A stretch of DNA of 64,000 bases from Lepidodermella squamata (GCA_047495785.1 JBLDXI010000019.1:3472001-3536000); one strand, 5' to 3'. Numbered from the stretch's first letter, positions 1-64,000 are shown. Program-made: numbers and translations. Notes: generated from the letters alone by a model not told the origin.

Positions 1-480
1 GGAAAATCTCTGCGGCGGAGGCTCCGATGCAGAAAACTGTGAGGGTTGCTACAACCGGGTGCCAAATGGGGACTTCAACTTCCTTAACAGTTCCATTCTG
101 TAGCACGACCTTCTTCTTCCGTTTTTGTGATATGATGACTTCGATAGTGGATAACAACCGGTCTGTGAGAATGTTGATGCCATACAGTAAGTAGGCCAAG
201 GCGAGGAGGTAGATAATGGCTCGGTAGGCCCGGACGCCGGGTGATGTTTCGTAGGGCTGAGGCAGCCATGCTGGTAGCAACAGGCCGTGGCCACACCCGT
301 CGACGTGTGAGCCTTCGAGGGAACAACTTCCGAATTCGTGGTGACCACCGTGGTCGTCGTGGCTGGCTTCTACTTCGTGTTCGCTAGACGTGAGGCCAGA
401 TGATCCGTGGCCGGACTCGCCAGCCTCGAGGCCGTGGCCTGAGGCGGGCAACAAGGGCTCAGATTCCGAACCCGTGATGG
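1..480 (-). CDS. Na+/Ca2+ exchanger (SLC8/NCX-like), N-terminal coding exon, runs off window
   Basis: Frame not in the ORF track (no stop before the window edge): ...GHGLLLPAWLPQPYETSPGVRAYRAIIYLLALAYLLYGINILTDRLLSTIEVIISQKRKKKVVLQNGTVKEVEVPIWHPVVATLTVFCIGASAAEIF. This parallels NCX TM1 to alpha-1 ([57 protein letters not shown]). The signal-peptide exon was not located. Confidence 0.85.
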
Positions 481-3260
481 CTTCGATTCCAGTTTCGAAT
501 TAACATTGAAAAATAAACAACTAAGATTCGAATGATTCAGTAAAGAATATATAGGACAGAATTCAACATTCTCGCAGTGCAACAGCGCAGTGCAGGCCAA
601 TCCTGTATTCATGTCGCTACATCACCCAGTTTTTTGCGTTATTCAAGTATTCATGCAGCATTAATACATCTTCCATTCACTTAGCTTTCATGCATCTTCG
701 CCATCTTGAGAAATTGTGAACAGTGCAATCTGTGTCAATCAAAACTGGGTGATCAATATATTGTGAAAAAAATATGTTCATGCAGGGCTCAAAAAAAGGA
801 AGGTCCTGTGACCTAATACAATGGGCCTGGCATGTTAACCTTAATTTGTTCATGTATGTTATGAACTGGGCTGCTAAGCGCGAAGGGCCATATAAATAAA
901 TTGGTTTCTATTCCATTATTTGCATTAAGTGATTCGTTCGGTGGATGATATGCATATGAAGCAAGATGATCGTTGAAGTCGCATGCATTAGATTTTCCCT
1001 CGACGCTACTGCAAGGACGCGGATGAGGCGCCGGTGCAAAAATAAGTAAAATTCACCACTTCACTTCTGAGCCTCTTGAAAGTGACACAATTCTCAGTGG
1101 CGGGAGAGGAGAAAGCGTTTCTTAAAAGAGGTTAAAAAGATGTCAAGGACAAAATTAGGATAAAACTAGAACTAGAACTAGAGAATATATTTTTCTCCCG
1201 CAATATATTTCTCTATAAAAAATATAAATCAGCATCCGCAGACTTCTATCAAGATTTTTTCAAGACAGAAAACTGTTCGCGCGTAACCCCGTTATTTTGC
1301 TGACTTGTTAACTGAAATAATCACATGAAAAGAATGTTCACACAATGAGGTGGGATAAAAAATTGAAATCCTAGCGACAATGGGGCAAATATTTTATTTG
1401 AACAACCTATTTTTTTCCTGGGAACATTCAGTAAAAAGCCTAGTTGCTCACGAAAAACGAGGCGTAACAAAGTTAGTTGGCAGCACAAACAAACTGTAAT
1501 AGTGAAAGAATCGTGTGAAGAATGCCATTATCACCATGTACAGCTATAAAAGCTTTAGGAGTAAAATACGCATCACGTATGCCGCAAACTTGTAAATGAT
1601 CATGAAGATGATGAGTTGATTATGATCACGCGAGCAATAAAACCCGTGTATACTACATCATATAATGTTGAGGTCTTGCGGTAAAATTATCACCGAAGCG
1701 TAACGATTAGCACGGTCATTTGGGGCGAGACGTCTGGGGATTATTGGTCTAGCGTTAACGTGGCGGAAAATACTCGTTGTCGATGAGACTATGGTAGTAA
1801 GGTGCGATGCATTTTTTGCTTACGCATATCTCGGTATAATATTTTTTGTATTTCCGCAATATATACGCGTGCTTATAGCGGAGTGAGTGGTGTTGCGTGA
1901 GTACTGCATGATTTACATTATGCCATGATATGAATATATGTATATTTATGCTTAAAAGCCACATCATACTACTTATGTATTGTGCAATTCAGCCGCACAG
2001 GATTAATTTGTTACTCAATGCCGCGGATAGATAGATTGGTGGATGGGCCGGCTTCCAACAGCTGCCTCTACTTTGCCGGTTTAGTCTGCGATAAGCCGTG
2101 GGCATATTACGAAAAACGGGAATTTACACGCTGATGAACCAAAAAAGATAAGCGGAGCATGCCCTTGCTGTTGTTGCCATTTTTTCTTGCTTACAGTATT
2201 TTTTTAGCAACGTGCGGCGATCGATGACAGATCTTGTTGGTTTTTAATGCGGAACATACTGATCAATCTTATCAGAGTTTAACAGCACAATAAGGGATGC
2301 TTTCGTAATGTTCCAACTCAGCTTTACTTAACATGAAGTTTCAGAAAAAAACATGCTTTTTCGACCTGGGTATCAAGTGACTTTACTCGTAATCATGATC
2401 CCGGGCGAACTTCAAATTGAGCAATAGCTAAATATGGTCTTATCTGTGGCCAAACGGCTCAACCTAACTTTTTGATATTTGCACACCCGTATTAGTGGTT
2501 ACCAATTTGTGGAAAATGAAGCATATCATTAAGAAATTAAGTGCGAAAAATGGCATTTCGGGTAAACAAATTGAAGAATTTTTGAGATTTTGAACGATGT
2601 TGCCAGAGAACACGGCCTCAAATAACATTCGAGTGAAACTTGAGCGCGGGTGCTGTTTCGAATGTTCCGAAGTTGACGTTCTATAGCCTAGCGCTTTGCT
2701 AGCCCTAGGTATAAGTCATTGCCGAATAAGTATTGTTGGCTGCTTTTTGTCCTATACCTCTGCACCCTGTCCTACAATTATATATTTCTCTTTTATTCAA
2801 CTTGCTAAGCTGCCCTCTTCTGGGCGATATGGCTTCTAAATAAATAAATAAATAGGCCCCGCACGACCCGTATTCAAAAAATGCAAAAGAATAATGACAG
2901 CCGGTGAACTTGAAAGAAAAGTGATGGATCCAGCGCAAGCTTTTCACGCCATATCAAGCTCCCCCGAGACTGTCCTTCCAGCGTTTATCATCGAATAGTT
3001 TCAGTTATCAGATGAGAATGTTGGAAATTATTGAGTTGAAAGAAAGACTGGAAAATTGTCGGAAACAAGCCTGTCCTTGCTGAACCAGATCTCCGGACAA
3101 AAATTCAGCAGCGTATTTAAAAATTCAAGGGCGCGTGCTTAAATAATAGCGCGTGATCACGGCACCATATTTGGTCCAAATAAATTTGCGAAATATTCTC
3201 GCACTACGGTAAATTTCTTTATCTTTTCCTTCATCGACTTTTATTGCTCAGAAAAAGTTA

Positions 3261-5695
3261 ATGAGTGCCACTTACTCGCTTGGATTTTTCACGATTTACC
3301 TTTGTGTGGTCGCAACACAGGGCCAATGGCTGCACTGCTTCTCACAATTTGATAATTCTTTCATCGGATGCCGCAATGCACATACTGGTTGCGAGCCACT
3401 TTTTGAATACCAGGTATTACAATGTTATCTATAGCGATGGCTGTTTGTATTTATGATATTTACAGGGTAATGCTGGCTTTCCCAACGTGACAAGCTGCAC
3501 ACAAGGGGTTAGAGTGTGAATCGCGACTCTTTCTACATGCTTTGACCTTAATTCATTCCAGATCGTGAAACTTTGCTACAATTATCTAACAACGATACCG
3601 AGATGTTCGGTTGGCGATGAAAATTGCAAATCAGGTGAAATCGAGGTGAGTTCGATTTTTAAGTCAATCATTCTATATTGTAAAGTTTGTTCGAGCTTGC
3701 TTTGTATAATTACTTACCTAGTATTTTTAATTGTTATTCAAGGTCAACGTTTTTCAACATCGCAAATTATTGCGACATAACCTGAAGGACTGCGACGATG
3801 CTATTCAATGTTTCTCGGTAAAAATATACTTAATTACAGCTACTGCAATATGCTCCTGCTATTTTTCAAGTCATCGAAATTCACACGTTGTTCGTCAACA
3901 CCGACTCGAGTCTTCACGTGTGTCCCTCATCCAGCTCCATGTCCCAAAAATTCGGTAATTGTTCTCTTTATTATCACCGATGTCTTAATGATTTGTGGTT
4001 TACGGCTTCAGACTGCTGGTTTGGTCTATCCAGGACTTCAGAAATGCTTGAATTACACGAGTGCGGCTTATTTATGAAACCATTCGACAGAACATTTTAT
4101 TTTTTCAGACCGAGTTCCGGTTGATGAAAGGCCCCACATCCGCTGCTTCGACGCGGCATCTCGTAATTTCACAGCTTGCCGCCCCGAAAGTTCGAAATGT
4201 TTTCCAAATAATGAAACATCGCAGTACTCAACCGGAGTCTACATCAACAAGGAGACATGCCAACGTTGGGTAAGTCAGCTGCAATTTCGATAAACAAATT
4301 AGCTGCAAGGCGCTTTTTTGTTACCAGAAAGCGGTACAATGCTTATCACCATTATCTGGGAAAAGATGCTTCAACTTTTGCTGCCGTGGCTTTCGACAGG
4401 TATGGTTATTCAAAATAATATCGGTATTTGTCGTACTTAAATTTTGAACATTTCTAGTTGAAAATATTTGACGCTGCGAGCGATTTCGCGACTAACTATG
4501 CCAATTGTCAATATTATGATGAACCGGCACCGGTAAAGTGAATTTTTGTAAATTGTTTCGTTTTGCTAAATAGGCTTCATTTTTCAGCTGAAATGTCAGA
4601 ATAACGCGACCTACGACGCGGTGAATAAAACATGCATATGCCCACCTGGCTTCCAGGGCCGGCTCTGCGATGAAGGTAACTACTCGACTTTTCAATCAGT
4701 GCAAACCTTTTTTTAACGTCTACTTTATAGTGAAGACTTGCATACCGAAGTCTTGTTGTATTTACGGCGTATTCGACCAATCAATCTGTGACTGCCGTTG
4801 TCCCGCAACTCCACTTGCATGTGTTAGCGAGAACAATGAAGCAACTTCAGACCAATCCTGTGCCTGCAAGTGCCCGGATTTACCTTCTGACGTAGTCGCC
4901 GGATCTTCTTGTACAGAAGCTGTAACTAACGAACGACGGTGGGCCACATCAAATGGTTACTACAAGGCCGATCGAAACGGTTGTGTTGGGGTTTCTTATC
5001 CAGCTGAACTCACGCAATGTGAACCAGGGCTCATCTTCAACAACAATTCGTGTAAGTGTTCGTGTCCTGATCCGCCGAGTGACGCCACTTCGTCACGGTG
5101 CACCATAGCTGAGATCAACGAAACTCGCGTTGCGAGGTCTGATGGCAAGTCTTATTACGTGGTCGATCAGAGTGGATGTATTCTACCGTCAACTGGGCTC
5201 CAGTGTTTCAACTCGGCCAAGCCGAATGCGGTGTTCCAAACAGGCAGTTCTTGTTCATGCAACTGCGCTGCTGGGGCGATCGGCTATTTACCTCAAGATG
5301 CCGACCTGAACAAATCTTGCGGTGATAGTCGCAACATGAGATACGCTTCGAAATCAGACGGTGCCAAATTTTATGATAAGGCTGAATTCGAGCCTGGTTG
5401 CATCACGCCGCTTAATTGTTACCTTGATTACGGCCAGTCTTTCATAGCCGATGATACTTGTGGCTGCGGTGATATTCAGACTCTACCAGCGTCTATTCTT
5501 GCGTCTCTGCAATATGTTTGCGATGTTCAGAATCCCAGTAGCTTCGGGAATGCTTTCTCCATTGTGCGATATGCGGATCGTGAACAGGGTGCTACCTGGT
5601 TTTACGAGCGAGTTGATGGCTATCGATGGGTATATAAGACCTGTCCTGAGGCAAAAACGTTGAAGCTAGATTCAGGTGTATGCGCTTGCGTCTGA
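3261..5695 (+). CDS. Secreted Cys-rich protein: signal peptide, Cys-rich small exons, EGF domain, 4-5 degenerate chitin-binding(CBM14)-like repeats (multi-exon)
   Basis: ATG 3261 gives MSATYSLGFFTIYLCVVATQGQW (signal peptide). Many ~50-nt GT-AG introns. Exon ~4588-4675 encodes LKCQNNATYDAVNKTCICPPGFQGRLCDE (EGF). The terminal exon to 5695 has repeats such as YY..C..CEPGLIFNNNSCKCSC. Internal exon boundaries are approximate. Confidence 0.7.
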
Positions 5696-5922
5696 GGATG
5701 ACTTTTTTACTGAACATTTTGATGGAAAGTTTCAGTTTGATGTGATATAGATCGCGTAGTTTTGATTGCCTTTGATTTAAAAAATTCGAACAGAGATGAA
5801 TAAAGTTTTAGCCGTGACTTCAGACTATGGACATTGGTCTTTCTTCTTGTGCTCTACATGTATTCTTACATGGGATTTTTGATCTGGGAAATTACACCAA
5901 CACACCATGATTCAAAGTGTTA

Positions 5923-6406
5923 GGGTAAACCGCCCTAATTCTGCATAAAAAATGTCGTCCGACTTTGACGCGTTCGTTCTCGGGCACCTTGAAGTATTTT
6001 GAAATTTCCTTTTAGGACTAGGTGGGTCAAACCCTCAATTACGTAACCCCAAAAGGAGAAATTCGGGCGACGCACTGTTTGGGCGCAGCAGCTGTCGCAC
6101 GCAAGTGAGCGCCGGTTATGCAGCATTAGGATCATTGTCGCAATTTTGCACAAAAATTTGAATTCTGGCCTAAATTGCATACTCGCTCAATTTTAGTATT
6201 TTTTTCTCGGGGTTCTCGTGGATAGGGTACAAGTTCATGCCGAAGACGTTGGTGAGATCAGTTTGCTTGTTTGTACGTAGATGTTGCGTAATTAAGGGTT
6301 TGACCCACCTACTCCTAAAAGGAAATTTCAAAATACCTCAAGGTGCCCGAGAACGAACGCGTCAAAGTCGGACGACATTTTTATGCAGAATTAGGGCGGT
6401 TTACCC
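5923..6406. mobile_element. MITE with ~125-bp terminal inverted repeats, TA target duplication
   Basis: TA-GGGTAAACCGCCCTAATTCTGCATAAAAAATGTCGTCCGACTTTGACG... at 5921 and its reverse complement ending ...GGGCGGTTTACCC-TA at 6408. Confidence 0.85.
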
Positions 6407-6736
6407 TATCGTCTTGAGACCGACCCCAATACCCGGGTCAATATTTTATTTTCGGCTGCCTTTTCCAGATTGCATACGAGTTTTCTCAAATCATCAAGAT
6501 ACAAACATACAGCTAAAATTCGCCCTGAAGTTACCTACTACAGCTCTCCACTTTGAAAATATGCTAAACAAAATCTTAACGATCCTTTGTTTACCAGCCT
6601 CATTATCGCAAGATCTAAGGTTTACTATTCACTATATTATAGCTATCGAGTACATGTTTGTTTATCTCCCACGCTTGGAAGCTTTTTCAAATATAAAGTT
6701 GCTACGCGTGCTAAATGTTAGGTTATTAAAGCGACC

Positions 6737-9092
6737 ATGATTAATTCTCTAAATTCATGCTTGCTTTTGACGTTTCTTTTCACTGTGCCATACTGTGCAC
6801 TTGCCTGCACGACACCGCTAACGTCGACTGGTAATCGAGTCAACCCAGACCTAGTCCGGCTCAGGACAACAGCCACTCCTGCCACTGCGTAAATTAAAAA
6901 CCTTTTCACAGGGTCACAGGGTGCGATCTTCGATCCGCGAGCTCCCAGGGATGGAAAATTTTTTTTTGCTGTTTTTGCCAAAATGACGAGTCATTCCGGC
7001 TAATAACCGAGCGAAGCGAGAAAATTGTGAAGATTTTCTACTGAAACACGCCCCAGAACCTTCCAAAATTAACAAAACAGTGGGATAAATTCTCATTTTG
7101 TTGTCTGGCCCGGCCGAGCTGGGGGGGATGATCCCCCCCATCCCCCCCTGAAAGTCGCACACTACAGGGTCAAATTTACCTAGTTTTCTTAACTGTTCAG
7201 GGCTACTACAACTGTAGTAACTGATGCAACAACTAGCACTGCAACTACCGTTTCGACGGTTTCTACGACAGTCACCACCACAGTAACAACAACTGTTACC
7301 ACGACAACAGGAACTATTCCGACCACCCCCACCACAGCAGCGCCTTGCACGAGTCTTTGTTACGTAAGGCGAAATTCACTGTAAAATATTGAACCTGGAG
7401 AACGATTTTTAGAATGGAATACGGCTGGTTGGTGGCGATGGGGCAACCTACGGCATAGTCGAAGTCCGGTATGACTCTACTTGGGGCACGATTTGCGACT
7501 CGGGTATAACAACAGCGAGCTACAAACTCTCGACAGCTCAAAGCCTATGTAGATTTCTCGGCATGTAGGTTTTCACGAACAGACATGGCAAGGAATGTGT
7601 TTAGCCTTAGGCCTTAGGGTTAGGATTGGGTTGAAATTTGACTTCGATGTTAGGATTAGGCCCGGGGGTTTTGCTAAAGCGCAACGCCTGGTGCTCGATT
7701 TTTTTCGGGATATTAGGATCATAGCTGGCCAGAGCAGTGATTAGCTCAATGTTTAGGTTGAAGGTTAATGTCTAGCTTTTGATAGGTCGATAGCTTTTTA
7801 GTACGTTTGGGCTAAGGTTCTAATATTCAAGGGTTTTAATAAGGAAATAATACATCCTCTTATTTGTTTCACTATAACAGGACAACAACTTGGGCTCAAT
7901 GGTTCAGTGTGGCTTCTGGACTAGCCCCAACTGCTCTCAACCAGTCGAACAGCTCCATCCTAATAGGAAGTCTATACTGCCTCGGAAGCGAGACTACTTT
8001 CACCCAATGCCCAAAAACAGCGATAGGGTCCAACACAAGGAATTGCACCGCCGCTAACAACATAGGCGTGATTTGCCCGACTACCGGCCCTGTCGCCGCA
8101 GCCCCGGATCAAGCTGTGACGCCAGATCCACCTGATCCGTTGTCTGGAGCTACTTGTGGGCAAAGCCAATACTACAACACGACTACAAACCCAAGTGCTA
8201 GCATTTTTGGAGGAGTTGCTGCATTGCCTGGACAGTATCCTTGGTTGGCCAGGCTTGTTATCAGCGTTCGATCTCAAACACGAAGGTGCAGCGGGACAAT
8301 AATCAGTTCCAGTCTTATACTAACGGCAGCGCATTGTATTGACGACCTTGCGATTACAAAGTGAGTTTGGTCGTCTGAAATTTGGAAATCGAAATATCAT
8401 GTGTTGCTTTTCTGCAGCATAACAGCTGTTTTAGGTGACTATGATTCTGCAATTACAACAGAGGGCAGCGAAGTGACTGTTTTGATTAAGAGCTGGGTGA
8501 TACATCCTTCTTATAATTCGACCACTCTTGATTACGATTTTGCGCTCCTTAGAATGGGAAGTATGTAGTTACGTCTCATTCCGAACAATATGTTATAATT
8601 TCCTCAATTTTAGGCACCCAAACTTTCACTAATTGGAATATTCAGAAAATATGTCTGCCAAGTTCATGTTCGAGTAGCTGCTACACGGTTGGGACGACGG
8701 CTTATATCGCAGGTTGGGGCGCCTCAAGTTTCGGCGGTGGGCTAGCAGCTACTCTTCAATCAGCCTATGTTCTCATCGCCAGTAGAGCTGTTTGCCAATC
8801 AGAGTTCTACCCCAAACTTATCACTAACCGGATGATGTGCGCTGGCTACCTAGGCGGAGGTAAAAATGCTTGCTTTTAAGTCCCAAATCTTTATTGAATT
8901 ATTCATTTCTGTGTTTCTCCAGGTGTTGATCGGTGTACGGGGGATGACGGAGGACCCCTGATGTCGAATGACGGGGGCACTTACAAAATTTGCGGCGTCA
9001 TTAGCTGGGGCTATGGCTGTGGGCTGCCGAATTACTACGGTGTTTATGCTAACATTTGCTCTGAATTGAACTGGATCAATAGCAATTTATAG
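6737..9092 (+). CDS. Secreted SRCR + trypsin-family serine protease homolog (catalytic Ser replaced by Asp), 7 exons
   Basis: Signal peptide MINSLNSCLLLTFLFTVPYCALA; Thr-rich linker exon (7201-7362); SRCR IRLVGG..GIVEVRYDSTWGTICD; protease domain IFGG..PGQYPW..TAAHC..DFALL..GWG..MMCAGY..DRCTGDDGGPL..SWGYGCG..GVY; stop TAG 9090-9092. Confidence 0.9.
6917..7164. mobile_element. hAT-type MITE in intron 1, 8-bp TSD
   Basis: Imperfect TIR CAGGGTGCGATCTTC / GAAAGTCGCACACTA, flanked on both sides by CAGGGTCA (6909-6916, 7165-7172). A second copy lies at 20758-20985. Confidence 0.8.
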
Positions 9093-9293
9093 GTGGAATT
9101 AAATCACGCGCAGATTATTGTTTTTCTTTATCGGGTTTTTCCAATAATTTCGGTATGAAATCATTTCGAGGTGCGTGATACAGCTGGCGTCTCTTACGCA
9201 TGGCATCTGGGCGGGAAATCGTAATGATTAGCTCATTTTACGAATTTGGTATCAAATTGTCGTTCGATTTTCTACTGATTGTTCTTCAGCATC

Positions 9294-10237
9294 ATGGCAA
9301 GTCAATGTGAGTCAACTTTTCAGGCAGGAAATTTGCTCCAACATGTACTTTTTCAGCAAATCTCGTATTCTGCTTTCTTTCCATTTTCGCCGTCAATTTA
9401 GCGAAAGCGCAGTGGGAGAAGGCTGTAATGGTTGTTCCAATGGCTACAGATCTCATCGATAAAAGGGGGGACACGAAAGACGTGTGTTCTACTTCCGGAA
9501 AATTTGTCGCTGCAACTGCAGAGAAACCAGGCTACACGGCTGACGAGGGAAACTCAATCGCTACCTGGAGTTATATCCCGATGTGCTCCGACTCAGCTAA
9601 AACAGGCTTTGAGGCCGGGTTCGGAGTAAGCCTTAATTTCTACGCGCTAAATGAAAAAAATGGCAAGGGCGACATTTTGACACTTCGGAATGATGCTAAA
9701 GTCGTCAAGCTTGACTACGAAACCATAATGGAAGGGGACAATGTTAAATCGGTTCAAGTCAACCTTCGCCTGTCGGGAGAAAACAACTATGTCTCACGAA
9801 CAATCAAAGGAAGCAATTGGAATTTTATCGCCGTTACCTATGCCAGCAAAACATTCAACTTATGGACACTGGAAAACACCGAGTACAAATCAAGCGCAAA
9901 GGGGGCTGATATAGGAAATTGGCAGACGTTCAGCCTCACGCTCGGAAAATCTCCCGATGTCACGGTTGGATGGAACAAGAACAGCCGCGTCAATTGCCTA
10001 GCCGCCTACAACAAAGCACTGACTGCTGACGAAGTTGGAAAAATCGCCAAAGAATGTGCAGATGTTACCAAGATTACTTTTGCCGAAAAGATTAAAGATT
10101 TTTCAAGGTTGAGGGATAATCTATGTGCTCCCGAGCCCGCCAAAGTTAACCCTCCAGAATGTAACGGGGCAGGTGCCACAGGAGCTTCCCTGCTACTGCC
10201 GACGTCAATGTTTTGGGTTTTTGTTAGATGTTTCTAA
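9294..10237 (+). CDS. Secreted, probably GPI-anchored LamG/pentraxin-like (concanavalin A fold) protein, 2 exons
   Basis: ATG 9294 plus a small GTGAGT..TTTCAG intron gives MASQSNLVFCFLSIFAVNLAKA (signal peptide). LamG-like WNFIAVTY..LTLG..CLAAYNKALTADEV; C-terminus NGAGATGASLLLPTSMFWVFVRCF resembles a GPI signal. Confidence 0.75.
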
Positions 10238-10734
10238 TCCCGTATACCTACCTCCCTTTGATTGCTAATTGCTTGCCTTAATCTGTCCTAAAATGTCGAA
10301 AAATTTGAAACTTCTCTTAAAGCTGGCTTCTACGCTAATTCTATCAATCTGATCGGTTTCAAACATGTTTTGAAGGAATTTACCAATGCCCACGCTCGCT
10401 TATAGAGTTATCCAAAAGAATTGATAATACTGGTTAGAGTTCATAGCCTGTATTTGGCATATTTTTGAATGTTTGAATTACAAAGGCAGAATTGATGTGC
10501 AGTCTCAGCAGTTTTTATTAAATTTTCCTTCGCAATATCTTTCTTCATGTGAAGAACTGGATTCGAGACACTTCGGAACAATAACAACATCATATTTCAT
10601 CTCACATAGATTAAGGTTAGAATATCATTCAGTATAATACTTTGTCTTGTTGCAAAAAAATGAAATAAAACGTTTTGAAAATAATATCTTGAAATTGGAA
10701 GAGAGAACTGGAAATCCGGGAGATTTTCATTTTG

Positions 10735-13414
10735 TTACAACAACTCCTCGAAGCAGAAGCAGGCCACCTCGCCAGATGTTCCGAGACGGCCGAGGCGAAG
10801 AAAGCCGGACACGCCGCACAGGATGAACGGCCGCCGCGTGGAGCCATCCAGCGACGCTGATAGGCACTTCATCGGCGCGAACACGCTGCGGTAGACGCTG
10901 GACGCCGGGATCTGATCGTCATCGGGCTCGAATGAGCCTTTGTCGGTTAGAGTATAGAATTGCAGACGCGAGTGGAACGGACCATCGTCTAATCAAAAGA
11001 AATAAAAATGTGCCCAAAAATCGTAGAAAATCCATCAAATCACACGAATTTATTGACTTTTATAGGAAATCTGAGGTGAGCAATCTCTTGGGACTAATAG
11101 TAATCCCTCAATGTTGGGATCAACCTGAAGTCTCTACGTCTCTACGTCAACCTGCACTGAGTAGACGTTTCGCCGACACTTTGGGGTTTCCCTTCTTGGG
11201 ATGGGAGGGGATGGGAGCTTCCGTAAGGTATGAAATTATAAAGTTCAACATCCGCAAGAAAACGGAAAAGCTGGCGAGGAACATAACGAAATGTTCTAAG
11301 TCAGCGTCCTTTTCGCGCTTTTCTGGACTGGAAAGTATACGGAAGATTCACCAAACCCAATTGTCACTTGGAGGACACTGAATGTCAAATGGTCGATTTC
11401 GGAATCTAAAAGCCTAACCCTAGTTAGTTGGTCTCAGATGGGGAAAACCCCTATAAAAAAGCTCGAGAGATTCTAATTTAGAGTTTAGAGCATCCTTAGT
11501 CACAGAGACTCTAAATAATGCATTCAGCGTACGAAGAAGGGAGTACTAGCGGGGCTAGTACGAGGGGTATCGCATCCCCTTCCTCCAGCTTGAGAGGCCA
11601 AGGCTTGAAATCCCGAAAAAGCCAGTGGACTACCCTTTAGTCTGAAAGTTCCTGGCCGAAAATGCCCGTAAGTATCGATAATCCTACTTCCTACACTGCT
11701 AAGGCATTATTGCTCACCTGTGATGATTAAATTGCCAGCCGGGTCAAAGTGCACGCATCGCGGCCGCCTCAGGTCACTGGTCGCCTTGCTCGCCACCGTC
11801 GACACGTACTCTAGCTTCACCGTCGTATTGTGATGGTGGTGCGCCAGCGCGGCTCGGAACATATACACCGCGCTGTTCGCCTTATCGGCAACGGCCAACA
11901 GCGACGCCGCTCCCTGCGCGCCATCGATGCGTGAAAACACCGCGCATTTGTGCGGCCGTATCGACAGCAATTCGCGCTGCGACGGGCCAGACGGGGTCAA
12001 CAGGCCGTTGCATGGCACCTCAGCAACCGGTGACATCTCGTGCCCGCCAACGCTCTGCTTCTGCGGTTCAGTGGACCAGAACGTGATTGAAGCGTTACGC
12101 TTGGCTGAGTTGCAGCACAGCAGCAGGTTTTGCCGTGCGTCCACCGCGATGGCGCCGAAGCGTTCGCGCGTCTTCGACCGGCTGACAAACGTTTTCGGCT
12201 GGTGGACAACGGTGTTGCGAATTTCGCCGAGCCGGGCGTAGAAAATGCCGGCGTGGTTCGATTGCGTGAAGTAGATGCGCTCTGATACGGGGTCGAAAGC
12301 GGCGCGTTTAAGCTTCACGGCTGAGGACGCAGCTACCTGGCCATCGAGACCTATTGAGAACAAAATTCTTTTCAAAAATTCACAACTAAAATTTTAATTT
12401 TTCGAAATAATTTCAAAGTTCAGTATTATATTTTAAAAATTAAAAATTTCGATTTGAAATTTGTTCAACTTTTCCAAATATTTTTTTAACATTAAGAATT
12501 TTTAGTTTGGGACATTTGGGACATTATTAGGTAATTTTATTCCATTTTCTATTTATTTTCTCTAACATTGTACTAGTATGGAGTGTACTAGTTATTATAC
12601 CTGTCATTAAAAGGCGGCCGCTCCACGCGACGCGAGGCGTAATTGGGTCATTGACAAGTGCGACAATGTCACCACCGGCGCAAATCAACACGGTCCAGTT
12701 GCACGCGACGAAGTAGACGATTTCTTTGACGCTGGACGGCGCCCGGAACCAGCATGGCGATGGCTTATCGATTTGCCTGAGATGCCGCCAATAGTACCAT
12801 TGAAATGGCGAACTCTAAATAGGACAAAAATAATGTCGATGAATTTTGATCTCCAAACATAATGCTGTAATTTAAGGTTTTTATTTCAAGATTTCTATTA
12901 ATATAGAGTTCATAATAGAAAATAGCCAACGCTCTAGTCCCAAATACTACAGTCCAGACTTGAAATAAAAATATCTTCAAGAAAGGCAAATTTTGAATTT
13001 CAAATTTTTTCAAATTTTCTGATTAAGCTTTGGAACAAATTTCAAGTTTGAAATATCCAGTTAATTTCAAAAATATTTCAAAATTTTAAATCCTCCATTT
13101 TTTTAAAAATTTTCAACTTCTTCAAATTTTTGAATATTTTTCAATCATTTTCCAAATTTTACCTGAAGGGTGCCTGTAAGGCCGCCGAGCCCCGTCGCCC
13201 GGGCGAGGTGGGCCCGTTGCCGGCGCACCCGGGTCGGCAGGCTGCGGAAAAGTTGAGCTAGCTTGCCGCCGGCTTGCGACGACGCGACCCTGCGCTGCTG
13301 GAAATCATTCGAGTCATAACTCGAATCGTCATGAGCCGCGGCCGATAGTGCGGATCGCTCATCATCGGCGTCATCTTTCATCCGCCGTCGTGGTAACATA
13401 CGCCGGAAAGACAT
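10735..13414 (-). CDS. NHL-repeat / beta-propeller protein (multi-exon)
   Basis: Exons near 13162-13414 (first exon structure uncertain), 12601-12776, 11718-12350 and 10735-10988. The spliced product has DLRRPRCVHFDPAGNLIITD (NHL-like), AAFDPVSERIYFT, AIAVDARQNLL and LAVADKANSAVYMF. Confidence 0.7.
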
Positions 13415-15307
13415 TGCTTATATTAGTTTCGATTTTTCTACCAACAAATATGGAAGAAAAAATCGACGAAAGAAACCGTGGCCAAACAATCTTCGCCGTC
13501 TCACATTGATAAAATAGCCATCTATCACATAAATTAGCCATGAAAAATTGTTCAAGTTTCGATTACGAAATTAATAATATTTTTCTGGGATTTTTTCGAA
13601 ATAATTCGATGGAACCCTATTTTTAATGAAAATTAAAGAAAATGATGATGTTTTGGATTCACCCTGTAGGACTTCAAAAGGTTCAGCTTTAGGATTCCCA
13701 TTTCGAATTTAAGATCCGAAAAATTCGAGAAAATTCCTCGCCCCCTTTACGTTTTCATTAACCATTCTGTAGCCAGGCAAAAATGTGGAAAAGTGTTAAA
13801 AATAATGTAGAAATGTCCCCCTAACCAGCCGTTAAATTTGAAAAATTATTTCTATCATGGGAAACTTATCTTTGACCGATTTCAAACATGTCGTCCTTTT
13901 TCTTATATCAGGTCAAAAAAACAGGTATTCAGGTAAGTTTTCTCAGATTCGAAGCGAAGAAATGAAGTTCTAAATACTGCACTCAAATTAGGATAATCTC
14001 CTATATGCTACTTCAATATATAATTTTTTTCATTACGAGTAGTAAATTATTTTATCAACAACTATGTAGTGACTAAAAAAATTTCGCGCCAAATTAATGT
14101 TGTTAAAATATACGTAATATTTGCTGAGAAAAATAATTTACTATAAAACAGCTGAATTTTTATACGAAGAAAAAACATGATAATAATAATATTAGTTGCC
14201 TTATCTCGTAGTAAAAAGTATTATGAAGCAAAAAGGTGGATGATGAAGGCTATAAGAAAAATGTTTCACTCGAGCCGGCGAGGTCAGTGCTTTCAAATAT
14301 AATATTATATAACCCCAGCATACCGGCTGCTATATGTAAGAATGCCGCTTGTTTACCTGGCGATGCTGCTGATGGTGATGGTGGTGGAGGTGCTTGTTTA
14401 TACATCATTTATACAAGCGAGCGAGTAAAAAGCCCGGCTCATGATGCACCTAATACGGCCATCAGCAGCAGCAATATGTGTAGAGTATTTAGCTGTGCTG
14501 TGCGTGCGCGCGCTTAATGATACGCGCCACGTAGCCGCGCGAGTGACGAGTCGCTGTGTCACAAATTACTTACATCGTATGGCTAATTGAGGTCACTTGC
14601 TTATACGCATCAAAGTATCTCTAATTTATACTCATCGAAATAACCCAAATGATTAATTATTAAAATTTCGAAAAGTTAGGAAATTCAGCAAATCTGTTTT
14701 TAGGTAAAGGTAAAATTTGTGTGAGAGCTGAAATTCTTCCCGAAGGTCATTTTATAGGGATCGAATATTTGAGTCAATTCAAATTTTTTTTGTATGAAAA
14801 TTCGTCAAAGTTGGTTATAAAAATTCGTATTTGGTAGCTGCGTCCCTAGCATTGAAAAATTCATCACTTAGTAAACTCAACAGCATAGGCAATTAATTTT
14901 CCTAATTATCTTTTGAAGCTGTAGTAATTCATTTTTAATGGTGAAAATCGAAAAATCCTGAATATTAGTAAATGCGAATCCCTTTACACTTTACAAAATT
15001 TACGAGGCTGCGAGGTTCGGATCGAGCTTTAATTGAATGTTAAATTTGACAGCTCTCGAAGCGTTTTTATCGATTGACCTTCGTGGAGTTGAAATACCAG
15101 TTAAATTACGCTTTAATGCCGGAATAATACTTGGAAAGTAATGAAAAAGAAGACAAATACCTGCCAAATAAAATAATTAGGAATGAAAAATTATAAAAAA
15201 ATCTTTCAACGTTCAGGTCATTGTAATCTAAATTGGGGTTAGGGTTAGTGTTGGGTTCGGGTATATGAACGAATAGCCTAAAATGTGTCCATAAATATTC
15301 ACGAATA

Positions 15308-15719
15308 CCGTAATTTTCAGTATAAAGGCCGCTACCCGAATAAAGGCCGCAAAGTCACCCTTAAAAACCAACTTTTGATGTCAATAAAGGCCGCACTCGT
15401 TTAATCAACGCACGGTTCAAGCGATTAGCTCTCAGCGACCTTGAGCGACCCGCTGACATCCTTTATAGACTCCAGACACCCTCTCACGTATGCTAACAGA
15501 TTAAATTCACCTTAGGTGAGTCGGAAAGTGACCAAATATCATGTGATCCCTGTTTAATGCATAGCCTGCAAGCTAAGTTTTAGGGGAAATACCATGCTGC
15601 CTATTAAAATCGAAACTTGGGAAAAATAAGGGCCGCACTCGATTAATCGCCGCAATTTTGACCCATTTCTCGAAAAACAGGAAAATTACTCGCCGCGGCC
15701 TTTATACTGAAAATTACGG
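15308..15719. mobile_element. Tc2/pogo-like MITE (TA-CCGTA termini)
   Basis: TA-CCGTAATTTTCAGTATAAAGGCCGC ... GCGGCCTTTATACTGAAAATTACGG-TA, with internal AATAAAGGCCGCA repeats. Same family as 31153-31635. Confidence 0.85.
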
Positions 15720-16792
15720 TAGTTCAGTATGTACGATAGGGTCCTTACGATTTTCGAGTACAATTTCCTTTGAATAACCTTTTTAAACAGCCCTTTTCAG
15801 AATTTCTGGAATTTTCGAAAAAAATGAAAAAATCAAAGGAAAATGATTTTCGAAGCCCTAAAGTTGAAGATTGAAGAACATATTTTCTCATTGATATAAA
15901 GCGTAAAAATCAAAGGTGAAAATGGAATGTCAAAACGAGGCATATGAAACTGTTGCGGATGATGAAGTAATTTGTTGTTGTGTTGTTGTCATATAAACAG
16001 AAGCTAAGCCGTGTTGTACGGCACATAATAAGAATCATCTAATAATAATACAAAAGTTATATAAGAATGAGGCAATAATAATATAAATAACAATAATATC
16101 ATCCCGCCATGTCGTAAATGCCGACAGACGACAAACGACACTCGCAGCATCCTTTGTCGCGCTCATATTTGTGATAATGCGAGCGAGCGAGCTTATTACA
16201 GCCACGTATATTACTGCCGCGGAATATGTTTATAACAGCGAGCGCTGAAATATATGGCCCTTTCATCGCACTTCTGATAATTTAGTACACGCGAGAGGCT
16301 ATGATGTGGCAGTATGTAATAAAAGGTGGAGCGGGCCGCGACGAGATGCGCGGCCGCAAAAATGCGACATGAATGACACACCGAATTGCTTTTGTACCAC
16401 TGACAAGTAAATTAGGAGGTTTGACAATTTTTTACGTGATTAGAGATAAGCATAAATAAATTCAGCAAGATCTGCCAATTAATTTTGCATGCATCCTAAA
16501 TATTGTATTAATTATTGAAAAATTCGAAAAAATTACGAATATGTAATGAAATGTTAGTACTAGTATGCGTGTCGTCATTCAAGCAATTTCATAATTCATT
16601 AAAGTGAGGCTTAGCAATTAATGAATGACAACCAGCCATCTGAGCACGCACTCGGGAGAAAACAGCCGGCTGGGTGCATAATTGATGAGAAAATTATAGA
16701 AAAAATGCTGGAAAATATTAAAAAAAATAAAACTTTCCTATAGTTTTTGAAAAATTCGGGACGCAAACACGGTCATTTTTATTTCTATCTTA

Positions 16793-17253
16793 TCAAACGC
16801 AATGCCGATCAGAAGTAACGAGGTTCGGTTTGAAATATTCGATCGATTCGTCGGGGTCTAATTTTGGCTGCATGCCAATCACGTGATATGACCCATTTTG
16901 ACATCGAGCTACCATCAAGTGAAGATTTACTGGCAGATACCATGGCAAGTTGCTCCTTGCTATTACCTGATGGGAAACATTTCGAGACATTTTTTCGAAA
17001 TATTGAAAATCGAAATTTCTACTTTGAAGGTTGATAATTCGAAGCCGTTCGACATTTCTACAGCGGTCCGAAAATCGATTATTTCAACAACATCAAGAGG
17101 TATATTTTGGCCAGATGCGACGAGTTGCCGCCGAATTTCTTCAGCAAAATCAGCTTGGCTTACTATCGAAAAACTTTGCGCGATTGATGATAGAATGCGA
17201 CTAATAAAGGCAAAAATTAAACTTTGCAATAAAATTGAAGTTGAAAATTGCAT
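16793..17253 (-). CDS. Stefin (type-1 cystatin)-like protein with signal peptide and no QxVxG motif, 2 exons
   Basis: Exons 17253-17023 and 16966-16793 (56-nt GT-AG intron) give MQFSTSILLQSLIFAFISRILSSIAQS..QADFAEEIRRQL..VVEIIDFRTAVEMSNGFELSTFK|VIARS..LHLMV..VIGMQPKLDPDESIEYF..HCV*. Aligns by eye with cystatin B (QHIADQVRSQL..FKSQVVAG..FIK|VHV..VHLRV..YQTNKAKHDELTYF). Confidence 0.7.
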
Positions 17254-17372
17254 GATGAATGGAATTCTGTTTCGACGGGTCTGTGAACGAAAACCGACGC
17301 CTTTTCACGGTCGAACGAAACACCGCGAATTACCATTCAAAAATGAATGAAACAACGTGAAAGAAGCGCAAA

Positions 17373-19058
17373 ATGCAGCATCCCAAAATACACTCCATAC
17401 TCTTATCTAGAGAAAATAATTTTATTCTGAAATGTCCGCGATTTTTCACATTTTATTTGTTTCTGGGCATTGGAACCAACGCTGGAACCCAGGGTGACCT
17501 AGCCACCTGGTTATGCAAGGACGCCCTAGCCGGCTACAACGCTTGCCTAACCGCGAATCCGTTCGATCAACTGCAGTGTGTCACCCTGCTGCAGCCGTTC
17601 AACGACTGCGTGGCGAGGCGGCGGGCGGAAACGTGCGAAGATTTGCTTAGCAACTACACGACATGCGTCCTTAGCAACCGCCTGGGTAACACCGGACCGT
17701 TCTACGTGCCACCGCGGAATTCGCTCGAGTGCTTGGGCTTCGTGCAAAGCTACAACGATTGCGTACTGTGGTCGGCCGGTAATCGAGGCACGACGACTAG
17801 GGTGGCTACAACGCCTCAACCTGCAATTCTCAGTTCAACCTCCACAATCGCTGCTGTGACAGCAGCTACAGTTTCTCTACCAACAACAGTATCTACAACA
17901 ACGCCTGATACGTCGCTGTTTTGCGGGGTTAACAAGTACCTGTTACCTGGGGCTGAACCGCCCATTCGACCAAATGGAGATCGGTCAGTGATCGCGACCG
18001 GAGAATATCCGTGGCGAGTGAGTTAACAGCTTTCATCGAATACTTGTGAAAGATAATTGGGAAAGCTTCTCCTTGAGATTCTCCGGACTTACATTTCCGA
18101 GATTCTTAGATAGATTCTCTGAGATATTGTTCAGATTAATTACATCTACAAAATTTTCCCTTAAGCTATTTTTTGAAGCGTTCGTTTTCCCCGCTTCAGC
18201 CAGACTTCTACCAATGATTATTTTTTACTAATCTTCGTCTAATGATTCATTTTTTTTCATTTCAGGTTCGACTTTTATCACTAGCGAACAGGTTGAGCTG
18301 CGATGCCGTCGTAGTCGATCGCCAGTATCTTCTTACTACGTCACTGTGTGCATTCGGCCTATTGTCAAACGGCACAAATTCATCTGTACGGTGGGCTGCT
18401 ACTAATGCGGTGGCAATATTTGACGGCTACGACGGCTCATTGAGCGATTTGGCCCGTCTCACCATGGAACTCATCGGATTAGCTTTCCATCCTGAATTTT
18501 ACAACTCAAGGGGCCAAGCGAATGGAGCGAATACTTATGCTATGGCCAAGTTGATAAGTGAGTTCGAAAAGAAAATTTTAATGGCCAAATTGAGAAATTT
18601 CTTGGGGAAAAGCTTCGTTTTTTCTTGTATTTTTACTCTGCTTCGTAGGGCCCCTGACCTTGAGCGATTGGTCAACACAGCCAGTATGCCTCCCGGCTTC
18701 CTGTGAAGCGGACGTCTGCCAACCAGCATCCGGAGCCATTTTGATCGGCTCAAGCCAGCAACGCGATATTTCATCAACAATCGGCCCGTCAACGACTTGC
18801 CAGTCAGCATTTCCGACGCTGAAAGTTCCGTCTAACTGGACATGCGTCACTGGAACCAATGCAGATCGTTGTTCGCAGAACCTCAACATTATGATGTGTC
18901 TGACTGGCTCGACGGCTGCTGGGTCGGTTCTTCGCTCTAGGCATCAACTTGGCGGTCTGGCAGCTGGGCCTTGCAGTCGACAGTTGAACGGCGTTTCAGC
19001 CTACATCCGAGTCTGCTTCTATATGGATTGGATTGTGAATGTTGTTGTGAATGGCTGA
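17373..19058 (+). CDS. Trypsin-fold pseudoprotease with N-terminal tandem twin-CX9C region and Thr-rich linker, 3 exons
   Basis: Exons ~17373-18017, 18266-18557 and 18649-19058. Landmarks: CG..GEYPWRV..CDAVVVDRQYLLTTSLC..FHPEF..YAMAKL..QPVCLP..DRC..YIRVCFYMDWI. Catalytic His, Asp and Ser motifs are all altered. Start codon uncertain. Confidence 0.75.
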
Positions 19059-19329
19059 GAGACTCAGAAAATGAAGTCGGTGATGAATATTTTTCTAAGA
19101 GCTTATTAAAGGGGAAAAAATTATTATCGTGATTTCAGTAACAACTGAATCTCACACGTGACGCGCAAGCGGAGAAAGTGAAGTGAATAAGAAATTGCCG
19201 GTCATGAAGAACACAAGAATTACAATCGCACTGCTCGTTATAGATCACAGATAGCGAAAGCGATCACTGTGAAATGTAAATTGCAGATTTTCAAGCGAAA
19301 TTCAGTTATTGATGCAATGGATATTGTCG

Positions 19330-19991
19330 TTAAAAATCGGAAAGCCAGATGGTAGCCATCAGGACACTGAGAAGTGGTGTCGTATGAGCTGCGGAATTGC
19401 AATAGTCAGTCGAGCAGCACTTGACATCTCGCTATAGGAGAAATCGTAGAGGAGGTACTTAGTTTTGTTTAAAATGGCGATCACGCTATACTTACGCTCG
19501 CTTCGTAATCTTTGAAAACTTTGATAGCCTCCGAATACTGAGCATCCGGACAAAAGGGGCTGAACAAGTTGGAGAGAATAGCTGGGTTGCATTCTTGGGT
19601 TTTGTTGCAAGAGCGAGAAAGTGCACTTGCATCTGCTGACGGACCCATTGGTATGTCGCCTAGCATCGTCATCATATCCGAACAAGTTGTATCATTAATG
19701 CTTCGACCAATAGCTGAAGCAGTTTCTACGGCTTTATTCAAAACTTTATCGTAATTTGCTTGGGTCGTAACTTTCGCAGACTGTAAAAAGACTGGGAGCT
19801 GGAATTCATTGGTCAACAACTTGATGACTTACGTAGCAGAGCATATCTGCATCGGGACAAGTCTGTTTCGAAATTTCACTCGCTGAGCATGCGTATTTTC
19901 CGCCGCAAGAAAAGCATTGCAGAGCTGACCCGAGTTCGAACACTACCAAAGCATGAAATAAGTAAACAATGGTCAGTAAAAGTGAATTCAT
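19330..19991 (-). CDS. Ly6/uPAR (three-finger) GPI-anchored protein with helical inserts, 3 exons
   Basis: MNSLLLTIVYLFHALVVFELGSA-LQCFSC..C..C..CY|..|RDVKCCSTDYCN-SAAHTTPLLSVLMATIWLSDF*. LxCxxC start and CCxxDxCN end are LU-domain hallmarks; hydrophobic tail. Confidence 0.85.
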
Positions 19992-20536
19992 AGTTTGAAC
20001 TCAAAAACCTATTCGTCTAACGTTTTGAAATTATTGAACTGAACGTTGGCGGGGGAAGAGGGTGAACATAGTTTTATTGGATCCTATAAATCAATCAAAC
20101 CGCAGCTGCTGAACTGAATAAATAAACCAAAATAAAAGATTGTTTCCGATTTATCAAGGGATATTGCTTTGCCTCATATTGATATATGACGCGAATCCAG
20201 CTTTACAGGCTTTGCATGACGAGCAAGTTGCTGTACCGGGTCCACTCCTGAGCGCCAACATTACCTAGGTTCAGTCCGGAGCCGATGGATGGACAAGATC
20301 TCATATAGATACCTATATCGCCCATATCCCAATACAACTGAAACAAATTGAGGAGAAATCGAGTCGATGGAGTCGTAACGAAGACTTTTACCCTGAGACC
20401 CTTGCGGTGATACCACTGTGCTCAGTGGCAATAGTTGTGAAGATTCGGCAATTTTGATCATTTATAGAGGACGAACACGAATGATTTCAAACATCCCCGA
20501 GGGAATCCCAAAGGAATCGATAGCGCAAGGATAACG

Positions 20537-21198
20537 CAGTGGTTCTCAAACTTTTTCGCCGATCTGCAAGAAAAGTGGCACTTCAAGGGTCTCGCGTGCC
20601 ATTTCAAGATTTTTTAGCGAATGCCATAATAATTGTTCCCTGTTCGCTCTAATCTCTGTTACAAAATTGGGAATGTGTGGTGGTTTTGTTAAGAGTGGTT
20701 TTGTTCTGTTAAGACAGTTAGTTGTTTGAATTGATTTTCTATTGGTTATCCTAATTCCAGGGTGCGATCTTGGATCCTGGAGCTGCCAGGCATGGAAAGC
20801 ATTTTTTTACCCAGATGACTAGTAATTTCAAACAAAAACGAGCGAAGCGAGAAAATGTTGAACATTGTCTGCAGAAACGCGCTCAAAAACCCCTCAAAAT
20901 TGGCGAAACAGCTGGCTACTTTCTTGTCCTGTCTAGCAGAGACGGAGGAGATAAATCTCCCCTCACCTCTTGAAGTTACACACTGCACACTGCATAATGC
21001 ATTTGTGAGCTTTAGGTAAGTGGAATTCGGACAAATTAAACGAGCAAAGCGAGGAAATTTTTAGGAATTTTTCCCAAAAATACGCCCAAACACATCTTAA
21101 AATGGGAATGTGTTACTCTTCCAACTTCTTGGGACACACGCAATCAAAACCATCCGTGTGCCACGATTGGCACGCGTGCCAGGGTTTGAGAACCACTG
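20537..21198. mobile_element. hAT (Charlie-like) non-autonomous element containing a second hAT-MITE copy
   Basis: TIR CAGTGGTTCTCAAAC / GTTTGAGAACCACTG; 8-bp TSD GGATAACG/GGATAATG. Internal 20758-20985 is homologous to 6917-7164. Confidence 0.85.
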
Positions 21199-21832
21199 GG
21201 ATAATGCGATGTTCTAGTAATCGGCTGGAATTACCGCCGAAAAATTGTATACAGACAAGTTGGTTGATTTGAGACATTTTAAATTGTGTATGCTTTTTTC
21301 GGCGAGAAACGGAAATTACATGTAAGATTTGCAAGCACCTCTCCGACCAACCACGGTATGTTAGGAGTTAGGAGGTAAATTAACATACGATATTCCTTGC
21401 CGCTTGCCGCACCCATCCCGCACTCGACAACACTGTTAATGTCGCCAGTTAATTGAACACAAGAACAAAGACGTAGCTCAACTGATAACAAATACCAAAT
21501 ACCAATCTTTGATTTATCTGTACAAGGAAAAGTCGGCTATGCGCGATCAAAAATAATTTATACTTTATTAAAAATTCCCAGAGTAACTAGAAAGTTCGTT
21601 ACTGTAAAGATAGTGTTCATAAATTATGATTTCGATGATAGTGATAAGTTAGGATGAGCTAATTATCGGCGAATATTATTGAGTATTTATGCTGGCTTGC
21701 TGTATAAGGGCTGGGTGTTCCGGAATAATCATTTTTTATGTACAAAAAAACGCCTTTTGATTATAAAAATATGGCTTGAAAAAGATCTCACAGTCATTGA
21801 TTAGTGTCCGGTATAAACTGCAGCCAAAAACC

Positions 21833-22548
21833 TCAGTTGTACATCATCAAAAAAATTGCGGCGACTAGAATAAGGAAATCGGCGGAGAAAGTGATTGCTG
21901 AGCTCATCGTATTGCAGTTGTCTGTTGTGCAGCACTTCGGCAACGTCTACGAACACAAAAAAGCAGATATTGTGTAACGAAATCAATACGGGATCAATAG
22001 AAAAAACTTAGCTCAAATAAAGTGAAACATTGCACTTTTAAGCTTACGTTTGTTTCGTATTCAGTGAGATATTTGATCGCATCAGCGTAGGACGATGTCG
22101 GGCAATACGGCGATGTGGCATTGAGCACGCTGCCACCAACACACGATGACCTCGTCGCGCATGTGTAGGAGTTGCCTGTGCCTGTTGGCATGTCCATTTT
22201 CTGCATCGAATCGCTCATTGACTGCAGAAATGTTGAACACGTGGTATTCTTCAATCCATCACCTATGGATTTAGCTTTCGCTATAGCCTGGTCCATAGCA
22301 GCTTTCATTCCATTTTTATCCGGTGCCTTCCCGGCCTGCAAAAGGATAACGAATAGACAGGCAAAAGGTACCTGTTAACTACCTACCAAACAGACAACAT
22401 CGCTGCTACCAACAGAGCAAGTCACCTTGGAAGCATCCTTTTCCGCGCATATACCCGATGCCGAGGTGCACGTCAGGCATGATAGAGCTGAGCTAGGCTC
22501 AACATTAAGCGCAATCATTAACAAGAAATATGTAAAAAATCGTGACAT
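21833..22548 (-). CDS. Ly6/uPAR GPI-anchored protein paralog 2, 3 exons
   Basis: MSRFFTYFLLMIALNVEPSSA-LSCLTC..|AGKAPDKNG..YETN|TLPKCCTTDNCN-TMSSAITFSADFLILVAAIFLMMYN*. Same intron positions as 19330-19991. Confidence 0.88.
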
Positions 22549-23338
22549 TTCCTCAGCTCGTAGCAGTGAAGAGTTTTCGACGACAAAGGTCGAACCGCCT
22601 GGGGGAAACTGTTTAGTTCTAGCTTTCTTATTGAGCGGAAACGAAGGCAAGCCATGGCGACAAAAGGCGGCCTCATCAATTATTGATGATTGCACCACCA
22701 GGTATCGTTAATCCTTCAAAAGACAACGCGCGTGTGTGCAACTATGCGACGGGAGATACACAGGGTGATAAACAGCATTCAATTCAGCAATCGATCGACA
22801 TCCCTGAAAAGGATGATAGCTGCTACCTTTGTATTACCCGAGGCAGACTTGGCGGATATTCAAAATGTTTATTTTGCGCTATTCGTTTCTATTCTAGGAA
22901 AGTCGCCACCCATCGATATTTTATTCGGACTTCTACCAATGTTTTATTGAAGTTTCGCTGCCTTTATAGTCGAGTCTTTCTTTTGGCGATTTCTGGGTGG
23001 GAAATTGGGCCTGAACCGTGAAGCGGCTGTCGAGGGTTCTCGAACTTGCATGAGATCGCATCTAATGACAAATCGATAATGACCTCAAAATCAAAACCAA
23101 ATCATAATTTCGATAAATTCGAGCAAAGTGAGATTTTTATTGCGTAAAATTTTACATATTAAAAATAGAAACGATACCACAAAGGTTCACACGCATAAAA
23201 TTGGAAAATTAAATGCAACTAAAATAATACAGCGAAGCCAATGAATGTCAATATATCATGTCGAGCGAGTCAAACGGGCATCGAAAGTCTAAAGAGTTAT
23301 TTTATTTCATGATCGATAGGGTCTCCAGGAGGCCTAGC

Positions 23339-26300
23339 CTAAAATACGAGAACTTCTGCGATAACAAGTTGCATGTCACCGGTCTTATCAACGCTGACAT
23401 ATCGCCCGCTTAACGGAGGCGTGCAGTGGAAAGCGAGACCTTGGCCTGCGACTACGGGCGGCATCTGGTAACCGTTCCAGAAATCACAGACATCGTTAAG
23501 CGCTAGATTAGAACCAGCATTATCCCCAACTCGTATAGTCAGGCCAATGCTGGACGATGCAGAGTAGTCAACCCAGTCTGTGCCACTAGCCATGACGAGG
23601 ACGACCTTCGAGACCGAAGAGCGAATGCCCAGATCGACCTGGAACCAAGTGGGTCCAGTGAACGCCTGAGATCCAGTCGGAGTGAGAAAAGACCCATCTG
23701 TTAGTCCGGCATTGGTGTCAGCCGAAAAATTGGACGAAGTGACCTTTTGCAGCCAGGCGATGTTGGACGAGTTGTCGCTATTGCTCACCTCAACTTTGCA
23801 AACCACCATATCGTAACCATTCGTCTTCGACAAGAGGGTGACATACCGGCCTGACTTCGGTGGATAGCAAGGCACAGAGATCCTAGCATCGTAAGGAACG
23901 CTCTTGATATCATTTCCATCATTGCATTTGGGTAAAGCATCGGCATCTGTAGCTCCACCGGCTGGGACTGTGTCGGACACAGCAACTTGAAGTCCCTTAA
24001 TCGGAAAATCAGCCTCGTCGTAGCTGCAGCCCTTGAAACTGAACTTGCCAGCTGGTTGCGTGTTGAAATCGTCAACGTAGAGCCGAACAGCCCCAGCGAC
24101 CATATAAGGCTTCAAATAGTTTATTACTGGCGAGGTGTTTGGACCAGTTGATGGCCCATCGAATATTCGAATTCGAGATCCGTTGTGGCCAAATGTATAT
24201 GCCACCCATTTGCTGGACGAGCCTCCCAATCGGCTGGTCAAGTGGTACTTCGTGATGGCAGCTGTTGTCGTTGAATGAGCCTGAACCATGACGATGTTGA
24301 TGATCTTATTCTCATTGAAGTCAAGTTGAAAATATGGTTGCGGATCGCTTGGGAGTGACATCCAGTCATTGGTGTTTCCAATATTAGCTTGTTGTAAACT
24401 GCCGCTCGAGGTATTCCAGCTCGAAGCAGAAGCAACGGCACTCCCATCGAAGAGCTCGATGTTGCAGAATTGCTCTATCGGAATCGAAGCTTACAAGTGA
24501 ACATGACAACAAAGTCATATACTCACGCGCGCAACCTCGGACCAGAAACTTCAAACAGATGGTGTTGCTCCACGTTTGAGGATAAATTTGCAAATATCGT
24601 GCAACAATGTAAGGCCTAAGAAAATTCCACTGCAGACTCGTCGCATCGCTGTTTCCAGTAAATATCTGTCAAAGAAGCTTTAAGTCACGTTTTATCAGGG
24701 CACGACTTTCAGGCTTACTTTGATTACCCCGGGTTGAACCCGACTTGTGTAACTTCTGTAGCTGTAGCCTTGAGTGCTCATTTGCAAACGGAAACTAGAA
24801 ACATAACAATTCCCCGCAGAGTCCCCGGCGGTAGCTATTGAGTGAACGATCATCTGCTCGCCAAAGTCTAGCTGAATGTACTGAGCAGCCGACAGGGTAG
24901 AAGGAGTCCAACTGCAGGCGAGGGAGCCTCGAATATCAGTAGCATTGGGGCAGGCGGCCATGGCTGAGCTGTTTGAGCTGTATGACCACACTGCATTCGA
25001 CGTCAAGTCATTCTCGCAAACGTGGCCCTCAACTAATGAATCATTAGATACTGATTGCGAATCTCACACATTTTGAAGTACTCACGAATGTTGGGCGTTG
25101 GAATGGACGTTGCTAGCTCCATTGCAAGGTATTGATCTATTAAGGCCTTATAGACAAAAAACCAAGCCATCGGGCCTTCAAAACGCATGCTATGGAATGG
25201 ATCCTATTGAGAATAAATCATTTCTCTGGTATTTCACGTCTCAATTTCTTATATTCTTACCACTCCGAGGTACATTATATCCGTAGCATCAGGTACGCAG
25301 TCCGGCATACTGCTCATTGCGCTTCGAGTCCCGTCACGATACGTCGTCAGTTTGCTGTTTCCTGCCGTGAAATCAGCGGCCATCAAAAAGTGCTCCCATA
25401 CATTGTAATTCATGCCCGTCTGGTACAGAGTGTTCCATCCAGAACAAGCTAGCGTGTATTCAGTTCTGTTGGTAGACGTTAACAAACGAATCGTGTGTCT
25501 CGGCGATGTGGAGGCGTACATAGCAACAAGAGCACTTCCAGTACTTGTTGATATATTCGGAAAGGTGAGAGCAAATAAACCGACGGCGTAAGGAGGAATA
25601 GGAGCCGTAGTGAGGTTTGCTGAAGGGTTGACCGATGATGTGTAATTGATCGCCTGGAGATTTGACGAGGTACCAGTGTAGGAAAAGCGATAGTTATTGG
25701 TTTCGCCCGATGCCCAAGGGAAAGATGCACCAGCGGTTGAGGGACCGTTTAATGAGAACCAGGGTGTCATATCGTCGACTGAGCTGAGACCCATGCTGAA
25801 ATCGAGAGGAGCTACCACTGACGCTTTCATGTCACCCGCCGATGTTAGAGGACACCGCTTGACTGAATGTATCTGTCTCCGAGTCAAAGCGGTTTGGTAA
25901 AACTGCAAACAAGCGTAAGCTGCTCCTGCGCTTCCGGGGCCTCCAACTCTGAAATAGTTTTGAACAGTGTCCAAACCAACTCCGGGGCAGTTCACTGCAA
26001 AAGTATCGATTTTCTCTCCCTCCTGGACAAGGGAAATTGTCGAGCTTGAGTAATCGTAGACAAAGCCAACGTAGCTCCAACGGTTCAGAGGGAATCTTCG
26101 CGTTGATGGGTAAGTTCTGTACGTAGAGTTGCCTCGACAGGCAAAGTATGTGACCAAGGTTTGCTGTGGAGATATTCCCAAGGCGACTTTCGGGCTACCC
26201 GATGATGAATCATCATACCATCCAAGCAGCCACTGACCAAGCCCAGTCGGTTTTATGTGAACCAACATGGTCATTGACCAGGGATACGCAATTCCAGCTG

Positions 26301-28831
26301 CAGAGGCGTTCACGTACAAGTAATCTGATTGCGTCGGCATGAGCCATGCCCTTTCCAAGAAAAGCATGAGCTGAAATGCTAAATATCGAAAGTCTTACGA
26401 GGTGGAATAGCTCAAGATTTTGTCACAAACAGGAGAACCAGCCGAGACTAGGCTTGTAGATGAGATTAGGTCCACAAGCCTGCAATCGAGCGGATACAAA
26501 GCAGTTGGCGGTGGTGCTGAAAATAGGAAAATATTTAGACGTAGCGATTTATTTTTGGTTTAGGTTATGTTATCCGAAAAAGCTTGATCTTACTTCTCCA
26601 AGGGCATACACTGGCCTGTTCGGCTTCAGCATTGTCTAGCGGTCTTCGGTAAATTTGCACGCACGATAGTTTTCCGGTCCATGGGCCGCGAGCTGTTACG
26701 TAGGCGTTGACCTTGAGAGCATTTACTGCTGGGCAGCTGATAGATTTAAGGTATTTCTCCACGCGATTGATGTGGATCCGAATAGTGTTAGAGCGGCAAT
26801 CAGCTGTAACCACAAAGAAAAACCATTGATTGACTGGTACCGTGAATCCAGTTGTTTGCATAGCTGTTGGTGCCGGAAAATAGCTGTTATCTGCGTCATC
26901 GGAAATGCTTCCTACTCTCATCTGCGAATCGCTTGCAATTTTGATATTAAACCCTCTCCTCGAGCTGAAAGAAAGGGAGTATTTTAATGTAAATGTATGC
27001 GCTTCCCCACTGACCTCCCCTGTGCGAACGAGGAAAAGAGGTAGAAATCACTTGATGCCGCCGTGTGATATACCCAGGCAGCGTAAGTGTAACCATAAGT
27101 AAGATCCGCAGCCAAGTTATCCATTGGGATAAACAGTCCCCTGTCGGCACCAGTCCATTGAAGGGCTGACATCGGTTCATTGTTGGGCCCAGTGCCGTAG
27201 GTCAGGCCGTTGGAGAAAATTCCATTGTTACCTTTCCCACTCAGATCATCAGCTCGATGGATGATATCGAGAAGCCAGAGGCCATCAGGAACCAGAGTGA
27301 ACGAAGGAGGAAGTTGAGGGGTCAATATCTCAACCGAACTAACTGTCTTTTTTGAGCCGAGGTCAATCGTCACATAAGGCCTGTCCAGGTAGTTCAAAGT
27401 TCCAGTTTTCAACCTTGTACAGTTGAAATAGCTCTTCTGACGTATCACTCGGCCTTGAGTGATAGCTGTAGCTGCTGCTGTTTTGTAGATGCTCGTGTCG
27501 CTAGTGTAAGCCTTGGCTATCGCTGCCTTATTCGCAAGATTCGGCGAATATCTTGGGGCATTTTTGCATCCTAGAAGCTCAATTTTGAAACAGACCGAAC
27601 CAGAGAAGGCGATAGGTTCGATTCTGAAATATTGGCCAATAACTGGTCGCGGGAACACAAAAGTGGCGAGTTTCGTTCCATCGATATTCCCAGAAATCAA
27701 CGCCGACCCGGTGACGTCTCTAGTCGGTATCCAATCATCATTCATCTTAGCTTTTGAGGAGACGCGGAATGAAGTAACCCAAGCATTCAGCCTGCTGCAG
27801 CCCTGAATCTGAACTGCGGTGACAACTGTCTGTTTCCGCAAATTGACAACTAGAGGATCAATCAAAGCGCGACCAGCCATTCCCCAGTTCAGCCGAGCGT
27901 AGATAGATTGGTTAGTGGATAGTTGCCAATCTTCAACTTCTCCATTCTCAACGCCTAGTGGTTCCATGCAGTAAGCTGGGCAACCACGAAAGCCAAATCT
28001 TCCCTGTCTATTCGAGACCACTATGGTGCTATCCACAGCTGTGACAATACTGACGTATTGAAGAAGGACAGGGCGGAACAATTCGTAATTAGTCGGCGTG
28101 GAACGGCCAGCGGTTACTGGTATTGTAGCCATTCCACCTCGTCCGTTATTAATGGGGAAGAAATTGATGCCATCGAAACTGTACTCAAGACGTAATCCTG
28201 CTTGGTAATTAAACCAAAAGAAGTGAAGATGAGTTAGCCAAACAAATCGCTGCAAATCAGCCCTGATCCAAGAGCCGATGGGTGCGTCCTGAGCTAGGCC
28301 AAAATAGTAATTATGATTCGAGAAAAATCGACCCCAGTGAGGCGGCTCGCCGTTGGTTGACGATACAGCATAAGCAAAATCGCTAACATATGAATTATCC
28401 AGATCGAGTACCTCAACATCACAATGGTTGAGTTTAGAGCATGGTGCTGATCTCGCGACACCCAGAATAGCGTCCAGATACGGAAACTTGTTGCCAGCTT
28501 TGTTTGAAACACTATTTGGTGTCGCGCTGAATGAGATCACCCCGGAATTAGCGCTGACCTTGGCGATTTGGGATCCATCGATTGAAAATCGGTAAATCAA
28601 GCATGTTTTCGTAGACAGGGTGAATTGGCCAGATTCACAGGTATTGTTTGCATTACAAGCGGCCATGCATGCAGCTTGAGAGCTGACTGAGCGCGTCGCT
28701 ATCAAATGAGGGCTCAGGTCATAGCCCGGATCAATTGGGTCAATTGAAAAATCTTTATACAAGCGGTAGTGGATACCACCAAATGTTCCAGAGATCAGGA
28801 ACAGACTACAAAGAACGCAGTATACCTTCAT
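23339..28831 (-). CDS. ~1700-aa secreted mosaic lectin-like protein: SP-PAN-F5/8C x2-FTP(N half)-LamG x3-F5/8C x2-FTP(C half)-FTP, 8 exons
   Basis: Exons 28831-27015, 26964-26594, 26516-26399, 26350-25261, 25203-25086, 25032-24719, 24665-24527 and 24474-23339 sum to 5103 nt (1701 codons). Signal MKVYCVLCSLFLISGTFG; PAN SQAACMAACNANNTC; discoidin CMEPLGVENGEVEDWQL..CFKIELLGC; LamG RWSYVGFVYD..CLQFYQTALT; F-lectin WFQVDLG..CTPPLSGRYV..AEVLVF. Confidence 0.88.
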
Positions 28832-29814
28832 TACTTCAACGTTTCGTACTAGGTAAAAAGCTCCGTCTTCATTGAGGAACATGAATGCATTCTCTTAAAG
28901 TTTCTCTTAAAGAATTGCATTTGGGTTTAGGTACTAAATATTGATGATTTCAGTTTCTGTTTGCTGACTTTTCGAACGCAGGGTGGTTCAGTTGCCGTGC
29001 GATACTTTTGTTGTCAATATGTGCGTTATCCTCAAGCTAAATAATATTGTCTGAGCCAATACTTCGTTAATTCGGAAAAGAGCGGTTTGTAATACGTGCA
29101 TGCGATAAGCGTGCGATGTGTTTTCTGTCTCGGCAAGTTACCTTTTTAAAAGCGAATTACCGCGTTGCATTATTATTCGCTATGTGCTAAAACATTAATG
29201 AATACACTAATATATCGATACGCGCAAGGGGTTTTACTGTTTATCGATCAAAAGAACGGAGGAAGGTAATAACGGAGGCGGCATTCACCCATTAAACGTG
29301 TTTCGTTTTTAGATGCCATGTGCCCCTCAACTCAGTTTCATCTCGACTTCGCGCCTTGGCGCCTGATGAATTTACCAGCTGAACCTGCAATAAGTGAGCA
29401 AAAAGGTGATCAGTGGGTGCATTTTTGGGGTCGACCTCTGTGCAAAGGAGGACAGGCCTGGCGAAGGCTGCGTAAAACATTGTATTTTGGCTGCTATCGC
29501 AACAACGGGAAGTGAAGCTTGGAGTTTGTGAACCTGATTTTCTATAATTACTGATCGCAGCATTTAATTAGGCGAGAAGTCGCCGAAGATGGGCGCGAGA
29601 CCAAAGTAGACGAATAAGCAGACGAATTATACGAATATACATCCAAATAATCTGATTTCTTACCGGCGTGAACTTTGCAATTTGATGGCGCTTTTTGCTT
29701 GGGACTAATAGAGATGGACTCTTTCAAGCAGTAGTGATTCCGCAGTCGCAAAAGCAATTCTTAGTCATTTCAGAACACATTATTTTCCAGGCTGCTACCT
29801 GTTTTCTGCCGTAT

Positions 29815-29933
29815 GGCTATTATTCGAGGCGGGCTATTATTAACCTTTGGACCTAATATTTAAGTGAATTTTTGGAGCTATTATTCGAGGGGGTTATTAT
29901 TGGAGGTAGGCTACTATTCGAAGAAATACGGTA
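29815..29933. mobile_element. Right-end fragment of a Tc2-like MITE
   Basis: Repeated GCTATTATTCGAGG units ending in TATTCGAAGAAATACGG-TA. Left end not found. Confidence 0.5.
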
Positions 29934-30059
29934 TAGCGCTAAAAATGACAAGTGGTACTAACGAATACAATTATAGTGTAGCGGCTAATTATTAGAATAT
30001 AAAATATCATACATATTTGGAAAGAGCAGCTCGGGCTGCGTGCACAGATATAAAAATTA

Positions 30060-30995
30060 GAGTGCCCCTATCTGTACATAATTATGTGGTATATTTTCCC
30101 TATTTGTACATAATTATGTGGTATATATTCCCTATTTGTACATAAATATGTGGTATATTTTCCCTTTTTGTACATAATTTCCTATTTACAGATTTCACGC
30201 TAAAGGTTGATGTTTTATGTGGTTTAAAAATGTTTTTCTAGTTAATCGCGAGCTGAGACACCTACTGGGCATCATTTGCCACATATGGGGTAGATCTACG
30301 TACAAAAAATTGGCGATATTCGTATCGTGCACAGATGCGTACGAGGGATGTTGTCCATCAGATAATTACCCTGGGTTTTTGCGTAATTATCACTTGCATA
30401 TCGAGGCCAAGCCCCAAAGCTAACCCTAACCCTGATCCTAACCCTGATCCTAACCCTGATCCTAACCCTGATCCTAACCCTGACCCTAACCCTGATCCAA
30501 ACCCTAAACTAACCCTAACCCTAACCCTAACCCTAACCCCAACCCTAACCCTAACCATAACCCTTCGCTAGATTTACACCCTCTCATGAGAAGCTAGATT
30601 TTATAGCCAAAAAACTTGTTTTGCGAAAGTAATTATTGACAAGAATAAATGAAACTTTTTAGGAGCTAAATTCTAGGTTCTCATGGATGAAATCCCTAAT
30701 ACGCATTTGTGCGACGATATTTGTGTACGATACGAATATCGCCAATTTTGTGTATATAGATCTACCCCATATGTGTCAAATGATGCCCAGTAGGTGTCTC
30801 AGCTCGCGATTAACTAGAAAAACATTTTTAAACCATATAAAACATCAACCTTTAGCATGAAATCTGTAAATAAGAAATTATGTACAAAAAGGGAAAATAT
30901 ACCACATATTTATGTACAAATAGGGAATATATACCACATAATTATGTACAAATAGGGAAAATATACCACATAATTATGTACAAATAGGCACTCCG
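30060..30995. mobile_element. Foldback/Mutator-type non-autonomous element, ~270-bp TIRs, 9-bp TSD, telomere-like core
   Basis: Arms 30060-~30335 and ~30715-30995 are reverse complements containing 3-4 tandem 31-bp units (CCCTATTTGTACATAATTATGTGGTATATTT). TAAAAATTA is duplicated at 30051-30059 and 30996-31004. Confidence 0.88.
30420..30563 (+). repeat. Interstitial telomere-like array (CCTAACCCTGAT)n followed by (CCCTAA)n
   Basis: Read directly from the sequence. Confidence 0.95.
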
Positions 30996-31152
30996 TAAAA
31001 ATTATTTGGAAATTGCAAAATCTATTCCTTCATTTCGTGACTTAAAGAATTTGAGGGCACTTATTTGGATTCAATGATTATACCATGAAGAAGTTTTGGT
31101 AATTTCGACTTTTATCGATCATAATTATGCTAAAATTTTTCTCCGTCAAGTA

Positions 31153-31635
31153 CCGTATTTAGTCGTATAAAGGCCGCACCCCGAATAAAGGCCGCACTCG
31201 ATTAATCGCCGCAAAAAAGTGAATTTTCAATAAAACGCGCGCAATAAAGGCCGCACTCGAATAATCGCCACGCGAGTAACAACACCCTTGTCTCTAGCTC
31301 TCCTACCGCGACGCCGAAGGCGCCCAAGTACCTCGAGACGCCCAGGCGACATATTATAAATCAGAATTTGGTGTGAGCGCATGAAAGTGAAGGTTTAAGT
31401 GAAGTGACGTTGAATCCGAGATAAGTACCTCTCCAACAGCTACCTCCCGGTCACTCCATCTGTGTCAACATAGGTCGACACACCCAGCGGTCACGAAACA
31501 ATTTAAGAACGGGTAAATGGCAGAAATAAAGGCCGCACTCAAATAAACGCCGCATTCGAATAATCGCCGCATTTTTACCCCGTTTCCGAAAAACAGGAAA
31601 ATTAGTAGCCGCGGCCTTTATACGACTAAATACGG
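31153..31635. mobile_element. Tc2/pogo-like MITE
   Basis: TA-CCGTATTTAGTCGTATAAAGGCCGC ... GCGGCCTTTATACGACTAAATACGG-TA; internal AATAAAGGCCGCACTC / AATCGCCGC repeats. Confidence 0.88.
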
Positions 31636-31689
31636 TAATATTACTTAGAATTTCCTTAGAAGATATTTAGAATATTCGTTACAAGATGA

Positions 31690-33780
31690 TCATGAAATCG
31701 AGGCTGCATATCTAACCATCCGAACATAATATTCTTTCATCGTGACAAAATATCTGCGAACCATCCGAAAGATGTCGAAACGCGAATTTTATCCGAAAAT
31801 GTCTTTTATACATCCGAATATTAGTGATTGTGTCGCAATAAAAGGGGGCGCCATAAAAGTGCAGCGTGGCAGCCACGTGCAGAATAGAACAAGCCGGCCT
31901 GTGGAATCATTCGATATCATTCTTTGGCTTTCGATAATGCAGTTAACATTGCCAAAATTGATTTTACTCGTGACTCTGTTTTTGAGTGCGAGCGATGTTC
32001 CTTACGTCGTCAACCCAGAATTGGAGGAGGAAGATGGTCGTCCGTTGTCGCCTTCAGGGGATGAATTTGATATATTCGAATCCCTGCAACCCGGGTTGTC
32101 ATTCGTCGCCGCCAAGCAGTACATAAGGACGAACTACCCTGATTGTGGGTCGATTCGACGCATCCTCACCCTCGGAACTCAGGCTTCACGGTTTATTATG
32201 TCTGCAGAATGCGAAAAAGTGGTGCGAAGATTTGCAAATACAAGGGCACGCTGAATTACACCAACGAACAGGCTGTGTTTGTGGCCGGTGGCGAGCACAA
32301 CCATCCGCTTGTAGACAAGGGCAAAGCCATCATTACTGCTCGAGTCCGGGATTGGGTGAAGACGTTCACCATTGCGAACAACCCACCAAAGCTCATCATC
32401 AAGCTGCTCCTGGACAAAGGCTTCCCCCGTTACAGCCAGCGTCAAATAACCCAGCTGAAGCAACGAATCAAAAGTCAGCTCAAACGCGAAGCGCTGTTAC
32501 AAGGCGGAGTTGCTGAGCAAGATATCGACCTGGCTGATAACCGCTTCGGAACTGCTGAGCTGCGAGCCTGGTGCCAAGCAAGATCTCAGATCCCTGGCGA
32601 TGTCAGAACACCTTTCGTGATCCACTTTCGAATTCAAGAGACTGGTGTTGGCCGGAAACCGATGTGGACGTTGGTTATTTCAAACCGTTTCATGCTGGGT
32701 CGGCTGAGACTCATGACCAGCTTCCAAGTTGACGCGACACATAAAGTTATCATCGGTGGTCACAAGGTCTTCATTTGCGGCGGCTCGGATCGCAATCGCC
32801 ATCTTCATCCTGTGCTCCTCGCTGTATCGCGCAACGAGAATCAGCAGGCCTACGACGTCATATTTGAATCTCTTCGAACCCATGCTCCGACTTGGCAACC
32901 TCTCGCTGTTATGGCTGATGGAGCGACTTACATCAGGAATGCGATCGAAACCGCCTTTGGGTTGATGATCCTGCGGCTCATGTGTTTCTTCCATGTTATG
33001 TACAATGCTCGCAAATGGTTCGGGAGTAAGTTGATTTTGTAGACATCACGACGTTTTGAAGACAATTTCAACACAGGAGGTCGACTAAAGCTGTGGTGGC
33101 GCGTATACAAGTTGCTACAAGTCGTTCAGCTGGCTACGAGTGAGGCAGAGGTAATTCACGACGTGAAAAAGATATTTCTTCTAATTATTTTTTTCGTAGT
33201 TTCATTGCTTAGTCCAACTTATGTGGGCTGATCTGCGAAGCACCGAACACGCCGCTGTTTACGAGGAATTTATTGCCTATTTCGAGGGTGCTTACGTCTA
33301 TGGCCCATTGGCTTGTTGGTATGAGGGGGCTAACGAATTCAATCTGACCAACAATGGAGTCGAAGCCAAGAATAATGCAATGAAGAACGAAAACACCCAC
33401 CGCATTATGCACACGTTGATTAGCTTTCTTGCGATTTCTTTCGACGTGGTAATGGACTGGACAATTCATGTCATCGAATTTGCAACTGAGCCCGCTGTCA
33501 GCGACCGCTTACGTCGCGATGGCTATCAGGTATGGCTCAATTTCGAATCGGACTTCGAGAAGATCGAAGAAGGGAAGTGGCTTTGGGTCAAGTCTGGCTG
33601 GACCGTAAACGAGGAAGTGATCGAGACTTTTTTAATTTTCGGATACATCACGATGCTCGCATACATTTTGTTCGGAGTGAAAATATTATTATCCGGATGG
33701 TTAGATATTACCTCGAGATCGAAATTTCGGTATAAAATTCCGCTTATCCGGTATATTCTCAAAATACAATCAATATTCAA
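31690..33780 (+). mobile_element. Mutator-like (MULE) DNA transposon with intron-containing, probably defective transposase
   Basis: WRKY/GCM1-like YYVC..C..EHNH finger; MULE core FQVDATHK..VMADGA..CFFH..TNNGVEAKN. Frameshift near 32143; introns at ~33027-33042 (16 nt, doubtful) and 33151-33199. Degenerate inverted termini (ATATCTAACCATCCG ~31708 vs CGGATGGTTAGATAT ~33694). Confidence 0.85.
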
Positions 33781-34127
33781 TTTCGAAATTTCGAAGTTTG
33801 ATGGACCCATCCGAATTTTTAATTAGAAAATTCGATATCTCATTCCAGAATTGTTTCTGCTAGATCGTTGATCAGACTTCACAAGCAAATACGAAGCCAA
33901 ATTGGCTGCTAATTATGTATTTTTCGAGTGTTATATGAAAAGCTGGTCAAATATAGTGGGCCGGCTAACGAATATCATCCTACACCCGTCTTAGTCTCGC
34001 GATTGAAACTTACAGTCGATTGGAGCTAGAAAAATGATAGGAAACACCCTCATGGTATAAAGTATAACATATATATGAGCATGGCGCATGGGTTTCAATT
34101 TTTAAAGCTGGTTCATGGCGATTTTTG

Positions 34128-35805
34128 GTATATATATATATATAAACAACAAAAGCCCGCTGTTATTAATAAATAACAGTTGCCATAACGACACTGGAGT
34201 AATTAGAATTTTCTTTGGATATGTGTTTTAAGGTTTAAGGTTATTTACAATTAACAGGTTCGTAGAGGAAAGAATTAAGCATCTTGCTGCTGCGATAGGC
34301 TATTTCCGAAAGGATTCGATGGATGGTCGGTTTGCCGATTCCTATTTTTCTTTTATTTACGAAAAAATTCAGGCGCACACAGTTATCATTAGTAGGCTTA
34401 TAGCCGACGCCCTAGGACGTTCATCTTTTCTTTAAATATTCTGATGTTGACGGTCTCAGGGAAGGTATCGCGTGGTAGGTCGTTCCATTGATTGACGATC
34501 TCTTGCATCCTTCGAAAGGGTGCCGTGTCGACCCTGTTCTTCGACGATTTTGCGAGCTGTAGTTGATGGTGGTGTTTCTCGCTCGCTGCCCTCGTTCTTG
34601 TATTCGGCTTCGGGATTTTTATAAATTTCGAGCGGACTTGTTTCGTCCCCCGACCTGCTACCATAGTTTTGTAGAGATACGTCATGACCCCGACGAATCT
34701 GCGATGGCCCAGCGGTGTCAATTTGGCTTCCGTCATCTTCACAAACCTGTTTTGAACTGCATCGAGTTTCTCCAAGGTGCTAGCCGACGCCGCGAATGTG
34801 TATGGCACCATAGCGAATTCGAGGTATGGTAGAACGTAGGTCTTGTAAGCATTTTCGAGCTGGCGTGTCGACAAGTAAGGTCTCAGTCTTAGGAGTTGCG
34901 TGATTGTCCTGTTGGCCTGACCGATCTTCTTGGTCATGCATTCCTCCATTGATAGACCGGTGTCGAGTACTAGGCCCAGTAGCGTTGTAGTGGCCGTTTC
35001 CGCTTTCGAGGGGTTGGTGCTTTCAAGCGAGCTATCTTCATTCATTCTTCTTCTTCCACAGTTGAAACGTGGATAAGAGAACCTTGTATCTATCCTCTTC
35101 TTCGGGTCCATCGAGACTCTGTGAGCTCTCGCCCACTGCATAGCCTTCTCTTCTCCAATGTCGACATCTGATTGGTTCGTGCTTCCCAGGTTAAAGTCAT
35201 CGGCGAAGGTGTACGGCTCAGGTGGGTGGTAATTGGGCTGGTCGACGATTTTGGACACCGATCGGCTGATTCCGCTATACCAGACGAGCCAGAGGGATGG
35301 CCCCAGTGCACTACCTTGGCAGATACCTGCATCTTCAGATCGAAGGCTCGACGACGCCCCGGCCACCAAGACACGGAAGTATCTGTCTGTCAGGAATGAT
35401 CGGATCATAGCGCGAACTTGTCCCTGTATGCCCGATTTCCAAAGAATGTCGAGAAGAAGAGATCTGTCCACTCTGTCGAACGCCCCACTAACATCAGTTT
35501 GGCGGAGGATGAAATATTTTCTGTCGTTTATCGCGGAGATGATGTCGATTACCACTGACAGTTGGGTATCGTTTGTGCCGCAGCCTGACAGAAAGCAGAA
35601 AGGCGGCTTGTTCTGGAGGTATTACTCCGTTAGCTATCGCGGTTTTTACGACTAGTTCAGCAAGTATTATCTCCAGGACTTTGCCTACGTGTTCACCCAT
35701 ACCCACGGGTCGATAGTTGGCCTTGTTCGATTTAGACTTCTTCTTGAAAATTGGACATACGTTAACGACCTTGAAGACTGATGGCCAGGTACCTTCAACC
35801 TTCAG
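34128..35805 (-). mobile_element. 5'-truncated non-LTR retrotransposon (CR1/L2-like RT), frameshifted
   Basis: WPSVFKVVNVCPIFKK..NYRPV..KVLE, then DVSGAFDRV..GICQGSALGP..YTFADD..YKTYVLPYLEF. A (TA)n run at ~34128-34143 may be the tail. Confidence 0.88.
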
Positions 35806-36724
35806 AATGCATTTTCTTCCACAAGAGTGCGAGTGGTTCTGAAATCCAGTCGGCCAACATTTTCAGTGGCTTCGTGCCGATTCCGCTCGGTCCCGGTGAC
35901 TTTCCTGGTTTCAGCTGCTTCAGTCTTGAGCTATTTCCGATTTGCTGACTGCGATTGTGCTAGCTATTACCTGAATTTGCACCTCGTCGCTCCAATTTCC
36001 TTGCCGCGGTGGTAGTTCCATCTTCTCTTGAAAGTGATCGGCTAATAGCTGCGCCTATAACACCATACAACACCAGGACGGTTATCTTTTTCAGCTTCCT
36101 TGTTTTGTTGATATCTTCAATGCAGCTTTCGTAGATTGCTTTCTTTTCGGCGTCTACCGAATAGAACTGGTGTCGCCCGTTTGTTGGATTATTTTCGATT
36201 CTGATTGTTGGGTCAAGGATAATTCCACTACGGGCCTTCTGATCGATAGCTAATACTTATATCTATCGAATATATAGGGATTTTCGAACGAGTCTTTAAT
36301 GTTACTGATGCTGATGCATGGATAATAGTGTAGAATAATCTGAAACTTAAAATCTCATCCGTTTTTTAAACAAAATGTTGGCTCATAAGATTTCTATTAT
36401 TGCTGAAGTTGTTTTCAACTATAAATTCGAGGCCGATACAATTTGCTGTTTAGCTGAAATTTTTTCATTAAGGCACCCATAGTGACTCATACCCATGCAT
36501 TCGTTAGGAAGCAAGCTTTTCAAATCTGCAATTTATATCTGAAAATGTTGAAAATGACTAGAGTAGTATTCATTTCTAAGTGGCCGAAAAATCGCCTCAT
36601 AATGGGCGGATGCGACTTTTTAGGCACTTACATAGATGAATGCATGAGCATTTTTCCGAAATTCGGCGTCAGCTGTGACCAATCGTTGAACTCTCGTCCA
36701 TTTTCGTTTAATCTAAATTTTGTC

Positions 36725-38240
36725 ATTTTTCAAGCATTTTTCTCATTCTTATCGCACAGCCCACCTGGCAAACGCTCAGCCTAGATCCAAGGGCATTTTT
36801 CCCAGATACCGTACTTCGTTGAATGTTTTTCGTAGCGTCAAACTTCGAAATTTTCTGCTAAGCCGCATGTAAGCATTATTTAGAATTTTTTTTAAATTTG
36901 TTCAGCTTTGGACTTTTTTTTGCCAAAATGGCAGGTCGAATTTTCCGCCGCCCGTCGGCCCATGATGCTATCACACCTTCGTCTACATTGTGTGGAAGTT
37001 TCAGACTTGGCTTTTGAATCAAGGCAAAATTGCAGTTGACTTTTATGTCGACTTTTAAATTGTAAAAAGAATAGAGGAAAATATTCCTCACTTTGAAGTT
37101 GTACGTGCACCATGTGGCTCATACAGCTACGTGAATCATGCGCGAACCATGAAAATTTTTAATACAATCAATGGCAAAAATTAGGAAAAACACACTTCAA
37201 ATTCCATTCTACCGCTCGTCTCACTTGCAGAAGCCAAAGTTGCTCTTTCGGCTGATATTAGAGCATAGGTCGATGTACCCACAACCAAAAGGAAACGTTA
37301 AAATACGACTTACCATTTTGACAAAAAAATTCCAAAGTTGAACAACTTTTTAGGTTATTTTTAAGCACATTATCAGGCCCGCCTACGTTACGGCTCTGCG
37401 CGCGCTCCTATTGGCCGGCCATTTCGCGCACACTGTTACGCAACACACGCGCGCCGTAAGTGCGTGCGTGCACAACTGAATCATTTTAACCCAAAAAAGT
37501 CGCGCATTTCGCATATATTCTATCAGATTTATAAAACATAATTTCAACCGAAAAAATCTTTATCTATCGATATAAAATGTGCATAGTAGGTATGAAAAAT
37601 AAGCATACGTGGCTAACTTTAGGACATATTTACAAGGCATGCTCACTCGCCCAAGTCGTGCGCACTGTTATTTATCGCTAATTTTACCGCGCGCGCAGTT
37701 GTCAAAGAGTAACTTAAACTTTTTGTGGCGGTTTTTATGCCAGAATGAAGAGAATTTAATCGATTGAATATAGGGTTCTCGCTCGAAAAACTGAAAGGGA
37801 AAAAGTTTTACGTGCACTGAAAAATTAGGGCGGGTGACCTCACGCGAGCGCACCACCAAGTAAAAATTGTGCACGTCAAATGTTTAATTCCCAAATTTCA
37901 ATCGTAACAAATCTATATTCAATCGATAGAGAATTCAATTTACTTCAATTCGATGTAACAGCCGACGTGAAATTCATAGATTGCCTTTTGATTTCAGTTC
38001 AAAATGAGCTGACCAATAGGAGCGCGCGCAGAGCCGTAACGTAGGCGGGCCTGAAAATGTGCTATTTTTAATAACGCTTCCAAGCGGCCGACAAGCAAAT
38101 GTCGACTTTTGACGATATGAACAAAATTCAACGAAGTACGGAATCTAGGCAAGATGCCTCTCACTTTAGGCTGAGGTCTTGCGCAGCGTTTGCCAGGTGG
38201 CCTGTGCGATAAGAATGAGAAATGAGGCTTGAAAATTTCG
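36725..38240. mobile_element. Degenerate long inverted-repeat (foldback-like) element with extra sequence in the left arm
   Basis: 36725-36870 pairs with 38080-38240 (TTCTCATTCTTATCGCACAG..CGTACTTCGTTGAAT). 37365-37425 pairs with 38000-38063 (CAGGCCCGCCTACGTTACGGCTCTGCGCGCGCTCCTATTGG). True termini and TSD not resolved. Confidence 0.65.
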
Positions 38241-38780
38241 ATTTATTTCCTATCTTTTCTCACTTATTTATCTATAGGCACTTATTAGTGGCTTTTACAC
38301 TGGCTTTTTTGATAGGTTTAAAACAGGGTAATTAACGTCAGCCGATTTTCAACAGATGGTGTGAACACTAAGAAACATAGGTCAGTTAGGTGTTTTTAAC
38401 ACCACCCGGATGGCGTTGCTTAACGTGTTAAAAATCACGTTTATAACGTCAACCAGTTTAAAACAGGTTGCATAACCTTATTTAACGCCAACGCGTTGAA
38501 ATTTACCATTCCCGCTGAAGTCACCATTCGTTTGACCCGGTAAAATGTACCTGATGGACGCCGAAAATTCGAATAAAAATAGGATATTAACTCAGCTGAA
38601 TTATCTGAATTTTATGAGACCAAAATCCTCGCCGTACCTACTATAAGCGTGCGATTTTCTGGATAAATTATGCTTCGCAAAGGTTTAGCTAATTTTCATC
38701 GTAATATAATTTTCATTCTAATGGCAGAAACTTTCATCGCAATAGGCATGGGGCATCGCTGTCAATAATCTACAGTCCAA

Positions 38781-38994
38781 CTAGCCATCACAGCACGCTA
38801 AGTTTCGCTTCGCAAAATTCCTGTAGTAGCAAAAAATTAAAAATGATGTAGGTAGGGTTTCCAAAATTATTCCGATTTTTTTTAATGGTGAAATTGAACC
38901 GTGGGTAATCGTAATCAGAACAGGCGTGATATCCACAACTCTGGCATGATATCCAAATTATCAAAGTTAGGTAAACTTTTATGAATCCTTTCAT
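38781..38994 (-). CDS. Candidate small secreted Cys-containing peptide precursor (2 exons)
   Basis: Exons 38994-38900 and 38820-38781 give MKGFIKVYLTLIIWISCQSCGYHACSDYDYPRNFAKRNLACCDG*. The donor GTTCAA is weak; the acceptor TTTTTGCTACTACAG is good. Confidence 0.3.
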
Positions 38995-39507
38995 ATTATT
39001 TCTCTTTAACGTAGTTCTAAGCAACCGATACAACCTTGTGTATAAACGACATCTGTTTGTAACGGCTATTTCGCAACAAGCCAAGGCGTCCCGTTAAGTT
39101 TAAACCGTCAACGCGTTTGGGAAAGAGACAGCGTAAAAGCCACTATATTGATACGCGTCTGAGTATAGCTAATTTGATGGCTTTTGTGTTTAAATTTCAC
39201 GGAATATTCGAATAGTAGTAAACAGCGTGCAGATATTAACCTTTCTCGGATGCCGATGGATTGTTTAATTGAATGCTGTTTATCATCCTGTGTATCTCCC
39301 GTCGCATAGCTGCACACACGCGCATCGTCTTTCAAGACTTCACAATACCTGGTGCAATCATAAATTAATCAACGAGGCCGCCTTTTGTCGATATGGTTCG
39401 CCTTCCTATTCGCTCAATAAAGCTAGACCTTGCCAATTTCCCCCGGGCGGTTCGACCTTTGCCGTCGAAACATCTTTGCGAACTTAATTCAGCTACGAGT
39501 TTTGGAA

Positions 39508-40238
39508 ATGACCCGATTTTTACATATTTCTTGTTCATGATTGCACTTAATGTCGAGCTAAGCTCAGCTCTATCATGCCTGATGTGCACCGCGGCATCGG
39601 GTATATGCGCGGAAAAGGATGCTGCTAAGGTGACTTGCTCTGTTGGTGGCAAGGATGTCGTCTGTATAGTAAGTTTAGTGTCGCAGGTGAACAAGAAGAA
39701 AAATTCCATCTCTCTTGCAGGCCGCAAAGGCTCCCGATAAAAATGGAATGAAAGCTGCCATGGACCAGGCTATCGCGAAAGCTAAATCAATAGGTGACGG
39801 ATTGAAGAACACCACGTGTTCAACATTTCTGCAGCAAATGAGTGATTCGATGCAGAAAATGGACGCTCCGGTAACAGGCACCGGTAACTCCTATGCATGC
39901 GGCATGAAGTTATCGTGTGTTGTTTGTAGCAGCGTGCTTAATGCCACATCGCCGTATTGCCCTATGTCGTCCTATGCTGATGCGATGAAATATCTCACAG
40001 ATTACGAATCAAGCGTAAGTTTAAAAGGCTATTCATTTAAATTCCGTGTCACGTTTATTGAAGCTTAGTCCAATGACTCTCTATTTATTTCGTAACACAA
40101 TTTCTGTTTTTTTTCTGTTCGTAGACGTCGCCGAAGTGCTGCACAACAGACAACTGTAATACGATGAGCTCGGCAATCACTTTCTCCGCCAGTTTCTTCA
40201 TTTTATTGGCCGAATTTTGTTGGGTGATGTGCTATTGA
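39508..40238 (+). CDS. Ly6/uPAR paralog 3 (inverted duplicate of 21833-22548); 1-nt deletion just after the first ATG
   Basis: Near-identical protein ..SALSCLMC..|AAKAPDKNG..|TSPKCCTTDNCN..MCY*. The T-run after ATG 39508 has 5 T versus 6 in the paralog, shifting the frame. Could be a pseudogene, use of a downstream ATG, or an assembly error. Confidence 0.8.
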
Positions 40239-41588
40239 GGCTCATGGCTACCATGTCATCTAATTGTACTCAACAAATGTGGGGCCTTTTTCGAGCAATA
40301 TTTTTTATTATTAAAAGGCTATTTGGTCCATTTAAAATGAAAGCCATTCATCCCCAATAATTCAACAATAATTAGCTTATCACTATCCAGTATCATTAAA
40401 ATCCTGCTTTCCGTTTACGAACGCTAACTTTAAATTAAAGAACTGTCTACGAAATTATTCTAATAAAGTCAAACCTATCTTTCCTTACGAAAAACGAAGC
40501 GAACGAACGAAATGTTTTTTATTTATACTCATTTGACATTGAAATTTTATTTAAAGGCAAAAGCACTTGTACAGCTAAATGGCAGATTTTTATTTTTTTA
40601 TCAGTTGAGCTAAGTGACTGCGCTGAAGTCACTTTCGTCTTCGGTTCAATTTCAAGTTTTCAGCCATAAATAAAGCTTAGTTCTATTAGCTTTCTCCAAT
40701 TTATGATTTGATTTTGAGGGTTATTTGAAAAAACCAAAAGGTGAAGCTCATGAAAAAGAACGGTTAAAAGCCACACAGCATATCCTTTTGTTGGTGCCAG
40801 AGTCGATCGAGTTCCGTAAAGGTCGGCAGAACTGTATTTCCTCTCAACCTGCAATTTTAGTATTATTTTATTCCGGGGCAGTCTTGATCAGAACTCGAAT
40901 CTAAATCCGTGAACAGTTTTTGGTAACCGTGTATTGGGACGCTGGGCAATGCGATGCGATCGTACCGGACACGGGATAGCCCGCATGTATCCCTCAACGC
41001 GAAGCCATAAAATTCACCCCAAGCGCTTTTGTAGCAGAGCAATAATTCCGTTGTAGGTAGCCTTCAGTTTTTGAGGCTTAAATACATTCAAGGAAAAACA
41101 ATGCTCATTTTCCTAAAAAGCAAAGCTTCCTACTTTCTATAGAAGAATTCAGTGTAGGCGGTCGTCCATATATAAGGCCCCGAGTAACGCATGGCATTCA
41201 GCTCATTCAATTATCCCCAGGCGCGGCTCAGAAATGTATCGTGCCAATGCAATACAGGTGTATAGAATGTTGCAAAGGGACATATTGAATGATCTGAGCA
41301 TAGACAGTTTTATTGTTTAACGTTCCTCTAGCATTAACGTGCTCTCGAAAAGCATTGGTGGAGATTGAAGAATTGGGATTTCGGGAACGCATTTCTCACA
41401 GCCATATTAACCATTTACTGCTGAATTGATCTGAATTTATCTGACAAGTGGTGTGATATAAGTTCTATATCAGGTGCTATTAAGATTGAATTTTCAGATT
41501 TTCAGTTGCAAAGTTTACTATCAGTTAGAAGCTTTTCACACAACATAAAAAATCTGGCGGTACAAAAGAGATATTTCCCTGTAAAAAT

Positions 41589-42913
41589 TCATTCTAGCAT
41601 CTTGCGACCATAATGTAATACGACCATCAAAACAATGAGTGAAGCACTCGCAGCTACCAGTGCATCGATGATTCTCAAGATTCTCACGCCTTTCGAATTT
41701 TTCCCTTTCCACAGACGAAATTTACCGAATTTCTGCTCGCTGAGAGTAAGAGTAACAATGGCGTAGATAGTGATTAGGACGCAGATAACGTTAGAGCTTA
41801 TTAAGATATTGATCAGGTAAACTTCATCGGCGGTCCGTGGGATAAGCGAGTCAACCAGTGCTAGGAGGACTGAAGTCGCCAGGTTGACGGTCATGCAGAA
41901 GTTAGGCCGATCTGGATGTCGCGGGTCCATGAGCAACGCTGAAATTTGCAAGATGAATAGGGTCGAAGACGGGACAAAAACATTGCCAACGTAGTACTCA
42001 TGCTTTCTCTTCAATACCAAGTTGATTGTGACATGTTGATAGGTCTTCTCATTTGATAGCGATCCGTTAAAGTCGACAAACTCCCAAATTTCGTTGTTGC
42101 GGAGAGGGGGGTAATTCACAAAATTGGTCATCAACTCAATTTTCAAGTCTACTTCATTCGCAAGATTCTCATTCTCAAACTCAAATGTGCAAGTTGATGT
42201 GTCGAAGGGGAATTTTGTATACTTGAAAAAGAAGCAGCTAGTTGTGAACGGGCGCACTGTGTAGATCAGAAACCTTGGTTTTGGCCCAACAAATGGCCGA
42301 ACTTTGATTAATCTCTCGCTGAAAGTGCTGCGATGAGCATTCATTTTTGGCAAAGATAACCACTTACTATCTTAAAGGCCGAGATTCGCCAATGGCGTTC
42401 AAGTGCTGCATGTCAGGCCACCAAACTTGATCGATTGGAACTTCGAATTGAATTCGCGATAGGTGAGTAATGTTGAACCGTGTGAAACCAGGCCACAATT
42501 CGCTTCTGATATCACTACCGCAAGGGATTTCCCAAAAAATGCGGAGCACCAACGACGCCGTTACACTAGGAAAAAATTGTTTTTTAAGAATGGGGCTACA
42601 TGCGGTTAAATGTTCGAGATAAATGTCGAGATAAATGTTCGAGTTCTATCCCATACCTCATATCGAGATCGCTAACATCCTCAATGTAAACGAGACTTAG
42701 TTGAACGTAGCTGTTTATCGGCTGTAAGAAATTTTCTGTCTGCTGGTGATATTCAGAGGGTAAATTTCCAGCTAGCGCGATAGGGCACAGCTCGAAGAAG
42801 CGCTTTTTCATTACATCGGGCTCGTACTTTTTGCTGGACACCCGATATATGAACACAGTTGGTACAAAAGTAAAAAAGATAAGTGCTTTAAAAGTCCTCA
42901 TTAACATTAGCAA
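41589..42913 (-). CDS. Divergent pentameric (Cys-loop) ligand-gated ion channel subunit, 3 exons
   Basis: Signal-like N-terminus; VQLSLVYIEDVSD, VPIDQVWWPD, Cys-loop C-FFFKYTKFPFDTST-C, NNEIWE, LVLKRKHEYYVGNVFVP (pre-M1), DRPNFCMTVNLA..LIPRTA (M2), four TM segments. Confidence 0.88.
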
Positions 42914-44692
42914 GCTCGACGAAATTTAGGCTTTGATGTTATAGCGAAATTTGTGTCCTGTTTCCAGTCAATAGGGGGAGCTAAATCTACAATCGAAAAT
43001 TTACAGATGAACATTTGCCGGAAATTGGCTATGCTGCCAAATCTTAACCACAAAGCCTTGAATATTTGTTTCATTTTATTACATCACGTTTCCTCCTTCA
43101 TTCATTCATTCGAATCCAAAAATAAAAAATGCTATAGAGATGAAAATAGTCATTCAATATTTGATTACTAAAAATATAGAATTCACTCAGTCGCACGGAA
43201 AATCAGAAACGAAACAAAATGACGGTAAAAGAGCTCAGCACTAGCAGATTTGTTGTCCAAATTGTCCAGCGGCATTGAAACAACAGCGCATAACAGCGCG
43301 CGCCCTAAACGTTTTTCGAGGCCGTCTTTTCGACGGGCAAAGTCCAAAGCATGGAGCCATACAAGTCCACACAAATGAATGCTCACATCTATGGCTCACA
43401 GATAAAAATAAATGCATTGTAAAAATTATTGGCAACCATTTTATGCACTAGTAATAAGTAATAAGGGCCCTTTCTATACTTACGGCACGTCTCATTTAAC
43501 TCGGCTTCAGGGGTGATTCTGGTAAACTCTGATAATATTCGCTTGAGGCGCAAGCTGAGTTAACGATTCGTGTGTGAGTTTTATAAACTGGTTCTACTGC
43601 GGGTTTCAGGGTATCCAGAGTAAATTAATTCATATCTCTGTGTCTTAAAGGCAATGTTACTAATAAGAATTATGTAACGCAGACCACCAATAAATCGGTA
43701 TCTCTCTCTATACTTTCAGGTTTTACTGCTGCTTTGGTCTAGAATTGTTTGTGTTATGAAAACTGCTTTTCTGAAATATATTCTTTTAAGAATAAATATG
43801 CACTGGTTTGCCTTAACTTGGTGTCAGAACTTTGATGTTGAAAAACTTCTTGGAAATTATTAGAGAATCGCGATGGCTGTAACCATTGGTGATTGGGTAA
43901 TACCTTCGCTTGACCATTCTTAGCCGAATTCTACTAGGCTTGAGGAATGGGTTACGCATATTTCAAATGAAGTCCATTATCTGTTAGCTGACCCGGAAGA
44001 CGCGGCAAATGAGCAATTAATGATCAATCCAAGCATATAATTCTCATAAATATCATAAATTTACAAATTATTTCAGGCTATGAAATTCCTCCTTTCACCA
44101 TGGTATTGTAAAATGTTTTGGAAAATTTATAGTGAAAATAAATGCATGGGCAATGGGCAGAGAATACATGTATTATTTTTCAATAAGCATAATTCCAGCT
44201 ATATGCTTGAAAATTTAGAAAGATTTCATTCAGAAAAGTATAACGCACTAGCAATGTTAAACATACACTACAGGGACTTCATGACTAGTTTCGGGGTCGA
44301 CATAAGTCCAGCTCACACGTTAATGCTCACGCTATTCCATTTAAAGAGAGAGCTTGTGTGTGCTCTTTAATGGCAAGCGAGTTTTGTTTGGCGCCGTTTT
44401 CACTGAATAAACCTTTTCTTTCTTATATAATAAATGTTGGGTTTTTTGAATTTTCTTTAATCGATAGAGTCTGCTCACACTCGAAGACATCAACACTCTT
44501 CACCGCTTATTTGGAGGGATTCGATTCTTTCCAATACTATGTGATGTTTTCAATCATCTTATCAGCGTTTTTGCAACGTCGCATCAAAGCGTCTCAAATT
44601 GTTTCAAATTGGTGTTAACCATCATGTTTGCAGAGCCGATCCTGGTTTATAAATCTTGTTTAACATTTTAGAGACTTATTGCACGTAGAAAA

Positions 44693-46225
44693 ATGATAAC
44701 AGCAGCTTTTTTCGCATTGGTTTTCGCAGTTCTCCTTATCCTCGGATGGAGAAAAGTCCTATCAGATCTGTTATGGAAACTCCCACCCGGTCCTTTGCCT
44801 CTTCCTTACATCGGCAGCTTATACCAGATGGCAATTCACGGAAAAAAGGCGAAGCTATGGCAGATAATGACGAAAATATCTGAGAAATACGGGCCTGTAT
44901 TTACGTTTTACTTCGGGCCAGTTCGTATGATAGTTCTTAATGATTCTGAAACAATTCATCAAGTTCTTATCGCTCAAGCCCGAACATTCCAACACCGCTT
45001 CGAATCTATGATTCCTGGCTTTAAAGCCATACCCTCTGGTGTCGTATTTGCTAACAACGAAAAATGGCGGAAAAATCGAAGATTTGGCCTGAAAGCCATG
45101 CGAGATTTCGGCATGGGAAAAGAAGCGATGGTGGCGAAAATTCAGGAAGAAACGCGGCATCTCCTATCAGATTTCGAGGCAATTTCGAAGTCGGGAGATG
45201 AGATCAATCCTACCCCGCTGATAACTAACTCTGTCTTTAATGTTATGAACTCCTTGGTTCTCGGGAAACGTTTCAATCGTGACGATGGAATGTTCATAAA
45301 GCTCACTAATCTTATCGAGCAGATTACAAGTCAAAATCCTGCTGAGCAAGGGGCTTTCCTCCTCATTCCTTACTTGGAAAATATATTCCTTCCAACTCAA
45401 ATCAAATACGCCCTTCAATTTGACGATAAAATCAAGTCGCTCCTCAAAAATGCCATCGAAGAACATCGCGAAGGCTACGATCCAGAAAATATCCGGGATT
45501 TCCCAGATTTATTCATCCAGGCGCAACATCAAGGCGATCCTTATTCGATTGATGAGTTCTCCAACATCATGTCGGACCTGTTCGGCGCTGGAACCGACAC
45601 TACGTCGACAGCTCTAAGCTTCTCGCTTTTCTACTTGACGAAACATCCTGAAGTTCAGCGTAAGTCCCAAGCCGCAATCGATGAAGCCATCGAGTCGGAC
45701 AGACTTCCGACTCTCACCGATCGTCAGCAATTGGTCTACATAGATGCGGTGATGTGCGAAGTTCTGCGCCATTCTTCACTAGTTCCTTTGGCGTTATCTC
45801 GCACAAATCTTCAAGAAAAAGCTTCAGTTACAGGTTAGTATCAGAAGGCATCAATAATTGAGCTTAAAATCTAATACTATTTTACAGGGTTTGACATCCC
45901 GCCTTATACTATGATTGTATTCAATCAAGCTGCTCTTAACTGGGATCGATCTTACTGGGGCAATCCAGAGGAATTTTCACCGCAGCGCTTTATCGATAAA
46001 GATGGCAAGCTGCTGGCGCATTCAAGCCATTTCTTCCCGTTCGGTCTTGGTACCCGCATCTGCCTTGGTGAAAGTCTCGCTAAAGTTGAGTACTTTATCA
46101 TGCTAACGGCTATCTTGCAGCGATATACACTCGAGCTTGTTACTAAAGAAGTCGAAGCGAGTGATTGCCATGACGGCGCCATACTGAAGGCCCCAAATTA
46201 CACATTGAGAGTCAAAAGCCGATGA
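44693..46225 (+). CDS. Cytochrome P450, clan 2-like (exons 44693-45833, 45888-46225)
   Basis: PPGPLPLP, WRKNRRF, AGTDTT, EVLR, FSPQRF, PFGLGTRICLGESLA. Confidence 0.95.
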
Positions 46226-46652
46226 GACCAGTACTTAGCAATTGGTATAATGGAGAAAGTTAGCTAGCGTGGACTTTCTTGTTTTGATTAGAAGTGACTT
46301 GAATAAAATGACACCCTCTGATTATCTAAGAATCTGCTAATGATCTAATACTGCCATTGATCCGAAAAAATGACTTTTTGACAGACGCAGGATTTGAACC
46401 CAAATATCGGATCTCGCAGTTCATTTTTGACAGTTATAGTGATAAGTGGCTTCTTAGGGAATGCATCAAATTCGACGAATGTCTGAAGGGAATAGATACT
46501 ACGAAAAAGTTCTTTATTAGAAAATGTAGAATCTATGGCAACAGATAGTTCAAAGCGATAAATATTAGTCCTAATTCACTGACAAATAATTATTACAATA
46601 AATAAAATGCTGAATAAATCATATTCCGAGTCCAATTCACGAATTCACGTCC

Positions 46653-48187
46653 TCACCGGCAATGAACCTTAACTTGGAAAGGAGGTGGTTTAACAACTCC
46701 GCCATCTGCGCTATCGTCGTAGTTGAACTCAGGATGGACAAGCTCGAAAGAAAAGCGGTGAAGAATCGCAACGATAAAAATGAAGAACTCTGCCCGAGCT
46801 AGTGTCTCGCCGAGGCAGATGCGTGGCCCTGTGCCAAATGGCATGAAATGACCAGAGTGGCTAACCAATTTCCCCTCCGGGCTGATCCAACGTTCAGGCG
46901 AAAAGACTTCAGGATTGCCCCAGTATTTTTTGTCGTGATGCAAAGCTCCGATGTTGTACATGACAAGCGTATTCGGCGGAATGTCGTAGCCTAATTTCGC
47001 AACAAAATAAGCTAACCAAAACTTCAAGATCGCAAATATTCTTTACCTCCAACTTGTGTATGCTCGTCCAAATTAGAATGGAACAGAGATGTTGGAACCA
47101 GGGCGCAATGTCTTAGAACTTCATGCAGCAATGCATCGATATAGACAAGATTAGGTCTATCGGCTTGATCTGGCAGCCGATCAGATTCGATTACTGCATC
47201 GATCGCCTCGTGACATTTAGCTTGAACTTCGGGGTGTTTGGTCAAGTAGAAAAGAGTGAATGCTAACGTGTTGGAAGTCGTATCCGTTCCAGCCAGAAAC
47301 ATGTCCAGCATAATTGCCGCGAAATCGGGCATACTGAAGGCATCGCCGCTTTCTTCAGCCTGGATGAACAAATCCGGGAAGTCTCGAATGTTCTCCGGAT
47401 CAAAATCGTTTCGATGCTCTTTCACTGCCTTCGTCAATCGTTCTTCGAGCAGTTCGAGGAAAGCATATTCAGCCTTTATCAGAGCCGGCTCAGCAACGTA
47501 TTGAAGCCCTGGGATGATCAAGAAAGCAGTTTGCTCTGCCGTGGTAGTACCTGTTAAAACGTGGCCGAGGTGGAGAATTTTGTGAAATACTGGGTCATCA
47601 GGCTCAAATCTCTTTCCCATAACCAAAGCGCATATAACGTTGAGTACCGCGTTCGTAACAATCAAAGCCGGGTTGAAAGGCTCATTTTTCTTAGCGAGCC
47701 CTTCGAAATGAGACAGAAGATACCGAGCTTCCTCCTGGATGCTTCCGACCATAGCCTCGCGGCCCATTCCGAAGTCACGCATAGCCTTCAGGCCGAAACG
47801 TCGATGTTTTCGCCAGCGCTCGTGGTTGGCAAAGGCTATCCCTTCGTGAATATTCTTGAGCCCTGGAACACGTTTCTCGAATCGGCCGCTAAATATTTTG
47901 CCTTGTTCAACTAGAGCTTCCTGGATAGATTTTGAATCGCCAAATGCAATCATGCGAATCGAGCCGAAGTAGAAAGTCATGATAGGCCCATGGGTTTCGG
48001 CCAATCGAGACATTGTTTTCCAGAACTTGACGCGTTTCGGCCCACCCTTGGCGATTTCATGAAGATTTCCGACAAACGGCAGAGGGATAGGACCTGGTGG
48101 TATACGAAATCTGCGGTCTGTAAGAAATAACTTCCAGCCATACAGAATTGCTAATACTGATAAGGTTACAGCAATTTCTAGCAACAT
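46653..48187 (-). CDS. Cytochrome P450, clan 2-like paralog (exons 48187-47047, 46990-46653)
   Basis: PPGPIPLP, WRKHRRF, AGTDTT, EVLR, FSPERW, PFGTGPRICLGETLA. Same intron position as its neighbour. Confidence 0.95.
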
Positions 48188-48759
48188 TTCAGAATTTGAG
48201 AGAGAATGTAAATGACTGCCCTTGATGTATAGCTTGCCGGTCTTTTATAGACTCGCGCGGCCGCAAACGGATTTCAAATTCTGTCAGCTGTCGCGCTTAA
48301 CAGGTTATCCATTTCTTTGATTGAAAAAATACACATACAACTGTATGTACACGTTAATTTATGAATTGACATGCATTGAGTTTTCGTGTTGTGAGGTTTT
48401 CAGTCAAGGCCAAATACTGGATGAAGGAAAACAGATTTTTCAGACATAGAAGTATTCTCGTGCTCCTCGTGCGCTCGTACGCTGCTCTGAGAAGAGTTCC
48501 AGTTTGCAGCACCCCAAATTTGAAAAATAGAACGCTGTTAATAAACACATAGGGGCAATTGATCGCACATTTTTTACTGTAACGTATGTTATCATATTGT
48601 GGTTTATTTAAATAATTTTTACCAAGGTAACGGAAATCATCGTAACTATTACACCGTTGAATTTACACACAATTCATACACGATTTAGTACCCGATATAT
48701 TGTGTTTTTTATTATGTGGGATCTATGTGGGAACTTATGATACATATTTTGGAGTTGGT

Positions 48760-48907
48760 GGTAGATGTGCACCGAATTATGTGCAAAACTAACTTGAGCA
48801 AAGGTTGAGATGTGCAAACTGATTTGCGCAAGCAGATGTGCAAATTCGACTTATGCAAAGACGTTAGTTGCGCGAAGACAAGTTGTGCAACGAAAAGATG
48901 CGCAACC
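48760..48907. repeat. Degenerate short tandem repeats (ATGTGCAAA/TTGCGCAA), probable DNA-transposon subterminal remnant
   Basis: About 10 imperfect TGTGCAA/TGCGCAA units. Confidence 0.45.
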
Positions 48908-49899
48908 CGAGTCGCCCTGATGTTAGCAATTTTCCGCGTTATTATTAGATTAACGAAATATAATATATAGGTGTGGACACCATGATGCCGCCAAAGCTTT
49001 GGTCTCGCTTTTCATCATCAACAACCTCTCATTAATTTTATCATTCTCACTTTCTAATTCATATTAACCAGATAAAATGCCGGCAGCTGCTACACGTGCA
49101 AGCGCAAAAAGCAAGGTGAATAAGGGCGATGAAACACAGCAGGCGCCTATCTCCACAGCTAATACTGTTAAGGGATGTCGTTAAAGAAGTGGGTAGGCCC
49201 CCAAAAGTACCGGCCAGGGCCAGACTTTCCAGTAGGCAAACAAGGCAACTGCTTTAGAGCCCCGCGATTTTCGCCCACATTTTCTGTCTGTCGTGGGAAA
49301 ATTCCATTTGATTCCAACATAATTACAAAGGTAAAAACAGGTCGGGTTGACCAGCCGGTAAGTTGACCGGTTGCTGGTTGGGTATGGATCGGCTAAATTC
49401 TGGCCGGTTCACCGGTATAAACTGTGGAAAATCAGGAATCTCAGCAGAAAATGACCTGACATGAGAGATTCCCGTGAAGTTCTTCAAAATTAAACTTTTC
49501 CTAAACAATTCCAATCAATTTGATTGCACCTTAATCTCAGAATAATGTTTGACAAGACTAAAAAAGTTGGGAATTTTTTCTATTTTTTCTTTTGGATATG
49601 AGCGACAATCGTATGAAGTAATTTTTGAAAATGAGCATTAATATGCTTGTTTTTGTTCAGATGAATTAATCTTGAAACCGGCTAACCGGTAAAATCGGTA
49701 CACCGGCTGCCTGCTTTAGGTGGGTGATATGCCCGACCTGTTTCCACCTGTGTGAAACAAGTTTGAAGAATAATAGAAGACAACAGGTGGCGCTCCTCGT
49801 CATATTAAGCTGGAATTTAAGGTGGCTGTCCAGTAACTCATTGCTTCTAAATACATTTTTAAAAACATTTAATACTCGTCATTAATAAATTTTTAACAA

Positions 49900-51780
49900 A
49901 TGCCCGGTCGTGGTCGCCCGAAGGGATCGAAGAATAAGCCGAAGGCGGCGATAGTGGATGGAGTTCAGGCTTCTACAACACCCAGAGGCGAGCTCAACCT
50001 GTAGCCATAAATCACCCTGAGTCGTCTAAGCCCAAGGTTTTGAAACGATCGCGAAAGAAGGTCGGTGATAGCCCAGCAGTTGCTGTGCAATTAGAGGCGG
50101 CCGTTGCTAGCGAGGCTAATAATGCCGAAGATGCGAGCTATTTACAACCGCAATCGCCCCTGGCGCTGTCCACGTCACCCAGCGTGGTCGATGAGTCATT
50201 CATACGGGATTTGTTACCCAGTCCGCCCTGCCCCGGTGCCGTAAGAGTATCAACTCCTATTAATCCTCCAGATGAAAATGCGGCGCTAATCGATCTCGAT
50301 TATCCGCCGCCGCTCGATTTTAGAGACGAACAGCCATCATCACACCCTTCGGATGAAAACGCCGGCAATGAGGAGTCTCAGCCACCAACTGGTGTTACAG
50401 CCGAAATTCCTTCAACATCATCGCTGTCGTCGTCGTCTACAACCAAGCGACGAATTCAGCGCACTGTTGTCAAACAAGGCCAAAAGCTATTTGTTTCTGC
50501 CTTAGCCGAGCTAGCTATGGCTCCGGGCCGAGTAATTGTTGATTTCGACACGCCAACCTTTATACCTAGCAACAAAGGCGCCGATCACCTTGTCTATAGA
50601 GGCTATGAATATCGAATAAGTGGGGTTCCTCTTATTTGATACTAAAGACGAGGAGCGGATTCTTTGTTTCGGCACTCAGCGCAATCTAGAGCTACTCAAA
50701 TTGAGCAAAAAGATGTCGTGCGACGGCACGTTCTGGATTTCGCCGACGTTGTTCTCGCAGGTCTATACAATGCACGCGATAATGGACGACACGATTTTCC
50801 CGGTCGCATACGCGCTATTGCCACGCAAAGATGGGCCGATATACAAAAGCTGTTTGACAACATCCGCGCCAAATTACCAGATCTATTTCTGGAGTATGTC
50901 ATCGTTGACTTCGAACAGGCGGCGATTTCAGAGTTGGCGGCAATTTGGCCTAATGCTATGATTTTAGCCTGCTTCTTCCACCTTTGTCAGGTAATAAAAC
51001 TTCTTATAATAAAAGCTTTTATGACTGTTATATTTTTTTAGGCTGTTTTTCGCCGAGTCTGTGCCTATGGGTTGCAGGGTCTTTACTCGAGTGACCCGAT
51101 TGTGAAACGATGGTGCAAGTATTTGCCTGCGCTCGCCTTCCTGCCTATCGATCAGGTTGCCGGCGCCTGATGAACTTTGGACTCCCTGGTCGGTGATATC
51201 GCCAAAGCGCATAACGCACCCGGTCTTTTATGGCTTTACCAGTATTTTGAAGAGGTGTATATCGGAGTGTATCGCCACGAGGTAATCGTCGTCAACCCGC
51301 GCTTCGACCCGGCACTATGGACTTGTTATCTCCGCGCTTGTTTGTGCCTTCCTCTAACGGACAATGAAGCCGAGGTTTGGCATAAAGCATTCCAAGACTT
51401 CTGTGACAAGCCTCATCTTTCGCCATACGAAATCATCGACCTTTTCAAGCGCAAAAAAGATTTATGCGAATCGCGTTTGTTTCAACGTTCAAGCGGCCAG
51501 CCGTTCCAGCGGCCAGCCGTTCAAGCGGAGCTACCCTCAGGAGGTAATTTTGTTGCGTAATAAAGCGTGTTGTTTTGTATAGCGTATGCCCTCAGCTGTT
51601 TAGTTGCGTATGCTGTTTTGGGTTTTCGCTGTTTTGTCGCGTTCCACGTATAAATAATACTTCTTAACGCTGTTACGTCGCGTTTAGCCCTAATCGCTGT
51701 TCCGTCGCAAGTGGTAATTTCGCTGTTTCTTCGCGTTCGCTGTTTCGTGACTACGCTGTTTTGACAGTCTGCCGATGCAA
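49900..51780 (+). mobile_element. Degenerate MULE transposon (AT-hook, truncated FLYWCH-like, MULE DDE domain)
   Basis: MPGRGRPKGSKNKP; SNKGADHLVYRGYEYR; SCDGTF..QVYTMHA..PVAYALLPRK; IVDFEQAAI..CFFHLCQ; TDNEAEVWH. Several frameshifts and stops; GCTGTTT subterminal repeats at 51570-51770. Confidence 0.85.
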
Positions 51781-51874
51781 CATACATGTATATCAGATTT
51801 AAAATCAAATTTGAACTGAAAATGACAGGCATCGATTCCCACGCATTATCCCTAGACCTTCATGTTTTAAAATC

Positions 51875-51990
51875 TGTGTTCACGAAAAGACTGCTCATAT
51901 TATCTTACGAGGAACGTCTGCAGAAATGGGGCTTAACGGCGCTTGAGGTTCGCCGCTTCTAACATGAACTCATTCGAACGCAAAAAATGC
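51875..51990 (+). mobile_element. CR1-like LINE 3' ORF2 fragment
   Basis: Translates as FTKRLLILSYEERLQKWGLTALEVRRF*HELI, resembling the CR1 SYEERL..L..LE.RR motif. Confidence 0.55.
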
Positions 51991-52329
51991 CCAAGATAAA
52001 ATGTATCAGGGTTGTATATATATAAATGTATCGGATTCCTTTCGAATCTCCCGAAATTCTCGTCTTCCTCCTCATTCTGTGACGATGAAAGCGGTTAGAA
52101 GTTAGAAGTAACCTGAACTATAAGCTTCTCCAGGTTTGTGCGTGCTGCGTGGAACGGTCTGCCTTCTTGAAAACAGAGCTTTCTGAAATATATACAAATA
52201 AATAAATATTTATTCCTCTCTATTGGAAATCCACGCCATTTCTGTCGTGAGGCTTCAGCAATTCCCTTTATACTGAACTGTTGAAAAGCAATTTCCATTG
52301 TTCCCAGCCTCAATCAATCTGACCTTGTA

Positions 52330-54706
52330 CAGTGCTCCCTCGTTAGTGGCACCCTCCTTAAAAGAACTCCCTCGTTTGTAGACCGTAATTTTGGACCCTG
52401 CTGAATAAATTAGTTGTAAATTTTTAATTAAACAAATGATAATTATTTGATAGATTGAAAAAATTAAGCGTGAAGAATTAAAATAATATAGCGTTCCTAG
52501 AAACCTAGCGCCTAGCGGCGCGTTGTCGTGGTTTTGAGAGATCCAGTTATTTCAAGTTTAGTTCAAACGAGCTGAAAGATCATCAGTGCATTAGGATGTT
52601 CTTGTGGTTTTGAAATGACTTCGATTATGCAACAGAGTGCGTGGATTAGCTGCCACTCAAGTCGTGCTGCGACTCGTCTTGCTTTTTTAGTTAAACTTTT
52701 CCATCAGAAATTACGCCAGTTTATCAGACAAAATCAGCAATTAATTTCAATAACTTCAAAAATGCCCGTCAATCTTCTATCTCCTTGATTTGCAGATTTA
52801 TTCTCAGGTCAATTGCTGATCAACAAAAAGACTCATCTGAATTGCCCTATTTTTCATTTTTTTAGCTTATTCCCGGCCAGAAAATCTCTTGAAATTTATC
52901 AATCAATCAATCAATCAATCAATTTATTTGCAAACTTCGTTCACAGGACTAGAAGGGCACGCAGGCCTCTTACACTAACCCGTGGCAATAAGATTTCCTT
53001 TACAATATTTCTTCAGATTCACGCGGTACAGATTTCGTTTTACGATATTGTTCTTTATATCAGCAGGTAAATTATCGTCAAAGTTAAATACGGTAGTCGG
53101 CAATCGATTCCAAGTGTTTACAGTACGGTTCAAAAAATAGTTCTTATAAATAGGTTTGGTGGGATTTTTGCAATTCATATTCGGATTTAAAACAGAGAAA
53201 CGAAAACGATGACCTCGATTGTTATTCAACAAAAATTTTATATTATTAGAGATAGATGTTTTAACAGACCCATTTATTATTTTGAAAAGGAAGCATAGAT
53301 CGTATATGAGGCGCCGTTCTTCGAGAGACACTAGCCTAAATTTTTTTAGACGCTCGGAATAGGACGGGCGCGAAGGATCGAAGGTTGATAAATTAAGAGC
53401 ACGGCGAGTAAAGTAAGATTGCAATTTTTCTAATTTGTCAATTTCATTTTTAAACCAAGGTGACCAGATGCAAGTACAATACTCTAGCAACGGGCGAACA
53501 TATGTACAGTAGGCACGTACTAACGTCTCAGGAGACTGACCTTTCAGAGCACGTAGTATCAGGTTTGCACGTAGGTAGGCTTTAGAAACAATCGAATCGA
53601 ATTTTAGAAACAATGGGCTTTGAATTCTAGCTTTTCATCAATAAGAAGACCCAAGTCTTTATAGTTTAGACATCTTTGAAGCAAGTTTCCCCCTAGGAAG
53701 ATTTTGGATTTTTGAAGCCAAGATGAAGAACCGCACATTTGTCAATAGAGAGCTTTAGTTGCCAAGTTTCAAGCCAGACAAAGATGTTTTCAAGAGATAG
53801 AGATAGACGTTCAGAGAGAGATGAATCATTTTTACAAAAGACTATGTATAATTTGCAGTCGTCAGCGAACAGTTTAATGGAGACACCTTCAGGTAGGATA
53901 TCGGTAAGGTCATTAATGTAGAGCAGAAATAACAGAGGGCCCAGAACGGAACCCAGAGGTACGCCACTGGTTACGCAAATTTCATCGCTTAGGGTTCCGT
54001 TGACATTGACACGTTGGGTACGATTAGTAAGATAGATTTTATCATCAAGAAGAGGAGACGTTTGAGGAGTAATTAAGTCGTCTAAGGTAAAAACTGAGGA
54101 AAATTGTTTGTTAAGAGCTTCAGCCTTCTTAGCATCATCAAGACAGAGTACACCATCCTTGTCTAGTAACGCAGGAATTTTCGAAGTGTTTCGGAGTTTC
54201 GAGTTAACATAATTGTAAAATTTTGACACGTCATTTGAGGCGATCATATTTTTTACATTTTCGTTCTCAAAGTTGTCTACGGCCTTTTTGTAATCAGCAG
54301 CGAGTCTGTTAAAATTAGAGAGCAACCTATTATAGTTTGGCGATTTAAAGACAGTTTTTCGAAGTTTACGCCAAACATTCAGCTTTTTCGAATCAATTTT
54401 TCTTATATTTTTTAAAAAAACAAGGCCAACCAGTCAAATCAAAGCCACCCTGCCAAATAAGAATAAAAACTTGGCGACGAACTTATGATTCATAGTGTTG
54501 TTGTTTCACAGCCTTCAGCGAGCGCAATTTGTATTGACAAGTAATCCGTGTCTGTCTCTTTCTGCGCGTTGGCATGGCAACTGTCTTAAGACGTAAAAAC
54601 GGTCTATTTTTAGCTCCTGCATTCAATTACAGCCCTCGTTAAAGCTTTCCCTTGTTTAAAGACCGGGTCTGGCTCCCGACCCAGTGCTTTTATCGAGGGA
54701 GCACTG
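52330..54706. mobile_element. pogo/Tigger-like MITE (TA TSD) split by a LINE insertion
   Basis: TA-CAGTGCTCCCTCG at 52328 and CGAGGGAGCACTG-TA ending at 54708; internal CCCTCGTT repeats. Confidence 0.8.
52898..54420 (-). mobile_element. CR1-like LINE, 5'-truncated and internally deleted, (ATTG)n tail
   Basis: KAEALNKQFSSVFT..YLTNRTQRV..SGVPLGSVLGPLLFLLYINDL..LFADD..YCTYVRPLLEYC..SYSERL; AATAAA followed by (TTGA)n at 52898-52930. Confidence 0.92.
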
Positions 54707-54708
54707 TA

Positions 54709-57700
54709 ATGATCTTGTTACTAGCGGCGTAACCAACACTTTCGAGCTTTATCGCCCAACCTTAGTAAGACATGTTAGAACCGTGACTGCCACAGATAAC
54801 TTTCCGGGAACGGCAAATGCCCAAAGTCGACAGGGACGGATCGGTTTCTCAGGTTGCCCAGCTAACTGCATGGAACCCTTGGGCATGGAGAATGGAGAAA
54901 TCGAAGATTGGCAACTTTCGATCAACCAAACGTTCTACTCTAGGTTGAATTGGGGGATGGCAGCCGGGGCTTCCCAGCAATATTATACAATAAACCTTAG
55001 AAAACAAGCAATTGTCATGGGCATCGAGTTTCTAGGTTGCAGTCGGCTGAATGCATGGGTGACGACATTTCGAGTGTCCTACAAATCCAACCCTAACGAT
55101 GCATGGGTATAGATTCAGGATTCTAACAGCCAAATCAATTTTGCAGGCAATGTGGATGCCTCACATCCTACAACCGTGATATTTCTGAAGTCAATCATAG
55201 GCCAGTTTTTTTAAATCGACCCTGTAACAATCTCAGGGGTAACATGCTTCAAGGTCGAGCTTCTAGGCTGCAAAAATGTACCGAGATACTCCGTCAACTT
55301 GGCATCAGGTTCAGCTGTCGTTAAGGCCTATACGACGCAGACAGTATCTAACGGGCTGGCAAATGTTGTTGTAACTCAGGGCCGTAAGATTCGCGAGAAA
55401 AGCTTTACCAACTGCACTAGGATGAAGACAGGGACGTTGAACTATCTAGACAGACCTTACATCACAATAGATTTGGGCTCATCCCAAACTATAACCTCGG
55501 TCGAGATAGTTACACCACAACTTCCGCCCTTGGTCACCCTGGTTCCAGATGGTCTCTGGCTGCTTGACATCCTTCATCGAGCGGACGATTTGAGCTGCAA
55601 TGGGAATAACGGTATCTTTTCTAACAGTTTGGCTCACACAAATGGACCGGATAACATTCCGATGAGCGCACTTAGCTGGAACGGAGCAGACAGGGGGCTT
55701 TTCATTCCAATGGATAATATGGCAGCTGACAGAACAACTGGCTTCGCTTATACTGCATGGGTGTACCATCAACAGGCCACATCGGATTTCTTTCTTTTTT
55801 CGTCGTCAGAAAGGGGAAGGTAAGGCCTGAAGCTACATACTTATGATTTAGCTTCGTTGCGCAACATTTAGCGCGGCTCGCGGATTGTATATAGCAATTC
55901 AATCTAATTCCGTCATCAAAGCTGGGTCGTTACGACCAGATACGGACAGTTCAACTTTCCCGTTCATGACCGCTGCTGTAGCAAACTTGGCCTATTACGC
56001 GGTTCCGGCAAATCGGTGGTTTTTTCTCGCCGTTACTTTCGACTGCCAAAAAAGTCTCGCTAGAATTTACATCGACCTTGTCGAAAAAGCTATAGCCAAT
56101 GTTGGTTGTTCTGGTGCACCTGCAATTTCGGTTAGCTCTTATATCGCTATGAGAGGCCCGTGGAGTGGAAGGCTTTCCTGCGTCCAGGTCTACAAAAGAC
56201 CGTTGGATACCGTCAGTTGGGGTAATCTGGGTCATTGGGGCTATTCGGACGAATGTTCATCCAAACGGGAGAATGAGCATGGCTCCAAAACTACCCGGCA
56301 CGGAGTTAGGTGGAAAGACGACCCACATGCCATAAAAATTTCATGACCTGAGAGTAAGTGGTTGTGAAGATATGGGCTTACCTTCAGGTGTAAGTTTAAC
56401 TCAGTTTAAGCACTGTTCTGCGTTGAATTACCTGGACCAGATGAGAATTTTGCTGTACCTAGAAAATTCGCTAATTTACTATACTGATAATTAAAAAAAA
56501 CTAACTAAGCTAAAAACCATCGATATGCACTGCATTCGAATAATTGCAAAAAAATGCCAACTTTTGTTTGGAAAAAAATTGTTTCGTGGCCTGGACTCGA
56601 ACCCCCAGTTCGGCAGGCCAAAGTGAAAAAACCCGATAAACCACAGGGGGACCCTTTGTCATAAAATTGGGGTCCGAAAATTCATGCTAAAATTCATGGG
56701 CATTAATTTCAGTCCAAAAACTCAAAATTACCCTAATTCCTGGGCACACTTTTCGAGCAACAATACAAGAACTATCGTAATTCACCTGGAAGAGCCAACA
56801 AATTTATTCTATTACTAAAATCGCATTGTTTTCCCATGGTTGGTGCTAAGTTAACCGTTCATTGACAATAGAAAATCAAATTGAATCGATAGCAATACGA
56901 TTTTATCAATTTTGCCCTAGGAAAATGAACTAAAATTAATCTCTCAGTGAACAAGTGAAAATGGGCTGCGTTGGTAAGTGGTAAGCGCCACATGTTACGT
57001 GTCCACATTTCAAATAATACCCATCTTTAGGTTTGCCCTGAGAAATCGTGTGATTTCGTAATTAATACACAATGAATTAATGGCCGTGGAATTAGTTTCA
57101 CTTTTTGAGCATGATTTGAGATGCATTTTGAAAATCTGTGAATTATGTAGGATACTCACAGGGCCTTATTGAGGGAATATTACAAGCTAAGAGTCGGAAT
57201 CCAAGTTGGGGTGATTTTTTTCTGGTGAGGGATTTCACCTTTCTAGTGAGCTATGTGAGCTTTTGAAGGGATCCAGTTAGGATTATACTTAGGTTCAAGG
57301 TTTAGGGGCCTGATTACGGAAAATGAGTACTTCAATTTTATCTGTGATCTGAGCACGAATCTTATATTTGTTTGTATTTGCAGCTCCTGCACCGATCGGG
57401 CTGTTCCCCCTCGCTTGCAACGTGACAGGTCTAATCGCGTCGTCTAACTTTTTTTCAGTTGGTTCGCCAACTTGTGATAGCATCATGTCATTCACCAGCT
57501 CGTAAGATACTTAATTCCAATGCCATGTTTGAACCCGAGTTTTCTAGGGCAATGACGTTCCCAACTCAATCAGACTACATCTACCTGAACTCGTCTGCGG
57601 CAAGGTTTTCTCACCCCTGGTCAATGACTTTACTAGTTCATGTTAAGCCAGCTGGAACATCGCAGTGGCTACTTGACTGGTACAGGAGCTTGGATTCCGA

Positions 57701-58255
57701 CCAGCCAGTCATCGGGCTTGGAATAACGCAAGAGCAACGATTGATTATAGTATGCAGTTGTCGAGAGTTCCCAGTCAACAAAACTCTAACATCCTCGCAC
57801 CCATTCCGTCTCAATCGCTGGAGCTACGTCGGCTTCATCTACGACCACAGTAATTTGACCATATCGTTACTGCAGCAGGGCGAACGACAACCGTTCAGTT
57901 GAAATGCAACGATATAGGCTTTAATGCGATACAAAATTTCTTCCGCATCGGTGGACCTGGTAGCGCCGGAGCTAGCTTCGCGTGTCTTCAGTTCTACCAG
58001 ACAGTACTGACCAGGAAGCAAGTGCACTCAGTGAAAAGATGCCCTATCGCCTCCACACCTGATATGAAAGCATCTGTAGTTGCCCCGCTCGATTTCACGT
58101 TGGGCCTAGTTTCGATCGATGACCCAGCGACGCCTTGGTTCAATCTCAGCGGCCCCTCAACGTCAGGAACAACATTTCCTTGGATGACTGGGGAGTCGCG
58201 AAACGTCCGAATCTCCTATTCTACCAACAACTACTTGCAGTCGACCACCTTCTGA
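54709..58255 (+). pseudogene. Truncated pseudogene paralog of the 23339-28831 mosaic lectin gene
   Basis: High similarity (CMEPLGMENGEIEDWQL; KTGTLNYLDRPYITIDLG; HSVKRCP..DMKASVVAPLDF). In-frame stops TAG 55110 and TAA ~55212, ~1.1-kb insertion from 56210, frameshift near 57890, both ends missing. Confidence 0.88.
56210..57290. mobile_element. Insertion interrupting a pseudogene exon; probable DNA-transposon remnant
   Basis: Homology breaks at RPLD|TA-CCGTCAGTTGGGGTAATCTGGG. The matching right TIR was not found. Confidence 0.55.
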
Positions 58256-58862
58256 CGAATCTGACGAACATATATCTGCGATCGTGGCTATGTATGACTA
58301 TACACCAAGACCGCGGCAAACAATGCGAGTGTGGCCAAACAATAAAATGGGGGGTGGGTGGCGATCATCAATAGTGTCATCGTCCGCCATAACGCAAGCT
58401 AGTGTATCGTGTATCGTAGTGTCGTAGTGTACACTGTACAGTATGATCAGAGTGATTCTCTCCTTCTCTATGATCCCAGATATTCGATGCTTTGTACGTT
58501 GTATAAAAATAGTTCAATTATCAAGCCCACACAGCAGCAGCCACGTGTTTCATATATTATGGATGGGGCTATGTTAACACAACATTGGCTATGCGTACAC
58601 ATGTGCGTGAAACACAGCCAAATTTAAGCGCGCACTGTGTTCAAGTAGCCAATCACGCACACACACTGTGTACGCATAGCCATTGGGAGATGCACAATCC
58701 TGTGTTCACATAGCCTTGACCATATATTATTAATGCCATGATTCGGTTTATTTCGCTCTGATCGATCGAGAAAGATAAAGAAGGGTAGGCGGTTGACGTG
58801 GGCGTTAGCGGTCGGGCCGATGCTGTGAACGCATGTTTTCATTAAATTATTTCTTCATAGAA

Positions 58863-61800
58863 ATGAGGCTTTTATTAATCAAGTTTGCTTGGTGCTTGTT
58901 CTACTACATGCGACCAGTTTGGTCGCAAGCTACCATGTGCACCGAAGCAAAGTTACAGCCGCAATACTCATTCACAACTGCTGATAGTCAGGGATTGCAG
59001 GGTTGGAGCTTTCAAAACGGGTTTCAATTTGGCAAGCCCGCTTCTCTGGGCAGTCAAGACAGTTGGAGATCTGGAATTATCAGCAATAACGTAAGCTAAT
59101 TAGGCCTGGACATTTCGGGCTAAGATACCCCGTAACCCGTAACCCCTTGCACGCTGTGTTAGTGTAATTCTTCATCAAATAACAGCTTAAAAAACGCCAG
59201 ATGTTACGGTATCTTTGAAAGCAGTGGAAATTTCCCACAATACATAATACATGATGTTGTACATGTTTTTGTTTACAGCTATTCATGCTCGATGATTTCT
59301 ACGCTGAAATAACCATGAAAATGCCCGCGTACGCCGATACAGCTCCCCATCCAGGATTTGAATTGAAGTTGATTGCCTCCAATGCCGGTTATGTTTCTGG
59401 TTATATTAATGGAGAAATGGGTAAACTGGAATGCCTGGGTTTTTTTCAGAAATTTCAATTTTTCTATGATGTTAGGAATTGGACTGTTTGTATCGCCTGC
59501 TAACAGCCTTGTTGGCGGTGGTTGGTTCCCACAACCTGATGAGGATGGCAAATGGAGCCTCAAGAATTGCGAGTTGTTGGACTGGTGCTGGAAGGGATCA
59601 GCTTCTCAGATAAACTCGTTTCTTAGCGGTAAAAATGTCACATGGAAGTTGCGGGTAGGCCGCAGCAGCCTTTCGCTTAGCGTCTGTGCGTACAATACGA
59701 GCGACTGTTTGAATACGCTCCAGAATGCAAAGTTGCCAACATCGCTCCAAACCACTTTCGGCGGATTGGATACTTTTATTTTGTTGACTGCACAAACGAA
59801 CATGACGATCGACGTTTCCTCTATTCAAGTTTGGAACTGTTCAACATCGAGCGCAACAACTTCTGTGAGTTACAGGAATTATTAGACACCGAAAATTAAG
59901 CAGTACTAGATTTGCGTCGATTTTTCATCAAAAATTGCTCGAATTTCAATGATAAATTTAGAAGTCGAAAGATTTGAATCAAACCAATCTTACAGTTTAC
60001 CCAATACCAATCAAACAGCATTTCGAAGATTTCTTTGCAAAACTATCCTGAAATGGCAGTTTCTCTCACATCTCACATTACTTGACTCCAAAGCTTGACT
60101 GCTTAATGAAGCCTATAGCCTAATTATATTTTGTAATTCAAGCTGAAACCGCGAAGTCTTATGTGCACATCCGGCGTGTTTCAACCGAAACTATCTATCC
60201 GCAGCCTGAGTGACATCGTGGATAATTGGAAATACAGAACAATCCTAAAAGACAACGTCAATCTCATTGCTACGAGCTCCATGACTTCGCAGTTTGTCGG
60301 CATTTCAAACAGCAGTTTATTCGGATCAGCAAATCGGATGAGTTCGAATTCGGTAAAAATAAGTGTACTTAGCTCAACTTGAACAAAACCTTTCTACTGC
60401 TTTCCAGCAATTCAACCTGACAGATTTTTATGTCGAAGTTCTGGTTGGAGAGGCAGATTCAAATTTGACGACTGGAGCATCTGTAGCTATCTCGATACTC
60501 CAGAGGTTAAATTCTGACAGCTTGACACCAATCGGTAATAAGCCTGATATCACTGCATTTGCTGGTGACAAGAATGTTTGTTTTTTATGACAGGCTTTAA
60601 TTTTTTCATACCTATGCCGTCAATACCTGACCTCCCAGTGACGGCTAATTTTCTGAACAATGAGGATATTGATGTATTGAATTGCACTGCAGCACATGCT
60701 TGTTTTATGATGGATAAGCGCAGCTGGGCTTCGTTTTTAATTCCGAAGTCGTTATGGCAGGTGCGAGTTAAAGGTGGCGAACTTGCTGTGGATGTTTGCC
60801 GCTACGGCCGGAATTATTGCGCTCATGTATTCAACGCTTCAGTCAATCACGGCATGGATTTTTCGCGCATGAACCTGTCACTTGTGATCAACTCCTTGGA
60901 TCGATTGGGAGGTACCACTCTTGACGTACCTTATGTAGGCGTTTGGGATTGCTCGAAAACTACAAGCGATGTCACAGCATCTGCGAGTAAATATGTGGCC
61001 CCGGTTTGTAACAACCCAGTTCTGCAGGAGCAACTCTCGTTTGACGATTCGCAGTGGATGACTTTGCCGACTTGGCGCTGTTCAAGTTCTTACTATTTCA
61101 ACCAAAGGAGTCTCCTAGAAGAGAAAGGCTGCATGTCAGCAATAATGGTTAGTTGGTCGATTATCAAGTAATCTTGTATGACTGGGGATGCAGGAACACT
61201 TTTCTTGTAAAGCTGACAGAACGTAAGGGAAAGTGTTCCTGCACGAGCATGTTGCTTTTTTCCTTTGCGTTTCTAACGGATTTCGATTAATGATGTGTTT
61301 TTAAAGCCCTCCACCCTGGACGATTTTTACGCCGAGGTAACTGTGACCCTCCCTGCCTACAATGAAACAGCTAAGAATCAAGGTTTTGCAATATCGCTAA
61401 CTGCCAACCCTGGTGGCAGTATCTTAACTTCCAGTGATGTGCAGTATGTTAGCACTGTTTTCAATGGCATGAGCGAGAGTAGCCATCTCGGTAACTTGAA
61501 TGATGGCGGCTGAGTTGTCTCTTTATTACAGTATATATTATAGGAATAAGTTTGTTCATATCACCCGCCACGAGAAGCGTATTCGGCGGATGGTTCGGCC
61601 CTAATCTAAACGTAACCAAATGGAAAAGCCGGTACGATGCATCCTGTGGCTTATTCGAATGGTGCTGGATAGGCTCGCCAGCGTTGATCGACATTTACTT
61701 GAATGGGATGAAAGTTACCTGGAAACTGCGTGTAACTCAAGCAAAGCTCACATTGGACTTTTGCATTTTCGGCACAAATGATTGCCAGAGGACTTTAGAT

Positions 61801-64000
61801 GGCGTAGCCTTGCCAATGCCATATCAGTCAATGTTTGGCACCCTGGACAATTATATCATCGTAACTTCTTTGTCAAATCTTGGAGTCAAACTTGATTCAT
61901 TTTTCGTCTGGAATTGTGCTGCTTCTACGAGTGCGCAAAAATCCAACGTAAGTGCTCAAGTAGTTCTATCTAAACGGATTATTAAGTCGATGGGTGGGAA
62001 ATTACGCCATAACATGATACTACAGGGTGTTCAAGGAATAATGGTTGGGCTATTTTTGGAGTTTAACTTTGGCCAGACGAAACGCGTGCTGTCAGAGCAG
62101 AAACTTATTTTTCAGGAAAACCAGAAATTAGCCTTGGCCTATTTCATAGTAAATTTATACAGTTTCTTTATCGATCTCGGCTCTTACTTGCGGTCACTAA
62201 TAAACGTTTTCTACCATGTCGAGGTGTGATAGGCCAGGGTTGTCCACGGGTCGAAAAATCGAGTCAGGACCAGGCCCACCAGTTGATTCGAAACCGGCCT
62301 GTAGACAACTCTGTGATAGGCCGAAAACAGACCGATCGTAAACATACAGCCCAATTAATCGGTCACCCCCAATTCCCGCCCACGTCGTTATTCTTAGGAC
62401 ACTTTTGTCCTTGTTATCAACGAACCAGTTGCAGTTGACCGTTGACCACCAAAGGTAATTTTGATCTTTGGTAAAACCGCCCAGGCGGAAAATTCCGTTG
62501 TGAGTATTGCAAATTAAGAAATTGTGATTTTGATATTGTCTTTCTTTAACTTCTTTCGGCACACAATATGAAGAGCTAAAAAAACTGACCAAGTTAGAAA
62601 TGAACAATGAAAATTGATTCTCTACCAGGCGTAAAACGACGAAGATGTTCAAAGGGTACAGGTCGTTATCATCGCTTGCGTGCCATCTGGCCAAAGTTCC
62701 AAAAATAGTCCAACTATTATTTCTTGAACACCTTGTAATATTTGAATGTTTTACGCAGCTACTGGCGCATAATTTGATGTGTCCGAAAGGGTCTATCCAG
62801 ACGAGGTTTTCTTACCTAAGCCCTGCAGACCTAAATAGTTACTGGACGATTTATGAGCAAAAAGATCAGCTTGTGCCTCCAGCTAATCAGACTAATGGTA
62901 CAGTACGACTCTCAATTATTAAACCATCGCTCTGGAACAAAGCCGTGAGTAAATTTGATTGCGTTGCTGCCAGCGTATTGAAGATCTTTACTGCTAGAAT
63001 TTTAATCTGAGCGATTTCTATGCTGAGGTTTTACTAACTCCGATTGTTAGCACCGGATATCTGTTGGTTGTTATCTCGGATAATGCGGCTATTGTGAGGC
63101 CTGACGCTACGGGAAATTATAAATTGACTATTGACAATAACTTCGGTTTAGAAATGAATTCAACCTCAGGTTTGTTGGAACGCCAACTTTTTGATATTAT
63201 AATTCACTTCGCTTGTACCAGGTCTCACGGTATTGATACCTATGCGAAATTATTTTCCGAATTATTACACTGGTGAAGAACCCTGGGATTTTGGATCCTA
63301 CGCTACAGTCAACTTCAAAGGCGGAAATAACCTTTGCATGTATGGATCTTTTCAATACTACTGCTTTATGCAGTGCAACACATCGAACGCTTGTTTCACC
63401 CCAACTGACGTGTTCCTTTCAAGCTATATGACTTCGACATTCCTTTTGCAAGTTAGAGTTCGAGACAAGGAAGTTAGCATTGACATATGCCGCGACAATT
63501 CAACAGCCTGCACTCGCATGTTTGCTAAGACTATCAATCACAATTTGAACTTCGCAAATATGAACGCATCGCTGGGCATACTTTCATCTTTATCATACGT
63601 AGAAATTTCGTCAATCAAAGTTTGGAATTGCGCGATACCTTACACAGGAACAGGATCGGTTGAAGCACTGGCAACTATGACTGCCGATAAATTACCTGAG
63701 AGTGATAAAGGCTTGGCAACCTTTCTACCCCCTTCCTCTGGCCTGTCAACGTCTGATTGGTCTTCGTGCTCCACAACTTGTGGCATCGGTTTTAAATGGC
63801 GACTTATGTCGAATGGCTCAAAAGAGAGCCAACAGTGCTCGAATTCAGTTCGATGCCCGGCCACGGCGGAGGAGCAATCGCGTGGGGTCGATATGATCTT
63901 CTCGCCCGTTCCAACTATGGACGGTTATTTCAAAGCTAGGAGGGCGATCAAAGTAACCCTGGCGAAGAAAGTCAGTGAAATCTGCGCGAAAGGCTACTCG
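58863..64000 (+). CDS. Large secreted/surface protein with four ~200-aa beta-rich repeats then TSP1; continues past window
   Basis: Signal MRLLLIKFAWCLFYYMRPVWSQ. Each repeat contains DFY(A/V)E(I/V), (W/L)(K/Q)(L/V)RV..(L/V)(S/D)xC..C and ends VW(N/D)C. The last exon (63222 onward) is open to the window end and has DWSSCSTTCGIGFKWR (TSP1). Confidence 0.8.
62023..62735. mobile_element. Tc1/mariner-type non-autonomous element in an intron
   Basis: TA-CAGGGTGTTCAAGGAATAATGGTTGGGCTATTTTTGGA ... TCCAAAAATAGTCCAACTATTATTTCTTGAACACCTTG-TA (~40-bp TIR). Confidence 0.85.

What the first reader, a model, noticed from the sequence alone, without database searches (positions are those of the whole stretch)
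23780..27545. F-type lectin domain split by an insert of ~975 aa (3 LamG + 2 discoidin domains) at its sugar-binding loop
Seen in sequence: an FTP N-half (NLANK..AITQG..NCTRLK..RPYVTIDLGSKKTVSSVEILT, ~27545-27320) stops abruptly. The matching C-half (PIKGLQVAVSD..PKC..ISVPCYPPKSGRYVTL..MVVCKVEV, ~24005-23780) appears only after five other domains. Established: in fucolectins this break point is the R-x-D-C-C-x-x-R fucose-binding loop, and the Cys of CTH pairs with the Cys of LCEVEV. Both Cys are retained in the split domain, while the intact terminal FTP has lost both. Inference: the halves fold together and close a giant disulfide-clasped loop, turning a lectin into a structural clasp. The N-junction is the same in the paralog at ~55520, arguing against misassembly.
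Basis: partly seen in the sequence, partly recalled or inferred. Interest (0 to 1): 0.85.

Follow-up and report, generated by a model that had tools for sequence, protein, structure and literature searches.

The report
F-type lectin split by five domains
A secreted protein of a small invertebrate has one sugar-binding (F-type lectin) domain cut in two by about 975 residues of five other domains placed at its sugar-binding loop; a distant relative keeps the same layout, so it is a real and unusually large case of one domain nested inside another.

Summary
An expressed 8-exon gene on the minus strand (28882-23342, 1717 aa) encodes signal peptide, PAN, 2 discoidin, FTP N-half (aa 440-521), 3 LamG and 2 discoidin (aa 522-1496, 975 aa), FTP C-half (aa 1497-1570), then an intact FTP.

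- **Junctions:** both lie inside continuous exons. Intron-spliced contigs show the gene is transcribed.
- **Complementary halves:** against a fucolectin profile the N-half covers columns 1-66 and the C-half columns 75-138. Only the CDR4 fucose-binding loop is missing. Joined, they match at 97% probability.
- **Neighbours are complete:** in a predicted model of the ortholog the N-half is the one unfolded stretch between two folded domains.
- **Conservation:** a roughly 28%-identical metagenome ortholog keeps the whole layout.
- **Cysteines:** the AAA Cys50/Cys146 equivalents are both present here and both absent there.
- **Second insertion:** the ortholog's terminal FTP carries a SUEL lectin domain in the same loop.
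- **Paralog:** the copy at about 55.5 kb is a pseudogene fragment.

That the halves fold together is well supported but untested. The joined sequence could not be folded with these tools. The "clasp" role is inference. This is a new variant of domain insertion, with an insert about six times its host.

The parts
23342..28882 (-). Coding region of the gene (8 exons, 1717 aa; stop codon at 23341-23339). The likely true start is Met18 at 28831, in front of a signal peptide.
   Evidence: ORF blocks. Splice model with one open frame. Spliced contigs of run X1.
27015..28882 (-). Exon 1: signal peptide, PAN, discoidin 1, discoidin 2, FTP N-half, first part of LamG1.
   Evidence: Continuous ORF. Intron 27014-26965 seen as a joint in X1.
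26594..26964 (-). Exon 2: rest of LamG1.
   Evidence: X1 joints 26964/27015 and 26516/26594 with GT..AG ends on the minus strand.
26399..26516 (-). Exon 3: start of LamG2.
   Evidence: X1 joints. Donor and acceptor checked.
25261..26350 (-). Exon 4: LamG2 and most of LamG3.
   Evidence: Acceptor from an X1 joint. The donor at 25261 is the best in-frame GT..AG solution; it is not seen directly in the listed joints.
25086..25203 (-). Exon 5: end of LamG3.
   Evidence: X1 joint 25032/25086. Acceptor chosen.
24719..25032 (-). Exon 6: first part of discoidin 3.
   Evidence: X1 joint. The loose end of an X1 contig reads across the exon 6/7 join (...PGVIK|IFTGN).
24527..24665 (-). Exon 7: rest of discoidin 3.
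   Evidence: An X1 contig piece, 24527-24653, ends exactly at the predicted donor.
23342..24474 (-). Exon 8: discoidin 4, FTP C-half, intact terminal FTP.
   Evidence: Continuous ORF. Acceptor predicted.
28562..28726 (-). PAN/apple domain (aa 53-107).
   Evidence: Pfam PF00024, E 1.9e-6.
27983..28441 (-). Discoidin-like domain 1 (aa 148-300), divergent.
   Evidence: No Pfam hit here. The collinear ortholog piece hits PF00754 at E 1.2e-13.
27566..27982 (-). Discoidin domain 2 (aa 301-439).
   Evidence: Pfam PF00754, E 9.5e-12.
27320..27565 (-). FTP N-half (aa 440-521; strands beta1-beta5 by alignment). Holds Cys488 at 27421-27419.
   Evidence: hhalign to a fucolectin profile: template columns 1-66 (global) and 18-65 (local, 67%), against 8% for a discoidin profile. 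Pfam PF22633 positions 18-37, E 0.06. Aligns to residues 2-63 of the protein's own intact FTP, z 3.5.
24005..27319 (-). The insert: aa 522-1496 (975 aa), made of LamG1 (528-745), LamG2 (747-953), LamG3 (955-1190), discoidin 3 (1194-1338) and discoidin 4 (1343-1489).
   Evidence: Pfam PF13385 and PF00754 hits. Coordinates.
23783..24004 (-). FTP C-half (aa 1497-1570; strands beta6-beta11 by alignment). Holds Cys1523, Cys1542 and Cys1565 (23800-23798).
   Evidence: hhalign 96% to fucolectin-profile columns 75-138, against 2% for discoidin. Custom HMM 12 bits, columns 92-138. Aligns to residues 80-146 of the intact FTP, z 8.6. Weak PDB hit to the C-terminal ends of both domains of 3CQO.
23342..23782 (-). 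Intact terminal FTP (aa 1571-1717). It lacks the Cys50/Cys146 equivalents and the His-Arg-Arg triad.
   Evidence: Pfam PF22633, E 8.7e-5. Predicted model matches eel agglutinin 1K12 at Z 14.7, rmsd 2.5 A, 130 residues.
54660..58252 (+). Partial duplicate (end of discoidin 1, discoidin 2, FTP N-half, LamG1, part of LamG2) with the same N-junction at 55514. It is a pseudogene.
   Evidence: 58% identity to aa 252-636. In-frame stops at 55110 and 55212, frameshift near 57870, end of homology at 58252.

Best explanation
This is a discontinuous (nested) F-type lectin domain in a secreted multi-domain protein.

The N-half supplies strands beta1-beta5 and the C-half strands beta6-beta11 of one jelly-roll. 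I propose they come together within the same chain. The 975 residues between them (LamG x3, discoidin x2) then loop out from CDR4, the top-face loop that normally holds the fucose-binding Arg79, Asp81, Cys82-Cys83 and Arg86.

Because that loop and the basic triad are gone (His52 to Arg, Arg79 to Thr, Arg86 to Pro by alignment), the domain probably no longer binds fucose. It would instead act as a hub that holds the two ends of a five-domain loop together. In this species the hub would be locked by the equivalent of the AAA Cys50-Cys146 disulfide (Cys488-Cys1565).

Shown:
- one expressed gene;
- complementary halves with only CDR4 missing;
- complete neighbouring domains;
- deep conservation of the layout.

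Inferred:
- the fold-together step;
- the disulfide;
- the hub role.
For: 1. **One gene.** Both junctions lie inside open exons. Four GT..AG introns are seen directly as joints in X1 contigs and one more across a loose end. DNA of a second sample spans both junctions.
2. **Complementarity.** The N-half covers profile columns 1-66 and the C-half columns 75-138. The joined halves score 97.3% probability (E 6.5e-11) over columns 1-138. In local mode a single alignment runs across the junction. Against the protein's own intact FTP, the N-half matches residues 2-63 and the C-half residues 80-146.
3. **Published topology.** Both sheets mix strands of both halves (beta5, beta8, beta11 and beta2, beta3, beta10, beta6, beta7), and the termini pair with each other. 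Neither half can be a closed fold alone (PMC5712786).
4. **Neighbours are complete.** The terminal FTP alone matches 1K12 residues 2-151. In the ortholog model, discoidin 2 (pLDDT 75-84) and LamG1 (58-89) fold, while the N-half between them does not (29-58).
5. **Conservation.** Ortholog L001/L002 is collinear over aa 156-1716 at about 28% identity and keeps both halves, which are as conserved as the other domains.
6. **Cysteines.** The Cys50/Cys146 equivalents are both present here and both absent in L001 and in both terminal FTPs.
7. **Same loop, second insertion.** In L001's terminal FTP that loop holds a SUEL lectin domain.
8. **Purifying selection.** Of 38 listed coding variants, 26 are synonymous and 12 are not. 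In the C-half the count is 7 to 1.
Against: - No structure of the two halves together was computed, so pairing is inferred from sequence register and known topology.
- The N-half alone is only weakly recognised: hhalign 42-67%, Pfam E 0.06, no PDB hit.
- The Cys co-occurrence rests on two orthologous split domains only.
- An insert about six times the host goes against the reported rule that inserts are smaller than hosts (PMC13114784). That makes cis folding kinetically demanding.
- Short contigs do not prove a single full-length transcript.
- Two splice joints (25261/25203 and 24527/24474) are predicted, not seen in the listed joints.
Confidence: 0.7

Rival explanations
1. Complementation in trans. 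The N-half of one chain pairs with the C-half of another (domain swapping). The split domain would then drive dimer or polymer formation, possibly disulfide-linked, instead of closing a loop within one chain.
For: It fits the same sequence evidence as the cis model. The very long insert (975 aa) lowers the local advantage of cis pairing. AAA-type lectins are known to oligomerise (PMC5712786).
Against: - Nothing specific points to it.
- The linkers at both junctions are short (about 8 and 7 residues).
- Every inserted domain type (LamG, discoidin) has adjacent termini, so a closed loop is easy to form.
- The SUEL insertion in the ortholog's terminal FTP is small and most simply read as a cis insertion.
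Confidence: 0.12
2. The halves are leftovers that do not pair. Each would be an unfolded or independently packed linker left by domain shuffling or partial deletion, with no joint fold.
For: - The N-half is weakly recognised and is modelled as unfolded when alone.
- The fucose-binding residues are lost.
- The pseudogene copy shows that the region is prone to rearrangement.
Against: - Both halves are kept with the same boundaries across about 28% identity and are as conserved as the folded domains.
- Variants in the C-half are 7 synonymous to 1 non-synonymous.
- Core-strand motifs are retained (the VDLG-type strand, GRYV, the last strand).
- The Cys pair is present or absent together.
Confidence: 0.13
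3. Artefact. Either two genes or a misassembly, or an isoform that splices the insert out to give a normal FTP.
For: Only short contigs were available, and three joints of the read table were not shown.
Against: - Both junctions are inside open exons, only 7-10 residues from the neighbouring domains.
- An independent DNA run spans both junctions.
- The ortholog has both junctions in single ORFs.
- There is no GT at the N-junction that could pair with an AG at the C-junction.
Confidence: 0.03

Closest known systems
Canonical F-type lectin domains (eel agglutinin AAA, PDB 1K12; striped bass MsaFBP32, PDB 3CQO)
   Same: - Sequence register over the whole domain once the halves are joined.
- Equivalents of Cys50/Cys146 and Cys108/Cys124 (PMC5712786).
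- The intact terminal copy has the same fold: 1K12 at Z 14.7.
   Different: - The domain is not contiguous.
- CDR4 is replaced by 975 aa of five domains.
- The His52/Arg79/Arg86 triad and the Cys82-Cys83 pair are absent.
- Two reviews of the family (PMC5712786, PMC12221842) describe tandem and mosaic arrangements but no interrupted domain.
Domain insertion (A1-B-A2) architectures in general, including the multi-level nested insert of cyanobacterial RNA polymerase
   Same: A host domain is interrupted in a surface loop by other folded domains. This is common, seen in about 20% of multidomain proteins (PMC13114784).
   Different: That survey reports inserts consistently smaller than their hosts. 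Here the insert is about six times the host (975 aa against about 156 aa). It is a string of five independent lectin-like domains in an extracellular protein.
Nested extracellular domains such as the integrin beta-subunit (beta-I domain within the hybrid domain, itself within PSI) and the laminin L4 module inside an LE repeat (from my own knowledge, not checked here)
   Same: Secreted or cell-surface proteins in which a small disulfide-bonded host domain is completed only after an inserted domain.
   Different: Different folds. Their inserts are one domain, not five.
Terminal FTP of the metagenome ortholog (L001:5060-6585), which carries a SUEL/rhamnose-binding lectin domain
   Same: Same host fold and same loop (FTP HMM columns 2-71 before the insert, 81-126 after it).
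   Different: - The insert is a single domain of about 80-110 aa.
- It sits in the other FTP copy.
- It is absent from the window's protein.

Membership tests
F-type lectin domain (FTLD / FTP) | Sequence similarity to the family over the whole domain of about 140 aa | tested here: met
   Joined halves against a profile of 15 fucolectin domains: 97.3% probability, E 6.5e-11, query 7-156 to template 1-138. C-half alone 96%; N-half alone 42-67%. Met only when the two halves are taken together.
F-type lectin domain (FTLD / FTP) | Jelly-roll F-type fold | tested here: inconclusive
   Shown for the intact terminal copy (1K12 at Z 14.7). The split copy could not be folded as one unit. The N-half alone is modelled as unfolded, and the C-half alone reaches pLDDT 51-78.
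F-type lectin domain (FTLD / FTP) | Fucose-binding basic triad (His52, Arg79, Arg86 of AAA), with the adjacent Cys82-Cys83 in many members | tested here: not met
   By alignment His52 becomes Arg490, Arg79 becomes Thr521, Arg86 becomes Pro1497, and the CDR4 loop is replaced by the insert (residues named in PMC5712786). The terminal FTP lacks the triad too.
F-type lectin domain (FTLD / FTP) | Disulfides equivalent to Cys50-Cys146 and Cys108-Cys124 | tested here: met
   Cys488 and Cys1565, and Cys1523 and Cys1542, are at the aligned positions. Only the presence of the residues was tested. The bonds themselves cannot be tested here.
F-type lectin domain (FTLD / FTP) | Fucose binding | not testable with these tools
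   Needs a glycan-binding assay.
Domain insertion (host A1 - insert B - host A2) | Both host segments and the insert lie on one polypeptide | tested here: met
   One open 8-exon frame, spliced contigs, and junctions inside exons.
Domain insertion (host A1 - insert B - host A2) | Host segments form a single fold | tested here: inconclusive
   Supported by register, published topology, conservation and the Cys pattern. No joint structure was computed.
Domain insertion (host A1 - insert B - host A2) | Insert smaller than host, the reported general rule | tested here: not met
   The insert is 975 aa and the host about 156 aa. The rule is stated in PMC13114784.

The most novel reading that the evidence does not exclude
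In this animal lineage the CDR4 loop of the F-type lectin fold has become a reusable insertion site. It took five domains in one FTP copy and a SUEL domain in another.

The split FTP works as a small, sometimes disulfide-locked hub. It closes a loop of about 1,000 residues made of lectin-like domains into a lariat-shaped extracellular protein. A sugar-binding site would thus have been traded for an architectural role, and the usual size rule for domain insertions broken.
Probability: 0.45. Interest if true: 0.7.

Novelty: new variant of a known kind. Interest (0 to 1): 0.6.

Why it matters
Domain insertion is common, but a 156-residue host closing around a 975-residue, five-domain insert is far outside the reported size range. 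It also uses up the very loop that defines the lectin's function.

If the halves do pair, the protein offers:
- a natural test case for how far apart two halves of a beta-sandwich can be and still fold;
- a possible design principle, a small clasp that closes large loops of binding domains;
- an example of a lectin fold turned into a scaffold.

It also shows that gene predictors and domain scanners miss such genes. No full-length relative exists among 1.84 billion representative proteins. Pfam sees the N-half only below its threshold and does not see the C-half at all.

Tried and rejected
- **Pfam on the isolated halves.** The N-half gives only a sub-threshold PF22633 hit and the C-half none.
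- **PDB sequence search.** Nothing for the N-half; E 1.7 for the C-half. I replaced these searches with a profile built from 15 fucolectin domains.
- **Search for relatives.**
  - The word-index protein search with the last exon found nothing.
  - The exhaustive representative search found no full-length relative, only ORF fragments P0006 and P0072.
  - A profile search added P0164.
  - The metagenome DNA scan returned two loci that match LamG1 only: L005 is bacterial, L004 was not read further; neither is family.
- **Extending contigs L003 and L006 to reach their C-halves.** The contigs end in discoidin 4.
- **Cryptic splice sites that would remove the insert.** There is no GT at the N-junction.
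- **Cys488 register.** The global hhalign alignment places it two columns away from the family Cys. The HMMER alignment places it exactly there (C-T-R against C-T-H). I followed HMMER and note the disagreement.
- **Folding the joined halves or aa 440-1570.** Not done.
- **Organism.** An Atlas look-up of a P450 gave no usable taxon. The gastrotrich assignment comes from earlier notes and was not tested here.
- **Opposite-strand joints in run X1.** I read them as library or assembly chimeras, not biology.
Full report
**What is there.** The minus strand between 28882 and 23342 carries a run of long open blocks. With GT..AG introns of 48-77 nt they join into one 8-exon frame of 1717 aa. The domain order is:
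- signal peptide (from Met18);
- PAN (aa 53-107);
- a divergent discoidin (148-300);
- discoidin 2 (301-439);
- FTP N-half (440-521);
- LamG1 (528-745), LamG2 (747-953), LamG3 (955-1190);
- discoidin 3 (1194-1338) and discoidin 4 (1343-1489);
- FTP C-half (1497-1570);
- an intact FTP (1571-1717).

These assignments come from Pfam, from the ortholog's Pfam hits and from the coordinates. The stretch between the halves is exactly 975 aa. There is no membrane anchor, because the protein ends with the last FTP strand.

**One gene, and expressed.** Both junctions lie inside exons. SSVEILT is followed in frame by PQLPPSFT and the LamG1 start. The closing GC of discoidin 4 is followed after 7 residues by PIKGLQVAV.

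Run X1 (2015, labelled a guessed RNA run) holds contigs across the whole gene. Four of its joints skip 50, 77, 48 and 53 nt with GT..AG ends on the minus strand. One loose end reads across a fifth join. One contig piece ends exactly at a sixth donor. Only cDNA gives such joints. Run X2 (2024), from a related sample, shows none and covers both junctions as unspliced sequence, including one 2.8-kb contig over the N-junction. Two joints (25261/25203 and 24527/24474) are predicted only, and three joints of the table were not displayed. No GT sits at the N-junction that could pair with an AG at the C-junction to remove the insert.

**The halves are complementary parts of one F-type lectin domain.** Library searches on each half alone are weak:
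- Pfam PF22633 positions 18-37 for the N-half (E 0.06), and nothing for the C-half;
- PDB sequence search gives nothing for the N-half, and E 1.7 to the C-terminal ends of both domains of 3CQO for the C-half.

I therefore built a profile of 15 bona fide fucolectin domains. Three come from P0088, which the representative search returned. Twelve come from proteins that their sources name fucolectins.
- Profile-profile comparison puts the N-half on template columns 1-66 (18-65 in local mode, 67% probability, against 8% for a discoidin profile).
- It puts the C-half on columns 75-138 (96%, against 2% for discoidin).
- The joined halves score 97.3% (E 6.5e-11) over columns 1-138.
- In local mode one alignment runs straight through the junction.
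- A swapped C+N order aligns only the C-half.
- Against the protein's own intact FTP, the N-half aligns to residues 2-63 (z 3.5) and the C-half to residues 80-146 (z 8.6). Only the loop MASGTDWVDYSASSSI is left uncovered.

The uncovered family columns 66-74 are the NRxDCCxxR stretch, which is CDR4.

**Why neither half can stand alone.** The family review describes the fold as two sheets, beta5/beta8/beta11 and beta2/beta3/beta10/beta6/beta7. The N- and C-termini pair at the bottom, and the disulfides are Cys50-Cys146 and Cys108-Cys124. The fucose triad is His52, Arg79 and Arg86, and CDR4 carries Arg79, Asp81 and Cys82-Cys83 (PMC5712786).

A break between beta5 and beta6 leaves strands of both halves in both sheets. 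By alignment, Cys488 and Cys1565 are the Cys50/Cys146 pair, and Cys1523/Cys1542 are the Cys108/Cys124 pair. The triad is gone: Arg490, Thr521 and Pro1497 stand in its place.

**The neighbours do not absorb the halves.**
- A predicted model of the last exon product has a terminal FTP that by itself matches eel agglutinin residues 2-151 (Z 14.7, rmsd 2.5 A, 130 residues). The top fold matches are all F-type lectins.
- In a model of the ortholog fragment P0006, discoidin 2 (pLDDT 75-84) and LamG1 (58-89) fold. The N-half between them is the one unfolded stretch (29-58, almost no secondary structure).
- The alignments behind both models were shallow, so this is consistent with the halves needing each other but is not proof.

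**Other genomes.**
- No full-length relative exists among 1.84 billion representative proteins. The best hits are discoidin arrays.
- Three ORF fragments from metagenome contigs cross the N-junction: P0006, P0072 and P0164.
- The 30-kb scaffold behind P0006 (L001, and its twin L002) is collinear with aa 156-1716 at about 28% identity. It keeps PAN, both first discoidins, the N-half, three LamG, two discoidins, the C-half and a terminal FTP.
- Per residue, the halves are as conserved as the other domains.
- L003 and L006 (a third lineage, about 23% identical to the window's protein) share the N-junction, but their contigs end in discoidin 4.
- The Cys50/Cys146 equivalents are both present in the window's split domain. 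They are both absent in L001's split domain and in both terminal FTPs. That is the pattern expected of a bonded pair, on a small sample.
- In L001 the terminal FTP is itself interrupted at the same loop by a SUEL/rhamnose-binding lectin domain: FTP HMM columns 2-71, then PF02140, then columns 81-126 in the next exon. So this loop has accepted insertions twice.

**Selection.** Of the 38 listed coding differences between the window and runs X1/X2, 26 are synonymous. In the C-half the count is 7 synonymous to 1 non-synonymous.

**The paralog.** The copy at 54660-58252 on the plus strand is 58% identical over aa 252-636 and has the identical N-junction, ending at 55514. It has in-frame stops at 55110 and 55212, a frameshift near 57870, and no homology beyond 58252. 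It has no LamG3, no discoidin 3 or 4, and no C-half. It is a pseudogene fragment. It rules out misassembly of the N-junction but says nothing about function.

**Reading.** Most likely (0.7) this is a nested, discontinuous F-type lectin domain whose halves pair in cis. The five-domain insert would project from the former sugar site. The domain would then serve as a hub that ties the ends of the loop together, covalently in this species through Cys488-Cys1565.

The rivals are:
- pairing in trans, which would drive oligomers (0.12);
- halves that do not pair (0.13);
- an artefact or two genes (0.03).

**Against what is known.** Domain insertion is frequent, about 20% of multidomain proteins, and can be deeply nested. 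A recent survey reports inserts consistently smaller than their hosts (PMC13114784). Here the insert is about six times the host. Two reviews of the F-type lectin family describe tandem and mosaic arrangements but no interrupted domain, and a text search for the combination found no paper. I file this as a new variant of a known kind.

**Organism.** The window holds a Cys-loop receptor exon, TSP1 and P450 genes, so it is from an animal. Earlier notes of this scan suggest a gastrotrich, which I did not test.

**Not done.** The decisive fold of the joined halves, or of aa 440-1570, could not be run. 

Noticed in passing
L001:5060-6585: In the metagenome ortholog the terminal F-type lectin domain is itself split at the same CDR4 loop by a SUEL/rhamnose-binding lectin domain (PF02140). 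The C-part of the FTP lies in the next exon.
   Followed up: partly
window 54660-58252 (+): Partial duplicate of the gene with two in-frame stops (55110, 55212), a frameshift near 57870 and a truncation. It is a pseudogene fragment.
   Followed up: yes
window 59255-64000 (+): At least four repeated modules of about 200 aa (DFYAE... near the start, W-N/D-C near the end) with no Pfam match. The last one is followed by a thrombospondin type 1 repeat. This may be an undescribed extracellular repeat family.
   Followed up: no
window 44693-45838 (+) and 47024-48187 (-): Two cytochrome P450 genes facing each other, each with a long exon of about 380 aa. The nearest Atlas clusters are arthropod CYP18/CYP6-like.
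   Followed up: partly
window 32143-33042 (+) and 34398-35555 (-): A MULE transposase ORF and a reverse-transcriptase ORF lie between the lectin gene and the P450 pair. They look like transposon insertions.
   Followed up: no
window 9428-10237 (+): A stand-alone ORF with a weak Laminin_G_3 match (E 6e-4). It may be another LamG-bearing gene in the neighbourhood.
   Followed up: no
window 23300-28950, run X1: Eleven 'opposite strands' joints, about 90-170 nt apart (most about 90-100), are spread over the whole gene in the X1 contigs. They look like fold-back chimeras of the library or the contig assembly, not like biology.
   Followed up: no
window 23342-28882 (-): All seven introns of the gene are 48-77 nt long. 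The related metagenome contigs show equally compact genes.
   Followed up: partly
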